The notes under the pieces were generated by a model. It was not told where the DNA came from and made no database searches. It was given only the letters and a program-made list of their open reading frames with translations. A stretch of 64,000 nt of DNA. It comes from Candidatus Micrarchaeia archaeon (GTDB lineage: Archaea > Micrarchaeota > Micrarchaeia > CABMEP01). A program made the position numbers and the translations under genes. The stretch is from the NCBI GenBank assembly GCA_038886535.1, contig JAVZXS010000001.1, positions 100,954-164,953 of the forward strand. The letters run 5' to 3'. Shown here in pieces: positions 1 to 64,000 of this stretch (positions are counted from its first letter, which is position 1; the number at the start of each line of letters is the position of its first letter).

Positions 1-437
1 TGTGAGTTAGAAGGCTCAAGCATTGGCATGTGTCCTATTTTTGCAAAGAACCTTGTATCCTGTTCGCTTTGACCTGAACTCCAGCAGTTTGGATCATCTG
101 AAAAAACAATAACCATTCCTCCTTTCACTCCATGATAAGCAAGCGGAAAGACGCTATCGGATGCTACATTGAATCCAAAATGCTTAAATGAAACCATGGA
201 TCTTAGACCTGAGAACGCGGCTCCTGCTGCAACTTCTGCAGCTACCTTTTCATTTGTGCAGTATTCAAAATAAACTCCGGTTTCTTTTGAAATCTTACAA
301 AATAAGTCTCCAACCTCTGAAACAGGCGTTCCAGGGTAGGTTGTAGATATAGAAATACCTGCTTCAAGTGCGCCTCTTACTATTGCCTCGTCTCCTAAAA
401 GTAAAACATTGCCTTTCGGCTTGAGTACATCTTCCAT
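1..437 (-). CDS. iorA: Indolepyruvate ferredoxin oxidoreductase alpha subunit, N-terminal part (runs off window edge)
   Basis: Manual translation from ATG at 437: MEDVLKPKGNVLLLGDEAIVRGALEAG..TYPGTPVSE..NEKVAAEVAAGAA..SFKHFGFNVASD..DDPNCWSSGQSEQDTR; typical IorA motifs. Confidence 0.85.
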   Translation of the reverse strand, partial: MEDVLKPKGNVLLLGDEAIVRGALEAGISISTTYPGTPVSEVGDLFCKISKETGVYFEYCTNEKVAAEVAAGAAFSGLRSMVSFKHFGFNVASDSVFPLAYHGVKGGMVIVFSDDPNCWSSGQSEQDTRFFAKIGHMPMLEPSNS

Positions 438-468
438 AATTGATATTTAGTGTGAAGATATTAAAATA

Positions 469-532
469 TTGGCTCGGCAGTTACTTCGATCATCAAAGTT
501 ACCTCAGACTGGGACAGTATCGTCATCGCCAA
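469..532 (-). ncRNA. Box C/D methylation guide sRNA (D' guide fits 23S rRNA Gm2251, E. coli numbering)
   Basis: Minus strand reads UUGGC-G-AUGACGA(C)-12 nt-CUGA(D')-GGUAACUU-UGAUGA(C')-12 nt-CCGA(D)-GCCAA; 5-bp terminal stem and canonical 12/12-nt guides. Confidence 0.85.
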
Positions 533-589
533 TAAGATTATGACGCTTTTATTTTTATTGCTTTTGTTTTTAGGCTAACAAACTAAATT

Positions 590-1738
590 TTATCTAACGC
601 TTACTAATTCCATATACTCTGCAGTCATTCCCATTAATTCAAATTTTACATTCAAGTTTCCTGTATTGTTTTCAGGAATGCTGTTTAGATCTATGTAATA
701 TTGCATTCTTCTTAAGTTTTCAGGTATGTAGATAGGAGTTCCATCAGATCTTTCACCGATCTTTTCAGTAATCAGAAGGCAAGCCTTCTGGACTTTGAAA
801 ACAGAGCCGTGTTTGTTTATGAATTCTTCTACTTCGTTTTTGTTTGCATTGTTTGAAAATAGAATCAGATAGGAGTCTGAAAATGTGAGAGACAAATTAT
901 AGTCTGAGGCGATGCTTTCTATTTTTTGCCTGTCAAATGAATCTGTAATAATTCCCTTCGTATAAACTGTTGCATTTACGCCATTTTCATTCAGCTTTGA
1001 GTTGAATTCATTGATTTCAGTCTGGTTCAGATCCCTGTTGAATGTTATCGCATCATTTTTAGTATAATTTATATCACTGCTGTTTATGCCTAGTTCAATA
1101 ATCTCATCCATATTCAGGTTTCTATCCTCCCATCTTATCTTTCCTACTATAGCATATAGATCATAGCATGCAAAACTTGCACTTACTATTCCATCTGCAG
1201 TTCTTGTAATCGGTTCTGCAGATATGGATTCAATTCCTTTATCGCTTATATATGCAACAAGGTCAACATCTATTTCCTCTCCTACTCTGCTAAACGGATC
1301 TAGATAAAGCCTGATGTTCCCAGGTGCCTGTTTTGTTTCACTTCCATTTTGCATATAGAAGGAGACAAGCCCATTAATAGTGCAGGAAGATTGAGCTAAG
1401 ACATTTACATCTTCATTTATGTATGCGTTTCTTATCTTTTCTATATTTGATTTAGAAGAATATACTAAAATCCCTTTGTTTCCTATTATGTTTATATAAT
1501 CAATATACCCTGCATCCTTTAATTCTCTGGCTATCTTCTGCGTGTTTTCATTCCAAGGCTGAATAATAATTTCATTTCCATACCCTGCTATCTTACATGT
1601 AGCGGTTCCTTTGCCCTGGCTTATGTTTGAAACAGTTTCATGACTGATAGGAGTTCTTGTGAAGTTATAAAACATAGACATTATAAACATAAGAGCTATG
1701 AATGCAACTATGTATCTTACCATTTCTTTTCTTTCCAT
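590..1738 (-). CDS. Hypothetical protein with N-terminal membrane anchor
   Basis: 382-aa ORF; hydrophobic N-terminal helix followed by an Asn/Ile-rich soluble region. Confidence 0.7.
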   Translation of the reverse strand: MERKEMVRYIVAFIALMFIMSMFYNFTRTPISHETVSNISQGKGTATCKIAGYGNEIIIQPWNENTQKIARELKDAGYIDYINIIGNKGILVYSSKSNIEKIRNAYINEDVNVLAQSSCTINGLVSFYMQNGSETKQAPGNIRLYLDPFSRVGEEIDVDLVAYISDKGIESISAEPITRTADGIVSASFACYDLYAIVGKIRWEDRNLNMDEIIELGINSSDINYTKNDAITFNRDLNQTEINEFNSKLNENGVNATVYTKGIITDSFDRQKIESIASDYNLSLTFSDSYLILFSNNANKNEVEEFINKHGSVFKVQKACLLITEKIGERSDGTPIYIPENLRRMQYYIDLNSIPENNTGNLNVKFELMGMTAEYMELVSVR

Positions 1739-1854
1739 TTGATCACTTCATTTAATTATAAGATAATGAGTAAAAATATTAGTCTTTAAAGATTTAAAAG
1801 GCTTAACACCATATATATCTTATCTGCAAATTATATTTGCTAGAGAGGGATAAT

Positions 1855-2568
1855 ATGGCAATACAAATAGGAGATTTCATAAAGTTGAGTTATACAGGAA
1901 TGCTAGAGGATGGATCAGTATTTGATACTACTGATGAAAAACTTGCGAAGGAAAAAGGAATTTACAATGAAAGAGTAGTATACGCGCCAGTTCTTTTGAT
2001 AGTTGGAAGACAACAGGTCATAAGAGGATTGGATGAGGCTTTAGTAGGGATGGAAAAGGGTGAAGAGAAAGAAGTAACCATTCCTCCTGAGAAGGCATTC
2101 GGTCAGATAAACAATGATCTTATAAACGTAATACCATTTTCACACTTTGAGAAGCAGAGAATCAACCCAGTTCCAGGAATGATTGTAAATGTAAATGGAA
2201 GAGACGGAATGGTCAGATCAGTGGGTGCAGGAAGAGTAATAGTTGACTTCAATCATCCTTTAGCAGGAAAGACATTGAAATATAAATTAAAGGTAGAAGA
2301 CATCTTAGACACACCAGAAAAAAGAGTAAATGCATTATTTGAAGATTCTGGACTTGCTGGTTCTGTCAAGCTTGATAAAGATACTGTGATTGTGGAAACA
2401 AAAGCAGATCCTTCTGAGAATTATATATTCAGAAAACAAACATTCCTTTCCTGGATAAGAGAGATAAATGAGGTAAACAAAATAAAATTCAATGAAGAGT
2501 ATGAGCTTATATCAAGGAAGCCAGAGGAAGGGCAGAAGACTGAAAAAACAAAATCTAAGACAGAGTAG
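1855..2568 (+). CDS. slyD: FKBP-type peptidyl-prolyl cis-trans isomerase (SlyD/long archaeal FKBP)
   Basis: GDFIKLSYTG..DGSVFDTT, GRQQVIRGLDEAL, PPEKAFG, VDFNHPLAGKTL; ATG at 1855 preferred over TTG at 1837. Confidence 0.92.
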   Translation: MAIQIGDFIKLSYTGMLEDGSVFDTTDEKLAKEKGIYNERVVYAPVLLIVGRQQVIRGLDEALVGMEKGEEKEVTIPPEKAFGQINNDLINVIPFSHFEKQRINPVPGMIVNVNGRDGMVRSVGAGRVIVDFNHPLAGKTLKYKLKVEDILDTPEKRVNALFEDSGLAGSVKLDKDTVIVETKADPSENYIFRKQTFLSWIREINEVNKIKFNEEYELISRKPEEGQKTEKTKSKTE

Positions 2569-2627
2569 ACGATTTCATCAGATGTATAATATTATCGCAA
2601 AATATTAAGGTTGATTTTGTTGATTTT

Positions 2628-2933
2628 ATTTCTATAGTTTCAGAATTTAAAGAATTCCTTAATGAATACAAAGTTATGGGTCTTGCAGTTGCATTCATAA
2701 TGGGTGGAGCAATAACAACACTAGTGCAATCTCTTATGAACAACATAATAATGCCGATTTTCGGTGCGTTTCTTCCAAACGGAGACTGGCAAACTGCAAC
2801 ATTTGCATTAGGTCCAATACAAATCGGATGGGGAGCATTTTTAAGCGCATTGATAAACTTCATAATAATCGCTTTTTTAATTTTCATGATTGCAAAATAT
2901 GTCATGAAGGAAGAAAAAGTGACAAAGAAATAA
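2628..2933 (+). CDS. mscL: Large-conductance mechanosensitive channel; probable non-canonical ATT start
   Basis: In-frame SIVSEFKEFLNEYKVMGLAVAFIMGGA..FLSALINFIIIAFLIF; no ATG/GTG/TTG between the stop at 2556 and the internal Met at 2676. Confidence 0.88.
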   Translation: MSIVSEFKEFLNEYKVMGLAVAFIMGGAITTLVQSLMNNIIMPIFGAFLPNGDWQTATFALGPIQIGWGAFLSALINFIIIAFLIFMIAKYVMKEEKVTKK

Positions 2934-2976
2934 TATTTTAATATTTTACACCATTAAGAATAAAAAAGATGATTTT

Positions 2977-3762
2977 ATGTTGGAATGGATATTTGTTTTG
3001 ATTGTAATAGGAATTATGTCTATCAAAATAGTTATGCAGTATCAAGAAGGAGTGGTGTTTAGGTTGGGTAAGTTTGCTAGATCCGCAGGACCTGGCTTGA
3101 ACTTTGTTATCCCTTTCATAGAGGAGATTAGATATGTTGACAAGAGAATCACAACTATAGATATTCCAAAGCAAGAGGTAATGACTAAAGACAATGTTCC
3201 ATTAGGTGTAAATGGCGTAGTCTTCTATAGAGTTGAGGATTCAAAGAAAGCAATACTTGAGATAGAGAATTATCATTATGCTATATCTCAATACGCCCAG
3301 ACTGCATTAAGAGATGTCATAGGTGGAAAAGAACTAGATACAATACTCACAAACAGAGAGGAGGTTGCAGATGAAATAAAATTAATAGTTGACAAGGAAA
3401 CAAGCGAGTGGGGCGTAGACATTATAAACATAAAAATTCAAGATATAGAATTGCCTGCAGATATGAAGAGAGTGATGGCAAAGCAGGCAGAGGCAGAAAG
3501 AGACAAGAGAGCAAAGATAATTGAGAGTGAGGCCGAATTCGCAGCAGCACAGAAGGTATCAGACGCAGCAAGGCTTCTTTCATCAACTCCAGGTGGATTG
3601 CATCTTAAAACGCTATTAACTATATCTAACGTTGCATCTTACGATGGCAATTCCGTAATATTTGTGACACCAATAGAAATACTAGAGGCAATGAAGGGCT
3701 TCGCAAAGAAAGATGGATCAAGCGAATCTGATAAAGAAACAAAAGAAAAAGGTAAGAAATAA
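2977..3762 (+). CDS. SPFH/band 7 (stomatin-like) membrane protein
   Basis: N-terminal TM; GVVFRLGKF, VDKRITTIDIPKQEVMTKDNV, QAEAERDKRAKII. Confidence 0.92.
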   Translation: MLEWIFVLIVIGIMSIKIVMQYQEGVVFRLGKFARSAGPGLNFVIPFIEEIRYVDKRITTIDIPKQEVMTKDNVPLGVNGVVFYRVEDSKKAILEIENYHYAISQYAQTALRDVIGGKELDTILTNREEVADEIKLIVDKETSEWGVDIINIKIQDIELPADMKRVMAKQAEAERDKRAKIIESEAEFAAAQKVSDAARLLSSTPGGLHLKTLLTISNVASYDGNSVIFVTPIEILEAMKGFAKKDGSSESDKETKEKGKK

Positions 3763-3795
3763 TCGATTAAGGTTTTTAATCTCTTTTTTAATTTT

Positions 3796-4713
3796 TTATT
3801 TTTTCCAAATGTCCATACTAAGATACCTCTCTCCCCTATCACATAGGATTGTAACTATATTCTTTCCTTTCATATCTTTTCTTTTTTGAAGCTCAATACA
3901 TGCTGCTAAGTTTGCACCTGATGAGATACCACATAAAAGTCCTTCATTTCTTGCAAGCTCCGTTGTACTTTTTATTGCATCCTTGCTTCTCACAGTTATT
4001 ATTTCATCGATAAGATCATAATCAAATATTTTAGGTACAAATCCTTCACCTATTCCCTGAATATCGTGATGTCCTATCTTTCCTCCGCTTAAAGCTGCGC
4101 ATTCTTGTGGTTCAACCGCTATTATCTTTACATCTCTATACTTTTTCTTCAATACAGATGCGACTCCTCTTATAGTTCCACCAGTTCCAACACCCATAAC
4201 AAAAACATCTACTTTAAGCTTTTTCCTTTTCATTTCATTTATGATTTCATTTCCTGTTTTATAATGTGCTTTAAAATTATCTGGATTTTCAAATTGCGAT
4301 GGAAACCACGCCTTTCCTTTATATTTAATCTTCATTTCTTCAAGTTTTTTAACTGGTCCAAACATCTCTTCTTTTGCAGGAGTAAGAATAACTCTTCCTC
4401 CAAACGCCTCTATCATTTGTCTCCTTTCTTTTGTTACATTTTCAGGCATTATTGCAATGAATTCATATCCAAGTGCAGCAGAAACCATTGCAAAAGATAT
4501 TCCTGTATTTCCAGACGTGGCTTCTATTATTTTCATTCCTTTTTTTAACTCTCCTCTTTCTTCCGCCTTGTGAATCATCTCATGTGCAATCCTGTCTTTT
4601 AGACTTCCACTTGGATTGAGATATTCAAGTTTTGCATAAATGTTTGAACTATTGCTAAATCTTTCAAGTTTCACTATGGGCGTATTTCCTATATTATGAA
4701 ATATATCAACCAT
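3796..4713 (-). CDS. cysK: Cysteine synthase (O-acetylserine thiol-lyase, PLP fold II)
   Basis: IGNTPIV, KLEYLNPSGSLKDR (PLP Lys), EATSGNTGI, GVGTGGT, GISSGAN, ILCDRGERYLS. Confidence 0.9.
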   Translation of the reverse strand: MVDIFHNIGNTPIVKLERFSNSSNIYAKLEYLNPSGSLKDRIAHEMIHKAEERGELKKGMKIIEATSGNTGISFAMVSAALGYEFIAIMPENVTKERRQMIEAFGGRVILTPAKEEMFGPVKKLEEMKIKYKGKAWFPSQFENPDNFKAHYKTGNEIINEMKRKKLKVDVFVMGVGTGGTIRGVASVLKKKYRDVKIIAVEPQECAALSGGKIGHHDIQGIGEGFVPKIFDYDLIDEIITVRSKDAIKSTTELARNEGLLCGISSGANLAACIELQKRKDMKGKNIVTILCDRGERYLSMDIWKK

Positions 4714-4801
4714 TCATTTCACCTTTTATTTAAATCATTTTTTGGCCTTTTATTAATTGTTTTGATGACAGTATTTTAAATTTATTTATCAAATTGAGTT
4801 T

Positions 4802-5551
4802 ATGTGTGAGATATGCAGCAAGCTGGATGATGAACATAGAAAAAGAGTGGATTCTATTTTCTCAAGAATTTCAGAGCGTATAAGTAATTCAAAGGAAAGC
4901 CAGGAATTCAAAGGAGTAGCATTTTCAACTCCAAACTTTCCAAAGCTATATGGGATTTGGTTTGAACCAAGAATGCAACTTCAACTGCCATCAAATTTTT
5001 ATCAGTCTGTTCTGGTAGACGGCCAGAAGCTAAGAAGCGATTGGACGTCTGGATGGTTAAGGGTTCTCTCATTCCATCAAGGTTCACTTTTTCTTCTTGC
5101 ACATGGCTTTGTAAAGAAAGAAGATAAAGAATACAACTTATTTCTTTATCAAGTAGAATTCAAGAAAGATGAGTATAAATCAGTTGTTACCGAAGGAAAT
5201 AAAATTATTATAACAGTAGAAAACATTCAAAAAGAAGGAATAGATCTAATAAGTGGAAACCAGGTTTCTCATATGTTTTCATTTTCCTTCATCCACAATC
5301 CAACAGAAAAAGCGTTCGTCCCAAGAGAAAGGATCGAAAGCAGCGGTCTATTCAGATCAGTTTATCAGGGAAAAGTAGCTCCAAAACCGATCACATTTGA
5401 TTGGTCCAATTATGTTATTACAGTTCCTCATTTCTCGTTTCATTCAATCCTTCATCAGCGATACAAAGAATTTGGATTTGCATCTGCAATTGAAATGCAG
5501 CATAGAGTTACAGATGTATTAAAAGAGAGTTTATCTAATTTTGAAAAATAG
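4802..5551 (+). CDS. Hypothetical protein (N-terminal CxxC)
   Basis: 249-aa ORF; stop codon overlaps the 3' end of tRNA-Gln. Confidence 0.7.
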   Translation: MCEICSKLDDEHRKRVDSIFSRISERISNSKESQEFKGVAFSTPNFPKLYGIWFEPRMQLQLPSNFYQSVLVDGQKLRSDWTSGWLRVLSFHQGSLFLLAHGFVKKEDKEYNLFLYQVEFKKDEYKSVVTEGNKIIITVENIQKEGIDLISGNQVSHMFSFSFIHNPTEKAFVPRERIESSGLFRSVYQGKVAPKPITFDWSNYVITVPHFSFHSILHQRYKEFGFASAIEMQHRVTDVLKESLSNFEK

Positions 5552-5621
5552 CCCCGACCGGATTCGAACCGATGTCACGAGGTCCAGAGCCTCGTATCCT
5601 TGACCACTAGACGACGGGGCT
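5549..5621 (-). tRNA. tRNA-Gln(CTG)
   Basis: Cloverleaf AGCCCCG..CGAGG-CUCUGGA-CCUCG..GGUUCGAAUCC..CGGGGCU-A; A1-U72 as in archaeal tRNA-Gln. Confidence 0.95.
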
Positions 5622-5676
5622 AAGTTAATTTAAATAAATCCTATTAATAATAAAATAGTGTGCTGATTTAATAAAT

Positions 5677-5823
5677 TTATCTTAAACATGCAGGTTTTGG
5701 CCACTGCTTGCTATTCTTGTGATATCTGATGCATTCGCAGCATATTCCATGTCTCGGGCAGTCTGTTTCTGGACATGGACAATCCTTTTCATTTTCTTCT
5801 TTGTTTGGACACGGGCTTCTCAT
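5677..5823 (-). CDS. Small Cys-rich protein (48 aa, CPCxxxxCxRHGxCCECxxYH; DUF6485-like)
   Basis: Manual translation MRSPCPNKEENEKDCPCPETDCPRHGICCECIRYHKNSKQWPKPACLR; GGTG SD-like site upstream; directly downstream of proS. Confidence 0.75.
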   Translation of the reverse strand: MRSPCPNKEENEKDCPCPETDCPRHGICCECIRYHKNSKQWPKPACLR

Positions 5824-5858
5824 AAAAACACCATTAATTATCCTAACAGTATTAAAAA

Positions 5859-7331
5859 TTAATATTGTCTAGCAATATAAACTACATGTTTTGCAGGTTT
5901 TCCGCAAACCACACATTTCTTATTTCCAAAAGGCTCTTCAACTTTGCCTATAAGAGTTCCTCTTACCTTTCCACCTTTTGTTTCATATTGTATCATGTCT
6001 CCGCATTCTTTTCCATCAGAATCAATAGAACAGATATTGACTCTTGCATATCCCTTATCTTTGTCAAGAATATTCTTAATTTCTTGGATATTTTCTGCAT
6101 TTTTTATTTTCCCCTCTAATTTAGATATTGATTTCTGCTTTAATCTGTTTATCATCTGCTCCTTTTCTTCCTCTATAACTTTGATCAGATCTTTATCCTC
6201 TATTCTTTTTCTTGTTCTTTCATCTCTTGGAACAAGAGTGACAAATTTTTCATTAACTTCTTTTTCTCCGATCTCTATTCTGAAAGGCACTCCTCTAAGC
6301 TCCCAGTCGGCATATTTGTAACCTGGCGTTTTATCTCTTTCATCTAATATTACTTTATATCCTTTCTTTTCTAGTTTCTTTTTAGTGTCTTTACATTTAT
6401 TAATTATTAATTTATTGTCAATCCCGCTCTTTACTATAGGAACTATCACTACATCTACTGGCGCTACAGAAGGAGGAATAACTAATCCTCTATTATCACC
6501 ATGAATAGATATAATCGCAGCCATTATTCTCCATATTCCAGGCCCATAACATGTTTGATAGGCATGGAGTTCGTTGTTATCCTTGTCTTTGAATTTGATA
6601 TTGAATCCTTTTGCAAAATTCTGTCCAAGATAATGTGTGCTTGCAATCTGAAGAGTCTTTCCATCTGGCAGCAGTACATCAGTTGCATAAGTGTGCTCTG
6701 CACCAGGGAAAGTATCCCATTTAGGTCTTTGGAAGAACATGCATTCTATTCCCAGCTGTTCTTTAATAACCTTTGTTGATATCATCATATCTTTTATTAT
6801 CTGTTCTCTTGCTTCTTTTTCTGTTGCAAATGCATCATGTGCCTCTATCCAAAGAAATTCTCTTCCTCTAAAGAAAGGACTGGTTTCTGCCTCATTTCTA
6901 AAGACAGTGCAGCTCTGATACAATTTTATAGGAAGATCGGTATAATCTCTTATCCATAAAGAGTACATTTGATACATTGCAGTTTCACTTGTTGGTCTAA
7001 GCGCAAGCTTTCTGTTTAATTTTTCAGTACCTTTTTCAGTTATCCAAAATACATTAGGAACAAATCCTTCTGCATGCTCTTTTTCGATTTCAAAGTTCTC
7101 TTCAGGAATTACTGTAGGAAAGAGTGTTGGCTCATGACCATCTTTCTCAAGTTCTGCTTCAAATAAAGCATATAATTTTTTGAATATCCTCATTGCCCAT
7201 GGCTTATGTACGATGAATCCCTGCACATTGTATCTATTGTCAACCAAATCTGCTGCATAAATAACTGTATTATACCATTCACTGAAGTTCCTGTCCTTGT
7301 CTTTGTCAAATTCTCTTCCAGCCATTGCCAT
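5859..7331 (-). CDS. proS: Proline--tRNA ligase (archaeal/eukaryotic type)
   Basis: FSEWYNTVI, LALRPTSET, FFRGREFLW, CVVCGKPAKHVVYIARQY C-terminus; start trimmed to MAMAG. Confidence 0.97.
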   Translation of the reverse strand: MAMAGREFDKDKDRNFSEWYNTVIYAADLVDNRYNVQGFIVHKPWAMRIFKKLYALFEAELEKDGHEPTLFPTVIPEENFEIEKEHAEGFVPNVFWITEKGTEKLNRKLALRPTSETAMYQMYSLWIRDYTDLPIKLYQSCTVFRNEAETSPFFRGREFLWIEAHDAFATEKEAREQIIKDMMISTKVIKEQLGIECMFFQRPKWDTFPGAEHTYATDVLLPDGKTLQIASTHYLGQNFAKGFNIKFKDKDNNELHAYQTCYGPGIWRIMAAIISIHGDNRGLVIPPSVAPVDVVIVPIVKSGIDNKLIINKCKDTKKKLEKKGYKVILDERDKTPGYKYADWELRGVPFRIEIGEKEVNEKFVTLVPRDERTRKRIEDKDLIKVIEEEKEQMINRLKQKSISKLEGKIKNAENIQEIKNILDKDKGYARVNICSIDSDGKECGDMIQYETKGGKVRGTLIGKVEEPFGNKKCVVCGKPAKHVVYIARQY

Positions 7332-7430
7332 GATAACACCTTTAAAAACATAAGCATTAATATAATTAGTCAGAGAATATTTAAAAACAGTAATATAATA
7401 ACCAATTATTTCGAGCAATGCGGTGGTCTT

Positions 7431-8714
7431 ATGGCGTATGAAGGATATGTAGATTTGAAATATTCCCCATCCAAAGACGATTTAATATGCAGGTTTTATG
7501 TAGAGCCAAGATACGGAGTTTCGTTTGAGAGAGCAGCTAGTACAGTTGCGGCAGAATCAAGTATAGGAACATGGACAGATGTTCAGACTTCAAAGCCATA
7601 CGTTAAAAAATTAGCAGCTTATGTTTTTCATTTAGATCCAAATTCAGGATATATTGATATAGCATATCCATTAGATGCATTTGAACCAAATAACATTCCT
7701 CAGATGCTTAGTAGCATTGCAGGAAACATATTTGGAATGAAGGAAGCAAACAATCTAAGACTTTATGATATAAAAATTCCAAAGAAAATGATGCAATGGT
7801 ATGATGGACCAATGTTTGGTATACCTGGTGTTAGAAAATTACTCAAGGTTAAAACAAGACCTCTTCTTGGAACAATAATCAAGCCGAAAATGGGTTTAAA
7901 TGTCAGGGATCATGCAAAGGTTGCTTATGAGGCATGGGTAGGCGGATGTGATATAGTCAAGGATGACGAAAATTTAGCAAGTCAGAAATTCAATAATTTT
8001 GAAAAAAGGGTGAAAGAAACATTAAAGTTAAGAGACAAAGCAGAGAAAGAAACAGGCGAAAAGAAGATATATATGCCAAACATAACTGCTTCTGGAAAAG
8101 AAATGGAAAGAAGAGCAAAATTTGTAAAGGATCATGGTGGAGAATATGCGATGGTTGATATAATTACTGTTGGGTGGAGCGCTTTGCAAGATTTGAGGGA
8201 TTCAAATAACAAACTTAATTTAGTAATTCATGAACATAGAGCGGGCCATGCTGCAATCACAAGAAATCCAAAGCACGGAATATCTATGCTTACAATAGCG
8301 AAACTTACAAGGATGCTTGGGTTTGATCAATTGCATGCAGGGACAATAGTTGGAAAGATGGAAGGGGGATTGGAAGAGGTTCAAGATGTTGTAAGTGCGT
8401 TAAAAGAAAAGGTAACTCCTCCAAGGGAAAAAACATTCACATTAGGGCAGGATTGGTATGGTGTTAAACCTTGCTTCCCAGTTGCATCTGGAGGTCTTCA
8501 TCCATTAATGTTTCCTGTAATTACAAAGTACTTAGGAAAAGACTTAATCCTACAAGCTGGAGGAGGAATACATGGACACCCTCAAGGAACAAGAAGAGGA
8601 GCAACTGTTGCGAGAGCTGTATTAGAGGCAGTGGATCAAGGAATAGCGCTTGAGGATTCAAAGGATCCATTAATAAAGGAAGCAATCGAGATCTGGGGCA
8701 AACATAAGTTCTAA
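7431..8714 (+). CDS. rbcL: Ribulose-1,5-bisphosphate carboxylase, form III
   Basis: AAESSIGTWT, AGNIFG, GTIIKPKMG, DIVKDDE, HEHRAGH, LHAGT..GKM, ASGGLHP, QAGGGIHGHP; ATG at 7431 after GGTGG. Confidence 0.95.
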   Translation: MAYEGYVDLKYSPSKDDLICRFYVEPRYGVSFERAASTVAAESSIGTWTDVQTSKPYVKKLAAYVFHLDPNSGYIDIAYPLDAFEPNNIPQMLSSIAGNIFGMKEANNLRLYDIKIPKKMMQWYDGPMFGIPGVRKLLKVKTRPLLGTIIKPKMGLNVRDHAKVAYEAWVGGCDIVKDDENLASQKFNNFEKRVKETLKLRDKAEKETGEKKIYMPNITASGKEMERRAKFVKDHGGEYAMVDIITVGWSALQDLRDSNNKLNLVIHEHRAGHAAITRNPKHGISMLTIAKLTRMLGFDQLHAGTIVGKMEGGLEEVQDVVSALKEKVTPPREKTFTLGQDWYGVKPCFPVASGGLHPLMFPVITKYLGKDLILQAGGGIHGHPQGTRRGATVARAVLEAVDQGIALEDSKDPLIKEAIEIWGKHKF

Positions 8715-8801
8715 GATTCTGTTATATATTTTTTGATTTTCAATTCTTTTATTATTTTTATAATTAGTTAGGTTTATATATTCCTTTTTTGTAGTTTAAT
8801 T

Positions 8802-10343
8802 ATGGGAGAGATCGGATATAAGAGTCCATACGATGCAGTTGAAGCTTTCCAGCATAAAATAAATTTAGAATGGCCATTAACAAAGGCATTGATAGAAACA
8901 GGAAAGGAGCTTTATAATGAAGGATATTATTTTGTAAGCCATAAATACATATTAAAAAACAATCTTCTTGTTTTAAACAGAAGCAATGGCGCCGAATCGA
9001 ATTTCTTCCTTTTCATAAAAGCAAGAAGTAAGAGTGAACTTGATGTCTTTTTCAGCAATCCATCAAAAGACAAAAGTGTTAAAAGAGAAGATCTGATTCT
9101 TCATCATTCTGTAAAGTCATCAAATAATAAAGATGAAATCATTCAAGGTATTCGCAAAGTAATTGCAAAAATTAAAGCTTATTCTGAAATGAAGCCATTA
9201 AATGAATATTGGGGCAATCTACATTCACATATAGGCACTATTAATGGAGAAAGAGTCTGGGATGATGGAATAACAGAAGATGAAAACTGGTTCCTTCAAT
9301 CAATGCTTTGGCATCATGATTTTCATGCATTAACATCACATAATTGGACGCATAATGAGGAAAGATTAAAATTTATAGATGAGATGTGCTCTTCTGCAAA
9401 TATTGTTTTTATTCCTGGTTGGGAAAATACTACAACAGTAAAAGACAGAGTGAAATCACCCCATATCTTGGTTCTATGTAAGAACATTCAAACAGCAATG
9501 AAGGCTAAGTATGAATTTCTCTCAAAGAAATTAGAAGGAAGAGAAGGCGTGGTGACACCAGTTCTCGTGGGGGTGCCAGGTCCTTATAAAAAACATTTAC
9601 ATTACCTCAAGTCTCTCCATGATAATCTTGAAGCTGCTTTGATTATAGCTCATCCATCCTCGCAAAATGCAGGAATAGATATATTAGATCCATCTATCTT
9701 TGAATTACTAGGAGAAAAAGAAACTCTGGAAATACTTTTCAATTTTGCAGATGGTATAGAACAATTCAATTTTCATGAAGTAAAATCAGGAATGGCAAGA
9801 AATCCAACAATAAGTAAATTTATACCTATAGAAGGAGAGAATAAACATCCTCTTTCACATATGGTTGTTAATTACTTTGTAGGCGAACACGGAAAGAAAA
9901 TAGGTTTGTTAACATTTGCAAACCAAGATGACCATTATCAACCAAATATAGATTCAGGCTTAATAAGTGATTATTCATATGGATACAATTCACTGGTTCT
10001 TAAAGTTGAAACATTCAAGCATTTCCAGACGCTTGGAAGGAAATTCAATTCAGAAGAATTTATTCATGCTTTAATAAAAAGAAAAATGCCGAATTGCGAA
10101 GAGGAAATAGAAATAAAGCCAGTTGCATTTTTAGAAATTAGGGAAAATAAAGACATTGATTTTTGGGAGAATAGAAAGAAATCAAATATTGAAAAAATAA
10201 AGGAATGGATAAATACACAGCCAGGATATTATTGGAATATAGCTAAGCTTCAACTTAAATATTGGTTTGGTAACAAGGAGCAGAAGAAAGAAATTATGAA
10301 TGAATTAGAAAAGGCAAAATCATATAACGAATCTCCTAAATAA
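8802..10343 (+). CDS. PHP-like metal-dependent phosphoesterase with N-terminal extension
   Basis: NLHSH, DFHALTSHN, GWEN, HILVL, AHP, NQDDH match PHP metal-ligand motifs. Confidence 0.65.
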   Translation: MGEIGYKSPYDAVEAFQHKINLEWPLTKALIETGKELYNEGYYFVSHKYILKNNLLVLNRSNGAESNFFLFIKARSKSELDVFFSNPSKDKSVKREDLILHHSVKSSNNKDEIIQGIRKVIAKIKAYSEMKPLNEYWGNLHSHIGTINGERVWDDGITEDENWFLQSMLWHHDFHALTSHNWTHNEERLKFIDEMCSSANIVFIPGWENTTTVKDRVKSPHILVLCKNIQTAMKAKYEFLSKKLEGREGVVTPVLVGVPGPYKKHLHYLKSLHDNLEAALIIAHPSSQNAGIDILDPSIFELLGEKETLEILFNFADGIEQFNFHEVKSGMARNPTISKFIPIEGENKHPLSHMVVNYFVGEHGKKIGLLTFANQDDHYQPNIDSGLISDYSYGYNSLVLKVETFKHFQTLGRKFNSEEFIHALIKRKMPNCEEEIEIKPVAFLEIRENKDIDFWENRKKSNIEKIKEWINTQPGYYWNIAKLQLKYWFGNKEQKKEIMNELEKAKSYNESPK

Positions 10344-10458
10344 TTAACAAAGACTACTGATTCAATGATACACATTTAAATCTTATTATTAAAATATAAA
10401 CATTGTTATTTTAATCTTATATAGTCTATATACTGATTTTAATTCAAATGGTGGGAGA

Positions 10459-11856
10459 TTGGATTATCCTGAAACAAGTAGAGAGATAAAGGTACCTACG
10501 AATCCAATAGATAAAGTTATAGGTCAAGATGAAGCAATAAAATATGTAAAGATCGCAGCATCTCAAAAAAGACATATTCTTTTAGTGGGAGCTCCAGGTA
10601 CTGGAAAAAGCATGATTGCACAGGCAATGGCATCCCTTCTTCCAAAGCCTAATTATGAAATCTCTGTACTTGATAATCCAGAACATCCAGAAAGACCTAT
10701 TCTAGAAGTTCGCTCAAGATTTGATATAGAACATGAAAAGAAAATTCCAAAACCGAAAATAGTAAAACCGGTGGACGTTCCAATTGTAGTAGCTGAAAGA
10801 TTGGGTCTTAGATGCAAAAGATGTGGTTTTTTAAGCAAACCTGAGATATCCTCATGTCCAAACTGTGGTGCAGACAAATATAAAACTCATACTTCTCCAT
10901 TTGATGATATTGTTTTCGGTGGTTCAGCTAGAGAAGATAAGGTTTTTTCTTCAGAATATATAAATGGTGTAGAACAAAAAGTAATGTACGAGTATAAAAA
11001 AGGAAACATCTACCTTTATGATGAAGAGGCGTTGGCAGCAAGAGAACATGCTACTGTTCAGAGGAATGTGATAGTTCCTTTAGAGAGATCTCTTTTTGTT
11101 CAGGCAACTGGAGCTTCTGAAACAGAGCTTCTCGGTGATGTTAGACATGATCCCTATGGAGGGCATAGTGAGATAGGTACAAAGCCATTCAAAAGGGTGG
11201 TTCCAGGAGCAGTGCACGAGGCTCATGAAGGAGTTCTTTTTATAGACGAACTTTCAAATTTAGGACATCTTCAGAGGTATCTTCTTACCGCAATGCAGGA
11301 AAAGAAGTTTCCAATAACAGGTAGGAATCCAACAAGTTCTGGAGCATCTGTCAGAGTCGATAATGTTCCATGTGATTTTATTCTTGTCGGTGCGCTTAAT
11401 TTTGCTGATGTAGGTACATTGCTTCCACCATTGCGTTCAAGGATTCTTGGAAACGGGTTTGAGGTTTTAATGAACACTGTAATGGAAGATAATGAGAAAA
11501 ATGTAAAAAAACTCATGCAGTTCATAGCTCAAGAAATAATCGCAGATGGAAGGATTCCTCATGCAAGTGCAAAAGCGATCGAAGCAATAATTAATGAAGC
11601 AAGAAGAAAAGCAAAGCTTTATGACAACAAGGAAGGATTGACATTAAGATTAAGAGACCTCTCTGGAATAATCAAGCTTGCAGGTGATTTTGCAGTAATT
11701 GACGGAGCTGAATTAATAGAAGAAAAACATGTTGCATTAGCAATAGAGAAAGCAAAACCAATTGAGCAGCAGATGCAAAAGAAGTATGGTTCAGTATGGA
11801 GAAGCAGTGCATCAGATTATGGCATCTCTAAGGCGCCAGATGAACATATATTCTAA
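10459..11856 (+). CDS. Lon-type (LonB-related) AAA+ ATPase lacking the protease domain, with Zn-ribbon insertion
   Basis: DKVIGQDEA, Walker A GAPGTGKS, DVRHDPYGG, AHEGVLFIDE, LRSRI, LRLRDL; CKRC-x10-CPNC; ends about 45 aa after the AAA lid. Confidence 0.85.
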   Translation: MDYPETSREIKVPTNPIDKVIGQDEAIKYVKIAASQKRHILLVGAPGTGKSMIAQAMASLLPKPNYEISVLDNPEHPERPILEVRSRFDIEHEKKIPKPKIVKPVDVPIVVAERLGLRCKRCGFLSKPEISSCPNCGADKYKTHTSPFDDIVFGGSAREDKVFSSEYINGVEQKVMYEYKKGNIYLYDEEALAAREHATVQRNVIVPLERSLFVQATGASETELLGDVRHDPYGGHSEIGTKPFKRVVPGAVHEAHEGVLFIDELSNLGHLQRYLLTAMQEKKFPITGRNPTSSGASVRVDNVPCDFILVGALNFADVGTLLPPLRSRILGNGFEVLMNTVMEDNEKNVKKLMQFIAQEIIADGRIPHASAKAIEAIINEARRKAKLYDNKEGLTLRLRDLSGIIKLAGDFAVIDGAELIEEKHVALAIEKAKPIEQQMQKKYGSVWRSSASDYGISKAPDEHIF

Positions 11857-11970
11857 AAGCATATTATAAAACATTTATATCACAACTAAAATAAGTATAA
11901 ATAAGATTGTATTCTGGGATTACATTAAAATTAAATATCTTTTCGACATAATAATATTAAATTCTTTTTA

Positions 11971-12043
11971 GGCCCTGTAGTCGAATGGTTAAGACGCCAC
12001 TCTGACACGGTGGAGATTCGGAGTTCGATTCTCCGCGGGGCCA
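11971..12043 (+). tRNA. tRNA-Val(GAC)
   Basis: GGCCCUG..CCACU-CUGACAC-GGUGG..UUCGAUU..CGGGGCC-A cloverleaf. Confidence 0.95.
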
Positions 12044-12092
12044 CTTAACTTTTTTATATTTAAAGGAAAATAGATCAAAAAATGGATTATAA

Positions 12093-13475
12093 TCAGATTT
12101 CACATTTTAGATTTTCTCTTCTAATTATTTCTCTCGCTGCAATCAATCCCGTAACAGCAGCTGTAACTATTCCTCCACTTACCCCAGCTCCATCTCCTAC
12201 AGTAAAGAGATTTTTGATCTGTTTACATTCCATATTTTTACTTATATCTAATCTTACAGATTTGAACTTGATCTCAGGAGCATACAATAAGGTATGCTCT
12301 TGATTCACTCCAGGTATAACCCCAGAAAGCATGTCTAATCCCTCAACTATGTCATTTACAATTCTTTCAGGCATTGCCATGCTTATATCTCCAGGAGTTA
12401 CCTCTTTGTTTGTTGGTTCAACATAGCTCTTTTCAATTCTATCCCAAGTACTCCTTCTTCCTTTCTTGAGGTCGCCAAGTCTTTGAAGTATGGGTTTTCC
12501 ACCACCGATTGTAGTTGCAAGCCTTGCAATGCTTTCTCCGTAGAGTGTTGTATTTTCAACCGGTTCTGTTAATTTCACTCTGACTAGAAATGCAAAATTA
12601 GTATTGTTTGATTTTTTATCCTTCATGCTATGGCCATTAACAGAGACGAAGTCGCCATAGTTTTCAGTTATAACGAAGCCTTTAGGGTTGGTGCAAAAAG
12701 TTCTTACAAAATCATCATATTTTTTAGTAGTTATATGAAACTTAGGATCCCAGTTTATTGAAGTAACCTCTTCCATAACTTCATTATTTACCTCAACCCT
12801 TACCCCAATATCCAAAGGACCATATTCATAATTTATTCTATATTTATTTGCTAAATCAAGAAGCCATCTTGATCCAGCTCTTCCAGGCGCAAGTATTACG
12901 TAATCAGAATTAATCTCATATTCTTTATTGTTTTCAACTATCAATCCTTTTATTTTATTATCTTCTATTATCAAGTCTTTTGCCTTTGTTTTTATCTTTA
13001 TTTCCACTCCATTATTTTCCATTTCTCTCTTTATATTTTGGACAACAGATGGAAGATGATCTGAGCCAACATGCTTTTGTTTTATAGGAATATACTTTAT
13101 GCCTGCCTGCATAGCCTTTATCCTTAATTCCTCTGCCTTATGGTTTACTTCTGCCTTAGTTTCCACTCCATTCTTAACCAAAACATTGTCTACATAAGCA
13201 ATCAACTTTTCAGCATCGCTTCTGCTTGTGAATTCAAGCATGTTTCCTCCTATCTCTGGATCAAGGTTTATCTTTCCGTCAGAAAAAGTTCCGCTTCCAC
13301 CCATTCCTTGAATATAATGTGGCGCTGCAGTAGATCCTCCATCTTTGATCTTTTCAGATCTCTCTTTTATATCCTCTCCCATTTCAACCAAAACTACATT
13401 CATACCTGCTTTTCCTAAAAGATAGGATGCGAAAATTCCTGCTGGACCAGCACCGACAACTATTACTTTCTTCAT
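12093..13475 (-). CDS. FAD-dependent oxidoreductase (COG2509-like)
   Basis: VIVVGAGPAG Rossmann motif, GMGGSGTFSDGK, RTFCTNPKG, GDGAGVSGGI; start trimmed to MKKVIVV. Confidence 0.85.
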   Translation of the reverse strand: MKKVIVVGAGPAGIFASYLLGKAGMNVVLVEMGEDIKERSEKIKDGGSTAAPHYIQGMGGSGTFSDGKINLDPEIGGNMLEFTSRSDAEKLIAYVDNVLVKNGVETKAEVNHKAEELRIKAMQAGIKYIPIKQKHVGSDHLPSVVQNIKREMENNGVEIKIKTKAKDLIIEDNKIKGLIVENNKEYEINSDYVILAPGRAGSRWLLDLANKYRINYEYGPLDIGVRVEVNNEVMEEVTSINWDPKFHITTKKYDDFVRTFCTNPKGFVITENYGDFVSVNGHSMKDKKSNNTNFAFLVRVKLTEPVENTTLYGESIARLATTIGGGKPILQRLGDLKKGRRSTWDRIEKSYVEPTNKEVTPGDISMAMPERIVNDIVEGLDMLSGVIPGVNQEHTLLYAPEIKFKSVRLDISKNMECKQIKNLFTVGDGAGVSGGIVTAAVTGLIAAREIIRRENLKCEI

Positions 13476-13634
13476 AACTATCCAGTCATCATTTTTTACA
13501 AACATATTTTAATCTATCTAATCTTCACTGCGAATTTTTTCTCATTTTAATTTTAAATTGAGAAATAGTGATTCATTAGGTTCTAATATGATAATACTTT
13601 AAAATTTTATGTTCAATTTGTTTTTATTAAATTT

Positions 13635-14288
13635 TTGGTGATAAATTTGGAATCAATTTTCAATGATATAAAGAGAGGTAGACCTGTTCTTGTATATGAA
13701 CCTGAAGAAGATGAATTTTCTATGATGATTTTGGCAAATAAAATGAATATAAGTAAGATGCGTCTTATGAAGAAATACGCTTCTGGAGATATCGGAGTAG
13801 CTATATCTTATGAACTTGCCTCAAAAATAAAAATCCCATTTCTTCATGAGTTAATTATTTCTCATAAAAAGAAAATTCCAAACATAAAAAAAAGCAGTTT
13901 ATCTTTACTTATTGACCATGTTAAGGCGAAAACAGGATCATCAGATAAAGATAAATTATTATTAATTAAAGAAATAGCATCTGCTGCTAAGAGTAAAAAT
14001 TATGAAAAATTTGTCAAAAATATTTACATTCCAGGTCATCTTAAATTTTTTATTGCAGCAAAAGGTCTTTTAGATTCAAGACAAGGTCATACAGAATTAA
14101 ATGTAGCACTTGCTAGATTAAGTGGCCTTAAACCTCACGAAGTAGCAATAGTAATGTGTTCTCTTCGAAATCCAAAAAATGGAAAAATGATTACTAAGAA
14201 AGACTTAAATAAATTTTCTGACTTAAAAAAATTGCCAATAATTGATAGAGATGTAATCTTAAGATATTGGAGAGAAGAGTATGGATAA
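13635..14288 (+). CDS. Archaeal-type RibB (DHBP synthase) homolog with degenerate active site
   Basis: KRGRPVLVY, IPF, KTG..D.D, PGH, AAKGLLDSRQGHTEL.VALA resemble archaeal RibB; true start may be GTG 13638 or TTG 13647. Confidence 0.8.
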   Translation: MVINLESIFNDIKRGRPVLVYEPEEDEFSMMILANKMNISKMRLMKKYASGDIGVAISYELASKIKIPFLHELIISHKKKIPNIKKSSLSLLIDHVKAKTGSSDKDKLLLIKEIASAAKSKNYEKFVKNIYIPGHLKFFIAAKGLLDSRQGHTELNVALARLSGLKPHEVAIVMCSLRNPKNGKMITKKDLNKFSDLKKLPIIDRDVILRYWREEYG

Positions 14289-15216
14289 TATTCTTAAAAA
14301 GCTGTATATGATTAGATACTTTGAAGAAAAAGTTGCTGAATTGCATAAAGAAGGAATTGTTAACGGAACAGATCATTTCAGTACAGGTCAAGAAGCTATT
14401 CCAATAGGAGTTTGTTCACACTTAAGGAAAAGTGATATAGTTACATGCGGACACAGAGTATATCACATCGCACTGAGTTGTGGGTTGAAACCAGAAAAAA
14501 TTTTTGCAGAACTACTTGGAAAAACAACAGGATATAATAAAGGATATGCGGGAGCGATGCATTTTTCATCAAAAAGTGAAGGCTTTTGGGGAGCTAACGG
14601 AATAGTAAGTGCTAATGTAGCTATTTCTAGTGGTATAGCATTAAGTTTAAAGGTACAAAAAAGTAATTCTATTGTTGTAACATTTCTTGGAGATGGTGCT
14701 ACAACACAAGGTATATTTCATGAAACTCTTAATATGGCCTCTCTTTGGAATTTACCAATACTTTTTGTTTGTGAAAACAACTATTGGGCTCAATCAACAT
14801 CTATAAAAGAACATTCTGCCGTAATAGATCTTGCAAAGAAGGTAAAAGGAGCATATAATATAGAATCTTTAAGAGTAGATGGAACAGATATAAATAAAGT
14901 GATGAAGAGTAGCAAGATAGCAATAGATAAAGTTAGAAAAGGAAAACCTGTGTTTATAGAATTTTTGACATACAGACAATGCGGACATTCAATAAATGAT
15001 GTTGATAAATCATATTTCACAAAAGAATATATAAGAAAAGCAAAACTAAATGATCCAATAATAAAATATGAGAGATATCTTATTAAGAAGAAATTAATAA
15101 CGAGAGAAAAAATTGAAGAGTTAAAGAAGGAAATAAAGGAGCAGCTTGAAAAAGATCTAATTGCAGCTAAAAATGCTAGATTGACCGAATTAAATGAAAT
15201 AGAGGTTTTTAAATGA
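14281..15216 (+). CDS. TPP-dependent dehydrogenase E1 alpha subunit (PDH/acetoin dehydrogenase-like)
   Basis: STGQEA, GAMH, GANGIV, GDGATTQG..CENN TPP motif, YRQCGHS. Confidence 0.9.
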   Translation: MDNILKKLYMIRYFEEKVAELHKEGIVNGTDHFSTGQEAIPIGVCSHLRKSDIVTCGHRVYHIALSCGLKPEKIFAELLGKTTGYNKGYAGAMHFSSKSEGFWGANGIVSANVAISSGIALSLKVQKSNSIVVTFLGDGATTQGIFHETLNMASLWNLPILFVCENNYWAQSTSIKEHSAVIDLAKKVKGAYNIESLRVDGTDINKVMKSSKIAIDKVRKGKPVFIEFLTYRQCGHSINDVDKSYFTKEYIRKAKLNDPIIKYERYLIKKKLITREKIEELKKEIKEQLEKDLIAAKNARLTELNEIEVFK

Positions 15217-16133
15217 AATATATCGATGCGATTAGAAATGTAATAATAAATGAAATGGAAAATAATGAAAAGATAATTGTCATGGGACAAGATATTAGAG
15301 AGTGGGGAGGTTCCTCTGGGCTATTTAAAGGCCTAGATAAAAGGTTTAAAGGTAGAATAATAAACACACCTATTTCAGAAGCAGCAACCGTAGGTATAGG
15401 AATCGGGGCAGCAATGAACGGAATGAGACCAATAATAGAATTTACTTTCTTTGATTTTCTACTTTGTGCAGCCGATCCTATAATCAACCATGCTGCAAAA
15501 ATAAAAGCTCTTTCTAATGGAGATTTTAATGTTCCTTTAATTATAAGAGGAGTTCTATCATCTCATAGAGGTTATGGTGCAACTCATTCGCAAAATTTAG
15601 AATATATCTTCATGTGTCCAGGACTTAATGTTGTATATCCTTCAAATCCAGATGATGCAGCAGGGCTTATGAGATATGCACTAAATCAGAGTGATCCTGT
15701 TTTATTCATCGAGCATAAACTTTTGCACAACATGGAAGGAGGGGTTACATCAGAATCAGTACCATTTGGAAAGGCTAAGATAAGGCAGAAAGGTAAGAAT
15801 CTGGGGATTATTACATATGGAAGATTAGTTCCAATTGTAGAAAGAATAATTAAAGATATGGATGTTGAATTGCTTGACTTAAGGTCATTAAATCCTTTAG
15901 ATAAAGAATCGATAATTGCAATTAGTAGAAAAACAGAAAAAATTCTTATAATAGAAGATGGTATCGGATTTGTTGCATCTAAAGTTGCAGCTATAGTGCA
16001 TGAAAACTCAAACGCAAAGGTAAAAATAATGCATGCAAAAGAGTTTCCAATTCCTGCTGCCAAAAATTTGGAAAATTATGTTTTACTTACAGATGACAAA
16101 ATTACAGAAGTAATAACCTCTTTTATTAAATGA
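15213..16133 (+). CDS. TPP-dependent dehydrogenase E1 beta subunit
   Basis: MGQDI, NTPISEA, GMRPIIE, GATHSQ, PVLFIEHKLL, DLRSLNPLD; ATGA overlap with alpha subunit. Confidence 0.9.
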   Translation: MKYIDAIRNVIINEMENNEKIIVMGQDIREWGGSSGLFKGLDKRFKGRIINTPISEAATVGIGIGAAMNGMRPIIEFTFFDFLLCAADPIINHAAKIKALSNGDFNVPLIIRGVLSSHRGYGATHSQNLEYIFMCPGLNVVYPSNPDDAAGLMRYALNQSDPVLFIEHKLLHNMEGGVTSESVPFGKAKIRQKGKNLGIITYGRLVPIVERIIKDMDVELLDLRSLNPLDKESIIAISRKTEKILIIEDGIGFVASKVAAIVHENSNAKVKIMHAKEFPIPAAKNLENYVLLTDDKITEVITSFIK

Positions 16134-16218
16134 GATATTGAATCATAAAATATAAATACTATTTTTACTTAATTTTATATTATTATCTGCTATTTGATAG
16201 TAGTTTATTAGTGATATT

Positions 16219-16974
16219 ATGGCAGAGATAACTGTTATCGTTGTTGGAAACATAGGTTCTGGAAAATCTACGTTTCTGAAAACTTTAGAAGAGAAGAAAA
16301 CAGGCTTTAGACTTCTTCCTCTTTTAAGCATGCCTGGAGAGATAAAAGTAGAAAAAGAATCTCCAGAAGTTTTAGAAATTGTTGACAAGAAGTTCTATCC
16401 TGCACTAAGAGAAAAGAATAAGGACATGCTGTTTGTTGCAGAGTTAGATATATTAAAGGCAAGGATAAGGCAGATGCAGGCAAACATGAGACAAGGAGGA
16501 ATAGTTTTCAACGAGAGATGTCCTTATGAAGATAGATATGTATTCGTCGCAAACCTAAATCAATCCGGCCTTCTATCAAAGGAACATTATGAGATATACA
16601 AAAGAGAATATGAATATAGCATGAGATCAGTATCCCCTCCTGATTTATTAATTTATCTTTATACTAAACCAGAGACTGCATTTAAAAGAAGAATGGATGA
16701 GATAAGGAGAGGGTCAGGTGGCCTACCAAGTGAATCTGGATTGACATTGGATTACATAAGACAGCTGCATACTTACTATGAGAACATGATAAATGAAGAA
16801 ATTCCGAAAGAGATTCCAAATTACAGGGATGTTATTTTAATAATCGATGCAGATAGGGACTTTAGCCCTAAAGATCTGATTCGTTTCCATAACTATATAG
16901 AAGAGAGAGCACATAGACTTCTTATGAAAAGAGGATTTTATAGCAATTCAAAATCAATATACAGACAAAAATGA
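16219..16974 (+). CDS. Deoxynucleoside kinase family protein 1
   Basis: P-loop GNIGSGKST, FY, ERCPYED, PDLLIYL, YIRQLHTYY. Confidence 0.82.
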   Translation: MAEITVIVVGNIGSGKSTFLKTLEEKKTGFRLLPLLSMPGEIKVEKESPEVLEIVDKKFYPALREKNKDMLFVAELDILKARIRQMQANMRQGGIVFNERCPYEDRYVFVANLNQSGLLSKEHYEIYKREYEYSMRSVSPPDLLIYLYTKPETAFKRRMDEIRRGSGGLPSESGLTLDYIRQLHTYYENMINEEIPKEIPNYRDVILIIDADRDFSPKDLIRFHNYIEERAHRLLMKRGFYSNSKSIYRQK

Positions 16975-16998
16975 TCATATATATTGGAGTGTGTTGTA

Positions 16999-17742
16999 AT
17001 GGCAGAAGTAATAATTGGTGTGATGGGAGGAATTGGAATAGGAAAATCTGAGTTCATTAAGTCAATGAAAAAAAGAAGATTCAGCTCGCAACTCCCATCA
17101 ATGCTAGTAACTCCTGGCGAATTGAAAGTATATGAAGAATCAAAGCAGGTCAAAGACATTGCAGCTTCTGTTTTTTATCCTGCACTAAAGAGAAATGATA
17201 AATATACTTGCTTTGCTGCAGAGATAGCTATGCTCAGCGCAAGAGTAGAACAGATGCTTCAGGCATCAAAAGAAAACGGAATAGTTCTTGTTGAAAGAAT
17301 TCCAGAAGAAAATAGATTCGTTTTTTTCGAGAACGACTATAAATCAGGAATATTCGGTGATCCAAATAGTAAGATTGCAAAATCATTCTACCAAAGTTAT
17401 TCTGCTACTTATCAATATCTAAAAAATAAAATTCCACCTGTAAATGTTTTTGTATATCTAGATGTTAAACCAGAAATTGCACTAAAAAGAATAAAAGAAA
17501 GAGGAAGGAAATCAGAGAGAGGCATTGATATCACTTATTTAAGAAATCTATATTCTCTTTATCAAAGATTGATTGATGAAATCCTACCTGAAATTGTTCC
17601 AATGTATGGGCAGAGGTTATTAAGAATAGATGCAAATAATGATATGAGCGATGAGGATTTGAAGAGATTCCATCTTCAGATAGAAGAAAGAATAATTAAG
17701 TCATTGCAACTACAAGGGTGGAGGCTAAAAAACCGAGAGTAA
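16999..17742 (+). CDS. Deoxynucleoside kinase family protein 2
   Basis: GGIGIGKS, FY, ERIPEE, VFVYLDVKPE, RIKERGRKSE, YLRNLYSLY. Confidence 0.82.
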   Translation: MAEVIIGVMGGIGIGKSEFIKSMKKRRFSSQLPSMLVTPGELKVYEESKQVKDIAASVFYPALKRNDKYTCFAAEIAMLSARVEQMLQASKENGIVLVERIPEENRFVFFENDYKSGIFGDPNSKIAKSFYQSYSATYQYLKNKIPPVNVFVYLDVKPEIALKRIKERGRKSERGIDITYLRNLYSLYQRLIDEILPEIVPMYGQRLLRIDANNDMSDEDLKRFHLQIEERIIKSLQLQGWRLKNRE

Positions 17743-17846
17743 ATAATGCCGAATATAACGAACATAAGAAAAACAGCAAAATAAATTAATAGCAGAATGG
17801 CTTCAAATAATTTATATTCTTTTTGTAGATTATCTAATTGGTTTTT

Positions 17847-18617
17847 ATGGCATTTCTTCATATCGCTATAGAGGGAATATCTGGAAGTGGAAAAACAGAC
17901 TTAGGATCTCTTTTAGAAAAACCCCCACTTGTATTCTCATTTACAAGAGGAATTGAATTTCCAGGAGGAGTACCAGAAGTTAAATTTTTTAGGGAAAGAG
18001 CGGATCAAAATCCTTTCTTGAAGGATTTTTATGAAAGCGGCATGAAAGAATCTTTTGCTTATGCTTCTCAGATGTTTTATCTAAATGCAAGATTTGTGAC
18101 AAATATGAATATTAAGTCATATCCAGGTATAGCTCTTGAAGACAGGTCAATTTATGGAGATTTTTTATTTGCTAAGAATCTTTATGAAATGGGAAAATTA
18201 AGCAAAGAAGCATTTAATGAGTATTGCAGACACAGAGACTCAATAATGAAAATATATGGAATTAAAGAGCCAGATGGAATAATATTTTTAGACATAAATG
18301 TAGATACTTGCTTAAACGAAAGGCTAAAAAAGAGAAAGACTGGAGAAGCATTGGATTATGAATATTGGGGAAGATTAATAAACGAATATAGACAGGAATT
18401 TCGTAGTCTTTCAGAAAAGATACCTACAATATGGATAGATGCAAATACTGATTTCCTTAAGAATGAGAACTATGTTAGAAATGTCACAAGAAAGGCGAAT
18501 AATCTCCTCAAGAGGATAATAGAAAAAAGAAAGAGAGAACAGAGTATAGTGCAGGAAAAGCTTCCATTAGATATTAAAAAGCCTATTTCTACAGCAGTTC
18601 AGAAGCCACTTCTCTGA
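17847..18617 (+). CDS. Deoxynucleoside kinase family protein 3
   Basis: EGISGSGKT, PFLKDFY, SQMFYLNAR, DRSIYGD, PDGIIFLD. Confidence 0.85.
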   Translation: MAFLHIAIEGISGSGKTDLGSLLEKPPLVFSFTRGIEFPGGVPEVKFFRERADQNPFLKDFYESGMKESFAYASQMFYLNARFVTNMNIKSYPGIALEDRSIYGDFLFAKNLYEMGKLSKEAFNEYCRHRDSIMKIYGIKEPDGIIFLDINVDTCLNERLKKRKTGEALDYEYWGRLINEYRQEFRSLSEKIPTIWIDANTDFLKNENYVRNVTRKANNLLKRIIEKRKREQSIVQEKLPLDIKKPISTAVQKPLL

Positions 18618-18679
18618 TTTATAATAAAAAACATATTAAATTAATCGCTTTTATCTATCGGTTTTCTTTTTATATTCTT

Positions 18680-19894
18680 TTATAAAGCCTGTGCTATAAT
18701 CAAATATGCCAAAAGCAAAACAGTTGCCAAAAATGAATATTTCAAAGTCTTTTTACCTACCTCTCTATTCAGCAAGAATGCGGCTGCTGTAGATGTTGCA
18801 AAGCTTCCAATTATCGCTGCTGCTATTGAGAGAAGGAGCTCTTTTTGACTTATAGCAGTATATACACTTCCCAAGGAAAGCATAGTATATCCACTGCTTA
18901 TTGTTGAAGCAATGAATGAAACGATTGGTAGAAATTGAGGGAAGTTCTGTGCGCTTAATTGGAACAAGATCAATGCAGCTATCAAGAAAAGAGTTGCATA
19001 TACACTGTTTATTACAGTTATTGGTTTTTCTATAGTGTATTTTTTCTTTTTAGACGTTCTTTCCTTTAAAACAAGCAAAATAAGCATGCCAGCTATAAGA
19101 GCGAACAAGGGAAGAACTTTATCTATCATGTCATTCATCACTATCACTACCAGCAGACTATTTCTAAGGATACTTCCAAGCATTGCAGCGATTACACCTT
19201 CGCTACTTATTCCCTGCTTTGTTTTATTTAATTGGTAGATAGAATAAGTTGAGTTTATTATTCCTCCAATAAAACCAGTTACAGTTATATTTTCTCTTCT
19301 AAAGATCCTGTAAGCTAAGAATGCAAATAAATTCAATAGTGTTACAATCAGAAGGAATGCAAACACTAGAAATAGATCCAAACTTATTCCATAGATCTCA
19401 ATAGGTTTTGGTGGTAATATTGGAAAGAGGATAAAAAGTATTATTCCTATCTGGATTAACTCACTTATTTCTTCATCTGTCAAAAGTTCAGCCGTTTTTT
19501 CTAATTTTTTTCCAATAGCAAGCGTTCCAACAATTAAAAAAGCAGCTGCAGTAGCTTCCCATACAAGTCCGCTTCCCACCATCAAACCAGAAAGAAAAAG
19601 AATTGGCATTAGATAAGAACTGATTTTGTCTGTTCCATTTTTCTTTTCTGCATTTTTTAGCAAATCATATGTGAGGGCAAGCACCATTATAAATCCAAGC
19701 ATTGGAAAGAACTCAGCGAACGGAATTTCAAAGAGAATAGACATTGCACTTATACAGCCAAAAATAGCTGAGAAAGAAAACATCTTTATATCTATTTGGT
19801 TTTTTGTTGTTCTCTTTCTTTCTAATCCAATTAGAGCTCCAATTGCAGCTGCAATGATTAACCTTGCTATTGCTTCATAAGTGGTTATAAGCAT
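18680..19894 (-). CDS. MgtC/SapB family plus DUF4010-like polytopic membrane protein
   Basis: IGALIGLERK MgtC motif, LPPKP, GFIGGIINST, many TM helices. Confidence 0.8.
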   Translation of the reverse strand: MLITTYEAIARLIIAAAIGALIGLERKRTTKNQIDIKMFSFSAIFGCISAMSILFEIPFAEFFPMLGFIMVLALTYDLLKNAEKKNGTDKISSYLMPILFLSGLMVGSGLVWEATAAAFLIVGTLAIGKKLEKTAELLTDEEISELIQIGIILFILFPILPPKPIEIYGISLDLFLVFAFLLIVTLLNLFAFLAYRIFRRENITVTGFIGGIINSTYSIYQLNKTKQGISSEGVIAAMLGSILRNSLLVVIVMNDMIDKVLPLFALIAGMLILLVLKERTSKKKKYTIEKPITVINSVYATLFLIAALILFQLSAQNFPQFLPIVSFIASTISSGYTMLSLGSVYTAISQKELLLSIAAAIIGSFATSTAAAFLLNREVGKKTLKYSFLATVLLLAYLIIAQAL

Positions 19895-19917
19895 CCAATC
19901 TGCCTCTTAAACATCTA

Positions 19918-20673
19918 TCATTTTTTGTTTATTCTTTTAACTATCTCTTGGCAAAGCTTCTTTGGATCGTCACTATTTTCTAATATTGTTCCAATTTGTA
20001 TAATATCTGCGCCAGCATTAACAACATTTTCAGCTTCCTCAGGAGTTTTTATTCCACCTGCAATTATAAGTGGAATATTTATTGTCTTCTTTACCATCGA
20101 TATCATTTCAAGGGGAACATGCCCTACTTTAGATGCTGATCCAACATCCATAAGTATGAATTTTGATCCAAGATATTCACCAGCTAGCGCTAATGCAGCT
20201 CCTATCTTAGGTCTGTCACGAGGCACAAGATTAACATCTCCCACCCAACCTACAGAACCACCTGGTTCAACAACAATATATCCAATGGATAATGGTTCTA
20301 TTCCCATCTGTTTTATAACTGGGGACGCAAGCATCTGTGCCTGGCTTATCCAATAAGGATTTCTGGAATTGAGAAGAGACATGAAATATACTGCATCTGC
20401 ATATTTAGTTAGGGTTGCAATGTTTCCTGGGAACAATACAACAGGAACCTTTACTTTTTCCTTAATCTTCTTTACAACCATATCTAGAAGCTCTCCTTGA
20501 ACTCCTATTGAACCACCTACAAGTATCACTGCTGCCCCTCCTTCTGCTGCAGCAATAGCTGTTTTTATTGCATGTTCTATATCTTTATAATCCAGTGGAT
20601 CTATCAATGCAAACAGAAGTTTCTCTTTTTTGTTTAATCTCTCTTTGATGTATTTTTCAACTTCATATTTCAT
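19918..20673 (-). CDS. Geranylgeranylglyceryl phosphate synthase (GGGPS/PcrB family)
   Basis: ALIDP, LVGGS, LFPGN, SLLNSRNPYWI, GYIVVEPGG, GGIKTPE. Confidence 0.92.
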   Translation of the reverse strand: MKYEVEKYIKERLNKKEKLLFALIDPLDYKDIEHAIKTAIAAAEGGAAVILVGGSIGVQGELLDMVVKKIKEKVKVPVVLFPGNIATLTKYADAVYFMSLLNSRNPYWISQAQMLASPVIKQMGIEPLSIGYIVVEPGGSVGWVGDVNLVPRDRPKIGAALALAGEYLGSKFILMDVGSASKVGHVPLEMISMVKKTINIPLIIAGGIKTPEEAENVVNAGADIIQIGTILENSDDPKKLCQEIVKRINKK

Positions 20674-21678
20674 TTAAATTACCTCCGATTCTTTATAATT
20701 CTCTTTTTCTAATTCATCTTTTTTTGCTTTTTCTATCTTATTAGTATTTTTAGATTTATAAATGTCTACTATTTCTTTAATCCCCTGCATTAAAGGTATT
20801 ACAGGTGTCCAACCAAGTGCCTTGCTTGCTCTTTCTGTATCAAAAACCCTGTGAGAAGCTAATACATTTATGTCTTCGCTACTTATAGAAGAACCAATTG
20901 TAAAGATCTTTCCAATAATTGGCGGGATTCTCAATGGAGAATATTTCTTTCCAAGTAATTCTGCAACATAAGAATATATTCTTTCTTGAGTCATTGTTCT
21001 ATTCTCCACTATGTTGAATGTTGCGTTGCTTATGTTTGATCTAGATGCAAGTATTATTGCCTCAGCAACATCTTCTGCATGTACAAATGGTATTACATTT
21101 TTTCCATCTCCAAAAATAGGCATCGTCCCTTTATCTATCATCTTTACTACTCTTGCATATGTCTTGTAATATGTTTTGCCGTACATAACGCCAATTCTTA
21201 GAATTATGTAAGGAAATGAGCCATAGTAAGAATTAATAACTCTTTCAGCTTCCAGTTTTGATTTCGCATATAAATCAGTTGGATTTGTAGGGGTCTTTTC
21301 AGTTACAGGATTCTCTAAAGGCTTTTTTCCATATACTCCAGTTGTGCTTGCAAATATTAGTTTCTTGTTGAATTTTGCACATGCCTCTGCAACTGTTTTA
21401 GTTCCTTTTATATTCACCTTTTCGAGAATTTCCCAATTTCCACTGTAATCTATAATTCCAGCAAGATGAACCACAACATCTGATTTCGCAACTCCTTTCT
21501 CTATCGCATTTCTATCATTTATATCTCCCACTATGATCTCCACATCCTTCATAGGTGGAAGTTTTCTTTTCTCTTCTTCATTTGCCACCAGCAATATCAA
21601 ATTTTGATGTCGCTCATATAGCTTCTTTGTCAAAACAATTCCAAGCCTTCCACTTGCTCCAGTTATAAAATAATACAT
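20674..21678 (-). CDS. NAD-dependent epimerase/dehydratase (extended SDR)
   Basis: ITGASGRLG, VVHLAG, ASTTGVYG, YAKSK motif, FVHAEDVA. Confidence 0.9.
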   Translation of the reverse strand: MYYFITGASGRLGIVLTKKLYERHQNLILLVANEEEKRKLPPMKDVEIIVGDINDRNAIEKGVAKSDVVVHLAGIIDYSGNWEILEKVNIKGTKTVAEACAKFNKKLIFASTTGVYGKKPLENPVTEKTPTNPTDLYAKSKLEAERVINSYYGSFPYIILRIGVMYGKTYYKTYARVVKMIDKGTMPIFGDGKNVIPFVHAEDVAEAIILASRSNISNATFNIVENRTMTQERIYSYVAELLGKKYSPLRIPPIIGKIFTIGSSISSEDINVLASHRVFDTERASKALGWTPVIPLMQGIKEIVDIYKSKNTNKIEKAKKDELEKENYKESEVI

Positions 21679-21806
21679 CTAATCACGCTAAATAAGCTTA
21701 TAAGAAAACATTAATTATTTGATACTTAGATTTAATATCTTTTTCCTTCTATAATTCTAATAATAAACACAAAATCTCACTTATTTCAAGTTATAAAGAT
21801 GATTAT

Positions 21807-23582
21807 ATGCCACTCAGACAACCAATAGTTTCAGTTTTAGGTCATGTAGATCACGGAAAAACGAGCATTCTTGATAGCATTCGTTCAACTACAATGGCAT
21901 CAAGAGAAGCAGGGGCAATAACTCAGCATATAGGTGCAAGTGAGGTACCCGTTTCTGTTATAAAGGAAAAATGCAGTCCTCTTTCAAAGTTCATGAAAAT
22001 CAATCTTACTATTCCTGGATTACTTTTCATAGATACCCCAGGTCATGCTGCATTCACAAATCTAAGAAAAAGAGGGGGAAGTATAGCTGACATTGCAATA
22101 CTTGTGGTAGATATAGCTCAAGGATTTCAACCACAGACAATAGAAGCGCTTGAGATATTAAAGGAGTATAAGACTCCATTCGTAGTGGCTGCAAACAAGA
22201 TAGACTTGATAACTGGTTGGAGGACCAAAGAAAAGTCATGTTTTCTTGAATCTTTACCTTCTCAAAGATATGAAGTACAGAATGAATTAGATTCAAAGAT
22301 TTATGAGCTAGTGGGAGAGCTTTCAAAGTTCAACATACAATCCGATAGATTTGATCGCATAACAGATTTTACTAAAACAGTAGCAATAGTACCAGTAAGT
22401 GCAAAAACGCAGGAAGGAATTCCAGAGCTTCTTATGATGATTTCAGGGCTTGCACAGAAATTTCTTGAATCACAACTTGAATCAAAATTTGGTCCTGGAA
22501 AGTGCAGCATAATGGAAGTAAAATTTGAGAAAGGTCTTGGAGTAACAGCAGACGTTATACTATATGAAGGAGTAATAAGAAAAGGAGATGAAATAATATT
22601 TGCAACAAAGAGCGGAATAAAAACAACAAAAATAAGAGGTCTTCTTAAGCCAAAACCTTTGATGGAGATGAGAGATGTCAAAGAGGCATCAGATAGATTT
22701 ACTTATGTAGATGAAGTTTATGCAGCTTCTGGAATAAAGATATTTGCACCAGATCTTGAAGATGCATTACCTGGTTCATCTCTTTATGTAGTCGGAAAGG
22801 ATTCAGATCTAGGAAAAATAAAGGCTGAATTAGAAGAGGAGCTAAAAGAGATTCTCATAAAGACTGAAAATGTAGGAATGATAGTAAGAGCAGATACGCT
22901 TGGTTCTCTGGAGGCAATAATAAAACTTCTTGAATCCGACAAAACCATAGAAGCAAAGATAAGGAAAGCCGATGTCGGTCCAGTTACTAAGGCCGATGTT
23001 CTCGAGGCATATTCTGTAAGGCAACAAGACAGATATTCAGGAGTCATTCTTGCTTTTAACGTGTCTGTTGATCCTGAACTTGAAATAGAGTGTCAGCAGA
23101 AAGGAATCGGAATTATAAAGTCAAACATAATATATTCTCTTCTTGATCAGCTCAAGCTTTGGAAAGAAGAAGAAAGAAAAAGAGAGCAGCAGGAGGCAGT
23201 TTCACAATATACATTTCCTGCTAAGATTAGATTTATACCTGGATATGCATTTAGGTCAAGCAAGCCTGCCATATTTGGAATAGAGGTTCTGATTGGAAGA
23301 ATAAAGCAAGGAGATACATTGATAAAAGAAGATGGAACAGAGATAGGAACAATCAAGAGTATCCAGGTTGAAAAACAAAGCAAGACAGAACTTAAAGAAA
23401 AGGAACAGGCAGCAATTTCAATGGATGAGCCAACCATAGGAAGGCATATATTTGAAGGAGAAGTGTATTATACAAAGGTACCATTGAAAGATGCTCTTAT
23501 TCTAAGAGATAAATACAAGTCACTATTGACAGGTCAGGAGCTAGATCTTTTGGATTTGATAATTAAGCTTACAAGAAAGTAA
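21807..23582 (+). CDS. infB: Translation initiation factor aIF5B (IF-2)
   Basis: LRQPIVSVLGHVDHGKT, TQHIGA, DTPGHAAF, NKID, FRSSKPAIFG. Confidence 0.97.
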   Translation: MPLRQPIVSVLGHVDHGKTSILDSIRSTTMASREAGAITQHIGASEVPVSVIKEKCSPLSKFMKINLTIPGLLFIDTPGHAAFTNLRKRGGSIADIAILVVDIAQGFQPQTIEALEILKEYKTPFVVAANKIDLITGWRTKEKSCFLESLPSQRYEVQNELDSKIYELVGELSKFNIQSDRFDRITDFTKTVAIVPVSAKTQEGIPELLMMISGLAQKFLESQLESKFGPGKCSIMEVKFEKGLGVTADVILYEGVIRKGDEIIFATKSGIKTTKIRGLLKPKPLMEMRDVKEASDRFTYVDEVYAASGIKIFAPDLEDALPGSSLYVVGKDSDLGKIKAELEEELKEILIKTENVGMIVRADTLGSLEAIIKLLESDKTIEAKIRKADVGPVTKADVLEAYSVRQQDRYSGVILAFNVSVDPELEIECQQKGIGIIKSNIIYSLLDQLKLWKEEERKREQQEAVSQYTFPAKIRFIPGYAFRSSKPAIFGIEVLIGRIKQGDTLIKEDGTEIGTIKSIQVEKQSKTELKEKEQAAISMDEPTIGRHIFEGEVYYTKVPLKDALILRDKYKSLLTGQELDLLDLIIKLTRK

Positions 23583-23628
23583 TTCTTTAAACAGAAAGAA
23601 TTAATATATTAAAAGACACCAAATAAAG

Positions 23629-23832
23629 TCATTCTACTACGAATGCAACTTTACATACTATTCTATATTCTTCTATTTCTCCTTTTTTATTACAATGAAC
23701 TTTTTGATCTACTATATGAATTCCAGTTATTCCTCTTATAGTTTTCGATGCTCTTTTAACAACCTGTCTTAATGCATCATCGAACGATTTGTTTGATGTT
23801 CCGATCAATTCCACCACTTTCAATACAGCCAT
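23629..23832 (-). CDS. Dodecin (flavin-binding protein)
   Basis: KVVELIGTSNKSFDDA..ASKTIRGI..EYRIVCKVAF. Confidence 0.88.
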   Translation of the reverse strand: MAVLKVVELIGTSNKSFDDALRQVVKRASKTIRGITGIHIVDQKVHCNKKGEIEEYRIVCKVAFVVE

Positions 23833-23930
23833 TCATTCACCCCGCTCATACTGCAAATGCTTATTTAAACAACATTACAATAGTATTGCTTAAACGCTCA
23901 GTTATAAAAGTTTTGCGTATAAATATAATT

Positions 23931-25157
23931 ATGTCAAAAAATGCCATTGATTCTAAAAAGTTGATTTCTAAAATTCATTTCATTTCAGAGAGAATATCAG
24001 ATCTACCTCATTCTATTTTTTCTAAGTTCATAGGACTTAAAGGAAAGAATATAATATCTTTAGGCCCTGGAGAGCCAGACTTCGAAACTCCTAAGCATAT
24101 CAAGGAAGCAGCAAAAAAGGCATTAGATGATAACTATACTCATTATGCTCCTACTGAAGGGTATCCTGATCTTTTAGAAGAAATTGGAAAGAAACTGAGG
24201 AGAAAAAACAACATAAAGCTGGATGATCCAACAAAACAGATATGCGTAACTGCAGGTTCAACAGAATCTTTACTTCTTTCTATGCTATGCTCTTTTGATT
24301 CTACTGAAAAAGTTTTGATTCCAAATCCTGGCTTTGCAACATATGGTCCTACTTTAGAAACAGTGGATGTAGTTCCCGTTCCATATTATCTTTTTGAAGA
24401 CGATGGCTTTGAATTGAATTTAGATGATATAAAAAAGAAAATAACTCCAAAAACTAAAGGAATAATAATAAATTCTCCATCAAATCCAACTGGATCAGTA
24501 TTCTCAAAATCAAAACTCGAAGAACTTGCAGATATTGCAGTTGAACATAATCTTACGATAATAAGCGACGAAGCGTATGAAGATTTAGTTTTTAACGGAA
24601 AGAAACATTTTTCAATAGCTTCTCTTAATGGAATGGAAGAGTATGTACTTTCAAATTTCACGTTTTCAAAATCATATGCAATGGCAGGATTTAGAATAGG
24701 CTACGTTGTAGGTCACGAAAAACTAATATCTCAAATGTCTAAAATTCATCTTTATACATCAGTTTCAGCCTCTTCTATCTCACAACGCGCAGCATTAGCA
24801 GCTCTTAAAGGACCGCAAAGTTGTATAAAAGAAATGGTAACGGAGTATGATAGAAGAAGGAAGTTCATAGTTAAAAGAATAAATGAAATAAAAGGTTTCG
24901 AGCTTAAGAAAATTCCAGAGGGTGCATTTTATATATTTCCAAAAATCAGATTTGATGAATTAGAAAAATATCCGTATAAAGATGGTTCTTCTGAGAAGTT
25001 CTCTCTATGGTTACTTGACAAAATAAAGGTTATTACAATACCTGGCATAGAATTTGGTTATAATGGAGAAGGATTCATAAGAATAAGCTATGCAACAAAT
25101 CTCAAAATGATAGAAGAAGCAATGGATAGATTTGAGAAGTTATTGGGTTCAAAGTAG
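23931..25157 (+). CDS. PLP-dependent aminotransferase class I/II (AspC-like)
   Basis: GPGEPDF, HYAP, NSPSNPTG, SDEAY, TFSKSYAMAGFRIG, GEGFIRISYA; start trimmed to ATG 23931. Confidence 0.92.
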   Translation: MSKNAIDSKKLISKIHFISERISDLPHSIFSKFIGLKGKNIISLGPGEPDFETPKHIKEAAKKALDDNYTHYAPTEGYPDLLEEIGKKLRRKNNIKLDDPTKQICVTAGSTESLLLSMLCSFDSTEKVLIPNPGFATYGPTLETVDVVPVPYYLFEDDGFELNLDDIKKKITPKTKGIIINSPSNPTGSVFSKSKLEELADIAVEHNLTIISDEAYEDLVFNGKKHFSIASLNGMEEYVLSNFTFSKSYAMAGFRIGYVVGHEKLISQMSKIHLYTSVSASSISQRAALAALKGPQSCIKEMVTEYDRRRKFIVKRINEIKGFELKKIPEGAFYIFPKIRFDELEKYPYKDGSSEKFSLWLLDKIKVITIPGIEFGYNGEGFIRISYATNLKMIEEAMDRFEKLLGSK

Positions 25158-25212
25158 TTGTAAATTTTAATATAGAATTTATATAATTGTAATTTAAGAT
25201 TAGGGTGAAATC

Positions 25213-26043
25213 ATGGTAAAGGAGTTACTAAAAAAAATTAAATTAGGGAAAAGTAAGAATAATTCAAAGAAGAAGCAACATAAGATAAAACATATCATAA
25301 AGAATATAAGAGAGAAGATTTCTTCAAAAATACCAAAGATAAAGAATCTAAAAGAGAAAAAGATTTTAAACCAAATAAAACTAAGCAAAGGCATTTCACC
25401 AAAGCAATTTGAAGTAATAACCCCAGATGGCGTTGATATAAAACTAAACTTTTATGATACTCCAAACACTGACAAAGGAATAATACTCCTTCCAGTTTTA
25501 GGGAAGACTAAAGAATCAATGGATGGTTTGGCTCAATTTGTATGCAAATTAGGATATAAAGCAGTAGCAGTAGATTATAGAGGACATGGCGGTAGTGCAT
25601 TGAATTGGCAATCTTTCAGATCTAAAGACTTTGCAAACATGGTTTATGATGCAAAAGCAGCGAAAGAATTTCTTGCAGCTCACAAAACAAAAACAATAGG
25701 TATAATTGGAGCAAGTATAGGTGCAAATGTAGCATTGAATTATTTGGCAATGGATCCACAGATAAAAACTGCAATACTTCTTTCTCCAGGTATAGATTAC
25801 AGGGGAGTTAAAATAGATTACTCCATCCCAGACATAAAAGTGCCAATTTTTATTTTTGCTAGCAAAGGAGATCAATATTCTTTTGTAAGTACCCAGCACA
25901 TCCAGAAGTTATGTGGATCACCAAATATATGTGTTGATTTTTTGGATGGAGAGATGCACGGTATGGAGTTGCTTTCAGATAGAAAAACAAGAAACTACAT
26001 CTTAAACAAGATTGAAGCATGGTTAAAACAATATGTAAGATGA
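25213..26043 (+). CDS. Alpha/beta hydrolase with Lys-rich N-terminal extension
   Basis: VDYRGHG, nucleophile elbow GASIG, SKGD, HG triad motifs. Confidence 0.85.
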   Translation: MVKELLKKIKLGKSKNNSKKKQHKIKHIIKNIREKISSKIPKIKNLKEKKILNQIKLSKGISPKQFEVITPDGVDIKLNFYDTPNTDKGIILLPVLGKTKESMDGLAQFVCKLGYKAVAVDYRGHGGSALNWQSFRSKDFANMVYDAKAAKEFLAAHKTKTIGIIGASIGANVALNYLAMDPQIKTAILLSPGIDYRGVKIDYSIPDIKVPIFIFASKGDQYSFVSTQHIQKLCGSPNICVDFLDGEMHGMELLSDRKTRNYILNKIEAWLKQYVR

Positions 26044-26077
26044 CACAACATATAATCAAAAGATTGATAGCAATAAA

Positions 26078-26986
26078 TCATCTTATTTTATGCTTTCTTG
26101 CATACATATAAAGGAATTGTTGTGCCAGTCCTGCATTTCCATTCCATTTATGGATTGCAAATTCTCTAATATCTTTATCTGTTATTTTATCTGTTTTTCT
26201 TCCCTTTTTTTCAAGATAATTTTTTATCTCTTTTTTATACAACTTCTTCATAATCCTACCTATCCATACATCTATCGGAAATGCCTCCCCTTTTCCATAG
26301 CCAAACAACAAAATGCAGTCTGCAACCTTTTCTCCTACACCTGGCAATCTAGTTAATCTTTCTTTTCCAGCTTTATATTCTTCCTTTTCGATTTCTTTAA
26401 ACCACTTTTCAGAAGTTCTTTTTGCTATTTCATGCAAGTATTTATCTCTAAATCCAAGACCACATTTTCTTAGCTTATACAAATCAGATTTTCTTATATC
26501 TTTTATAGATGGAAATAGATATAGTCGTTGTTCTTTGTTTATTTCTGTTCCATGCGTTTCCTTTATCTTTTCAACAATTTTTTCTATTCTAGGAATATTT
26601 GAAAAACTACTGCACACAAATGTAGCAGTACAGTACCACGGTTCTTGTCTGATGATTCTAAGTCCTTTGAATTCTTTTATTGCGTTTTTTAGTATTCTAT
26701 CTTTGGAAAGTTCAACATAAATATCTTTGATTTTTTTTGAAGGAATGTCTAATGTGAAATATTTCTTTATCTTCTTTTTAATATCTCTATCTTTTCCATA
26801 TAATAGTTCAAATTCTAATCTGTTTGATTTTTGCCTTAACTTTACAAAATTGCCATAAATCTCACCAATCCACCATTCATTCATTCTTTTCCATCCAAAA
26901 ACCTGTCCACTATTCAGCGTCACGTTTAAATCAAATAGTTCTACCGGGATACTTCCTTTCTTTAAAATTCGAGATCTAATGGACAT
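26078..26986 (-). CDS. 8-oxoguanine DNA glycosylase (OGG1-like, HhH-GPD)
   Basis: TLNSGQVF, GLRIIRQEPW, GLGFRDKY, LPGVGEKVADCILLF, FPIDVW, AQQFLY. Confidence 0.9.
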   Translation of the reverse strand: MSIRSRILKKGSIPVELFDLNVTLNSGQVFGWKRMNEWWIGEIYGNFVKLRQKSNRLEFELLYGKDRDIKKKIKKYFTLDIPSKKIKDIYVELSKDRILKNAIKEFKGLRIIRQEPWYCTATFVCSSFSNIPRIEKIVEKIKETHGTEINKEQRLYLFPSIKDIRKSDLYKLRKCGLGFRDKYLHEIAKRTSEKWFKEIEKEEYKAGKERLTRLPGVGEKVADCILLFGYGKGEAFPIDVWIGRIMKKLYKKEIKNYLEKKGRKTDKITDKDIREFAIHKWNGNAGLAQQFLYMYARKHKIR

Positions 26987-27057
26987 ATCTACACCGTATT
27001 ATTAGATACATAACTTGAGAGAGGAACATATAAAATCATTTACATAGATATATCTGC

Positions 27058-28440
27058 ATGCTTAGTTATATACTTTACGCCAAAAAGTTGGAAAAAAATG
27101 TATTTCATTTTGCTATAACCTCAAAAGGAAACGCAATTATAAAAACAAATAAAGAGTTGTCCCCAGGATCTTGGTTTGATATATCAGGAGAAGTAGTAAA
27201 AATAGATGAAGATACGGTCGAAATTCACCCAAATAAGATTGAGATTGTCCAAAAACCAGAGAAAAATGAGATGAAATCGATTCTCAATTTCATAAAAGAA
27301 AAATCAAAGCCAAAAAGTACTAGATTCTTTTTCGAAAATCAAGATATGGAGATGTTGTCATCTTCTATTCATAGTGCTGCTAAATATATAAAAGAGGCTT
27401 GCGTACTTAAAAGACCGATAATAATAAGATATGATACAGATCAAGATGGTCTGACAGGAGCTGTTTCTCTTTTTTATGCATTAAAAGATTATTATAATAT
27501 AAAATTTATACCTCAACAATTTCCATTTTATAATAGGTTAGATTTTGAAGAAGACAAACGATATATAGAAAATTTAGAGGCAAAACATCTTCCTCCAGTA
27601 TTGATAACTGTTGATTTTGGATTCAATCCTGAAAGTGAAGAAGCTTATAGGCTTGCCAAAGACTATGGATTCTCAATTCTTGTTATAGATCACCATCCAC
27701 CACAAAAACCATCTATAAAAGAATTATTTGAAGAGATTGTTTCCCCATGGCTATTTAATATAAAAAATCCATCTTCATATACCGCAGGATTATTGGCAAC
27801 AGAAATAGCAAAGAAGATAGGAAATATTAATGAGAAAACAGCTGACAAACTAATTAGAATCTCTTTAACTGCAGATAGAAGTAAGATATACAATCCAACA
27901 AAATCTGATCTGAAAAATTCAGAAGCGGTGGGTTATTTCATTGGTACTTCTGCATACGAAAATAATATCACGCAATATGCAAAGGCGATAGAAGATGAAG
28001 AAATGTTGGATTTTGCCTATGCACAATCTCAGGAAAAAATTCAGACCTTCCTAGAAAAAGCAAAGAACACTACTAAGTCAAAAACAATAAATGGAATAAC
28101 TTTTTTCTTTGTTGATGTTACAAAGTATATAAAGAAAGGTTCATACCCAAATAAAGGTTTAGCAGCAAACATTATGGCAGATTTATTAGGAAATAGAAAA
28201 ACCCCAACAGTTACAATCGTTTATACTGGAAGGAATATTAGTTTCAGATTGAATCAGGCAGCGCTTGAATTTGGATTAGACCTTTCAAAAGCAATTTCGA
28301 AATTGAAAAGTGAAATGCTTCATGGTATAGAATCTGGTGGAGGACATAAGGCAGCAGCCGCACTTAGATTAAACCAAGGGTATCTTAAAGAGGCGCTTGA
28401 TAAAATCGTACACTACATAGCAGAACAAAATCCAAAATAA
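27058..28440 (+). CDS. RecJ-like DHH/DHHA1 phosphoesterase
   Basis: DTDQDG, VDFG, IDHH, GGGHKAAAA. Confidence 0.85.
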   Translation: MLSYILYAKKLEKNVFHFAITSKGNAIIKTNKELSPGSWFDISGEVVKIDEDTVEIHPNKIEIVQKPEKNEMKSILNFIKEKSKPKSTRFFFENQDMEMLSSSIHSAAKYIKEACVLKRPIIIRYDTDQDGLTGAVSLFYALKDYYNIKFIPQQFPFYNRLDFEEDKRYIENLEAKHLPPVLITVDFGFNPESEEAYRLAKDYGFSILVIDHHPPQKPSIKELFEEIVSPWLFNIKNPSSYTAGLLATEIAKKIGNINEKTADKLIRISLTADRSKIYNPTKSDLKNSEAVGYFIGTSAYENNITQYAKAIEDEEMLDFAYAQSQEKIQTFLEKAKNTTKSKTINGITFFFVDVTKYIKKGSYPNKGLAANIMADLLGNRKTPTVTIVYTGRNISFRLNQAALEFGLDLSKAISKLKSEMLHGIESGGGHKAAAALRLNQGYLKEALDKIVHYIAEQNPK

Positions 28441-28488
28441 TCTCTAAAAAGATAAATTAAAAACTTTATTTAGCTTATATTTATTGAA

Positions 28489-28696
28489 GGGGATATTGCG
28501 TAACCAGGCAGCGCGGCAGGCTCCAGTTTTTGGGAATGCCTCTTGCCTGTACTGCTTTCTAGGATAAATTTCCTGGGCAGTCAGCAGGTATTCTGACTCG
28601 GGTCAAACCGGGAATGATCTATAACGGGAGCTATGATTTGATGATTGCTCCAAAAGAAGATACCTGCAAGTCGGGGTTCAAATCCCCGTATCCCCA
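28489..28696 (+). tRNA. tRNA-Trp(CCA) with 135-nt intron at 37/38 (28527-28661)
   Basis: 5' exon GGGGAUA..GCAGG-CUCCAG; 3' exon A-CCUGC..CGGGG-UUCAAAU-CCCCG-UAUCCCC-A; BHB-like junction with UUUUGG/CCAAAA stem. Confidence 0.92.
28527..28661 (+). ncRNA. Intron-encoded C/D guide RNA for tRNA-Trp positions 34 and 39
   Basis: GCAGGUAUU-CUGA guide (N+5 = C39); K-turn C'/D'; 12-nt AUAACGGGAGCU-AUGA guide (N+5 = C34); analogous to the euryarchaeal tRNA-Trp intron sRNA. Confidence 0.78.
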
Positions 28697-29586
28697 TTTT
28701 TTTCTAATTTATCTAATAAAATTTTAATCTTCTCAATAGATTTTACTTTCATAATTTCTTCTCTTAATTTACTTGCATTCTTCATTCCTTTAAAAATTTG
28801 AGAGTAGACTAATTTTATGTTATTTAGGTCTATTAAATCTAGATTTTCACATATTTTATAATATTCTAGAGCTGTTTCAATTCTCTCTCTATTCGTAAGT
28901 TCGTTCTTACCTTCAAATACTCTTGGGTTTTGAAGCGCAGCCCTTCCAATCATTATCCCACTGCAAAATTCATTTTTTATTTTTTCTTTTCCTTCTTCAA
29001 GATTTCTCACATTGCCATTTCCAACTACAGGTATGTTTATCTTCTCATGTGCTGTTTTTATGATATTCCAATCGACATTTCCTGAATACCCTTGTTTTAC
29101 AGTTCTTCCATGAACAATAAGAAAATCAGCACCTGAATCTTCTATACCTTTATAGAATTCAATCGTTTTTTCCTTTTCACTAAAAATTCTTGTCTTAACT
29201 GAAACAGGAAGAGTTGTTTCTTTTTTGCACTCCTTAATTATTTGAAAGAGGAGCTGATAATTTTTCATAAGAGCGCTTCCAGCACCTGTTTTCATTGTAG
29301 TATGTGAAGGGCAGCCGGCATTTATGTTGAATCCCTTTATAAACGGATACTTCTTTTCGATTACTTTGATAGCTTCTTTGAATTCATCTGGTTTTGATCC
29401 TGAAAGTTGAACTGTTACGTTTTTTTCTTCTTCACTTATGAATGGAATAAATTTTCCTTTTGAGACAGCAGTAACGTTGACTAGCGGAACAAACGTCATT
29501 TTACATTTGTGTCTCTCGCTAATAAGTCTAAATGCGGCATTTGTATATTCGTGTATTGGCGCAAGAGAGAATCTAGCAATCTTCAT
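28678..29586 (-). CDS. dus: tRNA-dihydrouridine synthase
   Basis: LAP, VQLSGS, INAGCP catalytic Cys, VHGRT, GNGNV, MIGRAAL; last codons overlap tRNA-Trp 3' end antisense. Confidence 0.9.
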   Translation of the reverse strand: MKIARFSLAPIHEYTNAAFRLISERHKCKMTFVPLVNVTAVSKGKFIPFISEEEKNVTVQLSGSKPDEFKEAIKVIEKKYPFIKGFNINAGCPSHTTMKTGAGSALMKNYQLLFQIIKECKKETTLPVSVKTRIFSEKEKTIEFYKGIEDSGADFLIVHGRTVKQGYSGNVDWNIIKTAHEKINIPVVGNGNVRNLEEGKEKIKNEFCSGIMIGRAALQNPRVFEGKNELTNRERIETALEYYKICENLDLIDLNNIKLVYSQIFKGMKNASKLREEIMKVKSIEKIKILLDKLEKNGDTGI

Positions 29587-29659
29587 TTTCTCACTATTTA
29601 TATCTGATAGTAATCACAATTGTTTTAAATATATTTCTCAAATTATATCTGTGATTCTT

Positions 29660-29899
29660 ATGGCAAAGGATGAAGAATTTGACTGGGAGAAATGGGGTAA
29701 GGCATGGGACAAGAGTTGGAGAAGGAGAAAGAATGAGAGTCTTGTTTGGGCAGGACTTATTATTCTTTTGATAGGAGTTCTTTGGTATGCAGTCACAGTC
29801 GGACTTATTGATCTCAGTCTTATATGTCCTGGATTTCTGATAATAATCGGAGCAATGTTTATATTGAAAGGCCTACTTGATCAGATATTTCATTTATAA
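29660..29899 (+). CDS. Small two-TM membrane protein
   Basis: ATG after GTGAT SD; MAKDEEFDWEKWG.. followed by two hydrophobic segments. Confidence 0.7.
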   Translation: MAKDEEFDWEKWGKAWDKSWRRRKNESLVWAGLIILLIGVLWYAVTVGLIDLSLICPGFLIIIGAMFILKGLLDQIFHL

Positions 29900-29935
29900 C
29901 TTCTTTTTATTCTGGCGTACTATTCTGGTGTACAT

Positions 29936-30148
29936 ATGAAATTCAAGGTAAAGGTTATTCCTAATTCTAAGAGGGAAGAAATAATAGAGGATAGGGAAAA
30001 CGGAATAATAACTGTAAGAGTAAAAGAGAAGCCAGAGAAGGGAAAAGCAACACTTAAAGTAATCAAAATGTTAGAAGAATACTTCCATAAACCTGTAAAT
30101 CTCTTGAAAGGAGCATTTTCAAGAGAGAAGATTATAGAAGTTGAATAG
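29936..30148 (+). CDS. DUF167 (YggU-like) protein
   Basis: VKVIPNSK, VRVKEKPEKGKA, GAFSREK. Confidence 0.85.
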   Translation: MKFKVKVIPNSKREEIIEDRENGIITVRVKEKPEKGKATLKVIKMLEEYFHKPVNLLKGAFSREKIIEVE

Positions 30149-30168
30149 TAATATAAACTCTAATGTTT

Positions 30169-30861
30169 CTATGCAGATAGCATTAAGCTGAATATAGTAT
30201 AAGTAACAATTATGGATAAAACAGAACCAGCTATCAACTGCCATATAGTATGTGCTTTTACTTTATATCTAAGTGCAAAAATAGGAATAAGTAAAAGATA
30301 TAGAGGAAGTGCTTTTTCTCCATAAACAACATAAAGTGCAGTTACAGGGCCAGCAATACCACTTGCATGTGCACTTATCTTCCATTTTAGATTTATCAAC
30401 ATCATAAGTATTGTTGCAACTGCATATGCAATTGAAGTTATGAACATTAGCCTGTGTTCGAATGTATAAAATATAATCGCCGCAATCAACTGGAGTATCA
30501 CAGCCATCAAATAAAAACGAGTCCTAGATTCTCTTTCAGACAATTCAACATCAACCTTTCCTTTCCTGCTGTAGTAGAGTATTGCCATTCCTGGAAGCAA
30601 AGAGAAGAGGACACCTGTAAGTAAGAAAGAGCTTAAAGGACTTATCATGCCTGTTCCATAAGGAGAATGGAATGAAAAGAAATATGCTAGAAAGACTGAA
30701 GTTATCGGAGCAGATGTAAGAATAGAAAGTAGTATGAATCGATTGTCCTTATATGGCTTTTTGAACTTCACATTTTTAACATTTTTTATCTTAGTGCTTA
30801 TTTTAGCAGTTACTTTTTCCTTTACTCTTTTTATTTTCAATCTGGGATTTATAATCTTCAA
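30169..30861 (-). CDS. PAP2-like polytopic membrane protein
   Basis: Multiple TM helices; WKISAHASG, R..VKAHT..QL..G. Confidence 0.65.
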   Translation of the reverse strand: MKIINPRLKIKRVKEKVTAKISTKIKNVKNVKFKKPYKDNRFILLSILTSAPITSVFLAYFFSFHSPYGTGMISPLSSFLLTGVLFSLLPGMAILYYSRKGKVDVELSERESRTRFYLMAVILQLIAAIIFYTFEHRLMFITSIAYAVATILMMLINLKWKISAHASGIAGPVTALYVVYGEKALPLYLLLIPIFALRYKVKAHTIWQLIAGSVLSIIVTYTIFSLMLSA

Positions 30862-30935
30862 GCTATCACTTTATATGAATGCACTATTCTATAATGTAGT
30901 TTAAAGCTTTTAAATATTCAATGCAAATGTAGATT

Positions 30936-31496
30936 ATGAGATCATTCAGCAAAACAAAAAAAAGTTTTACAAACTCTGAAATTATGTCAAGTTTGGAAGG
31001 CATATCCTTTGGGCTAGTAGATGGCTCAATATGTGCATTGGGTGCTGTAGTAGGTATAGTGACTGCTACAAATGATCCTTTTCTTGCAGTTTTGTCTATA
31101 CTTATCTTCGGCCTGTCTGATTCGTTTGGAAATTCTGCAGGCTTCTATCTTTCTCAGGTTTCAGAGCGCAACATTCAGATAATGAGGAAAAGAATGGGAA
31201 GAACGCAGCATGTTCATACTATGCGAGAATTATTTCTAAACGGCGTACTTTCGTTTGTTTCGACATTCATAATCTATATTTTGATAGGTCTTCCCTTTAT
31301 ATTTCTTCCTTTAGAACAAGCGCTTATATCTGCAGTTATAATAGCAGCATTGGTTACATTTTTATTAGGAGCTTATAATGCAAACATGATAAAGAAAGAT
31401 GTTATTAAAACCGGAATGTTCTATTCTGGAATAACTGTAGCCACAGCAATCATATGCTATCTATTAGGATTGCTTTTGAATAATTTATTCTTTTAA
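30936..31496 (+). CDS. VIT1/CCC1 family transporter
   Basis: FGLVDG, GLSDSFG..YLSQVSE, five TM segments. Confidence 0.8.
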   Translation: MRSFSKTKKSFTNSEIMSSLEGISFGLVDGSICALGAVVGIVTATNDPFLAVLSILIFGLSDSFGNSAGFYLSQVSERNIQIMRKRMGRTQHVHTMRELFLNGVLSFVSTFIIYILIGLPFIFLPLEQALISAVIIAALVTFLLGAYNANMIKKDVIKTGMFYSGITVATAIICYLLGLLLNNLFF

Positions 31497-31511
31497 TCTA
31501 AAATTTAATTC

Positions 31512-32141
31512 TTATTTAAACATCTCTCTTATTGCAGAATGGCTCTTCTTTTCAAGTTCTCTTTGAACAAGTGACTTGATGATTTTTTTCCAATCTATAA
31601 TGAATATTGCAACTGCAATTCCAACTCCAATGATTCCCATCAGAAGATATTCATATGTTGAAAATGTAACTTGCTCAAGCGCTGTTTCAAGCACAGTTAT
31701 GTATACTATATTAGAAAGGAGTTCTCCGAAGAAGAACCCTCCGATAAGCGTCAATATTCTGAGATGTGCTATTCCTGCCACTACAAACAAAGCATTTGTT
31801 GGAAGAGGGCTTAAAGCATAAAGAAATGCAATTATAAACGCTATTTTAGGGTTCTCGATTTCAATAAAAAATTCTTTGAGATATTCAATATTACGTTTCT
31901 GTCTCTTCGGAAGCACCTTGTCTCCTATATTTTTAGAATAAGATGCAAGAACATATCTACCTATTGCAGAAGCAAATATAGCAATAACTATGATTGGAAT
32001 AAGTAGAACAGGATCTGTTTTTCCAGCAAAGAAAGCAACCACTATCCAGGTAGGAATTGTAAATATCGGATTTGCATTAAGAAGGAAAACTGTAAAGAAG
32101 ATCTCTGCTATGATTAATAAATCCATGAGAATCCTTTGCAT
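31512..32141 (-). CDS. Membrane protein (DedA/VTT-like)
   Basis: Hydrophobic 209-aa ORF; SAIGR.VL, SPLPTNALFVVAG. Confidence 0.6.
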   Translation of the reverse strand: MQRILMDLLIIAEIFFTVFLLNANPIFTIPTWIVVAFFAGKTDPVLLIPIIVIAIFASAIGRYVLASYSKNIGDKVLPKRQKRNIEYLKEFFIEIENPKIAFIIAFLYALSPLPTNALFVVAGIAHLRILTLIGGFFFGELLSNIVYITVLETALEQVTFSTYEYLLMGIIGVGIAVAIFIIDWKKIIKSLVQRELEKKSHSAIREMFK

Positions 32142-32210
32142 TAAAGATTTAAAATTCTGACTGATATAATATTATAATACGAAAATTGATTCACAACGAG
32201 GTAAGTGTTA

Positions 32211-33413
32211 ATGGCAAAACAAATCATCACATTTGTGCTTTTATTATTCATCTCATCTTTGGCTTTTGCTTTTTGGTATGAATCAATAAATGTAACTGTT
32301 TATTCTAAAGACGGATTGCCAATGAAAAATGTTCCTGTAACTGTCATATATCAATCAAGCAAATGCGGAGAGCATTCAGAACTGACAAAGAAAACAAATG
32401 AATCCGGAATGGTTTCATTCTCATTTATGAACACAGTTGATGAATCATTCGGAAAATGTATAGAAAGAATATATACAATCCGTGCTGATTTTGGAGGATA
32501 TAGCAATTCAACAATTGGTGATGTAGATAAGACAAACAAAAACTATCAGCTTTGGCTACCTTTTATTTCCCATATTGTCATTGTAAGAAATGCAGTAAAT
32601 AATACGATTCAGGGTGCTAACGTAACAGCCTTCAATGTAACATACACAACAGATGCCGGAGGAAATGCGTTTATACTTTTGCCAGCTGCAATGCTATCGG
32701 ATTTCATAGTTCAGTATGGTTCAGTATCAACAAAGACATCAGTTAATCCTTCTATTAAGCAAGTTACCTATGTTTCTCTTCCAATATATGATCTTAAAGT
32801 AAGTTTGACAGATGAGAATGGAAATTCATTATATGGAAAGATAAGATACGGAGAAGAAGAAAAATTGCTTGAAAACAGCTACGTAGTTTTCAAGTCTTTC
32901 TCTGATTTAAAACCAACTTTCTACGTTACAGTAAATAACATTACTAAACAGATAAGTACCACTATTTCATCAGATAATGTTATCTTAAGATATGATCTAA
33001 CCCCGCCGATAATACGCGATGTAGAGACAAGGGTTGCAAATAATAGAGTGTATATTTCTGCTGTTGTTGTAGATGGAGGAAGGTATGCATCTGGGATATC
33101 TTCAAATCCAATACTTTCTTACACTTCTAATACATCACAGTCTATGGGGCAGAAGATGTTTTTCGTAGGCAATGATAGATATGAGACCTCCATACCACTT
33201 GAAGGAAATAATGAAATAAATTATACTATAATTGCTACAGATTCTCAAGGTAATTCAGCAAAATATTCAGATGTCTACTCTTCCTCATTTAAAATAGAAA
33301 AAGAAATAGAGAAAGCAACAAAAGGATTCTCATGGTTAACCTTCCTAGGTATATTCGCTTTTGCAATAGTAATATATATGATCTATACAAAGATAAAAGA
33401 ACAGACGCAGTGA
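32211..33413 (+). CDS. Secreted beta-rich surface protein with C-terminal TM anchor
   Basis: Signal peptide; repeated V.V..(K/E)NG/GA.V beta-sandwich-like segments; C-terminal TM helix plus basic tail. Confidence 0.7.
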   Translation: MAKQIITFVLLLFISSLAFAFWYESINVTVYSKDGLPMKNVPVTVIYQSSKCGEHSELTKKTNESGMVSFSFMNTVDESFGKCIERIYTIRADFGGYSNSTIGDVDKTNKNYQLWLPFISHIVIVRNAVNNTIQGANVTAFNVTYTTDAGGNAFILLPAAMLSDFIVQYGSVSTKTSVNPSIKQVTYVSLPIYDLKVSLTDENGNSLYGKIRYGEEEKLLENSYVVFKSFSDLKPTFYVTVNNITKQISTTISSDNVILRYDLTPPIIRDVETRVANNRVYISAVVVDGGRYASGISSNPILSYTSNTSQSMGQKMFFVGNDRYETSIPLEGNNEINYTIIATDSQGNSAKYSDVYSSSFKIEKEIEKATKGFSWLTFLGIFAFAIVIYMIYTKIKEQTQ

Positions 33414-33513
33414 TCCTTCGTCAATCTATTTTTATTTGAATCTAATTTTTATTCACATCTATTTTATTCGAATATTCTTAGCTATAATTACATTAAGAAA
33501 TAGAATTTTAAAG

Positions 33514-33631
33514 TGCAGGGGGTGAGATTCGAACTCACGTAAGGCCTAAGCCAACAGCTTTCTTACGGGCTGCCTTTTAGGCTCTGCCTAGGTCTTGAGG
33601 CTGCCCCGTTTGACCGCTCCGGCACCCCTGC
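33514..33631 (-). tRNA. tRNA-Leu(CAA) with 34-nt intron at 37/38 (33560-33593)
   Basis: GCAGGGG..GCAGC-CUCAAG[intron]A-GCUGU, long variable arm UGGCUUAGGCC, GUGAG-UUCGAAU-CUCAC. Confidence 0.92.
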
Positions 33632-33636
33632 ATCAG

Positions 33637-33711
33637 TGCTCCGATCGGGATTTGAACCCGAGTTTCAGCCTTGAGAGGGCTGCGTCCTTGACCGGACTAG
33701 ACGATCGGAGC
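33637..33711 (-). tRNA. tRNA-Glu(CTC)
   Basis: GCUCCGA..CAGCC-CUCUCAA-GGCUG..UUCAAAU..UCGGAGC-A; 5 nt upstream of tRNA-Leu, probably co-transcribed. Confidence 0.95.
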
Positions 33712-33827
33712 TAAAACTGAGAAGTAAAAGATATATGTCAGTTAAATATTTTATACTTATCTTTTTAGAAATTTATTATAATAATTACTAGAAAGATTAG
33801 TTTAACTTTTTATTTTTTAATCAAATT

Positions 33828-34175
33828 TTAACCATAAAGGTGCATTGGTGGTTGTGGTGGTTTTGGTTGATTTTCATTTTTCTTCTTATGATAAAATGAT
33901 CTGTACTTGTCCCATGTTTTTTCTGCTGTTTTTCCTCTTAGTATCTTTACAACTAAATGTTTAGGTACGTTTATCTTTGCTGAGATTGGAGAATAATCTA
34001 CAAGAACTACATCTTCTTCATTTATCTTATCAGATATCGCTGCTGACACATCACAAGTAAATAGATTATCATCCCACATCTCAACTAGTACTTGTACGTC
34101 CTTTCCGCTGCTTATTACATCTTTAGATTTTGATGTATAAACCGCAACCACTTTTCCTGGATGGTATATAGTCAT
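33828..34175 (-). CDS. Hypothetical protein
   Basis: 115-aa ORF with SD-like GAGATGA; Pro-rich C-terminus. Confidence 0.7.
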   Translation of the reverse strand: MTIYHPGKVVAVYTSKSKDVISSGKDVQVLVEMWDDNLFTCDVSAAISDKINEEDVVLVDYSPISAKINVPKHLVVKILRGKTAEKTWDKYRSFYHKKKNENQPKPPQPPMHLYG

Positions 34176-34188
34176 ATTATCATCTCAA

Positions 34189-34261
34189 TGGCCCCGCGGA
34201 GAATCGAACTCCGAATCTCCACTGTGTGAGAGTGGCGTCTTAACCATTCGACTACAGGGCC
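34189..34261 (-). tRNA. tRNA-Val(CAC)
   Basis: CCACU-CUCACAC-AGUGG; 71/73 nt identical to tRNA-Val(GAC) at 11971. Confidence 0.95.
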
Positions 34262-34335
34262 GAATAAATCTTTCAAAATAATATGTTATTATATTAATCA
34301 AATATCTTTTTAATATTTAACCACTGATTTATATT

Positions 34336-36147
34336 ATGGACATTATAAATTCAAAAATTTTAAAGAAAAAATATCTTCAATTCTTCAAAGAGAAAGGACA
34401 TGCGATAATACCATCAGCATCTTTGATTCCAGAAAACGATCCAACCGTTCTTTTCACTACTGCTGGAATGCATCCTTTAGTACCTTATTTAATGGGGCAG
34501 CCGCATCCTTTAGGAAAAAGACTTGCAAATGTTCAGAAATGCATAAGAACTCAAGATATAGATGAAGTTGGAGATGATATACATACAACATTTTTTGAGA
34601 TGCTTGGGAACTGGAGTTTAGGGGATTATTTTAAGAAAGAAGCAATAGAGATGAGCTATGAATTTTTGACATCATCTGATTGGCTAGGTCTTGATAAAAA
34701 TAGGTTAGCAGTTACTTGTTTTGCAGGAGATAGTGATGCACCTAGAGATGAGGAAGCAGCAAATATCTGGATGTCTTTAGGCGTTCCAAGGGAAAGAATT
34801 GCATTTCTTCCAAAGGAGAATAACTGGTGGGGTCCTGCAGGAAACACAGGGCCATGTGGACCAGATACAGAAATGTTTTACTGGACGCCAAATGATATTC
34901 CAGCTCCAAAGGTTTTTGATCCGAATGACAAAAGGTGGGTTGAAATTTGGAATGACGTATTCATGCAGTATAACAAAACAAAAGAAGGCAAGTATGAACC
35001 ACTCTCTCAAAAGAATGTAGATACAGGTTTAGGTGTAGAAAGAGTTACAATGATATTACAAGGAAAGACAAATATATTTGAAATAGAGGTTTTCAAGCCA
35101 ATTATAGATAAATTAAAGGAAATTTCCGGAAAAGAGGAATCAAAAGAAAACATAAAATCATTTAGAGTAATTGCAGATCATATTCGAGCTGCAACTTTCA
35201 TTTTAGGGGATGAAAAAGGAATTACGCCTTCAAATGTAGATCAGGGATATGTCTTAAGGAGATATATAAGAAGAATGGTAAGACATGGAAGGTTATTAGG
35301 AATTCAAGATAATTTCTGTAAAGAACTCGCAGAAGTTGTTATTCAGATTTATAAAGATGATTATCCTGAGTTGTCAAAGAATAGGCAGTTTATATTTACA
35401 GAATTAGAGAAAGAAGAGAACAGATTCAAGGAAACATTGGAATCTGGAATGAAGTTATTCAACAAATATATCGCTGAAAAGAAGATGCTTACTGGAGTTG
35501 ATGCATTCCTTCTCTTCCAGTCTCACGGTTTTCCAATAGAGATGACAAAAGAATTGATGCAGGAAAAGGGAATTAATATTCCACTAAATTTTGAAGAGGA
35601 ATTTAAGTTAGAGTATCAAAGACATCAAGAACTTTCAAGAATGGCAACAGAGAAAAAATTCAAAAGTGGACTTGCGGATACAAAAGAAGAAACAATCAAG
35701 CTTCATACAGCAACACATCTTTTGCACGCCGCATTAAGAAAGATTTTAGGGCCAGAAGTAAAACAGAAAGGAAGCAACATTACAGCAGAGAGGTTAAGGT
35801 TTGACTTTTCTTATCCTCAAAAACTTACACCAGAGCAGATAAAGCAGGTTGAGGATCTGGTTAATGAGGCAATTAAAAGAAAACTTCCAGTAATTCGTGA
35901 AGAGATGACGTTAGAGGAAGCAAAAGCAAAGGGAGCAATCGCACTTTTTGAAGGAAAGTATGGTGAAAGAGTTTCAGTTTATACCATCGGTGACTTTTCA
36001 AAAGAAGTTTGCACTGGACCTCACGTTTCAAATACTGCTGAACTCGGTCATTTCAAGATAATAAAAGAAGAATCAGTTTCTGCAGGAGTAAGAAGAATAA
36101 AAGCAGTTGTAGGCCCAGAGCCAGAACCTAAATATCTGAGCCACTGA
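34336..36147 (+). CDS. alaS: Alanine--tRNA ligase, short form without C-Ala domain
   Basis: LFTTAGMHP, FFEMLGNWSLGDYFK, VDTGLGVER, HTATHLLH and CTGPH editing motifs, GVRRIKAV near C-terminus. Confidence 0.96.
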   Translation: MDIINSKILKKKYLQFFKEKGHAIIPSASLIPENDPTVLFTTAGMHPLVPYLMGQPHPLGKRLANVQKCIRTQDIDEVGDDIHTTFFEMLGNWSLGDYFKKEAIEMSYEFLTSSDWLGLDKNRLAVTCFAGDSDAPRDEEAANIWMSLGVPRERIAFLPKENNWWGPAGNTGPCGPDTEMFYWTPNDIPAPKVFDPNDKRWVEIWNDVFMQYNKTKEGKYEPLSQKNVDTGLGVERVTMILQGKTNIFEIEVFKPIIDKLKEISGKEESKENIKSFRVIADHIRAATFILGDEKGITPSNVDQGYVLRRYIRRMVRHGRLLGIQDNFCKELAEVVIQIYKDDYPELSKNRQFIFTELEKEENRFKETLESGMKLFNKYIAEKKMLTGVDAFLLFQSHGFPIEMTKELMQEKGINIPLNFEEEFKLEYQRHQELSRMATEKKFKSGLADTKEETIKLHTATHLLHAALRKILGPEVKQKGSNITAERLRFDFSYPQKLTPEQIKQVEDLVNEAIKRKLPVIREEMTLEEAKAKGAIALFEGKYGERVSVYTIGDFSKEVCTGPHVSNTAELGHFKIIKEESVSAGVRRIKAVVGPEPEPKYLSH

Positions 36148-36192
36148 AATTTTTCAGTGGAAAACTACTAAGAAAAGATTTATAATCTTTCA
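36141..36192. promoter_or_regulatory. Two adjacent inverted repeats upstream of cas6, the second bracketing a TATA-like box
   Basis: CCACTGAAA-TT-TTTCAGTGG (36141-36160) and GAAAAGAT-TTATA-ATCTTTTC (36172-36192). Confidence 0.5.
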
Positions 36193-36202
36193 TTATTTTA
36201 AG

Positions 36203-36940
36203 TTGAACATGATTTATTCAAGATTAAAGATATATTTGAGAAAAGAGAATCCAATTTCAAATTCAATCATCTTTAATGATAGATACTTAATTTATTCTTT
36301 CATTCTTAATGCTATAAGAATGAAAAATCCTGATCTTAGTGATAAAATACATTCAAATAAATTACCTCGGGCATTTGTTTTTTCTAATATAATTCCCTAT
36401 AAATCATATCATATTTTGTATTTTACAACTCCTTATAAAGAAGTTTTTAATGCATTCTATTCTGGTTTAAACAGAAGTTCAAGATTAAATGATAGAAATA
36501 AGATGTTTAATTTTAATATAGTAAATACTATTTTAGAAAATTTTGATATAAGTTCATATAAACATTTTAACTTTTTATCTCCTTTTCTAATTCGAACAAA
36601 AGAGAAAGTTTTAGATGAGATTGATCTAAATTTTTTTGAAAAAAGTATCTCTGAAGGAATAAAAAGAGTTAGTACTAAATTAAATATTGATGTAGAAGAT
36701 ACAAATGTAAAAATAAATGGTACTAAAGATGACTTTAGGAAGAAGCTGTATGTTTTTAAGAACTCAAAAAATGAAGATGTATATATAAGAGCATTTTCAG
36801 CAAAATCTCCTTCTGTTTCGATTTCATTTAATGACGATAAGGCTAAAGCAATCGCGCTATTTTATGGAATTGGAGATAGAACTAAACTTGGATTTGGTAT
36901 GTTAGGGTTTAAAGGTGGATTAGGTGAAGGGTTACAGTAA
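36203..36940 (+). CDS. cas6: CRISPR-associated endoribonuclease Cas6
   Basis: FVFSN, FLSP, C-terminal G-loop YGIGDRTKLGFGM; first gene of cas operon. Confidence 0.88.
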   Translation: MNMIYSRLKIYLRKENPISNSIIFNDRYLIYSFILNAIRMKNPDLSDKIHSNKLPRAFVFSNIIPYKSYHILYFTTPYKEVFNAFYSGLNRSSRLNDRNKMFNFNIVNTILENFDISSYKHFNFLSPFLIRTKEKVLDEIDLNFFEKSISEGIKRVSTKLNIDVEDTNVKINGTKDDFRKKLYVFKNSKNEDVYIRAFSAKSPSVSISFNDDKAKAIALFYGIGDRTKLGFGMLGFKGGLGEGLQ

Positions 36941-38477
36941 CTTTCAAATTGCAATGGGTAGGGCTGTTGCAAAAATTATAATTCAAAGTTCAGATTTGAG
37001 TGAGCTAGATAATGAATTATATCGTTTTTCCGACGCAATAATTAAATCAAATGACGACATTCCAACAATCGCAAATCAATTATGGGATAAATTATTTAAG
37101 GATCCAAGTGAATTTCCACTAATGAAAAAGTTATTTCATATTATTTTAAGGACAAATGCAGCTATAGAGAACATTCCATCTAACCAAAATGTGAGAGACT
37201 ATATTTCTAAAATTTTAGCCATTTCTGATGAAGAAATGAGAAAAATAGAGAAGCAATTAAAAGAAGCTAAGAATAAAAAGAAACCCTCATTAAAATCGCT
37301 GATTGATTTTCTTCATGGTGAAAGAAAAGCAAAGATTTTATTCTCTTATTTTGTTTGTTTATTAAAAGGGAATCAAAATGGTAAAAAAAAGAATCAAAAT
37401 GGTGATACAAAATGCTACAATTGTGGAATGCAAGGAAGAAACTATTCTTTATCAAATCTAACTCTTTCTAATAAAAGCGATTACATTTTTGAATTTCAAA
37501 GATATACCATATGTTTTAGATGTTTAATATATACAATTCTATCAAATCTTTATCCAGTTCCAAATAAAAATATTCATCCATTTACAAATAAAAATTCTAC
37601 CAAAAAATCTAAAAAAATTTATTATAGTTTAATATCGGATGAAGAAGACATAACTCCATCTTTCATATTTTATGAAAATCAATTTGATAGATTTTTAAAA
37701 TATGTTTATCTTAATGATAACTTTTCTAGAATTTATATTATGTTTTTCCAAGAAGGTTCTCGATCTGGGAATAATATACCTATTTCTATTTCTCAGTTTA
37801 ATATAGTTCCAAAATTAATTAAGATGCTGGAAGAAAAAGAAAAAGGAAAAAAAGAAGAAAGAAGTTCGGTTCTAGATTTCAAAAAAATATTTTTCAACGA
37901 ATTAATGGATTTACCAATTTATTTCGTTTCATTTGGTGACTTCATTCAAACTTCATATCTGAATAAAGGATTAATAATATCTTTTATCAATATGTATAGA
38001 ACTAATTTTTCTAAAAAACATAAAGAATCCTTTTCTTCTCTTTATAAATTTACAAAATTTGTAAAAGAATACTTAGAGGTGAATGAAATGGAAAATAATT
38101 TTATGGTAGAAAAAAAATCTTCAAGTGAAAACGATAGAAACTCAAAATTAGAAGCATTGAAAAAGGGAATGTCTTTTGGTTATAGAATAAAAGAATCTGA
38201 TATTTATAAAGAAGATGAGGAGCGTTCAGAAAAGTATATCGTTTCTTCTAGTGCAGTTATGGAGCTTAGTGGAAAAGAATTTATAAGAACAATTATAGAG
38301 ATAACTAGGAATTATGGATTAGAGATTGTACAAAATATGAATGAATATATTGAAAAAATAGCAGATGATGAAGAACTAAGACTTTATTTTATTTTAGGGA
38401 TGCTAAGTCGCATAGGTAGAAATAAAAAGGAGTCTGTTCAAAGTGAAGGTGAAAAAGTAGAAGGTAATATTAATTGA
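36924..38477 (+). CDS. cas8: Type I-B large subunit Cas8 (Zn-binding CxxC..CxxC)
   Basis: Position between cas6 and cas7; CYNC and CFRC pairs; helical C-terminal domain. Confidence 0.75.
   Translation: MKGYSNFQIAMGRAVAKIIIQSSDLSELDNELYRFSDAIIKSNDDIPTIANQLWDKLFKDPSEFPLMKKLFHIILRTNAAIENIPSNQNVRDYISKILAISDEEMRKIEKQLKEAKNKKKPSLKSLIDFLHGERKAKILFSYFVCLLKGNQNGKKKNQNGDTKCYNCGMQGRNYSLSNLTLSNKSDYIFEFQRYTICFRCLIYTILSNLYPVPNKNIHPFTNKNSTKKSKKIYYSLISDEEDITPSFIFYENQFDRFLKYVYLNDNFSRIYIMFFQEGSRSGNNIPISISQFNIVPKLIKMLEEKEKGKKEERSSVLDFKKIFFNELMDLPIYFVSFGDFIQTSYLNKGLIISFINMYRTNFSKKHKESFSSLYKFTKFVKEYLEVNEMENNFMVEKKSSSENDRNSKLEALKKGMSFGYRIKESDIYKEDEERSEKYIVSSSAVMELSGKEFIRTIIEITRNYGLEIVQNMNEYIEKIADDEELRLYFILGMLSRIGRNKKESVQSEGEKVEGNIN
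38088..38477 (+). CDS. cas11: Putative Cas11 small subunit from an internal in-frame start within cas8 (129 aa)
   Basis: GAGGTGA SD at 38076-38082, 5 nt before in-frame ATG (Met389 of Cas8). Confidence 0.65.
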   Translation: MENNFMVEKKSSSENDRNSKLEALKKGMSFGYRIKESDIYKEDEERSEKYIVSSSAVMELSGKEFIRTIIEITRNYGLEIVQNMNEYIEKIADDEELRLYFILGMLSRIGRNKKESVQSEGEKVEGNIN

Positions 38478-38486
38478 GGTGGTATT

Positions 38487-39467
38487 ATGGATATAAATAA
38501 TAAAGATAAAAATGAAGAAGCTAAGAAATTAAAAGAGTTTGTTTTGTTTAGCGAAGAAATGAAGAAAATAAGTGAGAAATATGGTTTTAGTCATGGAAAA
38601 AGAGTAACTTTAACAGCTATTTATTACTCTTTCCCATCAAATCAAAATGCAAGTGGTTCAACAGGAACTAATGTAATCTCTCAAAAGATTATACCTTGGG
38701 GAGAAGAAGCCGAACCTCGTATTTATATAAGTCCTTACGCTATTAAAAGAAGGATAAGAGATTATTGGATTAAAAAGAAACTGCCTTGCGTAATGGCAGA
38801 GAATACGGTATACGCAAAATCAAATTCAGATGATGCTAAAAAAGATATCAAAAAAGCTATTAAAAAATATATAGATGTTGACTTATTCGGTTTCATGTAT
38901 GAGGAAAAGATAAATAGACCTGGTCCCATAACGACGTGGGGAGCAGTATCATTAGAACCGGTTCATCAGTTTATAGACTTTAATAGTTGTATTTTGAATG
39001 TTAAGGATGAAAGTAGCGGAGGAGGCTCTTTAATAAACAGATCGATTTCAAAAGAATTCTATTTTACATCATTTTATATAAACCCTGATCTTATATTATA
39101 TTCAAACGATGAATATGTGGGAGATAACAAGGAAGAAAGATTAAATCGTTTAGAAAACTTCCTTGAAGCAGTTGACTATGCCCTTCAAAAAGATTCAGGT
39201 GGTGCAAGAGATAGACCTACATGCATATTTAAATTATTAGAAATAAATGATTTTGGATACGGCGATTCAGATAAGAAGATTTTCAAGTGTATCAGTGTAG
39301 CGAATGATAAATTAAAGTTTGCAGAAATCCCAACATTCAAATCAAATAAAACTTATTACTATGCAGATAAACTATTCTTTGATGAAACTGAAGAGAAATT
39401 AAGTAAATTAGGACAAAAATGGAAAATAAAAGAGATAGCAGAGGAAATAGTTTACAGCAAAAATTAA
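38487..39467 (+). CDS. cas7: Cas7 backbone subunit (DevR/Cas7i-like)
   Basis: PSNQNASG, YISPYAIKRRIRD, IDVDLFGFM, RPGP, AVSLEP, SGGARDRP. Confidence 0.88.
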   Translation: MDINNKDKNEEAKKLKEFVLFSEEMKKISEKYGFSHGKRVTLTAIYYSFPSNQNASGSTGTNVISQKIIPWGEEAEPRIYISPYAIKRRIRDYWIKKKLPCVMAENTVYAKSNSDDAKKDIKKAIKKYIDVDLFGFMYEEKINRPGPITTWGAVSLEPVHQFIDFNSCILNVKDESSGGGSLINRSISKEFYFTSFYINPDLILYSNDEYVGDNKEERLNRLENFLEAVDYALQKDSGGARDRPTCIFKLLEINDFGYGDSDKKIFKCISVANDKLKFAEIPTFKSNKTYYYADKLFFDETEEKLSKLGQKWKIKEIAEEIVYSKN

Positions 39468-39478
39468 AAGGTGTTATA

Positions 39479-40246
39479 ATGCAAAATTTAGATCTTTCTA
39501 AATTTTGGTTTTATAGATTAAGTGTTGAAGGTTGGCTCGCCCATTTTAGGCAGCCAACTACAGTTTCAAGTAGATTAACTTTTATTTTACCTCCAAAATC
39601 AACTGCCATCGGTATGTTACTTGCTAAAGTTGGTTTATACAAAAGAATTGATAAAAATATATTACTATTCAAAAATAAAAAATTAAGAGAATTATTTGAC
39701 AATACATTCATAGCAATTTCACTAAAAAGAGGAATTGTAAAATATATGGATTATTTAAATTATATATCAAAAAAAGATAAACGTAAACCAACTAATATAG
39801 AGTATATTGTAAATCCATCCTATGAGATTATATATTTTCTACCTAAAGATGATCTGATATTAGGAGAAAAAAATAAAGAAATAATCATAAATAAAGAAAT
39901 TTTTAAAGTTTATTTAGGCTACAATGAATGTCCAGCTACTATTAATTTATCTGAAGAAATAAATAGCAATCAAATTAATTTTAGTAATAGGCAGGATATT
40001 ACTACTGACTTCATTTTACCTCTTGATGTTGTTGATTCATCAAGTATCGATAGAAGTAAACTTAGCGAATTGTTAAGATCATCTATACTTATTAGTACCC
40101 CTCAAAATGTGAAAGAAGTTGAGGATACAATGAAAGAAAAAGAAGTTTTGGTTCCATTAAGAAAAATGGAATTTAGATTAAATAATAATATTCCTGTTTT
40201 CGAAATGAAGTTGAATGGAAATATTAATCAATTCTTGGTGATTTGA
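39479..40246 (+). CDS. cas5: Cas5
   Basis: GWLAHFRQP, LTFILPPKSTAIGML, YLGYNE. Confidence 0.88.
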   Translation: MQNLDLSKFWFYRLSVEGWLAHFRQPTTVSSRLTFILPPKSTAIGMLLAKVGLYKRIDKNILLFKNKKLRELFDNTFIAISLKRGIVKYMDYLNYISKKDKRKPTNIEYIVNPSYEIIYFLPKDDLILGEKNKEIIINKEIFKVYLGYNECPATINLSEEINSNQINFSNRQDITTDFILPLDVVDSSSIDRSKLSELLRSSILISTPQNVKEVEDTMKEKEVLVPLRKMEFRLNNNIPVFEMKLNGNINQFLVI

Positions 40247-42633
40247 TGCAGCATGATAAGTTATTAGCTAGACCTAATCAAGAGCTTATAAATCATTTGA
40301 TGGAAATAAAGAATAAAATTCCAAAAAATGTTTCAGAATTAGAAAAGATGGTTTTTATATTGCATGATATTGGCAAGGTTTCAGATAAATTTCAGAAGAA
40401 ATTAGAAAAGAATGAGAATGTTAGATTCAGACATACTTTAGCTTCTTTACCAATTATTGAGTATATTATAAATGAATATAAAACAGTAAATCCAGAATCA
40501 AATTACCAAGATACCGATATTTATCTGATTTTAGTTTATTACCATCATGGACAAATATCTTTTGATATGTTACAAAATGATTTGGTTCATTTTTCCATTC
40601 AAAAAAATGATGAAAATAACATCAATATAATAGAAAAGGATGAGCTAATGAGAGTTAAGCAAATACTTAAAGATCTTAATTATGGAGAATATTTCGATGA
40701 AGAAAAATTTATACATTACTATTTAAATTCAAATGGTTCAGATTATAATCGCCTTTATAATGAAAAATTAAAAGAGATTTTAAAACGAATATATAATAAA
40801 TTTAAAATAGTTTCACCTGAGGTCAAAAAGAAATTTGCTTTGCTTTATTCTATTTTCGTAGAATTAGATTGGTATTCTACTTCCGATAGCAATAATGAAA
40901 TTTTACCAGATTGGAATGGGATTGAATTTTCTTTCAAAAAGAAATTTAAAGAAAGAAAGGAAGGAAGAGTAGATAGGGATTTGGAAGTTGAAAATATTAG
41001 AAATAAAATTAAAGATCTATTAATTAAAAATATAGATGAAGGTAGAATTTTTATATGTGCACCGACCGGAATAGGTAAGACCGAATTGTCTTTAGAATGG
41101 GCATTGAATAATGCCAAAAAACTGAATGCAAGAAAAATAATATATGTATTACCTTACCGAAATTTAATAAACGACTTGTATAAACGTTTTACTTTTTATT
41201 TCGGAGACGAAAACGTTGATAAATGGGATTCAAATTGGATAACTGATAAAACAATTGATTATGCAAGTGAACTAAGTGATATTGAAAAATTTAATTTCTA
41301 TCTAAATGCGAGAAAGTATTTTATGGAGAAACCAATAATAATAACTACAGCAGATCAAATACTGATGTCGTTCTTAAATTTAGAGAGATATCCTATAAGA
41401 TATGGTATGTTAATGAATTCAGTAATCGTTTTTGATGAAATACAGGCTTATGGAGTGGACATGAGGAATTTAATGTATAAATTAATAAGTGAAATAGCAA
41501 ATATCAAAGATATAAATGGTGAATATACTTGTAAATTGGCAATAACTACTGCTACACCTCCTTTTGAAATTTCAATTTCTGAATTTAAAGATTATATAGA
41601 TATTGATGGTATTTCATTTAAACTTTTGTACGATAAATATTGGTGGTCTTTTCATAAAAAACGCGATGCAAATGTTTTAATAATTGAGATTGATAAAAAT
41701 TCTCAAATTGTAGATATAATAAAACAGAAAGTAAATGAATCAAAAAATGAGGAAAATTATAGAATTTGTATAATTGTCAATACAATAGCAGATGCTGTTG
41801 GTTTATATAGACTACTAGAAAAAAATAATGTTAAAGATGTTATTAAAGAAAATTATGAAATAGCATTAATACATAGTTCATTAATTAATGAGCATAAACA
41901 AAAGGAATTAGATAAAATAAATAAGAGTAAGAAGTTAATAGCCATTTCAACGCAAGTATTAGAAGCAGGCATTGATATTTCTTTTGACTGTATAATAAGA
42001 TTGATTTCACCAATTCCTTCTTTAGTTCAATCGGCAGGGAGAGTTAATAGAGATGGAAAAAGCCGTAATGCAGAATTTATAATATTGATACCAACTGAAG
42101 AAATTTTAAATAATGAAAAACGTAAAAAAAGCAATATAAATTTTTATGGTCCGTATGATATAGAAGAAATTAAAAAAGTAATCGAATTATTAAAAGAAAA
42201 TAAAGGAAATTTGATTAAAAAGAGTAAATTCAGTGAAGAATTTATAAAAAAAGAAATCGATACATTAAAATTTGAATATTCTGAAAGTAAAGAATATATA
42301 GATTTTCTTAATAATCTTGTTGCTTATAACATTTGGTCTGTATCATCGTTAAGTTCAATCTTGCCTCAAGGCTTTAGAGACTCTTTAGGTAAAGTAGAAG
42401 TTTTTGTAGAAGATGAATCAAATAAAAAGAAAGACATGGAGGATAAGCTTAAAAATTATATAAAATTATCAAAAGAGAATGATTATTCAGAATATATAAG
42501 GAAGTATCTTCAATTATTAAGAGAATATCAAAGTAGATTTATTCTAACTTATTTAGATTCTAAGATAGATACTATCTCTATAAAGAAATATAAAGAGAAT
42601 TTTTATCCTCAACATGAAAATTCTGATAAATGA
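40246..42633 (+). CDS. cas3: Cas3 HD nuclease-helicase
   Basis: LHDIGK, RHTLAS, HHG, APTGIGKT, FDEIQ, TAT, QVLEAGIDIS, QSAGRVNR; TGATG coupling to cas5. Confidence 0.95.
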   Translation: MQHDKLLARPNQELINHLMEIKNKIPKNVSELEKMVFILHDIGKVSDKFQKKLEKNENVRFRHTLASLPIIEYIINEYKTVNPESNYQDTDIYLILVYYHHGQISFDMLQNDLVHFSIQKNDENNINIIEKDELMRVKQILKDLNYGEYFDEEKFIHYYLNSNGSDYNRLYNEKLKEILKRIYNKFKIVSPEVKKKFALLYSIFVELDWYSTSDSNNEILPDWNGIEFSFKKKFKERKEGRVDRDLEVENIRNKIKDLLIKNIDEGRIFICAPTGIGKTELSLEWALNNAKKLNARKIIYVLPYRNLINDLYKRFTFYFGDENVDKWDSNWITDKTIDYASELSDIEKFNFYLNARKYFMEKPIIITTADQILMSFLNLERYPIRYGMLMNSVIVFDEIQAYGVDMRNLMYKLISEIANIKDINGEYTCKLAITTATPPFEISISEFKDYIDIDGISFKLLYDKYWWSFHKKRDANVLIIEIDKNSQIVDIIKQKVNESKNEENYRICIIVNTIADAVGLYRLLEKNNVKDVIKENYEIALIHSSLINEHKQKELDKINKSKKLIAISTQVLEAGIDISFDCIIRLISPIPSLVQSAGRVNRDGKSRNAEFIILIPTEEILNNEKRKKSNINFYGPYDIEEIKKVIELLKENKGNLIKKSKFSEEFIKKEIDTLKFEYSESKEYIDFLNNLVAYNIWSVSSLSSILPQGFRDSLGKVEVFVEDESNKKKDMEDKLKNYIKLSKENDYSEYIRKYLQLLREYQSRFILTYLDSKIDTISIKKYKENFYPQHENSDK

Positions 42634-43162
42634 TAGTATGATGAAACATGAAATTAAATACGATGATGTAAGTGGAACTGAATTTAATTATTTTTTCGTT
42701 TGTAAAACACAACTATGGTATCTTTCTCACTCATTAATAAAGTCAGATGAAGATGAAAATGTAAAGATTGGGAGATTAGTTCATGAAATCAAGTATAAAT
42801 CAGAGAGGAAAGAAAGGCCTCTATTTAGGTCTAAATTTGATGTAGTCAAGTTAAATAACAGATATGTAATATACGAATATAAAAAAAGCGCTATTAAAGA
42901 TTCACACATAAAGCAATTAAAATTTTATCTCTATTCCTTAAAGAAGCAAACAGATGCAGAAGTTCAAGGTATCTTGATCTCACCAGGAAAACGTATTTTT
43001 GTTTCTCTTTCAAGTGAAGACTTTAATGAGATAGATTCTACTATAAATGAAATCCACCAAATTAAAAAGTCTAAGTTTCCACCAAAACCAGTCAAAATAC
43101 CTACTTGCAAAAAGTGCGGTTATAGATCATTCTGTTGGGGTGACACTTATGAGTTTGGATAA
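42614..43162 (+). CDS. cas4: Cas4
   Basis: CKTQLWY, D..EYKKS, QLKFY, CKKCGYRSFC. Confidence 0.95.
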   Translation: MKILINDSMMKHEIKYDDVSGTEFNYFFVCKTQLWYLSHSLIKSDEDENVKIGRLVHEIKYKSERKERPLFRSKFDVVKLNNRYVIYEYKKSAIKDSHIKQLKFYLYSLKKQTDAEVQGILISPGKRIFVSLSSEDFNEIDSTINEIHQIKKSKFPPKPVKIPTCKKCGYRSFCWGDTYEFG

Positions 43163-44105
43163 TTATTACATTGTTGATGATGGGAAAATTTTGATGAAAA
43201 ATACAACTGTTTATTTCATTAATAAAGAAAGAAAAGTTGATATACCAATTGAAAATATATACTCTCTTTATTTTATTGGTTCTGGTTCTATTTCTACAAA
43301 AGTTCTAAAAGAATTTCAAAAAAGGAAAATAATAGTTAATTTCTTTGGAAAAAGAGGAGATTATATCGGTTCTTTCTACCCCAAAGAACATTATATCTCT
43401 GGTGATCTAGTAGTAAGACAGGTTAAAAGATATCTTGATGACAAAAGTAGATTAAAGTTTGCTTCTAAATTTGTGGAAGGCGCTATTAATAATATTGATT
43501 GGATTTGTAGGAGATTTAATTTAGGTGAAATAAATAAACCAGATATATCGTCTTCAGATACTATAGAATCATTAATGCAAAAAGAAGGATTAGTAAGAAA
43601 GAAGTTTTACTCATTAATTGATGAAAGACTAGATGATTCATTTAAAATAACCAGAAGAGAAATAAACCCACCTTCAAATAGAGGAAATGCAATCATAAGT
43701 TTTCTTAATTCTATGGTCTATTCAACAGTTTTATCTGAACTATATCATACACATCTAAATCCAGCTATATCTTTTTTACATGAACCTTTTGAAAGGCGTT
43801 TTTCACTATCGTTAGATGTGAGTGAAATATTCAAACCTTTACTCTCAGAAAGACTTCTAATAAAGATGGTTAACTTGAAAATGTTAGATCCTATTTTAGA
43901 TTTCGAGTCGAATGATGGTGTATTTTTAAGTAAAATCGGTATTAAAAAAATAATTAAGGAATTCGATGATGAAATTAAGAAATCGGTTAAAGGTAAAAGT
44001 AATAGATTATTTTCAATACGTGAATTAATTAGACTAGAGCTATATAAGATAGAGAAAGATCTTTTAGACATTTCTGAATATAAACCTTTGAAGGCCTGGT
44101 GGTAA
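43149..44105 (+). CDS. cas1: Cas1 (I-B type)
   Basis: NTTVYF, DIPIENI, GSFYP, EG..RKKFY, NAIISFLN, FLHEP, LSLDVSEIFKP. Confidence 0.96.
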   Translation: MSLDNYYIVDDGKILMKNTTVYFINKERKVDIPIENIYSLYFIGSGSISTKVLKEFQKRKIIVNFFGKRGDYIGSFYPKEHYISGDLVVRQVKRYLDDKSRLKFASKFVEGAINNIDWICRRFNLGEINKPDISSSDTIESLMQKEGLVRKKFYSLIDERLDDSFKITRREINPPSNRGNAIISFLNSMVYSTVLSELYHTHLNPAISFLHEPFERRFSLSLDVSEIFKPLLSERLLIKMVNLKMLDPILDFESNDGVFLSKIGIKKIIKEFDDEIKKSVKGKSNRLFSIRELIRLELYKIEKDLLDISEYKPLKAWW

Positions 44106-44106
44106 A

Positions 44107-44370
44107 ATGTATGTAATTGTTGTTTATGATATAACAGAAGTAAAAAAGCAACTTAAAATAAGAAATTTTTTGAGGAGATTTCTAAATCACATTCAATTTT
44201 CAGTTTTTCATGGAAATTTAAATCCTTCACAATTGAAAGAAATTGAATTATTTCTAAAGGATTTCGATTATGAGGGAAATGATTCAGTAGTGGTTTTCAT
44301 TGTTCCAATATACTCAAATATTAGAAATTTAGTTTTTGGCAGAAATATAGAAAAATCTAATATTATCTAA
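44107..44370 (+). CDS. cas2: Cas2
   Basis: MYVIVVYDI, LNHIQFSVFHG, DSVVVF. Confidence 0.96.
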   Translation: MYVIVVYDITEVKKQLKIRNFLRRFLNHIQFSVFHGNLNPSQLKEIELFLKDFDYEGNDSVVVFIVPIYSNIRNLVFGRNIEKSNII

Positions 44371-44476
44371 ATCTAGTATAGAAGGTGGTTTCAAAGCTTT
44401 TTAAATACTTTAAAAAAAGTTAATTTGTATTAAAATTATAATAATTAATTAAAATTCTTATTCGATGTAGTTTAAG
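44371..44476 (+). promoter_or_regulatory. CRISPR leader
   Basis: AT-rich non-coding 106 bp between cas2 and the first repeat; degenerate repeat is at the opposite end. Confidence 0.75.
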
Positions 44477-46529
44477 GTCTAAAATCATACAATGATGGAT
44501 GTGAACAACTGAAATTATTACTTGTCCTGCTGAGATGTCAGATGTCTAAAATCATACAATGATGGATGTGAACAGAATTTTAAACAAAGTCAATGTTAAG
44601 AACAAACCTTGTCTAAAATCATACAATGATGGATGTGAACATGCTCAGATCCAAACACAAAAAGCAGCCATACTTCAGTCTAAAATCATACAATGATGGA
44701 TGTGAACTTTTATTCAATCTGAAGGGGGAACAACCTCTTTAAGAGTCTAAAATCATACAATGATGGATGTGAACATGAATTTAGCTAAATTAAAAAACAT
44801 TTATTCTCAAGTCTAAAATCATACAATGATGGATGTGAACATAACGAAATAACAGCAAGCGAAATAATAACACTCTTGTCTAAAATCATACAATGATGGA
44901 TGTGAACAAATTTTATTAACGTAAGCTGTTTTAATATCATCCGGTCTAAAATCATACAATGATGGATGTGAACTTAGGGTCTGCATTCACGCCGTCAATA
45001 AACTGCTTCGTGTCTAAAATCATACAATGATGGATGTGAACAAGTATCTTGTATATTCATATTTTCACCTTTTACATTTGTCTAAAATCATACAATGATG
45101 GATGTGAACTCTGATATATCTGATTTAAATCCAATTCCTATTAATACGTCTAAAATCATACAATGATGGATGTGAACAGCAACCTATACAACATATTGTA
45201 TCCATATACATTAGTCTAAAATCATACAATGATGGATGTGAACGAGAAAAGGTTTATCTTAGAAGATAGTTGAGGTGATAGAATGGGTCTAAAATCATAC
45301 AATGATGGATGTGAACAAACTATTACAGAACTTCTTGGATATGAAAATGTGTCTCGTCTAAAATCATACAATGATGGATGTGAACCAGAAGATGGATTAT
45401 TATACCTTTTACGAAGCAGTTTAGTCTAAAATCATACAATGATGGATGTGAACACGCAAAAAATGTAAGCAACACTACAAAAATCAAAACGTCTAAAATC
45501 ATACAATGATGGATGTGAACAAAATTAAGAAAGGCAAGAAGGAGGTAGATTAAGATGTGTCTAAAATCATACAATGATGGATGTGAACTTTAATTCATTT
45601 TTTTCTATATATAATATATCAGTTGGTCTAAAATCATACAATGATGGATGTGAACTCTTCCTTTTGCGTGGAAGTACCTAAGAGCGTGAAGGTCTAAAAT
45701 CATACAATGATGGATGTGAACTATTGACACCATCTTCTGCAGGAATACCACTCTTTCGTCTAAAATCATACAATGATGGATGTGAACAAAAGTTTGGACA
45801 GTATATGGTTTGGAATTTTGGATTCGTCTAAAATCATACAATGATGGATGTGAACTTTGATTACATTAATTGCGAGGTTGGTCAATATGAAGTCTAAAAT
45901 CATACAATGATGGATGTGAACTATTTATACAAGGATTTGAATTAGTTAAGTTAGAAGGTCTAAAATCATACAATGATGGATGTGAACTAATGTTTTGTCC
46001 ATACATCCTGTTTCGTGTCTAAAATGTCTAAAATCATACAATGATGGATGTGAACACCCAATCAACCAATCTATAATCATTCTGACCTGCTAAACGGCTA
46101 AAATCATACAATGATGGATGTGAACAAATGGCAGAAGAATTTTACATCGGCATAGGGGTAAAGTCTAAAATCATACAATGATGGATGTGAACATACGAAG
46201 AGAGAAAAATACAGAAAACTAAGCTCTTCCGTCTAAAATCATACAATGATGGATGTGAACACACTAAATCAACATAAACAAGAGAAGCCAAATATTTGTC
46301 TAAAATCATACAATGATGGATGTGAACGATCTTATCAAGGACCATGCAATAGCTTTGTTTCATGGTCTAAAATCATACAATGATGGATGTGAACATAAAG
46401 AAGTCTATTAAGAAAAAACCTATTAAGAAAGTCTAAAATCATACAATGATGGATGTGAACTCACAGGTAGCAAGATAGTGGAATTTGCTACTGAGATTGG
46501 TCTAAAATCATACAATGATGGATGTGAAA
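44477..46529 (+). CRISPR. CRISPR array: 31 repeats of GTCTAAAATCATACAATGATGGATGTGAAC (30 bp), 30 spacers of 36-43 bp
   Basis: Counted by hand; repeat 25 (46096) starts GGCT, terminal repeat 31 ends GAAA. Confidence 0.99.
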
Positions 46530-46846
46530 ACTAAGAATAAAAATAGGAGACTAAATTAATAGATAAAATTATACAATATTCGTTTTAATTTTTTAATTAA
46601 ATGATTAATCAATCTAATGATTTAAATCAGTAAAAATTAGAGATTCTAAAATACGAAAGTTTACATCAGATGAACGATACACAGCTATAATGGTAAACAA
46701 GAACTTAGTAAAAAAATAAGAAGCCAGAAGATATGAATCTCTCTTGTATATTAGAGAGAATTACAGATTCATTCATATCAATATTCAGTAAGGTTTAAAA
46801 TTAGAAAAAATATAGAAAAGAATGGTTATTTAATTTTAAAGATCTA

Positions 46847-47059
46847 TTATCTTTCTTTTATAATGCAAATTCTTCTACTTCCAAGTAGGGGAAACAATAA
46901 ATTTGTACTTCTCTCACACATAATATCTTCAGTTAATGTACATTTATAGTAAAATTCATTTATAACTTTCCCATTTCTTTTAAGTCCTAAAGTATTTATT
47001 ATTAATTTATTACTAAAGTATGGGCATTTTGTAGGTTGTTTTTTATTTATGTTGGACAT
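46847..47059 (-). CDS. Small Cys-containing protein (70 aa) downstream of the array
   Basis: Strong SD AGGAGGTGA before ATG 47059; four Cys; AT-rich like the cas island. Confidence 0.6.
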   Translation of the reverse strand: MSNINKKQPTKCPYFSNKLIINTLGLKRNGKVINEFYYKCTLTEDIMCERSTNLLFPLLGSRRICIIKER

Positions 47060-47402
47060 AGCTTTCACCTCCTTATTAATGAATAAGTAAGAATCAATTA
47101 ATATTTACAATATCTATACATCATATTAAAACAAGCCTTGTATTGGTTTATAATAATTACTTGGTTTACGTTCTTTATAATAATTTATATTATAATAATA
47201 TAGTTTAATTTATATTTAAATTTTAATTTATATTCAAATTTACTTTATTGGGCTTATAGAAATCTTATGTTCTTTAATAAATGGAAAATAATATAATTCA
47301 TCCTGCCTCTTGTATATTCTGGCATATAACTTTGCCTATCGGCATTATCACCAATAATTTACACTAATAATAATTTAGAGGATTTCTTCAGAGTGATATT
47401 GT

Positions 47403-48092
47403 TTAAAGGTTACCAAACAAGGCAGAGAACGTTTCTTCATCCTCTTTTTCTTTACTTTTTTCTCTGTATTTTTCAAATGCATTTTCTTGATTGTCAATTA
47501 TTATGTCATTACTAGTGATCTCATTTCCATAATCAGATTGTTCCTTTCTAAATGGTTCATATATTCCATCCTCTTCTTGAATCAAATTTAGATCCAAAAG
47601 CCCAGCGTATATACTTTGGGTCGGTTTTTCTTGAGCATCAACCTGCTTAATTGAAGGATCGCTAGGTTTATTGCCCACTATATCCGCTGCACTATCCGAA
47701 TTGAACATATTCATTGGACTGAATTGATTATTAGATTGGTTTTCCTGCAGAATATTCAATGGCATTGCTTCAGAAAATTCATCATTAGAAATCTGTGACT
47801 GAACCTGCAGATCTTGTTGATTTTGGGATATATTTGCTAGGAATTGGTTTTGATTGGTTAGGCCTATAAAATCAACATTTTGATTTGAGTATTCAGATCG
47901 AATTATTGGCTGTATGAATGTTGGATGCTTTCTGAAGAAATTCATCAACTCTATTGTTCTTTCCCTTCCGCACGCTTGGCACTTTACCGCCATTCTTATA
48001 TCGTGGACATCGAAATCTGTTTCGAATTCAAACTTATTGACTGTTCCGCATTCGCATGTGAATGACTTAGCTATCTTTGAGATTTCTTTCAT
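47403..48092 (-). CDS. Zn-ribbon protein with Q/N/acidic low-complexity tail
   Basis: CECG..CQAC at N-terminus; disordered-looking C-terminal two thirds. Confidence 0.72.
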   Translation of the reverse strand: MKEISKIAKSFTCECGTVNKFEFETDFDVHDIRMAVKCQACGRERTIELMNFFRKHPTFIQPIIRSEYSNQNVDFIGLTNQNQFLANISQNQQDLQVQSQISNDEFSEAMPLNILQENQSNNQFSPMNMFNSDSAADIVGNKPSDPSIKQVDAQEKPTQSIYAGLLDLNLIQEEDGIYEPFRKEQSDYGNEITSNDIIIDNQENAFEKYREKSKEKEDEETFSALFGNL

Positions 48093-48303
48093 AATGGTCG
48101 CCTTAATTTCTGTGATAGGAGAAAACAGAGTCTATTATAGTGATAGTTATATGATACACAAAATATAAAAATGTGGGTCTTTAAGATTTAATTGCAATTA
48201 AAACCATCAAAACAAAGGTTTTATAATTTCATCTTACTATATATTCTTATCTTTTTATCTTATATAAACGTAAAGATGGATATGCTCGATTAATGGTGAT
48301 TGA

Positions 48304-48483
48304 ATGCTTTGTGAAAGATGCAAAAAAGAAGTGCACTATGCTGAATTAGATCCATTCTGTGGTAGAAAAATATGTCAGGATTGCACAAAGTCCTCGAAAA
48401 GACCACAGAAGAATAAACACGTAGTAATCTGCAAGGATTGCTGGGGAGATATGGAAAAGAGAAGCAAATTCAAGTCAATGTAA
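48304..48483 (+). CDS. Small Zn-finger protein (59 aa), absent from ORF track
   Basis: MLCERCKKEVHYAELDPFCGRKICQDC..ICKDCWGDMEKR; GGTGAT SD upstream. Confidence 0.78.
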   Translation: MLCERCKKEVHYAELDPFCGRKICQDCTKSSKRPQKNKHVVICKDCWGDMEKRSKFKSM

Positions 48484-48497
48484 GAATCAATTAATAA

Positions 48498-49367
48498 TTA
48501 AATCAATTTTTTTGCCTTTAGAGCACTTTTTTCTTTATCCTTTATTTCTAACATTATATCAAAATCTAAGTTTTTTGTTTCTTCTATATATCTTTTAAAG
48601 TCTTCTATATCTATGTGCTTAGCGTGAGTTCCTATCTTTGCATTTTTTTCTTGGGAGCTATAATCTGTCATTAATACTCCGTCTTTTTCTTTCCAAGTAT
48701 CCATTGCAATTTCTATACCTTCTCTTCTTGTTTCACCATTGTTAAGGCAGAGATGGTGGAAAGAGTCAAAAAGAATAGGAATTTTCGTTTCTTGATGTAT
48801 AGCAACACAATCCTTTAAAGAGTAATTTCTTTCATCGTTCTCTATAACGAGCCTCTTCTTTATTTTATTCGGTAATTTTTTGTAATTTTCAATGAATCTT
48901 TGAATAGATTCTTCCTTATTTCCATATACACCTCCGACATGTATCTGTACTTTTGCAGTACTATCAAGTCCCATCAGGTCAAGCACATCACAATGATAAT
49001 TCAATTCTCTAATGCTGCTTTCTATTATTCTTTTGTCCTTTGCATTTATCAAGACAAATTGATCAGGATGCATTGATATTCTAATGTCATTTTCTTTGAT
49101 GTATTTTCCTATCTCTTTAAATTCTTTTGAAAAATATTTCTGCCAATTAAATTTGCATATCGGATGACTAGCAAAAGGCACAATATCTGAACTTATTCTG
49201 AAAAAAAGCAAACCATTTTTTACATTGTATTCTAGTATTTTTTTTAGACAAGAAAGATTGTTAGATATTTTTTCCTTCATGTTTTCTTCTGAATAATTTG
49301 CAAGCCTAAACGTGGAATTAGCAGTACAACCAATACTGTTGTTTATGCATGGATAACCTATCTTCAT
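48498..49367 (-). CDS. uvsE: UV damage endonuclease
   Basis: FFRISSDIVPFASH, RISMHPDQF, IHVGG, LVIENDE, FDSFHH, MLEIKDKE. Confidence 0.95.
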   Translation of the reverse strand: MKIGYPCINNSIGCTANSTFRLANYSEENMKEKISNNLSCLKKILEYNVKNGLLFFRISSDIVPFASHPICKFNWQKYFSKEFKEIGKYIKENDIRISMHPDQFVLINAKDKRIIESSIRELNYHCDVLDLMGLDSTAKVQIHVGGVYGNKEESIQRFIENYKKLPNKIKKRLVIENDERNYSLKDCVAIHQETKIPILFDSFHHLCLNNGETRREGIEIAMDTWKEKDGVLMTDYSSQEKNAKIGTHAKHIDIEDFKRYIEETKNLDFDIMLEIKDKEKSALKAKKLI

Positions 49368-49436
49368 TCAATCACATAATAAAAAAAGTAATGAAAATTA
49401 TTTTCCTTCATTTCACAGCGCCATTCACGTGCATCT

Positions 49437-52415
49437 TCATTCAATTTGGGTTATTCCAATTGTTACTTTTTCATCTTCTATGTCCCAGCTCTTTTTCAGT
49501 TTTCCACCAGTTCCAATTTTGATTTCCTTTGCATTGATTTCTCCCAGTATCTGAGTGCTGTGTTCTTTGATAAGTTTTTCCATATCGTCCGATCCCTTGA
49601 TATATACCTCTATTTTATCTTTCTCAATTAGATTCATTTCTTTCCTCATTGATTGAATTCTTCTTCTTACTTCACTCATTATACCTTCAGCTCTTAGCTC
49701 TTCATCTATCTTTGTCTTTAGTAATATAACTCCGTAAGGTGAAGGCTTGATTTGATAATCTTTCATTTTTTCTGCCCCCTCGATTGTTATGTACTTGCTG
49801 AAATCAATTTTCTTTTCTCCAATCTCAATCATGCCTTTTAGGAAGGCGGCTTCGTCTTTAGATTTCAGCTCAATTATCTTTTCTATTGCTTTTTGGTCTA
49901 GTTCGTTTTGTATGTCATTCGAAATTGCAAACTTTGTTTTATCGTCAATTTTAACATGCTTAAGGTTTGCAAGCATTCTTATTATTTTGTCAACATTCTT
50001 TACTACATTTGCAGTTTCTATACTCCTGCTTACTATCACTGCTTCTTCAAGAGGCCATCTTAGCTTTATGTTTGCGGAAGCCCTCATTGAATTGCAGATT
50101 TCAGCTATTTCTTTAGCTATCTCTATTTGATTTTCAAGCTCTTTATCTATCTTATTTTCTTCTACTTTTGGCCATTTATGGAAGAATATACTTTCTTCTT
50201 TCTTGTCTTTTGCATATATTCTTTGGTAAATGGATTCAGCAGTAAATGGTATGAATGGACTTGCAATAATCATTGCCTTGAAGAAAGAATCATAAAGACA
50301 GGATATGTCCTCTCTTTTCTTTATTAGTTTCATGTAGAATCTGCTTACATCTTGGATAAGGAAGCTTCTTATTTTTCTTAACGCAAGGAAGCTCTCTCCT
50401 TTCTCCATGTGTTCTGTTACTTCTTTTATTAAAGAATTTGTCTTTGATTCCAGCCATAAATCTTCTATCATTGCGCTTTCTTGCCTTTTCTCTATAGGTT
50501 TATAAAATCTTTCTATAAATGTAGCCATGTTGTTTATTATCATTAATTCATTCTTTGCCTCATTCATTTCATTCCAATTAAACTTGAGGTCATCCCACGT
50601 TGTATTGCTGAGCGCCATCAATCTTACTGCATCCGCAGGATATTTTGATATTACTTCTTCCCAGGGAACATAGTTTCCTAATGACTTGTGCATTGCGTTT
50701 CCTTTTTCATCAACCACATATCCATGCATTATCAGTGATTCGTAAGGAATTTCATTATTTAAAACCACTCCTGAACCTAGTAATGAGTAGAACCATCCCC
50801 TTATCTGATCCTTTCCTTCTATAATCATATCTGAAGGATAGTATTTTTCTTCTCCATCCCTCAACCCTGCCCAGATTGCATTACCTGAATCAAACCAGAC
50901 ATCTAACACATCCGGCACTCTTTTCATTTTTGATTTGCATTTAGGACATTCAAACTCTATTTCATCTATTTCTGGCCTATGGTAATCCTTGAGATTTTGT
51001 CCAAGCTCAGTTGCAGATCCTATCACCTTGAGCTCGTTGCATTCAGGATTTTCACATTTCCATATTGGCAATGGTATTCCCCAGTATCTTTGTCTTGATA
51101 CGCACCAATCTTTTGCATCCTCTACGAAATTACTCATCCACTTTCCTGCAAAGTCAGGCATCCAGACAACTTTTGCAAGTTCTGACAACATTTTTTCTTT
51201 TTCTTCTGTTATCTTAATGAACCACTGCTTTGATGAGAGATGAATGAGTTTCGTCTTGCATCTCCAGCAGCAAGGATAGCTGTGTTTTATCTTTCCTGCC
51301 TGGATTAAGCTTCCCTTTTCTTTCAGAATTTGGATTATCTCGTCATTAACTTCAAGCACATTCTTTCCTTTAAATATTCCAGCCTCTTCAGTATATCTTC
51401 CATCAGATCCTACTGGACAGAAAATCTCAAGTCCATATCTTTTTCCTATTATGTAGTCTTCTGGTCCGTGTCCAGGAGCACAATGCACTAACCCACTTCC
51501 ATCTTCAGTTGTTACGAATTCATCACTCATCACAACAGGCTGTGGGTTGGTTCTCCCAGTTTCTTCTTTTAAAGGATGCTCATATTTGTAATCTGCAAGC
51601 TCTTTTCCACTGAATTCGCGTGTAACAATGAAAGATTCACCAGCGGCCTCCTCAACTGCCTGAAGTCTGTCCTTTGCGAAGATCCATTCCTCCTCTCCTA
51701 CCTTTGCTACTACATATTTTATCAAAGGATTTGCCATCACTGCAATATTGCTTACCAATGTCCATGGAGTAGTTGTCCATATGACAAGATAGGTGTTTTC
51801 TTTTCCAACAACCTTGAATTTTACGAATATCGAAGGATCTACCATGTCATGATATTCTAATTCATAATTCGCCATGGTTGTTTGACATCTTGGACAGTGA
51901 GCATTAACTCTAAGATCATTATAGAGTAGGCCTTTTTCATATGCAGTTTTGAATGTCTTCCAGCTTTTTTCAATATATTCATTCTTATATGTTATATAAG
52001 GATCATCAAAATCCATCCATACTCCAAGCCTTATGAACTGCTCGTTCATGAGATTTATGTATCTCTCGCATAATTCCTTACATCTCTTAACAAATTTGTC
52101 TATTCCTACCTTGTTTTCTATTTCTTTCTTTTCCTTTATACCTAATTCCTTTTCAACTTGTGTTTCTATTGGTAATCCATGGGTGTCATATCCTGCTCTA
52201 ACATAAACATCATAACCTTGTAGCATCTTATATCTGCAGAATGCATCTTTCAATGCCTTATTCCATGCAGTACCTATGTGTATTCCTCCAGTTGCAAAAG
52301 GCGGCCCATCACATAGGTAAAACTTCTTTCCGTTTTTTCTGATTTCCTTTGCCTTCTTATAAATATTATTCTCATTCCAAAATTCCAATATCTTGCTTTC
52401 ATTATCAGTTGCCAT
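49437..52415 (-). CDS. ileS: Isoleucine--tRNA ligase
   Basis: DGPPFATGGIHIG (HIGH), WTTTPWTL, DWCVSRQRYWG, EGKDQIRGWF, AMHKSLGN (KMSKS). Confidence 0.97.
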   Translation of the reverse strand: MATDNESKILEFWNENNIYKKAKEIRKNGKKFYLCDGPPFATGGIHIGTAWNKALKDAFCRYKMLQGYDVYVRAGYDTHGLPIETQVEKELGIKEKKEIENKVGIDKFVKRCKELCERYINLMNEQFIRLGVWMDFDDPYITYKNEYIEKSWKTFKTAYEKGLLYNDLRVNAHCPRCQTTMANYELEYHDMVDPSIFVKFKVVGKENTYLVIWTTTPWTLVSNIAVMANPLIKYVVAKVGEEEWIFAKDRLQAVEEAAGESFIVTREFSGKELADYKYEHPLKEETGRTNPQPVVMSDEFVTTEDGSGLVHCAPGHGPEDYIIGKRYGLEIFCPVGSDGRYTEEAGIFKGKNVLEVNDEIIQILKEKGSLIQAGKIKHSYPCCWRCKTKLIHLSSKQWFIKITEEKEKMLSELAKVVWMPDFAGKWMSNFVEDAKDWCVSRQRYWGIPLPIWKCENPECNELKVIGSATELGQNLKDYHRPEIDEIEFECPKCKSKMKRVPDVLDVWFDSGNAIWAGLRDGEEKYYPSDMIIEGKDQIRGWFYSLLGSGVVLNNEIPYESLIMHGYVVDEKGNAMHKSLGNYVPWEEVISKYPADAVRLMALSNTTWDDLKFNWNEMNEAKNELMIINNMATFIERFYKPIEKRQESAMIEDLWLESKTNSLIKEVTEHMEKGESFLALRKIRSFLIQDVSRFYMKLIKKREDISCLYDSFFKAMIIASPFIPFTAESIYQRIYAKDKKEESIFFHKWPKVEENKIDKELENQIEIAKEIAEICNSMRASANIKLRWPLEEAVIVSRSIETANVVKNVDKIIRMLANLKHVKIDDKTKFAISNDIQNELDQKAIEKIIELKSKDEAAFLKGMIEIGEKKIDFSKYITIEGAEKMKDYQIKPSPYGVILLKTKIDEELRAEGIMSEVRRRIQSMRKEMNLIEKDKIEVYIKGSDDMEKLIKEHSTQILGEINAKEIKIGTGGKLKKSWDIEDEKVTIGITQIE

Positions 52416-52429
52416 AAAAATCACTTGTT

Positions 52430-52756
52430 CTATTCCTTGCTTTTAGATTTATCTCTTATTAACATAACTAAACCAGGTACTATGAAAAGTATTGCTATTA
52501 TTGTAATTATAGATAATCCTCTTGTAGCTAATACAGAGATTACTGAAGCAGCAAGCGCGGGTAGGATGAAGAACAATGGGTTAGATACATATTTCTCTTC
52601 TATTAAATAGTTTGCAAAAATTGCGATTGCCAATGAAGACATAACTATTAAGCCAATTCCATTCATCCCGAATTCATTGACTGAAAATATGTTTAATAGA
52701 TATACTCCCAATGCAACCATTATTATTATGTTTAGTGAAAGCAACATAAATTTCAT
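52430..52756 (-). CDS. Small four-TM membrane protein
   Basis: 108-aa hydrophobic ORF directly upstream of ileS. Confidence 0.65.
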   Translation of the reverse strand: MKFMLLSLNIIIMVALGVYLLNIFSVNEFGMNGIGLIVMSSLAIAIFANYLIEEKYVSNPLFFILPALAASVISVLATRGLSIITIIAILFIVPGLVMLIRDKSKSKE

Positions 52757-52919
52757 TTTCTCATCCCTAAAAATATGCCAAGAATTAGCACATTCTAGAT
52801 TAATTATATGTCCAAAACTTATTTAAGTATTTTTATATTATATATCTATTGTGTGGGTTAAAGAGAGCTAAAAAAATATTATTACTTATGGGATTATATC
52901 TCTATTATTTCGTGGTTTT

Positions 52920-53891
52920 ATGGAAGAAAAATATATTCCTTGGGTTGAGTTGTATAGACCTAAAAAGCTTTCTGAGATAGTAGGACAGACAGAGGTAGTT
53001 TCAAAGCTTTCAGAGTATGCAAAGACATACAATATGCCTCATCTTTTATTTGCTGGCCCAGCAGGCACAGGAAAAACTACATGTGCATTGGCATTAGCAC
53101 GTGAACTTTATGGAGATGATTACAGGCACAATATTCTTGAACTAAATGCAAGCGATGCTAGGGGAATAGATGTAGTTAGAGGTCAGATAAAAGATTTTGC
53201 AAGGACAGCTCCAATAAGCGGTGTGCCTTTTAAGATAATATTTCTTGATGAGGCTGATGCATTGACACCAGAAGCTCAGCAGGCATTAAGAAGGACCATG
53301 GAAATGTATTCATCTACAACACGTTTTATTTTGAGCTGCAACTGGTCTGGAAAGATCATCGAACCTATACAGAGCAGATGCGCAGTCTTCAGGTTCAAGC
53401 CTCTTTCAAAAGAAGAAGTTAAAAAAGCACTTGCTAAGATAGCTGAGGCTGAAGGATTGAATTTAAGTGACAAGGCTAGTGATGCATTGATTGATGTGTC
53501 AGAAGGAGATATGAGAAAGGCGATAAACATTCTTCAATCAATTTCATTGACATCAAAAGATATAGATGAGAATTCTGTATATTCTTTCGTTGCAACTGCA
53601 AGACCTATGGACATAGGGCGTATGTTAGATTATGCGTTTGCAGGTAAGTTCAACGAGGCAAGGACAATTCTTTACGATCTTCTTATAAATCATGGAATAA
53701 ACGGCCAGGACATACTTACAGCAATCCATAAGGATATAATAAATAGAAAGGCATTGTCTATACAGCAGAAGGTTAAGTTGGTAGACAGAGTTGGAGAATT
53801 CGATTTCAGAATAACAGAAGGGGCAAATGAAAGGATACAGCTAGAGGCTTTACTCGCATACATAGTTGCTTCCTCTTATGAGGAAAATTAA
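52920..53891 (+). CDS. rfcS: Replication factor C small subunit
   Basis: PWVELYRP, GPAGTGKT, LELNASDARG, LDEAD, SRC motif. Confidence 0.96.
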   Translation: MEEKYIPWVELYRPKKLSEIVGQTEVVSKLSEYAKTYNMPHLLFAGPAGTGKTTCALALARELYGDDYRHNILELNASDARGIDVVRGQIKDFARTAPISGVPFKIIFLDEADALTPEAQQALRRTMEMYSSTTRFILSCNWSGKIIEPIQSRCAVFRFKPLSKEEVKKALAKIAEAEGLNLSDKASDALIDVSEGDMRKAINILQSISLTSKDIDENSVYSFVATARPMDIGRMLDYAFAGKFNEARTILYDLLINHGINGQDILTAIHKDIINRKALSIQQKVKLVDRVGEFDFRITEGANERIQLEALLAYIVASSYEEN

Positions 53892-53967
53892 GCCTAATTA
53901 AGTATAGCAAAGAAAAAACACAATCGCAAAATATTTTATCACATGTTTATTATATGTTTGTGTTTTT

Positions 53968-54525
53968 ATGGCAATGGATGCAATTTCAAGAAAAATGTTT
54001 ACATTTAGAAGGAATATGGATAAATTCTTGTCCAGCATCATATTTAACAAATTTTCTTCGATTGAAAGTTCTAAAAAATCTCAGAGTTCAGAAAAGCAAC
54101 ATTCAAAAAAAGATCTTAATAAAAGAGAATCAAAATACAAAATTTTCCTAAAAATTCCTTCCGTATCAAGAGAAAACCTTCTAAATATTTCAATAATATT
54201 CTCTATAATCGGCATATTATCTCTTTTTGCTCTATCAATGTTTATTTCTCCAAAAATTGTATCTGTATCTGGAATCAGTTCCATACATGATGGTGCATAT
54301 GTCAAAGTAGCTGGATTTGTTTTTGATATAAATTCAAACAGCTTTAAGTTATGTGATTCGCAAGTCAAGAAGAATTCTGAATGTATAAATATCATAGTTT
54401 CACAAGGTACGATTCCTATCTTTCTTACAGAAGGCGACTATATCTATGCAGTTGGTTCTGTCAAAAGGTTTAACAATAGATCCTATCTTTACGTCCAATC
54501 AAAGGATATATCTTTGATAAGATAA
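53968..54525 (+). CDS. Membrane-anchored OB-fold-like protein
   Basis: Single TM followed by V.V.G.V and GDYIYAVG.V..F OB-like strands. Confidence 0.55.
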   Translation: MAMDAISRKMFTFRRNMDKFLSSIIFNKFSSIESSKKSQSSEKQHSKKDLNKRESKYKIFLKIPSVSRENLLNISIIFSIIGILSLFALSMFISPKIVSVSGISSIHDGAYVKVAGFVFDINSNSFKLCDSQVKKNSECINIIVSQGTIPIFLTEGDYIYAVGSVKRFNNRSYLYVQSKDISLIR

Positions 54526-54573
54526 TAGTTCAAATAAATTTGATTCTATGAAATATTGATTCTATGTGGTATA

Positions 54574-55767
54574 ATGGATGAATTGGGTTTGATCTCAGCA
54601 TTTATATTCGGTATTGTTTTAGGTTCGCTAGCAGGACTGATTCCTGGAATACATCCCAATACAATATCTCAGATGATTTCTAATCTTAATGTACAAGATA
54701 ATTTTGAATTAGCTGCAATCATAATAATCGCAGCTGCAGTAAACAACATAGTTGCTCTTCTTCCAGCAATATTTCTTTTTATACCTGATTCAGATTCAGT
54801 GCTTTCAATACTTCCTGCTCAAAAATTGGTTTTAAATGGAAAAGGAAGGCTTGCTGTTTTGGTGTGCGCCATTTCTGCGTTCTTGACACTTATCTTTCTT
54901 GTATTAATCCTTCCATTGTCTTACATATCTCTTCCTTTGTTATTTCCTGTTATCAAACCATATCTAGCCTATATCTTGATACTTTTTTCAGTCTTTTTCC
55001 TTCTGCAGGAGAAGAAGATAAAAGAGTCATTATTCGTTTTTCTAATTTCGGGTCTTTTCGGCTATTTGATTCTTTCAACATCAATATCATCTCTTCTTCA
55101 GGAATCTTTATTCGCAGTCTTTGTAGGTTTCTTTGCATTAAGCAGCATTATATTATCCTTTAATGAAAAATCATTAATTCCAGAGCAGAGAAATGAATCA
55201 TATAGGGTAGAGATAGGCAAGAGCTTTATAATTATGATTCTTTTCTCTTCATTAATCGGTGCTGTAGCTGACCTCTTTCCTGCAATAAATTCCCCAGCCC
55301 AGTTAGCAACGTTTGTATCTTCTTTTGCAGGTAATCCACTTCTTTTTCTTTCCTCAACCACTTCCATTACAATTAGCCACTATGCAAATTCTATTGTTGC
55401 TTTAGAACGAATAGGCAAAGCAAGAACAGGCACCCTAGTCAATATCAACCAACTAATTAGCGATGTCAATACAACATTGCTTATATGGTTCATTGCATTC
55501 TATTTTGTTGGAACTATTATAGGGATTCTGCTTTTATTAGGGCTTTCAGAAATTTTCATTTCTACAATAAACAAGATAGATCAGAAAATGATTAGTTTTT
55601 CAGTACTCATTTTCCTTATATTATCGGTATTTCTATTTTCAGGTGTCTTCGGATTACTTACATGTATTCTTGCAACATTCATTGGGCTATTGCCTCCACT
55701 TCTTGGCGTTAGAAGAACGAATCTTATGGCATTCCTTATTATTCCTTCAATCCTAATACTTCTTTAA
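54574..55767 (+). CDS. TctA/DUF112-like tripartite tricarboxylate transporter permease
   Basis: GLIPGIHPNT, PAIFLFIPD, LPAQKLV.NGKG, R.NLM..LIIP; many TMs. Confidence 0.8.
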   Translation: MDELGLISAFIFGIVLGSLAGLIPGIHPNTISQMISNLNVQDNFELAAIIIIAAAVNNIVALLPAIFLFIPDSDSVLSILPAQKLVLNGKGRLAVLVCAISAFLTLIFLVLILPLSYISLPLLFPVIKPYLAYILILFSVFFLLQEKKIKESLFVFLISGLFGYLILSTSISSLLQESLFAVFVGFFALSSIILSFNEKSLIPEQRNESYRVEIGKSFIIMILFSSLIGAVADLFPAINSPAQLATFVSSFAGNPLLFLSSTTSITISHYANSIVALERIGKARTGTLVNINQLISDVNTTLLIWFIAFYFVGTIIGILLLLGLSEIFISTINKIDQKMISFSVLIFLILSVFLFSGVFGLLTCILATFIGLLPPLLGVRRTNLMAFLIIPSILILL

Positions 55768-55830
55768 TTGAACAGCGAGTGCAATCTTAAATTGAAAACT
55801 AATTTAAATCTGTCTCTATATAATTAGTTT

Positions 55831-56511
55831 ATGGCAGAAGAAGAGTATCCTAGCGCACCAAAGAGAGAGATAGACTTAGGAAAAGGAGTAGTAATACTTC
55901 CTCCTGAAAGGATAGTTTCACCAAAGAAACCGGAAAAACCAAAAGAGGAAAGAAAAGAAGAACAGAAAATGGAGCAGAAGATCAGCAACTCTGTTCAACC
56001 TAAAGAAATGCAGATAAATAGCGTTCTATTCGTCATCGTAAGTATAGTAGCATTAGTATCTCTTGTTCTTAGTATAATCACAATGATGTCAATTGCATCA
56101 CTGAAATCTGAACTTAGAGCAATATCATCTGATCTTAAGGAATTCAGTAGATCAACAATTGAGCTTAATACACAATTTGATCAACCGCATTCCTTGCAAT
56201 CATCAGTTCCATTAAATCAGGTGCTTTCACCATTTTCAATTCCTATTCCATCTCAAGAGATAGAAACTAAAGGTACGATAAATGTTGTATTGCCAGTTTA
56301 TGGTCTTCCAGTTTCAATTCCATGGGAAGGAAAGTTAACTGTATTCGGAAGCATCACAACAAATACTTCTGCAATTCCACAAAGCGAAACATTGAAAATA
56401 AATTATACTCTACCAAGCAGTGGAACAGTTAGGATGAAAATATCAGCCTCTGAACTATTCCAAGGTAAACTGAATTCAATAATCGAAAGGCTAGACAATT
56501 TATCAAAATAA
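55831..56511 (+). CDS. Single-pass membrane protein, unknown function
   Basis: Charged/Pro-rich N-terminus, one TM, short coiled coil, beta-rich C-terminus. Confidence 0.65.
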   Translation: MAEEEYPSAPKREIDLGKGVVILPPERIVSPKKPEKPKEERKEEQKMEQKISNSVQPKEMQINSVLFVIVSIVALVSLVLSIITMMSIASLKSELRAISSDLKEFSRSTIELNTQFDQPHSLQSSVPLNQVLSPFSIPIPSQEIETKGTINVVLPVYGLPVSIPWEGKLTVFGSITTNTSAIPQSETLKINYTLPSSGTVRMKISASELFQGKLNSIIERLDNLSK

Positions 56512-56556
56512 TTTCTGCTATTACTAGCAGATAGTATACTAAGCAATTAAAGTGGT

Positions 56557-57927
56557 TTGATGTTCATAAGCGATAGATATAGTAAGATTTTTGCAAAGGT
56601 GTTAAAAAAGATTAAACCTTCAGAGAAAGAACAGGCAAGGCAAAGAGAAATAGCAATGAAAATAGTTTCAGAATTAGATAGGATTACACCAAAGGATGTT
56701 TCAATAGAGCTTGTTGGCTCTACAGCAAAAGGAACAAATCTGAAAGGTGACATGGATTTTGACGTTTTCATGCTTTTTTCAAAGGACTATTCATTGAAAG
56801 ATATGCTTACTCTTGCAATGAAATACAGCAAGAAATTCTGCAAGGGAAGAAAATATGAGATTGCCTATGCGCAACATCCATATGTAAGGACATGGGTGGA
56901 AGGAGTAGAGGTAGACATTGTTCCTTCATATAAGATAGAAGATGTTTCAGAGATGCTTACAGCAGTGGACAGATCTCCGCTTCACACTAAATTTATAAAT
57001 TCAAGAATAACAGATTCTCAAAGAGATGATGTTAGGCTTCTCAAAAGGTTTTTGAAAACGCAAAAGATCTATGGTGCAGAAGGCAGAATAAGGGGCTTCA
57101 GCGGATATCTTTGTGAACTATTGGTTCTAAAATATGGGAGCTTTTTGAATGTATTAGATGCCTTCGCAAATATGAAATCAATGCCAATAATAACATTGGG
57201 CAATGAGCCAATTAATGAAGAAGAGCTTAAGAAAAAGTTCAGCGATGCTGCAATGATCGTGATAGACCCAGTTGATCCAGATAGAAACGTCGCAGCTTCT
57301 GTTTCTAAGACATCTCTTACAGTTTTCTCATACGCAGCTTCAATATTCTTAAGCAAGCCTTCAATAAATGCATTTTTGCCATCACAAGAAAAAATAGATA
57401 AAAAATGGATAGATAAACAACTTAAGTTGAGAGATTCTTTATTCTTAGGAATAGAATTTGACAGGCCAAAAGTAGTTGAAGATATCTTATGGCCTCAGAT
57501 GTATAAATTCGCAAGTAAAATAAAGTCTAAATCAAAGGAACATGATTTTGAGGTTTTCGATATCGATGAGTATGCAAATGGAAAATGCATGTTTCTCTGT
57601 GAGTTTTCAATATACTCTCTTCCAAAAATTAAAAAGATATTCGGCCCACCATTATCCCAAAGAGAATATGTGGATAAGTTCATAAGGCAACATAAGGTGA
57701 CAGAGCCGATATGGTTTGAGGAAGATAGGATATTAGCAGTAGGTGAGAGAAGATTCACTCATGTAAAGCAACTTTTAGAATACATGCTTTCAAATCCAGA
57801 GGAGAATGGCGTTCCACCAGACTTAAGGAAAGTGATTAAATCAGCCAAGATAATAGATATATCAAAGATAAAGAAGAATTACACTCAGTTTCTATTTGAA
57901 TATTTGAAAAAGAGAAATATACCTTAA
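56557..57927 (+). CDS. cca: CCA-adding enzyme (class I, archaeal)
   Basis: VGSTAKGTNL..DMDFDVF, YAQHPY, VDIVP, VDRSPLHT, GFSGYLCELL, DPVDPDRNVAAS. Confidence 0.96.
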   Translation: MMFISDRYSKIFAKVLKKIKPSEKEQARQREIAMKIVSELDRITPKDVSIELVGSTAKGTNLKGDMDFDVFMLFSKDYSLKDMLTLAMKYSKKFCKGRKYEIAYAQHPYVRTWVEGVEVDIVPSYKIEDVSEMLTAVDRSPLHTKFINSRITDSQRDDVRLLKRFLKTQKIYGAEGRIRGFSGYLCELLVLKYGSFLNVLDAFANMKSMPIITLGNEPINEEELKKKFSDAAMIVIDPVDPDRNVAASVSKTSLTVFSYAASIFLSKPSINAFLPSQEKIDKKWIDKQLKLRDSLFLGIEFDRPKVVEDILWPQMYKFASKIKSKSKEHDFEVFDIDEYANGKCMFLCEFSIYSLPKIKKIFGPPLSQREYVDKFIRQHKVTEPIWFEEDRILAVGERRFTHVKQLLEYMLSNPEENGVPPDLRKVIKSAKIIDISKIKKNYTQFLFEYLKKRNIP

Positions 57928-58072
57928 AATATTAAAGTTAATTTCTAATAATTACAAAACCATATAAAATTGCAATCATATAGAAAAAAATCCAACGTTA
58001 GATTACAAGAAAGAGTTATATTCCTTTATCTCTATTATTATATGTTTTCTAATAAGCTTCATTGGTGTGATT

Positions 58073-58363
58073 ATGGACCATGAAAGTGTAAAGCAGATAT
58101 CGCAGGTTGCAAGGATCAAGCTTTCTGATGAAGAATTAAAGAGCCTGGGCAACGAGATGGACATGCTTCTTGCATATTTTGGAAAGGTTCAAGAAATAGA
58201 CATAGAGGAAGTAGGTGAAAAAACAAGCTATATGCACGGAATTTCAAATTCATTAAGAGATGATGAAGTAAAGGAACAAGATGAGGATACAAAGGAAATG
58301 ATAAGGTCTGAATTCACAAAGCGAGAAGGCAATATTCTTGTAGTCCCTAAATCTCTAAAATGA
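58073..58363 (+). CDS. gatC: Asp/Glu-tRNA amidotransferase subunit C
   Basis: VARIKLS.EE, LRDD, VPK; first gene of gatCAB. Confidence 0.88.
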   Translation: MDHESVKQISQVARIKLSDEELKSLGNEMDMLLAYFGKVQEIDIEEVGEKTSYMHGISNSLRDDEVKEQDEDTKEMIRSEFTKREGNILVVPKSLK

Positions 58364-58383
58364 GTTATTCTTAGTGTGATTAT

Positions 58384-59715
58384 ATGTCAGTAGAAGAGAT
58401 CGTTCATAAGAGACTTGAACTTATAGAAAAAAGAGATAAGGAAATAAACGCATTTATAGAGGTATATTCAAATGAAGCAATAGAGGCAGCAAGAAGAATC
58501 GATAAAAAAATTAAGGAAGGAAATGCAGGCTCTCTTGCAGGCCTTATAATCGGAATAAAGAACAACATAGCATACAAAGGAAAGTTGCTTACCTGTGGTT
58601 CAAATATGCTCAGAGGACACAAAGCAACTTACAATGCGACTGTTGTAGAAAAATTATTGAATGCTGACGCAGTAATCATAGGTTCATTAAATATGGACGA
58701 ATTTGCATGCGGCAGCGATGGCACATTCAGTGCATTTAAAATAACAAAAAACCCGTTAGATTTAGAAAGGGTACCTGGCGGTTCTTCTTCTGGTAGTGGG
58801 GCAGCAGTAGCAGCAGGTTTCTGTGACGCAGCTCTTGGAAGCGATACTGGTGGCTCAGTCAGATGCCCTGCTGCATTCTGTAATTTGTATGGTCTTAAGC
58901 CAACATATGGAATGGTTTCAAGATACGGCCTTGTTGACATGGCTATGTCTTTGGATCAGATAGGCATAATATCAAAGGATAAGGAAGTGATGAGAAAGGT
59001 TTTCCATGTAATAAGAGGAACAGATGCTTATGACCAGACAACACAGCTTGCAGATAAAATGATATCAAGCGAAAAACCAGTAGCAGAGATAAAAAGGATA
59101 GGAATTCCTAAAGAGTTCTTTAATTCAATTGATCCGAGGATAGAAAAGGCAGTAAGAGATAAAATAAAACAACTAGAATCAGATTTTGAAATCATAGAAG
59201 TATCGATTCCAACTTTAAATTACACAGTTCCTATTTATCAGTTGGTGATGGCAGCAGAGCTGTCTTCAGCGCTTCAAAAATTTGACGGATTGAGGTATGG
59301 TTATTCTGCAGATAGAAATGAGGATCTTTATTCCGCGTTCTCTAAAGTAAGAGGAGCAGCTTTCGGGAAAGAGATAAAGAGAAGGATAATGATAGGCACA
59401 TACATCACCATGAAGGAATTTAAGGATGCATGGTATAGCAGGGCGCTTAAGGCAAGAGAGAAAATGAAATTAGAATTTGCTAGGGTGATGAAAGAGGTTG
59501 ACATTCTTGCAGGTCCTGCAATGCCAACTCCACCATGGAAGTTCGGAGAAAAAATGAATCCATTAGAAATGTATGCAGCAGATACATTGACAATAGCAGC
59601 GAATCTTACAGGTCTTCCAGCAATAGTATCTCCACTTTCACAGAATATTTTTGACGGTGCAATTCAGTATTATGGAAGGCATTTTGAAGACGATGCTTTA
59701 TTAAATATTGCATAA
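58384..59715 (+). CDS. gatA: Asp/Glu-tRNA amidotransferase subunit A
   Basis: IKNNI, NMDEFA, PGGSSSGS, GSDTGGSVRCPA amidase signature. Confidence 0.96.
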   Translation: MSVEEIVHKRLELIEKRDKEINAFIEVYSNEAIEAARRIDKKIKEGNAGSLAGLIIGIKNNIAYKGKLLTCGSNMLRGHKATYNATVVEKLLNADAVIIGSLNMDEFACGSDGTFSAFKITKNPLDLERVPGGSSSGSGAAVAAGFCDAALGSDTGGSVRCPAAFCNLYGLKPTYGMVSRYGLVDMAMSLDQIGIISKDKEVMRKVFHVIRGTDAYDQTTQLADKMISSEKPVAEIKRIGIPKEFFNSIDPRIEKAVRDKIKQLESDFEIIEVSIPTLNYTVPIYQLVMAAELSSALQKFDGLRYGYSADRNEDLYSAFSKVRGAAFGKEIKRRIMIGTYITMKEFKDAWYSRALKAREKMKLEFARVMKEVDILAGPAMPTPPWKFGEKMNPLEMYAADTLTIAANLTGLPAIVSPLSQNIFDGAIQYYGRHFEDDALLNIA

Positions 59716-59725
59716 AAGTGAGAAG

Positions 59726-61123
59726 ATGAGTGAGAAGGACTTGGACATTGTAATAGGGCTTGAAATTCATATTCAGCTTAAAACAAAAAGCAAACTTTTC
59801 TGTAGATGTCCAACAGATTATAGGGATAAGCCAGAGAATACAAACATATGTCCAATATGCACTGGGCAGCCAGGTACGAAGCCATTGGGACTTAATTCTC
59901 ATGCATTGGATCAGCTTCTAAAGATAGGCATCGCATTGAATTGTAAATTCGTTGATTCTTCAGTGATCCAGAGAAAGCATTACTTTTATCCAGATCTTCC
60001 TACTGGATTTCAGAGAACATCTAAACCAATAGGTGTAGATGGAAAACTAGGAAAGGTAAGGATTAGAGAGATTCACATAGAAGAAGATCCAGGAAGGTAT
60101 GAATTAAGAGAAGGAACTGTTGATTACAATAGAGCAAACGTGCCTCTTATTGAGATTGTTACAGAGCCAGATATGAAATCTCCTGCAGATGCCAGGGATT
60201 TTCTAGACGAACTTGATGCTATTCTCAATTACCTTGATGCTGGAAGAGACGAGCCAGGTTCCATTAGAGTAGATGCAAATATAAGTCTCAATGGAGGAAC
60301 AAGGGTAGAGATAAAAAACATTAATTCATTTAAGGGAGTGTATGATGCGTTGAATTATGAAATCATAAGACAACAAAACATCCTTAGGCATGGAGGTACA
60401 ATAGTAAGAGAAACAAGGCATTTCGATGAATCAACCGGAACAACAACATCTCTTAGAAAGAAAGAGACAGAGGATGATTATAGATATATGCCAGATCCTG
60501 ATGTACCACCAGTTATCATAAGTGAGGAAAGAATATCAGAAATCAAAAAAGAAATGCCAGAACTTCCAAGGGCAAAGGCTGCAAGATTTGAAACTCAATA
60601 TAAGATAAAAAGCGATGACGCATGGATCCTATCAATGGATATGCATCTTGCAAGACTCTTTGAAGAAATGGTCTTTAAGGTGGAATCAAAAGGAACTATA
60701 ATAGAGGCACAGAAAATTGCATCTTGGATAAGGGGACCGCTCAAAAAGCAGTTGAACTATAGGAATCTTTCATACAGCGATTCAGGATTAAATTCAGAAT
60801 GGCTTTCTGACTTATTTATTATGTTCTATAAAGGAGATCTTACAGACAGAGGAACAGAACAAGTTCTAATAAAGATGATAGAGACAAAGGAAAACCCATC
60901 AAAGATTGCGTCTGATCTTAATCTCCTTAAAATAAGTGACATATCTGAACTTGAAAAGATAATAGATAAAATTATCTTATCTCAGGAGAAAGCAGTCCAG
61001 GACTACTTAAGTGGTAATGAGAAGACACTAAACTTCCTTATAGGTCAAGTAATAAAAGAGACAAAAGGAAGAGCAGACTCAAAAGTTGTTAAGGAGTTGA
61101 TACTACAAAGGCTTAAAAGATAA
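59726..61123 (+). CDS. gatB: Asp/Glu-tRNA amidotransferase subunit B
   Basis: IGLEIHIQL, RKHYFYPDLP, HIEED, EIVTEPD, RVDANIS, YRYMPDPD. Confidence 0.96.
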   Translation: MSEKDLDIVIGLEIHIQLKTKSKLFCRCPTDYRDKPENTNICPICTGQPGTKPLGLNSHALDQLLKIGIALNCKFVDSSVIQRKHYFYPDLPTGFQRTSKPIGVDGKLGKVRIREIHIEEDPGRYELREGTVDYNRANVPLIEIVTEPDMKSPADARDFLDELDAILNYLDAGRDEPGSIRVDANISLNGGTRVEIKNINSFKGVYDALNYEIIRQQNILRHGGTIVRETRHFDESTGTTTSLRKKETEDDYRYMPDPDVPPVIISEERISEIKKEMPELPRAKAARFETQYKIKSDDAWILSMDMHLARLFEEMVFKVESKGTIIEAQKIASWIRGPLKKQLNYRNLSYSDSGLNSEWLSDLFIMFYKGDLTDRGTEQVLIKMIETKENPSKIASDLNLLKISDISELEKIIDKIILSQEKAVQDYLSGNEKTLNFLIGQVIKETKGRADSKVVKELILQRLKR

Positions 61124-61129
61124 ATTATG

Positions 61130-61789
61130 TTAGATTGTTTCCTGTTTTGTTGCTTGGATTATTCCAACCACTTTTCCAGTGTTGGATATCATTACTATTA
61201 ATCCATAGTTAGTTGATTCCGAAGTCCATTTTACTATCCATACATCCGAGTATGGTTTCTTTTCTATTGGATCAAGATATTCTGAGTAGAATTTAGCTGA
61301 TGCCTTTGCATTTGAATATGTGTTTATGAATCTGTTGACAACATCTGTCCCTTCAAGAGTATGTGATGCGATTATTGCTTCTTCAGGTGTTCCAAGTATG
61401 CAGTTTGCTATTCCTTTGCAGACCTCGCAATTCTTAGTTATGTATTCTGGTGGGGTTTCTATGAATCCTCTTCTTGGATAATCATAATAAACATTCATTC
61501 TTACTGGGCATGGTGATGAGTAGTTGAAGGTAACTCTTGTCTTGATCTGCCATGTGTTGTTTGCTTCACCAGGTTTCATTTCCAATATCTCTTTTATATC
61601 TGCATCTGGATATTTCGAATTCAAATCGTCAAGCACAAACTTTTTAACCTCATCTGCATTAAGCGTAGTCGTTTTACTTGATTGCAAACATCCAAACATG
61701 AATACCGAATAGATTATGAGACTAATTATCCAAATTTTATTCATTGAAAATTTGTCCATATTAACCATCCAGTTGTCAATAGTTGTCAA
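61130..61789 (-). CDS. Putative lipoprotein
   Basis: Basic/hydrophobic N-terminus ending FGC lipobox; paired Cys; true start probably the second or third Met. Confidence 0.65.
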   Translation of the reverse strand: MTTIDNWMVNMDKFSMNKIWIISLIIYSVFMFGCLQSSKTTTLNADEVKKFVLDDLNSKYPDADIKEILEMKPGEANNTWQIKTRVTFNYSSPCPVRMNVYYDYPRRGFIETPPEYITKNCEVCKGIANCILGTPEEAIIASHTLEGTDVVNRFINTYSNAKASAKFYSEYLDPIEKKPYSDVWIVKWTSESTNYGLIVMISNTGKVVGIIQATKQETI

Positions 61790-61892
61790 TTATATATTAA
61801 AGAGAATGAAATAAAAGTTTAACGTTTTTAACTCATAGATTCATTTTTTTGTTTTAATTTGTTAATTTTTTGTTGGTTATGAGTTAACATAG

Positions 61893-62435
61893 TTAAAGTG
61901 GTATCTCTCCAAAGTAGTTCTTGAATTTTTGTGTAAGCTTTAGTATTTTCGAGCGCCCTTTTGTTTCAGTTATAATGTACCCTTTCTGCTTAAGTTCTGC
62001 AACAGCATCATAAACAGAAGTACCTAGCATTTTTACTATTTTTGATTGCAATATCCCATTGTTCTTTGCCACAACAGCTAAGACTCTTATTGCACGCTTT
62101 GATAATTCGGTTTCCTGCACAATCGGACTAACTATTTCAGTATATTCAGGCTTTAATCTCATAAGATAACTTTTATCAACCTTTACTATTTCCAGCCAAC
62201 TTTTCCTTGATGCATACCAATGTTGAAGATTTGAAACCGCTTCTTTTATAGAATAAAGATCAGCATTTGTAAGCTTCTGCAAATCAGTTATGCTAACTGC
62301 CTTTGCAGCCATAAATAATATTGCTTCTATTTTCTGCTCTAAATTTGTAATATTATGATCGGCAACTAGCATTTCTTGTTCTGTTTCTTTTACTTTTATT
62401 TCTTCTTGTTTCTTCTCTGTTGTCTCTTCTTCCAT
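61893..62435 (-). CDS. scpB: SMC-Scp complex subunit ScpB
   Basis: IEAILF, LS..A..VLAVVA, I.QS.I, L..T.KF..YFG winged-helix tandem. Confidence 0.9.
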   Translation of the reverse strand: MEEETTEKKQEEIKVKETEQEMLVADHNITNLEQKIEAILFMAAKAVSITDLQKLTNADLYSIKEAVSNLQHWYASRKSWLEIVKVDKSYLMRLKPEYTEIVSPIVQETELSKRAIRVLAVVAKNNGILQSKIVKMLGTSVYDAVAELKQKGYIITETKGRSKILKLTQKFKNYFGEIPL

Positions 62436-62444
62436 TATCGCACC

Positions 62445-63194
62445 TTATTCTTCTTCAAATTTTAGATTAGGATCTAATTTCTGTATGATTATATCTCCAA
62501 AAAATTCTTCTTGGTCAACTGTAATTTTGTTTTTTTGACAAAGATGTAATAAAGGTAAGAGTGTAAGAACCGTTTCTTTCGGTCCTTTTTTATTCATCAG
62601 TTTAAGTAATTCAGAAAATAAAATCATTCCGTTTTCATCACAGTATTTAGATATAGATTCGTATACACTTTTAGTTTCTTTCTCAATGTCGTACTCAGGC
62701 GGTTTGAACTCAAGTACTGTAGGTAAGACAATTCTTTCTTTTTCTCTTTTCGCTTCTATTTTTATTGCATCTTCAAGAGCGCTTATTAAATCAGGAAGTG
62801 TTATTGCTCTTTTCGGTTGCATTCTCATTCTAAGCTGAATCATCTCTAAAGGTGCAGATTCGACTCCTTCCTCAATGTACACCTCTTCTATTGATGGTTC
62901 AGGTTCTTCAAATTGGAATGCCTGTGCTTTAAATCTCAATAATATAGAAGCTGCTAGGATAACGTTTGCAGGTATGTGCAGATCATAAATCTTCATCTTT
63001 CTTATCTTTTCTATGTAACTATTTGTAACCACTGAGATGTCGATGTTCCATGGATCAAGGTTATTAGAATCCACGATCTCAAGAAGCATTTCTCTCCAAG
63101 TAGGCTTATGTACTAATTCTTCTATCTGTTCAATAGATGATGGGTTGAATCCAACAATTCCTTCGTCTTCTTTTATGAAACTTTCGGTCGCCAT
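62445..63194 (-). CDS. scpA: Kleisin ScpA
   Basis: LDPWNIDI, VILAASILLRFKA, LLPLLHL..KNKI..DQEEFFGDI. Confidence 0.92.
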   Translation of the reverse strand: MATESFIKEDEGIVGFNPSSIEQIEELVHKPTWREMLLEIVDSNNLDPWNIDISVVTNSYIEKIRKMKIYDLHIPANVILAASILLRFKAQAFQFEEPEPSIEEVYIEEGVESAPLEMIQLRMRMQPKRAITLPDLISALEDAIKIEAKREKERIVLPTVLEFKPPEYDIEKETKSVYESISKYCDENGMILFSELLKLMNKKGPKETVLTLLPLLHLCQKNKITVDQEEFFGDIIIQKLDPNLKFEEE

Positions 63195-63330
63195 GAATAC
63201 ACCTATTTAATCTGCCTCATGAATATCTTAAGTCAAATGCTTTTAAATTTAACCATTTTTAGATTCCACTGTAATGGTCATCCATCTTTGCCAATTAATA
63301 CAATTACTACTTTTTATTATTATAAATATA

Positions 63331-63822
63331 TTATTGATTTTTTTCCTCTTTTTCTTTCGAATAGATTTCCATTTGTTTTCTTTTATTTAATTCATCTAAT
63401 TTCTTTGCAAGTTCCTCTCTTTTCTTTTGAATTATTTCTGTTTTTTCTTGTATTGAAATTATGAAATAACTCAATGTTTCGGGTGTCAATTCTATAAATG
63501 TTTCATGAGTATTTTTATCATAAAAAGCAACCCTTTTTAAATCGTAAAATAATCTCCCTCTTATAAGTTTGCATTTGACAGATGCATTAAAATTCGAACC
63601 AGTTATTTCATTTTTCCATTCTTTTATTGGTGTATATTCAATTATTCTATATATTCCTGGCCCAATTTTTACAGTGTCACCTATTCTGACATTAATTTCT
63701 TCATCTCCTCTTTTAACAACCATTATTGGTTCTGATTTTCCTTCGAATTTAAAAGTAGGTTTAGTATTAGATTTTGTTATTTTAATAGTTATGCCTGATT
63801 TAACCTTTTCATTATATTCCAT
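63331..63822 (-). CDS. Hypothetical protein
   Basis: 163-aa ORF, C-terminal coiled coil. Confidence 0.6.
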   Translation of the reverse strand: MEYNEKVKSGITIKITKSNTKPTFKFEGKSEPIMVVKRGDEEINVRIGDTVKIGPGIYRIIEYTPIKEWKNEITGSNFNASVKCKLIRGRLFYDLKRVAFYDKNTHETFIELTPETLSYFIISIQEKTEIIQKKREELAKKLDELNKRKQMEIYSKEKEEKNQ

Positions 63823-64000
63823 ATTCTCACTTTGCTATATAGGGATTTTAATAAAATTTAACTAAGAATAACATCCAAATCAAGTATTTATATATTTCCA
63901 TAAAGGATAATTTTAATTTAAAATTAAAAATAAAGATTTCTGTCTATAAAGATATTCCACCGAAAATTCTATCTATTATGAATCTTCCAACATAAAATAC

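Follow-up and report, generated by a model that had tools for sequence, protein, structure and literature searches.

Does the short segment at positions 469 to 532 of the window (the whole 64,000-nt stretch of contig JAVZXS010000001.1 analyzed here) encode a guide RNA, and which nucleotides of the ribosome would such an RNA address? An earlier note, made from the letters of the DNA, had proposed a bipartite box C/D sRNA for the methylation of G2251 in the 23S rRNA P-loop. According to our analysis, the segment is, with a probability of about 85%, the gene of an independently transcribed archaeal dual-guide box C/D sRNA of ~60 to 65 nt from a Ca. Micrarchaeum-like DPANN archaeon, predicted to guide methylation in the P-loop and in helix 74. 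Such an sRNA would very probably direct the 2'-O-methylation of G2251 and of a second base nearby.

Read from position 532 to 469, the minus strand of the DNA is TTGGC-G-ATGACGA-TACTGTCCCAGT-CTGA-GGTAACTT-TGATGA-TCGAAGTAACTG-CCGA-GCCAA, followed by TATTTTAA; in RNA form it is UUGGC-G-AUGACGA-UACUGUCCCAGU-CUGA-GGUAACUU-UGAUGA-UCGAAGUAACUG-CCGA-GCCAA, followed by UAUUUUAA. The earlier note had placed every box, the two 12-nt guides and the stem UUGGC/GCCAA correctly (Table 1). The guide spacers between C and D' and between C' and D are each exactly 12 nt, matching the spacing of ~12 nt of box C/D RNAs, and the terminal stem of 5 bp can be extended to 7 bp by pairing 534-528 with 473-467. Boxes C (AUGACGA) and D (CCGA) are off consensus here, and we counted this against our explanation; among 34 aligned members of the family, position 5 of box C and position 2 of box D are variable, while the GA dinucleotides that would form the sheared G-A pairs of the kink-turn are invariant. 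The internal D' and C' boxes are degenerate across the family, yet their GA and UGA are kept. The whole element lies in a 152-nt gap whose two flanking genes are encoded on the same strand as the sRNA; a 382-aa ORF stops 57 nt ahead of it, and 31 nt separate its end from the start codon of iorA, an indolepyruvate-oxidoreductase-like gene.

Table 1. Features of the sRNA locus, in coordinates of the window.
Feature	Position	Strand	Remarks
Terminal stem, 5' half, UUGGC	528..532, extendable to 534	-	pairs with 473-469
Box C, AUGACGA (consensus RUGAUGA; C at position 5)	520..526	-	family RUGA(C/U)GA; TGA and GA invariant
D' guide, UACUGUCCCAGU, 23S P-loop target	508..519	-	12/12 pairing
Box D', CUGA	504..507	-	GA alone conserved family-wide
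D'-C' spacer, GGUAACUU	496..503	-	in the family, variable sequence and a length of 3 to ~25 nt
Box C', UGAUGA	490..495	-	TGA conserved in the family
D guide, UCGAAGUAACUG, 23S helix 74 target	478..489	-	target from LSU scan and covariation
Box D, CCGA (consensus CUGA)	474..477	-	family C[C/U/G]GA; one CCUA in genome G079
Terminal stem, 3' half, GCCAA	469..473, extendable to 467	-	pairs with 528-532
U-rich tract, UAUUUUAA, possible archaeal oligo-U terminator	461..468	-	predicted from sequence only
A/T-rich AAUAAAAAUAAAAG, possible TATA box, ~20-30 nt upstream	546..559	-	likewise predicted; weak at 33% G+C

A strict C/D'/C'/D pattern ([AG]TGA[TC]GA, 10-13 nt, CTGA, 3-12 nt, NTGATGA, 10-13 nt, C[TCG]GA) matched the whole 1.137-Mb genome, which has 33% G+C, at a single place, the sRNA locus, and gave 0 matches in 30 simulated genomes produced by a first-order Markov model with the same dinucleotide statistics. 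When the Rfam families were searched, none was reached at or above its gathering threshold, and the matches were exclusively to C/D box families: the best was sR44 (28.9 bits versus a cut-off of 45), followed by snoPyro_CD, sR39, sR1 and SNORD31. The SNORD31 match (17.7 bits versus a cut-off of 40) covers the guide plus the box, UACCGCCCCAGUCUGA versus UACUGUCCCAGUCUGA. Since no threshold was reached, the sRNA is better regarded as a new family within the C/D class than as a member of a curated one.

How widely the RNA is kept bears directly on whether it is a gene. The suggestion of a DPANN-like genome was borne out by the relatives of the neighboring iorA, which at 93 to 97% identity belong to Ca. 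Micrarchaeia/Ca. Micrarchaeota and at 74% to a Ca. Micrarchaeum sp. BLAST of the 79-nt region returned just 14 usable homologues, in the genus, family and class, and the covariance model built from these 14 was needed to see the full spread. By searching with this model, we found the sRNA in 184 of the 301 Micrarchaeia genomes at 44 to 88 bits, in one copy and rarely two, so that the comparison with related genomes proposed earlier revealed a class-wide RNA with guide-target covariation. Among the 34 aligned members, the terminal stem is 85% paired and carries 25 double-sided changes, against 8.7 +/- 2.1 after shuffling, with 0 of 500 shuffles as good. The iorA neighborhood is kept only within the genus; the gene context differs outside it, in keeping with a gene that stands by itself and carries its own promoter. 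Two families of the Micrarchaeia set (f5 and f10) have fibrillarin and no match to the covariance model, so the sRNA either is not indispensable or was lost, moved or diverged in them. Beyond the phylum, weak matches of 24 to 36 bits occur in 21 of 251 Nanoarchaeota genomes. The best 10 of these 21 share a homologous D guide and not the P-loop guide; the combination of the two guides thus looks specific to Micrarchaeia. From these alignments, the sRNA appears to be an older helix 74 guide that was combined with a P-loop guide in Micrarchaeia specifically.

The assignment of the D' guide to the P-loop, with G2251 under the N+5 rule, is supported by this genome's own 23S rRNA, whose gene (C1:437-3625) lies on the same contig as the sRNA. 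The target is own LSU 2295-2306 (contig C1 2731-2742, E. coli 2247-2258), and the guide forms 12/12 pairs with it, comprising 10 Watson-Crick and 2 G-U pairs, with 10/10 pairs in the core. It is the sole mismatch-free match of this guide apart from its own antisense when up to 2 G-U pairs are allowed and both strands (2.27 Mb) are scanned. Counted from box D', N+5 is the second G of GGGG, own G2299, corresponding to E. coli G2251. The P-loop sequence that the earlier note had given, RCUGGGGCGGUA, is not the one present: the own 23S reads GCUGGGGCAGUA. Accordingly, the expected number of two G-U wobbles stands and their placement does not, as they fall on guide positions 1 and 7, while position 9, where a wobble had been expected, forms a Watson-Crick A-U pair. 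The rRNA has A at E. coli 2255, where CGG had been expected after GGGG, and the guide carries the matching U.

Comparison of the 21 genomes with both sequences reveals how tightly this duplex is kept. Guide positions 2 to 10 are paired in 21/21 and position 11 in 20/21 (the mismatch is in G025), while positions 1 and 12 are free to vary; the ten constrained positions agree with the ~10-bp guide-substrate duplex of C/D RNP structures. At E. coli 2255 the pair is A-U in the own family (5 genomes), G-C in 13 and G-U in 3, and, as judged from the alignment, these three states are three steps of a compensatory path. The G2253-U wobble at guide position 7, two positions from the target nucleotide, is constant in 21/21; in G148, a genome without P-loop data, the guide U has moved to position 6.

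The D guide finds its best partner in the rRNA, AAGUUACCUCGG, within own LSU 2598-2609 (C1 3034-3045), corresponding to E. coli 2434-2445, with N+5 on own U2602, that is, E. coli U2438. We take E. coli 2434-2445 to be the 3' strand of helix 74, running into G2447-A2451. Two alignments gave this placement, that of the LSU in Rfam and one in E. coli numbering from the supplement to Dennis et al. 2015. In this genome two positions of the duplex are mismatched, 1 and 8, the latter as C-A; this leaves 9/10 core pairs, and such a match (2 mismatches in 12) would lack significance if taken from this genome alone. Across 25 genomes, positions 2 to 7 and 10 are always paired; position 4 is U-A in 6 genomes (two families) or C-G in 19, and position 10 is U-A in 4 (four families) or C-G in 21, both without exception. 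With phylogeny ignored, associations of this kind would arise by chance with probabilities of 6e-6 (position 4) and 8e-5 (position 10). Exactly one C-A mismatch is found in 25/25 genomes, at position 8 in 18 and at position 9 in 7, and because neighboring positions covary without exception, it belongs to the conserved make-up of a real duplex that coevolves.

Other possible targets, which the earlier note had suggested looking for in the 16S rRNA and tRNAs, did not emerge for these guides. The D guide has no match in the 16S rRNA with at most 1 mismatch; its four mismatch-free matches in the genome are all in ORFs, none of them in the 42 tRNAs, and were set aside as targets.

We also observed that box D' together with the spacer (496-507, minus strand, CUGAGGUAACUU) is 12/12 complementary to the D-guide target AAGUUACCUCGG, in this genome only. 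The CUGAGGUAACUU/AAGUUACCUCGG duplex consists of 11 Watson-Crick pairs and 1 G-U pair and surpasses the D guide's own pairing. In the relatives examined from the genus, GGAAACUU stands in place of CUGAGGUAACUU and leaves one mismatch to the D-guide target. This complementarity may be due to chance or may be the remnant of a guide duplication.

It could be argued that the locus holds no RNA gene at all and that the boxes are a chance motif or part of a cis-regulatory element, either a leader of iorA or a trailer of the upstream ORF. A position in a 152-nt gap, on the strand of both neighbors and only 57 nt and 31 nt from them, would suit such an element. However, we give this reading almost no credence, because the pattern was absent from all the simulated genomes, the element is a single-copy one in 184 genomes with differing gene contexts, and covariation is seen both in the stem and between the guides and their targets; the iorA leader in particular was dropped, as iorA synteny is confined to the genus. 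If the RNA is genuine, its D guide might still point elsewhere. The earlier note had directed it, with reserve, to the central loop near E. coli 2496 (ACCUCGAUG) instead of helix 74, and E. coli 2493-2502 in many archaea, UGCUACCUCG, is indeed similar to the helix 74 target AGCUACCCCG. However, the own sequence there is CUUGGUACAUCGCUG, and the region reads UUGGUACAUCGCUGUCGG in the class, with 4 mismatches to the own guide; moreover, scanning the LSU with as many as 2 mismatches allowed gave the helix 74 site alone, and changes in the guide follow those in helix 74. The central loop is thus a very unlikely target.

A genuine C/D RNP could also have been selected mainly as a chaperone or timer of rRNA folding that holds the P-loop and helix 74, with the D guide serving as a non-methylating anchor owing to its C-A mismatch. 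The constancy of this mismatch at position 8 or 9 in 25/25 genomes and of the G-U pair at P-loop guide position 7 in 21/21 gives both duplexes the look of deliberate weakening; both targets belong to one peptidyl-transferase neighborhood, ~185 nt apart in E. coli numbering, and 6 nt separate the end of the D target from an insertion site of the own 23S. Such roles of dual guides have been discussed (PMC7994747). Against it, N+5 falls on G2251 in exactly the register of SNORD31, Nm is widely conserved at G2251, and the duplex footprint of positions 2 to 11 fits that of methylation-competent C/D RNPs; a chaperone role is, besides, compatible with methylation. As the main role of this RNA we hold it to be unlikely, and we retain the reading of a dual methylation guide.

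A dual methylation guide of this kind would work as follows. L7Ae would bind the C/D kink-turn and the C'/D' kink-loop, after which Nop5 and fibrillarin would assemble. The D' guide would open helix 80 of the nascent 23S rRNA and pair with E. coli 2247-2258, so that fibrillarin could 2'-O-methylate the nucleotide opposite guide position 5, the P-loop G2251. The D guide would bind E. coli 2434-2445, the helix 74 3' strand that leads into the peptidyl-transferase loop, and put U2438 into the second active site. With both strands held by the sRNA, the folding of the region might also be helped.

The proteins that this mechanism needs, fibrillarin, Nop5 and L7Ae, are all encoded in the genome, as the earlier note had expected. 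Fibrillarin scored 294.8 bits and Nop5 216.5 bits against their profiles, and an L7Ae fragment gave 133 bits to TIGR03677; the second L7Ae-family match in the genome is L30e. The co-occurrence of fibrillarin with the sRNA was considered as a test and found uninformative, for fibrillarin is present in 293 of the 301 Micrarchaeia genomes, even in families without the sRNA. RlmB, whose absence had been anticipated, was not detected, because the single SpoU-family protein is TrmJ-like: it reaches 192 bits with the TrmJ/YjtD model (cut-off 167) and falls short with the RlmB model TIGR00186 (47 bits, cut-off 160). With the assembly 88% complete, the absence of RlmB is unproven.

Guides to the same nucleotide have been described elsewhere. 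Dennis et al. 2015 predicted methylation of consensus G2520, the equivalent of E. coli G2251, in 3/7 archaea, and the G2520 labels in their alignment belong to Pyrobaculum calidifontis sR36, Thermoproteus tenax sR7 and Methanopyrus kandleri sR13/sR45 (PMC4644070). These are likewise dual-guide archaeal C/D sRNAs with N+5 of one guide on G2251, but their hosts are hyperthermophilic Crenarchaeota and Methanopyrus with 50 to 130 sRNAs each, their partner guides differ (an sR7 in the table of Dennis et al., for example, couples G2520 with U2544), and they have no sequence relationship to the present sRNA beyond the guide. Unlike them, the present sRNA is a class-wide single-copy family of mesophilic/acidophilic DPANN archaea with ~1-Mb genomes. 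In eukaryotes this position is served by SNORD31/snR67, and in bacteria Gm2251 is made by RlmB (PMC11542601). SNORD31 (U31) and yeast snR67, which guide 28S Gm4196 and 25S Gm2619, respectively, address the same target nucleotide in the same register (site equivalence from PMC11542601). The Rfam consensus of SNORD31, UACCGCCCCAGU-CUGA, aligns with UACUGUCCCAGU-CUGA here, with U for C at guide positions 7 and 9. However, the eukaryotic RNAs act in a snoRNP with Nop56/Nop58, and the present sRNA stays below the SNORD31 cut-off of Rfam. RlmB in bacteria and Mrm1 in mitochondria yield the same predicted product, the P-loop Gm2251, but are protein-only, stand-alone enzymes of the SpoU family, and no RlmB-type gene is detectable here.

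The closest counterpart of the D guide is that of Nanoarchaeum equitans sR14, AAGGAGUAGCUG, which is near the Micrarchaeia class consensus ACGGAGUAGCUU and is likewise predicted to target E. coli U2438 in helix 74. Its partner is not a P-loop guide; in the ten Nanoarchaeota genomes with the best matches, the second guide is a GGUUAUCCCCG-like one aimed at E. coli 2443-2452 next door. The rRNA of N. equitans has U at E. coli 2441 and hence no C-A mismatch; given this normal pairing with sR14, the A in the guide is possibly ancestral. Our literature search found no paper linking Micrarchaeota to box C/D sRNAs or fibrillarin. In its mechanism the sRNA is an ordinary dual-guide C/D RNA, as far as its sequence tells, and a new conserved member of a known RNA class.

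Two other C/D-like elements were seen in the same genome. A ~114-nt insertion in a hairpin loop of the 23S rRNA (contig C1 2788-2913) looks like an embedded box C/D guide, with the layout AUGAUAU, AAUGAACAACCU, CUGA, a variable hairpin, GUGAUGA, GGUUGAACAGCGA and AUGA and with guides of 12 and 12 to 13 nt. The genus shares it with one further family member (G007), and none of the class-level relatives examined has it. Guide 1 pairs with the A-loop of the 23S rRNA in which it is embedded, with N+5 on E. coli U2552, and in G007 a U2555A change in the A-loop is accompanied by a compensatory A-to-U change in the guide, giving a perfect 10-bp duplex. The best Rfam match of the module is weak (E = 4) and is to yeast snR52, which guides at the U2552 equivalent; the two align on the guide itself. 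No FtsJ/RlmE-type protein emerged from a crude motif scan of the genome. The module may be an excised intron or a retained expansion. A second free-standing C/D sRNA candidate lies at C2:219955-220019 (+) and reads GATGATGA-CAATGGATGAAT-CTGA...TGACGA-ATGATTGGCGGT-CTGA. Its D' guide forms 10/10 core pairs with own LSU 2860-2871, adjoining the A-loop, and its D guide matches 16S ACCGCCCGUCAA with 1 mismatch and 1 G-U pair, with N+5 possibly on E. coli C1402.

The peptidyl-transferase region of the 23S rRNA carries two more insertions, at C1 ~3052-3150 and ~3175-3215. The former, of ~98 nt, directly follows GGGGGUAA (E. coli ~2450/2451), 6 nt past the D-guide target, and the latter, of ~40 nt, follows GAGAGUACC; some relatives have 23S insertions at the same or nearby sites, and those of this genome are likely rRNA introns. 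At E. coli 2493-2508, every readable 23S of the class has CAUCGCU(G/A)UCGG, where the sequence is normally the near-invariant CCUCGAUGUCGG; this reading, from the 23S of relatives at loci L030-L090, would put a C where E. coli has A2503.

A broader picture can be sketched tentatively. In this small genome, the "universal" ribose methylations, for which bacteria have dedicated enzymes, may all have passed to RNA guides, G2251 to the present sRNA, U2552 to the 23S-embedded module and 16S C1402 possibly to the second sRNA, with the P-loop/helix 74 guide acting in addition as a release-timed chaperone of peptidyl-transferase-center assembly through duplexes weakened on purpose, one by its invariant G2253-U wobble and the other by its invariant C-A mismatch. 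We regard this extended picture as doubtful.

The finding does not change the understanding of C/D RNPs, since P-loop guiding is established in eukaryotes and had already been predicted for other archaea, and the rRNA-embedded A-loop guide is a more unusual lead than the P-loop sRNA. It does add an unannotated, class-wide RNA gene to the genomes of Micrarchaeota and provides an unusually clean natural case of coevolution between a guide and the rRNA it targets; otherwise, the guides of archaea have been described as fast-evolving and without a universally shared site (PMC7994747). For the organism itself, it would mean that a DPANN symbiont with a genome of ~1 Mb keeps guidance by RNA for a ribosome modification that is among the most conserved.

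Follow-up and report, generated by a model that had tools for sequence, protein, structure and literature searches.

RibB, the DHBP synthase of riboflavin synthesis, can be compared here through its M. jannaschii representative MJ0055 (PDB 1pvw/1pvy), and its fold also serves as a building block of multi-domain enzymes, as in RibBA, where it is joined to GTP cyclohydrolase II, and RibBX of Acinetobacter (PDB 6mnz). Both fusions retain the canonical catalytic set and function in riboflavin synthesis. The heterotetrameric thiamine diphosphate (ThDP)-dependent E1 enzymes of the pyruvate dehydrogenase (PDH) and acetoin type (TIGR03182; AcoA/AcoB) are likewise well studied and have E2 as their partner. 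The nearest lipoyl-independent precedent is found in pairs such as AviB1/AviB2 of avilamycin, stand-alone E1-like alpha/beta enzymes that transfer a C2 unit from pyruvate to keto-sugars in branched deoxysugar biosynthesis.

Here, we describe a three-gene locus in which a RibB-like protein is coupled to an E1 alpha/beta pair. It lies in a stretch of 64,000 nucleotides (the window) from the genome of a tiny symbiotic archaeon of the Micrarchaeota. We conclude that the combination is a genuine, rare and apparently undescribed module, which lies outside both riboflavin synthesis and the PDH complex; literature searches on RibB-like proteins, DPANN and E1 returned no description of a RibB-like/E1 module. 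Similar to the AviB1/AviB2-type pairs, it comprises E1 alpha/beta without E2/E3 and would act on a sugar-type acceptor, but those pairs use NDP-sugars, belong to antibiotic clusters of actinomycetes and are not known to have a RibB-fold partner. RibBA and RibBX, in contrast, lack the ThDP partner and the changed catalytic set of the trio.

The module consists of three real, co-directional open reading frames on the plus strand: the RibB-like gene (13635/13647-14288), E1 alpha (14281-15216, 311 aa, of the short PDH 'y'/acetoin type) and E1 beta (15213-16133, 306 aa). The stop of the first and the start of the second gene share 8 nt (ATGGATAA), the junction of the second and third is an ATGA overlap, and Shine-Dalgarno-like GGAG/GAGG sequences lie just 5' of both E1 starts. 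These overlaps had already been proposed in a sequence-only reading of the locus and are confirmed here. The RibB-like gene could start at TTG 13635 (217 aa), but TTG 13647 (213 aa) is probably the true start, since GGTGA (13637-13641) is found 5 nt upstream and orthologues are annotated from MES/MEL. Together with this putative ribosome binding site, the AT-rich intergenic leader (13506-13646, plus strand) probably carries a promoter. Downstream, an AT-rich spacer with T-runs (16134-16218, plus strand) separates the trio from deoxynucleoside kinase genes. Archaeal transcription terminates at oligo-T, and the spacer, in which a sequence scan found no hairpin terminator, is the probable end of the transcription unit. 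The same earlier reading had described the operon as AT-rich, which does not hold: its GC content of 31.1% compares with an average of 32.6% over the window, with an sd of 2.8% between 2.5-kb segments, and 24% of such segments have a lower value. With a deviation of less than one sd, a foreign AT-rich island is ruled out.

The first gene product is assigned to DHBP_synthase by Pfam (PF00926, 117 bits, above the Pfam cut-off) and carries this name in public annotation, but it falls below the equivalog cut-offs of TIGR00506 (130.6 vs 177 bits) and the archaeal NF004437 (97.6 vs 262 bits). Its AF2 model (pLDDT 94.5) predicts the RibB alpha+beta fold, and the top Foldseek matches are all RibB, with a TM of 0.86 and 30% identity to 1pvw. 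The fold and the ligand sites of MJ0055 are thus shared. E25 and H152 correspond to the M. jannaschii metal ligands Glu26 and His164, and R149 and T153 to the phosphate-binding Arg161 and Thr165; all four are invariant in the 17 sequences of the subfamily and conserved in nearly all canonical RibB. The PGH motif with its His and the R-x-GHTE phosphate site are retained as well.

The remainder of the active site differs. We compared the 17 subfamily sequences with 116-136 canonical RibB sequences at three positions (M. jannaschii numbering) that are the presumed acid-base catalysts of the M. jannaschii and E. coli enzymes. Asp30, present in 116/116 canonical sequences, is S, A or C in the subfamily; Cys55, found in 99 of 119, is replaced by S, G, A or L and never retained; and Glu185, found in 130 of 131, is S or T. 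In the window protein, Cys55 of GGLIC is a Gly and Glu185 of CEM a Ser, and the acidic loop is shortened by two residues and has neither its Arg nor its final Asp. The alignment with bona fide RibB thereby bears out the residues that the initial reading had listed as kept (PGH, R-x-GHTE) and as lost (the loop Arg/Asp, the LIC Cys and the CEM Glu). At the same time, the subfamily has fixed residues of its own, namely Asp52, Ser102, Lys/Arg137 and Arg178, and it keeps Glu27 and His135, although in one lineage (L023/L044) an Asn replaces His135, which counts against the explanation we favor below. The resulting motifs, namely E-E-x-E-x-[SA] of the short acidic loop, [ST][GS]D[IV], TGS, PGH-x-[KR], R-x-GHTE and [ST]-x-R, are all present in the window protein. 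The loss of Asp and Glu and the gain of Lys/Arg and Arg change the charge of the pocket. In the AF2 model, residues 135/137 and 176/178 each lie on a single beta-strand, and the side chains of the new cationic residues are thus expected to point the same way as the old catalytic positions.

E1 alpha (Pfam E1_dh PF00676, 235 bits) is approximately 40% identical to human PDH E1 alpha and 40-45% identical to bacterial and mitochondrial E1 alpha in general, and E1 beta (Transket_pyr PF02779 and Transketolase_C PF02780) finds its best solved match in the 1ik6/human E1 beta group. Both remain below the equivalog cut-offs (TIGR03182, 294.6 vs 394 bits; NF006667, 236.7 vs 321 bits). As judged from the alignments, the catalytic residues are intact and match those of the PDH/acetoin enzymes: the ThDP-Mg motif G[DE]G...ENN, His236, His32 and Arg59 of E1 alpha are conserved across the clade (15/15 alpha sequences for the ThDP motif and catalytic His), and Glu56 and His125 of E1 beta are invariant in 11/11 clade sequences. 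What sets these proteins apart is their phylogeny and their partner. All RibB-linked E1 alphas form one distinct clade (SH-aLRT 100) with specific changes of Tyr to Ser at position 34 and Asn to Thr at position 142, and with a relaxed position 61, where His is otherwise invariant in E1 alpha. Their partner is a RibB-fold protein instead of E2.

The genomic context agrees with a function outside the pathways suggested by annotation. Genes for E2, E3 or other riboflavin enzymes do not occur near the operon, as had been noted before. The further question of whether E2/E3 and a canonical ribB exist elsewhere in the genome can be answered for E2, the lipoyl domain and RibB: in the 1.14 Mb of this genome (88% complete), no 2-oxoacid_dh, lipoyl domain, lumazine synthase, second RibB or second E1 was found. 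Lumazine synthase (PF00885) is absent from 6/6 genomes with the trio and matched in all 14 control genomes; the lipoyl domain (PF00364) has no match above cut-off in the same six, and E2 (PF00198) none in the four that were searched. Since all are metagenome-assembled genomes (MAGs), the others of 0.5-0.8 Mb, these absences are strong but not absolute. As a positive control, the canonical Micrarchaeia E1 alpha/beta of L026 has E2 immediately downstream.

Is the pairing itself conserved? The order RibB-like/E1 alpha/E1 beta, in most cases with stop and start codons that overlap, recurs in 11 distinct lineages (the window and its 87% relatives L007/L008, L013/L022, L021, L004, L012, L002, whose locus runs off the contig end, L023/L044, L016-18, L019/20 and the fusion L014). 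It is maintained across lineages that share only 30-47% identity, and the pairwise identities of the three proteins correlate with r = 0.92-0.94. Two natural RibB-like/E1 alpha fusions, P0015 and the 528-aa P0018 with E1 beta behind it, complete the co-occurrence check that had been called for at the outset. When the search was begun from E1 alpha, a RibB-like gene was found directly upstream in 3/3 clade members examined. One exception to the coupling is P0004 (L005/L006), where triose-phosphate isomerase takes the place of E1 behind the RibB-like gene; this lineage counts against our main explanation. The distribution is rare: clustering at 50% identity leaves about eight groups in a set of 1.8 billion representative proteins, and scans of contigs for loci returned only three from genomes and two from metagenomes, one of the latter being a canonical bacterial RibBA. 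None of twenty canonical RibB genes of Micrarchaeia adjoins an E1 of the RibB-linked type. A canonical RibB does lie near an E1 in G339/L026, a proximity that we regard as coincidental because its RibB site is canonical, a Mut7-C gene on the opposite strand intervenes and the E1 belongs to a full E1-E2 operon.

Several candidate partners could be dismissed. The divergent FAD-dependent protein (12093-13505, minus strand), suggested earlier as a possible redox partner, adjoins the trio only in L007/L008 of the same genus, and the three downstream deoxynucleoside kinases are likewise genus-specific neighbors. A link to form III RuBisCO and RuBP is not upheld: the gene is present in the window, yet in only 3/6 genomes with the trio. 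Bona fide DXS, which would have pointed to DXP, is encoded in the genome studied here and in 4/6 trio genomes; its absence from the other two and its presence in same-genus genomes without the trio indicate that the association tracks phylogeny and is not obligate. A small CoA_binding_2 protein is found downstream in L021/L022 only. No further conserved neighbor hinting at the substrate was found among the loci compared.

How, then, could the trio function? We consider it reasonably probable that it forms one self-contained enzyme, in which a lipoyl-independent E1 core is complemented by a RibB-fold third subunit for chemistry on phosphorylated carbonyl compounds. The core would be an alpha2beta2 E1 of the PDH/acetoin type, and the third subunit would have the DHBP synthase fold. 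Because its metal and phosphate residues are kept and three other canonical residues replaced, the RibB-like subunit has most likely retained the binding of a phosphorylated carbonyl compound together with a metal, but not the production of DHBP for riboflavin. The substrate might be a pentulose (bis)phosphate, a 1-deoxy-ketose phosphate or a phospho-oxoacid, and the subunit may also catalyze a partial enolization step. E1 would then perform a ThDP-dependent C-C step on or onto the bound compound, with cleavage or transfer of a C2 unit (hydroxyethyl/acetyl). We infer that two sites handle the phosphorylated carbonyl substrate. The core of the original proposal, an undescribed module of a repurposed RibB fold and an orphan E1 pair, is strongly supported by the conservation of the pairing at 30-47% identity, the fusions, the single E1 clade, and hosts without E2, lipoyl domain or riboflavin pathway.

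A different role for the RibB-fold protein, as a non-catalytic sensor or scaffold that regulates or stabilizes a stand-alone E1 acting as 2-oxoacid decarboxylase/carboligase on pyruvate- or acetoin-like substrates, appears less probable but deserves to be taken seriously. Three (near-)invariant residues of canonical RibB, the presumed acid-base catalysts, are lost, the retained ligand-binding residues would suit a sensor too, and E1 has a complete catalytic set on its own; fusion and translational coupling demonstrate association, not catalysis. However, the strictly conserved D52, S102, K/R137 and R178 are located at or beside the old active-site positions, which makes a re-tooled site likelier than a decaying one, and a pure phosphate sensor would not need the retained His135 and Glu27.

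That the genes instead encode an ordinary divergent DHBP synthase next to a remnant E1 of PDH or acetoin dehydrogenase, with a meaningless adjacency, is improbable. The Pfam assignment and the public name would fit, and both PDH complexes and RibB occur commonly among Micrarchaeota (PMC8407392). Yet the pairing is conserved down to about 30% identity and fused in two sequences, Asp30 and Glu185 are replaced, both genes score under the NCBIfam equivalog cut-offs, neither the lumazine synthase of the one pathway nor the lipoyl domain and E2 of the other was found in the trio genomes searched, and canonical RibB of the same phylum has no link to this type of E1. We give still less credence to the idea that the genes are decaying into pseudogenes as the symbiont genomes are reduced. 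The same genus does include 2/5 genomes without the module, and E1 beta carries a frameshift within a poly-A tract in L007 and L008, MAGs that are 87-90% related, but these frameshifts in homopolymers are not the same in the different assemblies and could reflect sequencing errors. All three genes are under purifying selection, with dN/dS values of 0.145 for the RibB-like gene (against an 88%-identical orthologue), 0.168 for E1 alpha and 0.089 for E1 beta; moreover, almost every lineage has intact frames, and the motifs are conserved across very divergent members.

Within the favored reading of a self-contained three-subunit enzyme, a more specific and rather doubtful proposal is that of a novel type of ThDP enzyme, whose RibB-derived and E1 sites act one after the other on a pentulose or 1-deoxy-ketose that is phosphorylated. 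Metal-assisted enolization or elimination on Ru5P or RuBP could yield 1-deoxy-2,3-diketo-pentose 5-phosphate, which ThDP-dependent cleavage would convert into a C2 unit and a C3 phosphate, for example 3-phosphoglycerate or glyceraldehyde 3-phosphate; carboligation would be the reverse reaction. The changed charge of the pocket and the lineage coupled to triose-phosphate isomerase are compatible with such a route. If true, the trio would provide lipoate-free, genome-reduced DPANN archaea with a phosphoketolase-like shortcut that links nucleoside-derived pentoses to central metabolism.

The module is compact, with two or three genes, and directly testable in vitro, where the natural fusion form should ease expression. 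The automatic annotations "DHBP synthase" and "pyruvate dehydrogenase E1" falsely imply riboflavin synthesis and a PDH complex in reconstructions of DPANN metabolism. For the well-studied E1 ThDP enzymes, the trio would add a third type of partner in the form of a RibB-fold subunit, and for RibB, it would be a clear case of an active site re-tooled outside riboflavin synthesis.

The RibB homolog (13635-14288), E1 alpha (14281-15216) and E1 beta (15213-16133) are co-directional open reading frames. The overlapping stop and start codons described in the sequence-only reading were found: an 8-nt overlap, ATGGATAA, joins the RibB-like and E1 alpha genes, and ATGA joins E1 alpha and E1 beta. A GGAG/GAGG motif lies shortly 5' of both E1 starts, and between the trio and the next gene lies an 85-nt AT-rich spacer containing T-runs. 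The RibB-like gene probably starts at the TTG at 13647, which is favoured because GGTGA lies 5 nt upstream and orthologues begin MES or MEL. The same reading had called the operon AT-rich, which did not hold: its GC content is 31.1% vs 32.6% for the window (sd 2.8% over 2.5-kb segments), and about a quarter of these segments are lower. The window's real low-GC stretch, at ~27%, is a type I CRISPR-Cas locus at 36203-46530 (Cas6, Cas7, Cas5, Cas3, Cas4, Cas1), which ends in an array (44477-46530) where a 30-nt repeat, GTCTAAAATCATACAATGATGGATGTGAAC, occurs ~32 times.

None of the three proteins reaches its NCBIfam equivalog cut-off (RibB, PDH E1 alpha or PDH E1 beta). The RibB homolog matches Pfam DHBP_synthase with 117 bits; the top structural matches of its AlphaFold2 model (pLDDT 94.5) are RibB throughout, led by the M. 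jannaschii enzyme (1pvw, TM 0.86). E1 alpha matches E1_dh with 235 bits and shares ~40% identity with PDH E1 alpha of human and of bacteria. E1 beta has Transket_pyr and Transketolase_C domains and resembles its counterparts from Pyrobaculum, human and Thermus. The ThDP-Mg motif, the catalytic alpha-His, the beta-Glu and the beta-His are all kept.

Published descriptions of the RibB active site include two metal ligands. We compared 17 members of the RibB-like subfamily with 116-136 canonical RibB sequences from the profile search, using the numbering of the window protein. The conserved metal and phosphate residues Glu25, Glu27, His135, Arg149, Gly151, His152, Thr153 and Glu154 are identical in essentially all subfamily sequences. 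Asp30, Cys55 and Glu185 of M. jannaschii RibB, reportedly the acid-base catalysts according to Fischer and Steinbacher, are replaced, much as had been read from the sequence: position 29 (Asp30; D in 116/116 canonical sequences) is S, A or C, position 54 (Cys55; C in 99/119) is S, G, A or L and never C, and position 176 (Glu185; E in 130/131) is S or T. The acidic loop is 2 residues shorter. Other positions have become fixed or nearly so, namely Asp at 52 (16/17; M. jannaschii Leu53, canonically L, I, P or M), Ser at 102 (17/17; canonically I or V), Lys or Arg at 137 (17/17; canonically P, F, H or A) and Arg at 178 (14/17; canonically L, M or I). In the AlphaFold2 model, 135 and 137 share one beta-strand, as do 176 and 178, so the cationic side chains gained would be expected to face as the old catalytic positions do. 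Judged by these residue patterns, the active site is remodelled rather than decayed. The gene is under purifying selection, with a dN/dS of 0.145 against an 88%-identical orthologue (E1 alpha 0.168, E1 beta 0.089). In another, separate set of degenerate RibB homologs (P0051, P0082, P0097, P0100, P0107, P0151) the GHTE His and Gly are replaced (x-I-T-E-L-S-L-A) and the CEM Glu is often missing.

The suspected co-occurrence of a degenerate RibB with E1 alpha/beta extends well beyond this genome. Public contigs at 30-47% identity to the window RibB-like protein repeat the arrangement of a RibB-like gene followed by E1 alpha and then E1 beta, with overlapping stop/start codons at most junctions (loci L004; L012; L013 and L022; L016-L018; L019/L020; L021; L023 and L044; L002, whose contig ends within E1 alpha; and L007/L008/L011, 87% relatives). 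P0018 (L014) joins the two proteins in one chain, with the RibB-like domain N-terminal to E1 alpha, and its gene is followed by E1 beta; P0015 is a second, truncated fusion. Searching from the E1 alpha side gave nearest relatives at 46-98% identity, distinct from the plateau of generic PDH/acetoin E1 alphas (~40-43%), and a RibB-like gene lay immediately upstream in all three whose context was fetched. Fifteen RibB-linked or closely related E1 alphas, fusion included, form one clade in a maximum-likelihood tree (SH-aLRT 100), and pairwise identities of the three proteins over nine loci correlate at r = 0.92-0.94. The sole exception to the pairing is P0004 (L005:4851-6315 and L006), whose gene overlaps a downstream triose-phosphate isomerase gene; an archaeal PEP carboxylase adjoins. 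In two MAGs 87-90% related, a frameshift in a poly-A run (KKTKK) breaks E1 beta in two (L007:11567-12488 and L008:11567-12595); the break falls at a point that differs between the assemblies, reflecting either sequencing error or incipient decay.

The remodelled type is rare: it amounts to about eight clusters at 50% identity among 1.84 billion representative proteins, and just a handful of further loci came from scanning 185,579 species genomes and the JGI metagenomes. Among 401 Micrarchaeia genomes it was seen in the window's genus only; 122 have a RibB match and 236 a longer, canonical E1 alpha. The best 20 RibB matches after three same-genus genomes all carry the GGLIC and CEML motifs, and none adjoins a trio-type E1. 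In the one canonical case examined (genome G339, locus L026), by contrast, the gene after E1 alpha/beta encodes a full-length E2 that has its lipoyl, E3-binding and catalytic domains. We found no description of a RibB-like/E1 module in the literature covered, outside which most subscription journals fall.

The orphan status proposed for the E1 pair was supported. The window's genome (a DPANN archaeon of the Candidatus Micrarchaeia; 1.14 Mb, 88% complete) has a single RibB homolog and a single E1, and no E2 catalytic domain, lipoyl domain or lumazine synthase was found in it. Five other trio genomes gave no lipoyl domain above cut-off and no lumazine synthase, nor did any of the three searched for E2 contain one; control genomes gave the expected matches, and since the trio genomes are MAGs these absences are strong evidence, short of proof.

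None of the candidate partners proved general. The FAD-dependent protein, suggested earlier as a redox partner, and three tandem paralogous deoxynucleoside kinases (PF01712; 16219-18617, directly 3' of the trio) flank it in the same genus only. A ~130-aa CoA-binding protein (CoA_binding_2, PF13380) lies shortly 3' of E1 beta in only two related loci (L021:10484-10876 and L022:9929-10318). RuBisCO occurs in only 3/6 trio genomes; the window's form III-like large subunit, with both domains, lies ~5 kb upstream (7206-8714) and is probably part of archaeal AMP/nucleoside salvage. The distribution of DXS follows the family, including same-genus genomes without the trio. In the window's genome this bona fide bacterial-type 1-deoxy-D-xylulose-5-phosphate synthase (C1:268738-270735, ~104 kb downstream of the window end; TIGR00204 722 bits, cut-off 466) is adjoined by no MEP-pathway genes; every relative tested from the genus and family has the enzyme, as do only a few other Micrarchaeia. 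At 10459-11856 the window also encodes a 465-aa LonB-like AAA+ protein that has a Mg_chelatase/LonB lid and a zinc-ribbon insertion, and in which Pfam detects no protease domain.

Our data establish that the three genes form one self-contained unit, inherited together by vertical descent, and that this unit is neither a PDH complex nor an enzyme of riboflavin synthesis. Because the metal and phosphate site is kept alongside newly fixed charged residues, the RibB-like pocket has probably been re-tooled for ligand binding or catalysis, with a phosphorylated carbonyl compound, probably a more anionic one, as its ligand. RibB dimers and E1 heterotetramers share two-fold symmetry, and this match, together with translational coupling and fusion, makes a physical complex of the three proteins likely. 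The intact E1 would supply ThDP chemistry without a lipoyl acceptor, leaving decarboxylation, cleavage or carboligation as possible outcomes. An attractive reading is that a C2 unit and a C3 phosphate would be either released from or joined into a pentulose (bis)phosphate or 1-deoxy-ketose phosphate. The main rival explanation is that the RibB-like subunit is purely regulatory.

Follow-up and report, generated by a model that had tools for sequence, protein, structure and literature searches.

The tRNA-Trp gene and its intron

The window, meaning the whole 64,000-nt stretch of DNA analysed, comes from a 1.14-Mb assembly, 88% complete, of a tiny symbiotic archaeon, a member of the Micrarchaeota (DPANN). 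A tRNA-Trp(CCA) gene lies at 28489-28696 on the forward strand, on which all the features described below are also found. ARAGORN at default settings missed this gene; with introns allowed it returned tRNA-Trp(cca) i(39,135), exactly 28489-28696, in agreement with the reading of the sequence. The 5' exon (28489-28526, tRNA positions 1-37) contains the anticodon C34 C35 A36 at 28523-25, a 135-nt intron (28527-28661) with a putative box C/D dual guide is inserted at the canonical 37/38 position, and the 3' exon (28662-28696) extends from A38 to the discriminator A73, the CCA end not being gene-encoded and a T-run being located downstream. The exons were kept in 41 relatives. Rfam searches at gathering and permissive thresholds gave no match to a C/D family at the tRNA-Trp locus. 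Standard tRNA and snoRNA finders overlook the gene and the guide alike, so both are under-reported in DPANN annotations.

From 5' to 3', the intron is composed of a 5' arm, guide 39, box D', a capped stem, box C', guide 34, box D, box C, the anti-guide GCUCC and a splice-site tail. A bulge-helix-bulge splice site could be drawn from the sequence, with the anticodon stem followed by the bulge AU|A, the helix CUCC/GAAG with one C:A mismatch, the bulge AG|U and the outer helix UUUUGGG/UCCAAAA. By direct reading, the intron 5' strand of this outer helix (UUUUGGG, 28528-28534) has UCCAAAA at 28649-55 as its partner, so that the intron 5' end could pair with the region of the anti-guide, with a duplex energy of −6.5 kcal/mol. 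At the other end of the intron, AAAGAAGAU runs from GCUCCA (28647-52) to the 3' splice site. Its last nucleotides form the tail GAAGAU (28656-28661), in which GAAG would form the central 4-bp helix opposite C32-C35, with one C:A mismatch, and AU together with A38 would be the 3' splice-site bulge. The ending GAAGAN| is conserved in relatives.

A 31-nt hairpin, ACUGC...GCAGU (28551-28581), appears in the minimum-energy fold at the site where a canonical box C would be expected. It is a variable expansion segment, present in the introns L001-L004, replaced by a shorter hairpin in L005 and absent in other families. The preliminary description of this intron had located all elements correctly, except that a length of 34 nt was given for this hairpin. 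Pairing between the 5' part of the intron and exon bases 17-31 reached significance in several families but was only marginal in the window (p about 0.08), and it is no element of the main model.

Boxes and guides

Box D' (CUGA, 28593-28596) and box C' (AUGAUCU, 28614-28620) were identified from the sequence and from relatives, in the places and over the CUCGG/CCGGG stem that had been proposed for them. This capped C-stem of the D'/C' kink-turn (28597-28612) consists of 5 bp between CUCGG (28597-601) and CCGGG (28608-12), with the loop GUCAAA; it is present in the predicted folds and covaries among families (CUCGG/CCGGG, CUGCG/CGCAG, CUCC/GGAG, CUCU/AGAG, CCUC/GAGG and CCAA/UUGG). In the kink-turn, A28613-U28615 form the 3-nt bulge and G28616-A28617 are sheared with G28595-A28596, while C' shows C:C and not C-G at D'1:C'6.

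Guide 39 takes up the 12 nt upstream of D' (28581-28592), in which GCAGGUAU (28584-91) pairs with AU|A38-C43. The duplex has 8 bp and an energy of −14.0 kcal/mol, and G28588, the fifth base upstream of D', faces C39. Guide 34 occupies exactly the 12 nt between C' and D (28621-28632) and pairs with G30-G37 and two intron bases, with G28628 (N+5) facing C34 and a duplex energy of −11.6 kcal/mol. The exon part of this duplex covers 8 positions with a single G:A mismatch (G28626:A36), and 2 bp extend into the intron. The mismatch, two bases from the target, is kept in five species of the window's genus. The search for an alternative trans target that would account for it gave none: the sequence of tRNA-Gly(CCC) is GCUUCCCA, and perfect 9-mers elsewhere were no more frequent than expected by chance. 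Box D (28633-28636) is the variant AUGA, found in relatives and comparable to that of the Thermoplasmata tRNA-Trp introns. The guide-target duplexes for 34 and 39 each span an exon-intron junction, and both guides follow the N+5 rule.

At the level of sequence, the intron contains two motifs in which C-type and D-type boxes could form tandem G:A pairs. Their linear order is D'-C'-D-C, and not the canonical C-D'-C'-D with a terminal stem. The C'-to-D spacer is 12 nt; there is no C-to-D' spacer in the linear RNA, and in a circle it would be 83 nt. These box labels, already used in the preliminary description, are those of the published order C-g39-D'-C'-g34-D. Relabelling CUGA/AUGAUCU as the terminal C/D motif and AUGA/UGAUGA as C'/D' was dropped, since the published table assigns guide 39 to D' and guide 34 to D; it was also contradicted by the hairpin-closed D'/C' motifs in the genome's own stand-alone sRNAs.

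The probability of such an arrangement arising by chance was estimated by dinucleotide shuffling of the intron (20,000 replicates). Of the shuffled introns, 2.1% had a guide-34-like site with xUGA at N+5 and 0.6% a guide-39-like site, whereas the two sites together were found in 2/20,000 (1e-4), and both guides with a C-like box following each D in 0/20,000. The preliminary reading of this intron as a box C/D dual guide, with C34 and C39 as its targets, was supported.

Distribution in relatives

Introns were extracted after BLAST of the pre-tRNA against 40 related genomes. An identical layout was obtained for four species of the same genus (79-98% identical) and for two other families (L010 and L030). 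A further member of the genus, L012, has a minimal intron of 39 nt, g34-CUGA-hairpin-GAUGAUA, and minimal introns of the type g34-D-hairpin-C, 38-39 nt long, were found in L012, L148 and L153.

GTDB species genomes were also scanned for the 5' exon irrespective of the intron, which yielded 74 tRNA-Trp introns, most of them labelled Micrarchaeota or Micrarchaeia. A one-guide type is represented by about 45 non-redundant introns with lengths of 59-85 nt, xUGA-hairpin-RAUGAUxA-12 nt guide 34-D-3 to 8 nt-AUGAAGU|, in which the order D'-C'-g34-D-C is kept and guide 39 is missing; in some of these relatives the D boxes are eroded. Another 23 short introns (16-37 nt; 17 from the GTDB scan and 6 from the BLAST set) have no boxes. 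The canonical C-first order was found in only two introns, L070 and L125, the former labelled 'uncultured archaeon'.

A covariance model of the two-guide core, run on 401 genomes of the class, detected the core in 20 of them, in 7 Micrarchaeia families. All of the 18 two-guide introns that were aligned follow the scheme g39(12)-D'-stem-loop-C'-12/13 nt-D-loop or hairpin-C, and in every one C39 is opposite the fifth base upstream of D' (18/18, 7 families). L001 and L005 have just 2 differences in the last 69 nt of the intron, despite large indels in the 5' parts. The rearranged order D'-C'-D-C, first noticed in a single intron, is therefore kept across the Micrarchaeia (18 two-guide introns in 7 families and about 45 one-guide species), and as far as sequences can tell the rearranged layout is real and conserved.

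Position of box C

The preliminary description had placed no box C at the 5' end of the intron and had pointed to a UGAUGA on the 3' side of D; both observations held when related introns were aligned for box conservation, the check that it had proposed. The trinucleotide UGA is absent from the entire 28527-28592, and a C-like 7-mer located 9-15 nt upstream of guide 39 was found in none of 15 two-guide introns. Two candidates for a degenerate 5' box C were rejected, GGAAUGC (28533-39) for having no usable in-register GA, and GGAUGC of L005 for being 21 nt from D' and unconserved. At the sequence level, a degenerate 5' box C is ruled out.

The relocated box C (28639-28647, with UGAUGAUU at 28639-46) is conserved 3' of D in all relatives. 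In the window, UU separates D from UGAUGA, and a second UU separates UGAUGA from GCUCCA. The box can be read in two registers, UGAUGA (28639-44) or, preferably, AUGAUUG (28641-47), which would form a K-loop with box D; the D/C motif is then composed of AUGA and the GAUU of UGAUGAUU. The same AUGA/UGAUUA pairing is found in Thermoplasmata tRNA-Trp introns (Grosjean et al. 2008, PMC2584109). Positions D1 and C6 covary among relatives, CUGA occurring with GAxG, AUGA or ACGA with GAxU, and UUGA with GAxG or GAxA, so that C-G, A-U, U-A and U:G pairs are seen. This covariation favours, in the window, sheared pairs with G28643-A28644 and a closing pair U28646:A28633. In addition, a stem-loop is inserted exactly between D and C in L004 (same genus) and in L172, converting the K-loop into a stem-closed kink-turn. 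These data indicate that AUGA and the downstream GAUGA-type box would form a kink-turn. The D-to-C loop had been expected to be unusually tight, an expectation that does not stand: with the second GA (28643-44) it is 6 nt long, and published D'-C' K-loops have 5-7 nt.

The anti-guide

The anti-guide GCUCCA (28647-28652), initially described as a target mimic, was supported by predicted folds and by relatives. It is identical to tRNA positions 31-36 (28520-25). Its GCUCC can pair with GGAGC (28627-31) of guide 34, and its UCC is also within the outer helix of the splice site. In the window, the helix consists of 2 bp, a bulged U28632 and then GCUCC/GGAGC; the contiguous pairing is of only 2 bp, and the one-base bulge is needed in the window's genus. 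Minimum-energy folding gave the GCUCC/GGAGC helix for the pre-tRNA as well as for the free intron, whether linear or circular. The calculated duplex energy of guide 34 with the mimic was −9.7 kcal/mol, versus −11.6 kcal/mol with its target.

In relatives, one continuous helix joins the sequence following box C to D1 and onward to the 3' part of guide 34; it measures 8 bp in family f7, 7 bp in f11, 4-9 bp in f23 and 4 bp in f8, each with p ≤ 0.03 against shuffled tails. The anti-guide is found as GCUCC, GCUCU, GCUUC and GCUUU, and these C-to-U changes keep G:U pairs with GGAGC, indicating that the element is selected for guide pairing and not for resemblance to the tRNA. The ability of the mimic to pair with guide 34, claimed from the window's intron, was thus borne out by the relatives. 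Most simply, the anti-guide would be the far strand of an extended stem II which stabilises the stemless K-loop.

In families f7, f11 and f23, the anti-guide is outside the splice-site helix, while in the window's genus it overlaps that helix by three bases. Since the anti-guide competes with the exon for the guide and, in this genus, overlaps the splice-site helix, it may plausibly help to switch the RNA from its methylation fold to its splicing fold. The splicing-dependent switch suggested in the preliminary description is a hypothesis, weakened by the relatives, in which the element prolongs stem II of the D/C kink-turn outside the splice-site helix. The balance between the mutually exclusive methylation and splicing folds could be approached through the conserved anti-guide helix.

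Protein machinery and stand-alone guides

Fibrillarin and Nop5 are encoded in all of the 41 genomes sampled, and the genome of the window also encodes L7Ae, RtcB and two EndA-family ORFs of 385 and 177 aa. Its Nop5 is 262 aa long, and the alignment with S. solfataricus Nop5 is confined to residues 122-374 of the latter, the N-terminal fibrillarin-binding domain being absent. Without this domain, the C/D RNP may not assemble in the textbook way.

A strict scan of the genome for canonical C/D sRNAs found none, and a relaxed one returned only coding-like matches. With a hairpin-aware scan, two stand-alone C/D sRNAs were detected in the same genome, both canonical C-D'-C'-D, whose spacers measure 12 nt and whose D' and C' boxes enclose a hairpin. 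Ordinary guides are thus also in use in this organism, in which a D'/C' hairpin like that of the intron is the norm.

Proposed mechanism and alternatives

From its sequence features, the intron is likely to be a working box C/D guide for the 2'-O-methylation of C34 and C39 of tRNA-Trp, homologous to the euryarchaeal guide and with box C moved to the 3' side of D. It would contain two local kink-turn motifs, D'/C' over the 5-bp capped stem and D/C as a K-loop. Guide 34 would be held between both kink-turns at the canonical 12-nt spacing, and guide 39, located 5' of D', would be held only at its 3' end. In archaeal reconstitutions the 12-nt ruler is normally set by the 5' flanking box, and guide 39 is here without such a box. 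The GCUCC after box C would prolong stem II of the D/C kink-turn into guide 34.

L7Ae would bind to both kink-turns, and a Nop5 dimer with fibrillarin would then methylate the N+5 nucleotides. As in Haloferax, the substrate would be the unspliced pre-tRNA, in cis or in trans on a second copy. The GCUCC helix might steady the stemless K-loop and offer the guide an alternative partner, which would leave the anticodon region free to adopt the bulge-helix-bulge fold of the splice site. EndA and RtcB probably circularise the intron, as in other archaea, a step that would not be needed for building the RNP. As for the origin of the layout, the simplest routes would be that a canonical guide was tandem-duplicated and trimmed, or that it passed through a circular intermediate which was re-opened, either of which would yield exactly the order g39-D'-C'-g34-D-C; the two strands of the old terminal stem may have become the D-C hairpin, still present in L012, L148, L153, L004 and L172.

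The preliminary description had proposed a guide whose canonical order is restored only after circularisation. Box C would then precede guide 39 and D' only after excision by EndA and ligation by RtcB, and the circle alone would direct the methylation of C39, perhaps of both nucleotides, in trans. The topological part of this proposal stands, as the circular intron formally regains the order C-g39-D'-C'-g34-D. The EndA and RtcB genes are present in the genome; excised archaeal tRNA introns and C/D sRNAs have been published as frequently circular, and excised Haloferax introns as active in trans. A permuted stand-alone C/D sRNA of Nanoarchaeum equitans was also detected as a circle, which it was argued to require (PMC3491384). 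Several data, however, speak against the need for a circle. In the circular intron, C and D' would be 83 nt apart in the window and 46-98 nt apart in relatives, a distance that is not conserved and does not match the spacing of about 12 nt, and in predicted folds the D'/C' and D/C kink-turns are local and formed in the linear RNA. In the pre-tRNA, the splice-site helix and the tRNA body already hold the intron ends together, one-guide and minimal relatives would have no benefit from a circle, and the substrate is necessarily unspliced pre-tRNA because the duplexes include intron bases. A circle-dependent guide is thus considered unlikely.

A broader reading concerns the C/D RNP logic of the Micrarchaeota as a whole, which would be built on a chain of guide-D-loop-C hairpin units, self-contained and with each guide masked by an anti-guide that prolongs stem II, and on a Nop5 naturally without the fibrillarin-binding N-terminal domain, with splicing and methylation coupled by three-way strand competition. 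In its strongest form, the excised circular intron would be the sole fully active enzyme, and intron circularisation would become an obligatory maturation step of the guide RNA. We find this reading doubtful. The competing pairs in it are exon/guide, guide/anti-guide and anti-guide/intron 5' end.

It could also be that guide 34 is the sole true guide and that 28584-91 is a folding element which opens the anticodon stem for C34 methylation, and not a guide for C39. The lack of a box C upstream of guide 39 would be in line with this, as would the pairing of other intron parts with the exon strands and the loss of the 39-complement in most Micrarchaeota (about 45 species), in which D'/C' and guide 34 are retained. 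A mere folding element, however, needs no exact register, and C39 is at N+5 from D' in each of the two-guide introns aligned. In Haloferax, moreover, the g39-D' unit has been verified as the guide for Um39 (Grosjean et al. 2008, PMC2584109, and other published work), and a purely structural role appears quite improbable. Finally, a decaying relic of a once-canonical guide, nonfunctional after losing its 5' box C and with the 3' UGAUGA there by chance, would explain the G:A mismatch of guide 34, the non-consensus D (AUGA) and C' (AUGAUCU) and the eroded D boxes of some one-guide relatives, but it is very hard to reconcile with the near-identity of the intron 3' part in L001 and L005, the box order and 12/13-nt spacing maintained over 7 families, the covariation of the stem and of D1:C6 and the exclusion of chance by the shuffle test.

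Comparison with known systems

RNAs that modify their own host molecule have their textbook example in the tRNA-Trp intron guide, which has also been a model for the 12-nt spacer measurement by archaeal C/D RNPs. Grosjean et al. 2008 (PMC2584109, Additional file 4) compiled 26 such guides, found in haloarchaea, methanogens, Thermococcales, Archaeoglobus, Thermoplasmata and Pyrobaculum, with the 103-nt intron of Haloferax volcanii and Pyrococcus sR50 as classical examples. All 26 have the order stem, box C, guide 39, D', loop or hairpin, C', guide 34, D and stem (PMC2584109), and a C/D-like tRNA-Met intron is also present in the literature. The intron of the window and the euryarchaeal guide are alike in their gene, the 37/38 position and the targets 34 and 39, and they are collinear from guide 39 to D, g39-D'-(loop or hairpin)-C'-12 nt g34-D. 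In both, the guide duplexes span the exon-intron junctions, and the guide-bound and splice-site folds are mutually exclusive. AUGA as box D is shared with the Thermoplasmata introns, in which D is AUGA and C is UGAUUA (PMC2584109).

The differences are located outside this collinear core. The 26 published introns have a terminal stem and a box C (RUGAUGA) 5' of guide 39, whereas in the window's intron C comes after D, separated by a loop of 2-6 nt. Its C/D motif is a local K-loop, in contrast to the euryarchaeal kink-turn closed by the two ends of the intron. In addition, an anti-guide follows box C, and position 39 is C and not U. In the full-text literature searched, no tRNA-Trp intron guide was found to be described in which box C lies 3' of D. 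The rearranged intron guide would thus be a new layout of a known device, real and conserved as judged from the sequences.

A rotated box order in the gene is also known in another DPANN archaeon, N. equitans, for sRNA24 (Randau 2012, PMC3491384). A circular form, demonstrated by inverse RT-PCR, was proposed to restore its box order (PMC3491384). That RNA is encoded by an independent gene beside the split reverse gyrase and is a single case, whereas the layout described here is that of a tRNA intron, is conserved at the phylum level and has two predicted kink-turns that are both local.

Half-mer box C/D RNAs are artificial constructs used for the reconstitution and crystallography of archaeal C/D RNPs. 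They have one kink-turn, with the guide attached on the D side only, and resemble in this respect guide 39 and the introns of L012, L148 and L153; to our knowledge, no natural half-mer-like guides have been described. With one fully bounded guide and one anchored at a single end, together with the relatives that have a single kink-turn, these introns provide a natural test of the need for two-sided anchoring and symmetric assembly in vivo.

Possible Pairing of the 5′ Part of the Intron

Upstream of guide 39, the 5′ region of the tRNA-Trp intron (window 28538-28556) shows complementarity to exon bases from about 17 to 31, which form the 3′ strand of the D-stem and the 5′ strand of the anticodon stem. 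An exon-complementary 5′ part was also found at the tRNA-Trp loci L005 (a relative), L159, L165, L168-L170 and L172. Compared with shuffled sequences, the complementarity was significant in the Micrarchaeia families f11, f20 and f23 and in L005 (p ≤ 0.02). For the window's own intron the signal was marginal, with p about 0.08, and in f7 and f8 there was none. The exon strand displaced by guide 39 may be held by the intron 5′ region.

In addition, GAAUGCC in the intron 5′ part (window 28533-28540) can pair with GGUAUUC (28587-28593), which comprises the 3′ end of guide 39 and the first base of D′. Since this pairing is present in the predicted fold of the free intron, guide 39 is predicted to have an internal partner too. 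L005 keeps the pairing in a GGAUGC/GUAUUC version.

Guide Introns of Related Genomes

Several one-guide Micrarchaeota introns, with the layout D′-hairpin-C′-guide 34-D-C, have no GA where box D is expected by the N+5 rule from C34 (loci L118, L056, L037, L076, L132, L043, L049, L039 and L073). The position reads, for example, ACAA, UCUU, CAAA or UUAA. The introns still carry C′, their guide and an AUGAAGU at the end, and would be either eroded guides or guides used in another register.

A second intron, located in the T-arm region, was found at the Micrarchaeia loci L165, L168-L171 (family f23) and L173 (family f3), where it accompanies a two-guide anticodon intron in the same tRNA-Trp gene. 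It contains abundant CUUUUUCUUUC...GAAAGAAA repeats.

Other tRNA Introns and C/D sRNAs of the Genome

In the same genome, at least six tRNA genes besides tRNA-Trp have introns that share a palindromic hairpin, GAAACUyUyUU...AArArAGUUUC, with 1 to 3 copies per intron. The carriers are tRNA-Gly(CCC) (contig C2:135525-135671), tRNA-Arg(UCU) (C1:258097-258247), tRNA-Leu(CAA) (C2:198430-198608), tRNA-Ser(GCU), tRNA-Tyr(GUA) and tRNA-Ser(CGA), and no C/D boxes were seen in these hairpin-bearing introns. Its recurrence suggests a mobile or protein-binding element spreading between tRNA introns. In the window, a tRNA-Leu(CAA) with a 34-nt intron (33513-33631, minus strand) directly adjoins tRNA-Glu(CUC); it was detected by Rfam and ARAGORN -i and overlooked by default ARAGORN.

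Two stand-alone box C/D sRNAs with canonical box order lie outside the window. The first (C1:70616-70678, minus strand) reads AUGAUGA-12 nt-UUGA-hairpin-AUGAAAU-12 nt-CUGA, and the second (C2:219955-220020, plus strand) AUGAUGA-12 nt-CUGA-hairpin-GUGACGA-12 nt-CUGA.

RtcB and Nop5

The Pfam match of the RtcB RNA ligase gene (C2:11179-13989, minus strand) is split into model positions 1-52 and 46-426, with about 1.5 kb between the pieces. Both lie inside a single 1008-aa open frame, and the gene looks like one interrupted by an intein.

The sole nop5 gene of the genome (C3:31287-32096, minus strand, outside the window) encodes a product of about 262 aa, and most of the 41 related genomes have Nop5 open frames of comparably small size (about 256-320 aa). 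No open reading frame for a Nop5 N-terminal domain adjoins either nop5 or the fibrillarin gene. The 262-aa product aligns to residues 122-374 of the 388-aa Nop5 of S. solfataricus, and so retains the coiled coil and the C-terminal domain but lacks the N-terminal fibrillarin-binding domain.

Follow-up and report, generated by a model that had tools for sequence, protein, structure and literature searches.

The stretch of DNA analyzed here (the window) is 64,000 nt of the genome of Candidatus Micrarchaeia archaeon, a tiny hot-spring member of the DPANN archaea. It contains a complete type I-B CRISPR-Cas locus in which a cas operon, a leader and a CRISPR array follow one another on the same strand (Table 1). 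The operon holds the type I-B gene set, with genes for a Cas8b-type large subunit, Cas7, Cas5, an HD-helicase Cas3, Cas4, Cas1 and Cas2, and its large subunit has no match to any curated family in NCBIfam. The repeat unit of the array, GTCTAAAATCATACAATGATGGATGTGAAC, is present in 31 copies and none of the Rfam CRISPR-DR families matches it. Since a degenerate last repeat (GTGAAA) is located at the array end far from the leader, spacer 1 is taken as the newest.

Table 1. Features of the CRISPR-Cas locus in the window, and protospacers of the ten mapped spacers in the related contig L030
Feature	Position	Strand	Basis, or protospacer in L030	Identity	5' flank
type I-B cas operon	36203-44370	+	NCBIfam matches		
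cas6	36203-36940	+	I-B-type NCBIfam match, below cut-off		
cas8b (large subunit)	36924-38477	+	assigned by position only		
cas7	38487-39467	+	I-B-type NCBIfam match, below cut-off		
cas5	39419-40246	+	I-B-type NCBIfam match, below cut-off		
cas3 (HD and helicase fused)	40243-42633	+	core and HD above NCBIfam cut-offs		
cas4	42614-43162	+	above NCBIfam cut-off		
cas1	43047-44105	+	TIGR03641 (type I-B Cas1b), 340 bits vs cut-off 304		
cas2	44107-44370	+	above NCBIfam cut-off		
leader, AT-rich	44371-44476	+	between cas2 and first repeat		
CRISPR array	44477-46529	+	31 repeats of 30 nt; 30 spacers of 36-43 nt		
spacer 3	44641-44677	+	7935-7971 (+), within 765-aa orphan ORF	36/37 nt	TGA
spacer 8	44974-45011	-	1055-1092 (-)	32/38 nt, 12/12 aa	TTA
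spacer 12	45244-45286	+	1983-2025 (+)	31/43 nt (shuffle maximum 27)	TTG
spacer 13	45317-45355	+	741-779 (+)	30/39 nt, 10/12 aa	TCA
spacer 14	45386-45423	+	1030-1067 (+)	29/38 nt, 10/12 aa	TTA
spacer 15	45454-45490	-	2067-2103 (-), 84-aa membrane ORF	27/37 nt, 9/12 aa	TCG
spacer 19	45722-45757	+	4475-4510 (+), 188-aa ORF	33/36 nt, 11/11 aa	TTA
spacer 20	45788-45825	+	1903-1940 (+), 42-aa ORF	30/38 nt, 11/12 aa	TTG
spacer 26	46193-46230	+	1206-1243 (+)	22/38 nt, 9/12 aa	TGG
spacer 28	46328-46364	-	5627-5663 (-)	35/37 nt	TTG

An earlier reading of the array, made from the sequence only, held that spacers 8, 13 and 14 reconstruct parts of a D5/P4-type primase-helicase of an undescribed mobile element. 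The three spacers lie where that reading had placed them, and its description of their ends is accurate: spacer 8 ends in TAAACTGCTTCGT, the reverse complement of the 13 nt, ACGAAGCAGTTTA, that end spacer 14. Merged, the two give a 63-nt open frame whose frame +1 translation is RRWIIIPFTKQFIDGVNADP; spacer 13, translated in frame +2, gives TITELLGYENVS. The 13-nt overlap is the longest word common to any two spacers of the array. Shuffling the spacers yielded a word of at least 13 nt shared anywhere in 3% of the sets (6 of 200), and an end-to-end dovetail is rarer than this.

Exact protospacers were not recovered from any of the collections searched. There was none in the host's own genome, blastn against GenBank phages and PLSDB plasmids found no protospacer, all 30 spacers lacked a match in phages, and among 400 genomes of the phylum spacers matched at chance level only. 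A 30-mer across the junction of the merged 63-mer and a degenerate peptide pattern had no match in IMG/VR, a wobble-tolerant 12-codon pattern had none in JGI metagenomes or GTDB genomes, and tblastn with the 20-mer peptide found nothing. The GatA gene of another genome (PKQFFDGVDA) matches the merged 63-mer over 29 nt at 90%, and was rejected as a source as this is a chance-level match. The nucleotide and tblastn searches thus failed to return the exact target, but a diverged relative was reached by means of peptide words. A word search of the spacer peptides against 5.8 billion proteins returned a single protein, P0001, with D5_N and DUF5906 at E 1.5e-15. It is 469 aa long and has Pfam D5_N, DUF5906 (SF3 helicase) and winged-helix domains. 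Its gene occupies positions 98-1507 of L030, an 8,788-bp contig from the Logan assembly of SRR27730033. In P0001 the counterpart of the merged spacer 8 and 14 peptide is RRWLLIPFTKQFIDGVNADP (residues 312-331, 18/20 identical), that of the spacer 13 peptide is ITELLGRENVS (10/12 identical), and a further spacer, 26, encodes TKREKYRKLSSS, which pairs with VKRELYRRLSSS (9/12 identical); together 37 of 44 residues are identical. Spacer peptides can consequently recover a diverged target where nucleotide searches fail.

In all, ten of the array's 30 spacers could be placed on L030; a spacer was counted as mapped when its DNA or protein score was higher than those of all shuffles. Because exact protospacers were not found, the true target is seen only through this relative, which is 58-97% identical at the mapped sites; the target itself is presumably a closer variant of L030. 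Spacers 8, 13 and 14 all fall in frame within the P0001 gene, so the prediction that they belong to one ORF holds in the relative, as distinct from the exact target. Spacer 26 is a fourth spacer from this gene. The reverse complement of spacer 8 encodes TKQFIDGVNADP, spacer 14 encodes RRWIIIPFTKQF, part of the putative arginine-finger segment, and the spacer 13 peptide corresponds to the segment immediately after Walker A. These helicase-gene spacers are only 58-84% identical to L030, and spacer 26 is the weakest DNA match of the ten, with a protein score above all shuffles; spacers 12 and 15 are also weak at the DNA level. The protospacer of spacer 12 is largely intergenic, at a gene start, and that of spacer 28 spans the start of a gene for an 80-aa hydrophobic protein. 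Spacer 10 matches the 765-aa ORF in frame at 25/38 nt, with a flank of ACA and a score inside the shuffle range, and was for these reasons excluded from the mapped set.

The pattern of mismatches and the flanks of the protospacers are both informative. For the eight spacers that lie wholly within one ORF, 41 of 62 mismatches are at codon position 3, an excess pointing to purifying selection on a coding target homologous to this one. As had been anticipated, the flanks also give a PAM: a 5' T-N-R is present at all ten protospacers in L030 where 13.6% is expected (p = 2e-9). The flanks are mostly TTR (three TTA and three TTG, with one each of TCA, TGA, TCG and TGG), and no flank pattern is present on the 3' side of the ten protospacers. 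A 5' T-N-R flank fits the adjoining type I-B cas operon. The dovetail of spacers 8 and 14 is independently confirmed by L030, in which their protospacers are neighbors and the identical 13-nt overlap is contiguous.

These observations bear on the simplest alternative, namely that the overlap and the helicase-like peptides are a chance likeness of short AT-rich sequences. Shared words of this length do arise in a few of the shuffled spacer sets, the GatA match demonstrates how easily short motifs mislead, and the 20-aa spacer peptides on their own match no Pfam, NCBIfam or PHROGs model by hmmscan. Against this, the three peptides occur in a single real protein, correctly ordered and spaced, the overlap of protospacers 8 and 14 is preserved, mismatches are synonymous and the PAM is conserved. 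We regard chance as ruled out on these grounds, as far as these searches and mappings reach, and give it next to no credence. It is, in our judgment, very probable that this type I-B array drew spacers 8, 13, 14 and 26 from the SF3 helicase gene of a small element and at least 10 of its 30 spacers from the L030 element family. Judged from the sequence matches, at least a third of the array would stem from this family, and the lineage would therefore have met the element repeatedly.

The identity of the targeted gene was examined through P0001, so that the family tests concern the relative and not the true target. Its D5_N domain (PF08706; residues 69-173) is matched at E 6.5e-14 with 52.9 bits against a cut-off of 22.4, and DUF5906 (PF19263) at E 3.1e-23. 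P0001 also matches PHROG 864 'DNA primase' at E 9e-99, a match covering only positions 211-628 of the 1064 in the model. No primase domain (AEP/Prim-Pol PF09250 and zf-CHC2/Toprim were looked for) is present in P0001, the ORF of which is at most 492 aa, and only the term helicase is therefore justified. The claim of a D5/P4 primase-helicase thus stands with respect to the SF3 helicase and falls with respect to the primase in this relative. The motifs cited in its support are genuine, as they are seen in eight P4-family proteins encoded by members of the host phylum, where h-h-G-x-[ED]-N-x-[ST] follows Walker A and the segment after motif C reads RRW-x-I-I-x-F-x-x-x-F. The sequence of P0001 in this region, GEGSNGKSVLLKVITELLGRENVS, has the Walker A GEGSNGKS followed by LLG-x-EN-x-S, and motif C and an RRW-x-I-I-x-F segment are also present; by analogy with SF3 helicases in general the latter is a putative arginine finger. 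When a profile of the eight proteins was applied to 186 spacer-frame peptides, the merged peptide ranked 1st (profile positions 129-143) and the spacer 13 peptide 4th (positions 34-44).

The family concerned is that of TIGR01613 primase_Cterm, or Pfam D5_N plus DUF5906 (P4 / poxvirus-D5-like SF3), to which belong ORF904 of the Sulfolobus islandicus plasmid pRN1 (NC_001771.1), through its helicase half, and ORFs found in spindle-shaped viruses of Nitrosopumilaceae (for instance BK067784.1). P0001 has 549 homologues at E <= 1e-10, many of which are annotated 'phage/plasmid primase, P4 family' in archaeal MAGs, and some homologues of 740-800 aa have PF09250 or PF01807. Its closest relatives are unannotated, at 72% and 50% identity, and it is only 24-34% identical to annotated virus or plasmid proteins.

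How the spacers came to be in the array can be proposed by analogy with type I-B systems. Cas1-Cas2-Cas4 would take fragments of approximately 36-38 bp 3' of 5'-T-N-R (mostly TTR) from either strand and insert them beside the leader. Cas6 would produce crRNAs, Cascade (Cas8b/Cas7/Cas5) would read PAM and protospacer, and Cas3 would degrade the element, with interference presumably proceeding as in I-B systems that have been studied. Spacers 8 and 14 are six array positions apart and so would not stem from one event; they would represent separate acquisitions with convergent PAMs and protospacers that overlap by 13 bp. Primed adaptation, in which an older mismatched spacer leads to a Cas3-dependent burst of acquisition from both strands near the helicase gene, has in our estimate an even chance of being correct. 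Type I-B systems such as that of Haloarcula hispanica are known to prime, and Cas3 and Cas4 are present in this system. Additionally, 7 of the 10 mapped protospacers fall within L030 positions 741-2103 (1.36 kb, 15% of the contig; simulated chance 0.006), the consecutive spacers 12-15 all come from this segment, and the mapped protospacers comprise seven on the plus and three on the minus strand. However, no spacer can be named as the priming one, and an overlap between any two of ten random protospacers on 8.8 kb has a chance of 0.32, so the dovetail says little on priming. The clustering is also inflated, because a diverged relative reveals matches of 58-84% only in the most conserved gene, and outside the helicase gene only near-identical matches are detectable. 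Priming may nevertheless have contributed to the spacer cluster.

Sampling of an invader's replication gene by CRISPR is ordinary biology; what is new is the element and its host assignment. The contention that the element is undescribed is upheld by its absence from IMG/VR, GenBank phages, PLSDB and GTDB representatives. The family comprises only four public contigs, one of them originating in Great Boiling Spring in Nevada (60 C). The element represented by L030 is approximately 9 kb with a GC content of 0.36 and all genes on one strand, and the contig termini do not overlap. When compared with 1.8 billion protein clusters, its structural-like genes proved to be orphans. For example, the 765-aa protein matched only itself in the set of 5.8 billion proteins, and its N-terminal domain was found only in one other contig, L037, in JGI metagenomes; neither GTDB genomes nor the 400 phylum genomes yielded a match. 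IMG/VR holds no closer relatives of P0001 or of the 765-aa protein, and four contigs with relatives of the helicase (L031-L034; 72% and ~50%) have at most one weak spacer match.

Beyond the replication helicase, the only recognizable genes in L030 are those for a ribbon-helix-helix regulator and a small nuclease. A non-viral replicon, that is a pRN-like or P4-helicase plasmid with membrane-protein cargo, would account for this gene content, and we consider such a plasmid possible if somewhat doubtful. Sulfolobus pRN plasmids bear P4-family helicases of this kind (24-32% identity), and Pfam and PHROG searches of L030 detected no capsid, portal, terminase or spindle-virus AAA+ ATPase; besides the SF3 helicase there is no ATPase in its 8.8 kb, and the contig may be incomplete. 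Fold searches likewise gave no viral match: nothing was obtained at E <= 0.001 for the 80-aa protein against PDB and BFVD or for the N-terminal domain of the large protein against BFVD. The 80-aa protein (L030 5646-5888), predicted to form two long helices (pLDDT 69), has no match in Pfam, PHROG or Foldseek. In spindle-shaped archaeal viruses (Fuselloviridae, Halspiviridae, Thaspiviridae and relatives) the major capsid protein is hydrophobic, alpha-helical and about 70-90 aa long.

Several features argue against a plasmid. L030 and L037 share a syntenic five-gene block that encodes, in order, a protein of 188 aa, one of 263 aa with a TM segment, the 80-aa two-helix hydrophobic protein, a large protein of 765-1107 aa and a multi-TM protein of ~150 aa. 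A 3.4-kb circle, L036, retains the last three, structural-like genes and a fragment of a homologue of the 263-aa gene, and in all three contigs the 80-aa protein is conserved immediately upstream of the large one. The large protein is like a fibre or adhesin, in that its N-terminal 190 aa are conserved and the rest is variable. In L037 there is additionally a DUF2341 surface domain and a protein of 68 aa that is very basic. Among annotated viruses, those that match the helicase best are Nitrosopumilaceae spindle-shaped viruses, and the one-strand layout together with the block resembles virion modules of small archaeal viruses. We thus consider a small virus or virus satellite more likely than a plain plasmid. 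More specifically, L030, L031, L036 and L037 may tentatively be viewed as a new ~9-kb virus family, or virus-plus-satellite system, of hot-spring Micrarchaeia, a proposal to which we assign somewhat less than an even chance. If correct, its virion module (80-aa hairpin, 765-1107-aa fibre-like protein and membrane proteins) would lack detectable sequence or fold relatives, its replication would be based on a helicase-only D5-like protein, and it would be among the very few CRISPR-linked virus families of Micrarchaeota, its PAM already deduced and two of its host species known.

The host assignment is also supported by a second species of the genus. Its genome, G093, has a repeat identical to that in the window, and 4 of its 18 spacers target L030, one at 39/40, with none in common with the window; two of these four protospacers have non-TNR flanks in L030 (CCG and CTA). 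Heavy targeting by two species (10/30 and 4/18 spacers) speaks for an element of Micrarchaeia, in which it would replicate, and so do the GC contents of element (0.36) and host (0.33). Pointing the same way, the 114-aa gene of the element has homologues beside the array and in another genome of the genus, and a 50-nt element motif is 84% identical to chromosomal loci of Micrarchaeia. Proteins that match at 90% identity or above carry the NCBI name 'Candidatus Micrarchaeia archaeon'. The element could otherwise belong to the symbiont's host or a neighbor, with its DNA entering the DPANN cell by cell-cell contact. DPANN archaea live attached to other archaea, and a search of 400 genomes of the phylum detected neither an integrated copy of the element nor a relative. 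Dense hydrothermal mats are reported to contain spacer matches that cross lineages (PMC10159854). Given the evidence for Micrarchaeia set out above, we regard an origin outside this class as unlikely.

The value of these results lies in the element itself and in its host assignment. Little is known of DPANN viruses and plasmids, and Micrarchaeia cannot be cultured by themselves. The locus provides a concrete host-element pair, made up of two Micrarchaeia species and an element family known from four public contigs, together with a type I-B system and its deduced TTR/TNR PAM.

Adaptation and interference of type I-B systems have been studied in Haloarcula hispanica, Haloferax volcanii and clostridia. 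The present system shares with these the gene order cas6-cas8b-cas7-cas5-cas3-cas4-cas1-cas2, the Cas1b signature, 30-nt repeats, 36-43-nt spacers and a 3-nt PAM 5' of the protospacer. It differs in belonging to a DPANN archaeon, whose genome is ~1.1-1.3 Mb in size, and in having a large subunit that falls outside the curated families. Its PAM was deduced from protospacers in a diverged relative, as distinct from exact ones. P0001 has the order of D5_N, SF3 core and winged helix that is typical of archaeal P4/D5-like SF3 helicases, yet is helicase-only, in contrast to pRN1 ORF904 or P4 alpha with their AEP/Prim-Pol or Toprim domains. The nearest parallel to the element is provided by spindle-shaped viruses of Nanohaloarchaeota, which are accompanied by small circular satellites (SRCEs) of 2.7-9 kb (Zhou et al. 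2025, 10.1101/2025.02.15.638363). Both sets are small elements of DPANN lineages found via CRISPR spacers, and both combine a small hydrophobic alpha-helical protein with a plasmid-type primase-helicase, represented in L030 by a helicase-only protein. Like the SRCEs, L036 assembles as a small circle, with structural-like genes only. A signature AAA+ ATPase is part of the morphogenetic module of the spindle-shaped viruses (10.1101/2025.02.15.638363), whereas L030 lacks this ATPase and its 80-aa protein does not detectably resemble known capsid proteins in sequence or fold. The two also differ in host phylum, which is Micrarchaeota for the element described here, and in habitat, which is geothermal springs and not brines.

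The sequence-only reading observed that spacers 8 and 14 of the window's CRISPR array dovetail, and this is confirmed: with all three spacers in the positions it had given, spacers 8 and 14 end in 13 nt that are reverse complements of each other. As claimed, the two merge into a 63-nt open frame whose frame +1 translation is RRWIIIPFTKQFIDGVNADP; frame +2 of spacer 13 translates as TITELLGYENVS. No two spacers have a longer word in common than this 13-mer; shuffling the spacers produced a shared word of that length in 6 of 200 sets, and an end-to-end dovetail is rarer still. The leader is AT-rich and lies on the cas2 side of the array, and the repeat at the far end is degenerate; therefore spacer 1 is the newest. 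The adjoining cas operon is of type I-B, with Cas1 scoring above the cut-off of a I-B-specific model and Cas2, Cas3 and Cas4 above their respective cut-offs. Cas5, Cas6 and Cas7 gave I-B-type matches that all fell below cut-off, and no NCBIfam model matched the large subunit. An identical Cas8b is encoded by NCBI assembly GCA_038885315.1. The host genome comprises 1.14 Mb in 40 contigs, is 88% complete and has a GC content of 0.33. NCBI gives the name 'Candidatus Micrarchaeia archaeon' to proteins with at least 90% identity to the AlaRS encoded in the window. As a separate observation, spacer 23 ends in GTCTAAAAT, the same as the first 9 nt of the repeat, which is either a chance likeness or a partial repeat duplication at that junction.

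To place the spacer peptides within a helicase, an alignment and profile were built from eight proteins of the phylum matching the P4-family model TIGR01613, which was found in 9 of its 401 genomes. These proteins share a conserved segment after Walker A (for example GKSTLIRAMNAFVGEENMTHIS or GKSVLISTLADFLGKENTCSIP) and another after motif C (RRWVIISFPYKF or RRWTIITFPFRF). When all 186 six-frame spacer peptides were scored, the merged peptide came first (arginine segment) and spacer 13 fourth (post-Walker-A segment), with spacer 14 alone and spacer 26 (frame +2) between them. Absolute scores were weak, as expected of 12-20 residues, but the ranks and placements of the merged and spacer 13 peptides are those that had been predicted, and spacer 26 is a fourth helicase candidate absent from that prediction. 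The three peptides were then joined by runs of X that kept their natural spacing, and the resulting string was used in a word-indexed search of 5.8 billion proteins. This returned a single candidate (E 1.5e-15), P0001, a 469-aa protein with Pfam D5_N and DUF5906 domains that is encoded on L030, an 8,788-bp Logan contig from run SRR27730033.

P0001 contains D5_N (residues 69-173), DUF5906, an SF3 core (202-313) and a winged helix (384-455). Its match to PHROG 864 'DNA primase' (E 9e-99) is confined to the helicase half of that model, and its ORF could extend to 492 aa at most; therefore P0001 is without a primase domain. In the original designation of a D5/P4-type primase-helicase, the D5/P4-type part is right and, of primase-helicase, only the helicase is shown. 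At E <= 1e-10 there are 549 homologues; archaeal metagenomes supply most of them, and 'phage/plasmid primase, P4 family' is a frequent label. The nearest (72%, 50% and 49% identity) lie on short unannotated contigs.

The exact target was sought at the nucleotide level, and no protospacer was found in the host's own genome, in GenBank phages and PLSDB plasmids, in IMG/VR, or in JGI metagenomes and GTDB genomes searched with a pattern leaving every third codon position free. Against 400 genomes of the phylum, the sole match of the merged 63-mer was 29 nt at 90% inside a GatA gene (…LPKQFFDGVDA…). This gene was rejected as the source given an E-value at chance level counting 400 genomes, and the match is a warning that short motifs can deceive. 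Each spacer was also compared without gaps to both strands of L030 with shuffled controls, and ten matched above or at the top of the null (Table). An independent protein-level scan placed spacers 3, 8, 13, 14, 15, 19, 20, 26 and 28 above every shuffle. For the eight spacers wholly within one ORF, the 62 mismatches fall at codon positions 3, 1 and 2 in 41, 15 and 6 cases, and their peptides keep 9-12 identical of 11-12 residues. L030 is therefore not the true source but a diverged relative of it, with uneven divergence from the spacers (92-97% identity in late genes, 58-84% in the helicase region). On this relative, spacers 8, 13 and 14 map to one D5-like ORF and, given the positions of spacers 14 and 8, the merged 63-mer is contiguous with an identical 13-nt overlap. 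The interpretation that these spacers derive from a D5/P4-type helicase gene of a mobile element is thus supported.

Table. Features of the window, of L030 and of related loci; for spacers, the strand and identical nucleotides refer to L030.
Feature	Window	L030 or other	Strand	Details
cas genes	36203-44370			directly upstream of array; cas6, 517-aa large subunit, cas7, cas5, fused HD-helicase cas3, cas4, cas1, cas2
Large subunit	36924-38477			517 aa
CRISPR array	44477-46529			31 copies of 30-nt repeat GTCTAAAATCATACAATGATGGATGTGAAC; 30 spacers of 36-43 nt
Spacer 3		7935	+	36/37
Spacer 28		5627	-	35/37
Spacer 19		4475	+	33/36
Spacer 8	44974-45011	1055-1092	-	32/38
Spacer 12		1983	+	31/43
Spacer 13	45317-45355	741	+	30/39; TITELLGYENVS to P0001 …GEGSNGKSVLLKVITELLGRENVS…, 10/12 residues
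Spacer 20		1903	+	30/38
Spacer 14	45386-45423	1030-1067	+	29/38
Spacers 14+8				RRWIIIPFTKQFIDGVNADP to P0001 …YYRRWLLIPFTKQFIDGVNADP…, 18/20 residues
Spacer 15		2067	-	27/37
Spacer 26		1206	+	22/38; TKREKYRKLSSS to P0001 …VKRELYRRLSSS…, 9/12 residues
Spacer 23	45988-46025
73-aa ORF	46847-47068		-	318 nt after last repeat; homologue of L030 114-aa protein
L030 gene 1		98-1507		helicase P0001
L030, next				ribbon-helix-helix protein and several tiny ORFs (some for membrane proteins)
L030, next		2754-3098		114-aa Cys-rich protein
L030, next				101-aa nuclease-like protein (UPF0102/Mrr/Hjc-like)
L030, next				188-aa protein, then 263-aa protein
L030, next				80-aa very hydrophobic protein
L030, next				765-aa protein
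L030, last				156-aa multi-pass membrane protein
Palindromic motif		2775-2830		upstream of 114-aa gene
Motif copies, host genome		G000:C3:52453, C3:53885		direct; outside window
ATPase gene, host genome		G000:C3:52542-53786		414 aa; between motif copies
Copy of 73-aa ORF		G304 C39:1483-1624		same genus
Second array		G093:C1 ~47.1-48.4 kb		L039, L051; 18 spacers

The protospacer flanks on L030 also yielded a PAM, as had been foreseen. In spacer orientation, the 5' trinucleotide is T-N-R at 10 of 10 protospacers (TTA and TTG three times each; TCA, TGA, TCG and TGG once each). With a probability of 0.136 at a random L030 site this gives p = 2e-9, and TTR in six or more of ten has p = 1e-6. No pattern was seen in the ten 3' flanks. 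A 5' trinucleotide PAM is of the kind used by type I systems, and the weakly matching spacers 12, 15 and 26 also obey it, which supports their assignment to L030.

Whether primed adaptation produced the spacer cluster, as the sequence-only reading proposed, has about even odds. The dovetail is not evidence for priming, since ten protospacers on 8.8 kb show some overlap in 32% of random draws, PAM-restricted or not. A primed burst does fit the location of 7 of the 10 mapped protospacers inside 1.36 kb of L030 (p = 0.006), together with the consecutive order of spacers 12-15 in the array. However, detection is biased toward the conserved helicase region and 20 spacers are unmapped. Sampling of an invader's replication gene by a type I-B system is ordinary biology.

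Four points, none of them proof, favour Micrarchaeia over a neighbouring organism as the host in which the element replicates. First, two species of the genus target it. Comparison of L030 with 400 phylum genomes revealed a 39/40 match in G093, a different species of the host's genus, whose array has an identical repeat, a degenerate last repeat and zero spacers in common with the array of the window. Four of its 18 spacers match L030 (39/40, 30/37, 30/36 and 26/36), with flanks that are TNR at two and non-TNR at two; the element family is thus one that the genus encounters repeatedly. Second, GC content is similar (element 0.36, host 0.33). Third, the L030 114-aa gene has homologues in the window and in another genome of the genus. 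The window's 73-aa ORF is 50% identical to it over 52 aa, apparently without the C-terminal part, and has a likely ATG start at 47059 behind GGAGGTGA; the copy in that other genome shows 71% nucleotide identity to this ORF, which could be the relic of an element or a gene that has passed between host and element. Fourth, a palindromic motif of ~50 nt, TTTACATTTTTG-N12-CAAAAATGTTGAAAATTTG, is common to the element and to chromosomal loci of the class. The L030 motif is 84% identical to the two host copies, which flank an ATPase gene that, read by eye, appears to be of the AAA_14/DUF4143 kind, and other genomes of the class carry comparable pairs with a spacing of ~1.3 kb. The motif may act as an operator or promoter, or may mark the boundary of a cassette.

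As a by-product, this analysis provides a previously uncatalogued element family with its host genus, PAM and orphan structural-like genes. The L030 genes all lie on one strand, and no terminal overlap was seen. L031, a related contig, has a helicase 72% identical to P0001 and four small early genes in common with L030. Of 1.84 billion cluster representatives, only two are related to the 765-aa protein, and they align with no more than its first ~190 residues. One is on L037 (JGI 3300020153), a contig from Great Boiling Spring, Nevada (sediment at 60 C; PMC6624737); L037 keeps the full order (188 aa, 263 aa, ~80 aa, large protein, ~150 aa) and has, in addition, a DUF2341 surface domain and a very basic protein of 68 aa. 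The other is on L036 (Logan SRR12958396; 3,459 bp), which holds the last three genes of the block and a fragment of the 263-aa homologue; it encodes nothing beyond a hydrophobic protein of 79 aa, a large protein of 832 aa and a fused membrane protein. Because its two ends share a direct overlap of 30 nt, L036 assembles as a 3.43-kb circle; it could represent a mini-element or a satellite within the family, or else result from an assembly artefact. Apart from L037, JGI metagenomes gave no member of the family, and none was found in IMG/VR, GTDB representatives or 400 phylum genomes. A two-helix hairpin is predicted for the 80-aa protein (pLDDT 69), and the N-terminal domain of the large protein is predicted at pLDDT 82; fold searches gave no significant match, in PDB and BFVD for the former and in BFVD for the latter.

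Among annotated records, P0001 is closest to ORFs of Nitrosopumilaceae spindle-shaped viruses (28-34% identity) and of Sulfolobus pRN-type plasmids (24-32%). In the L030 family, a small, hydrophobic helical protein precedes a very large one whose N-terminus is conserved and whose remainder varies, with membrane proteins around them; this layout resembles the virion modules of small archaeal viruses. However, L030 lacks the AAA+ ATPase by which the spindle-virus module is defined (10.1101/2025.02.15.638363). A virus or virus satellite is rated somewhat more likely than a plain plasmid.
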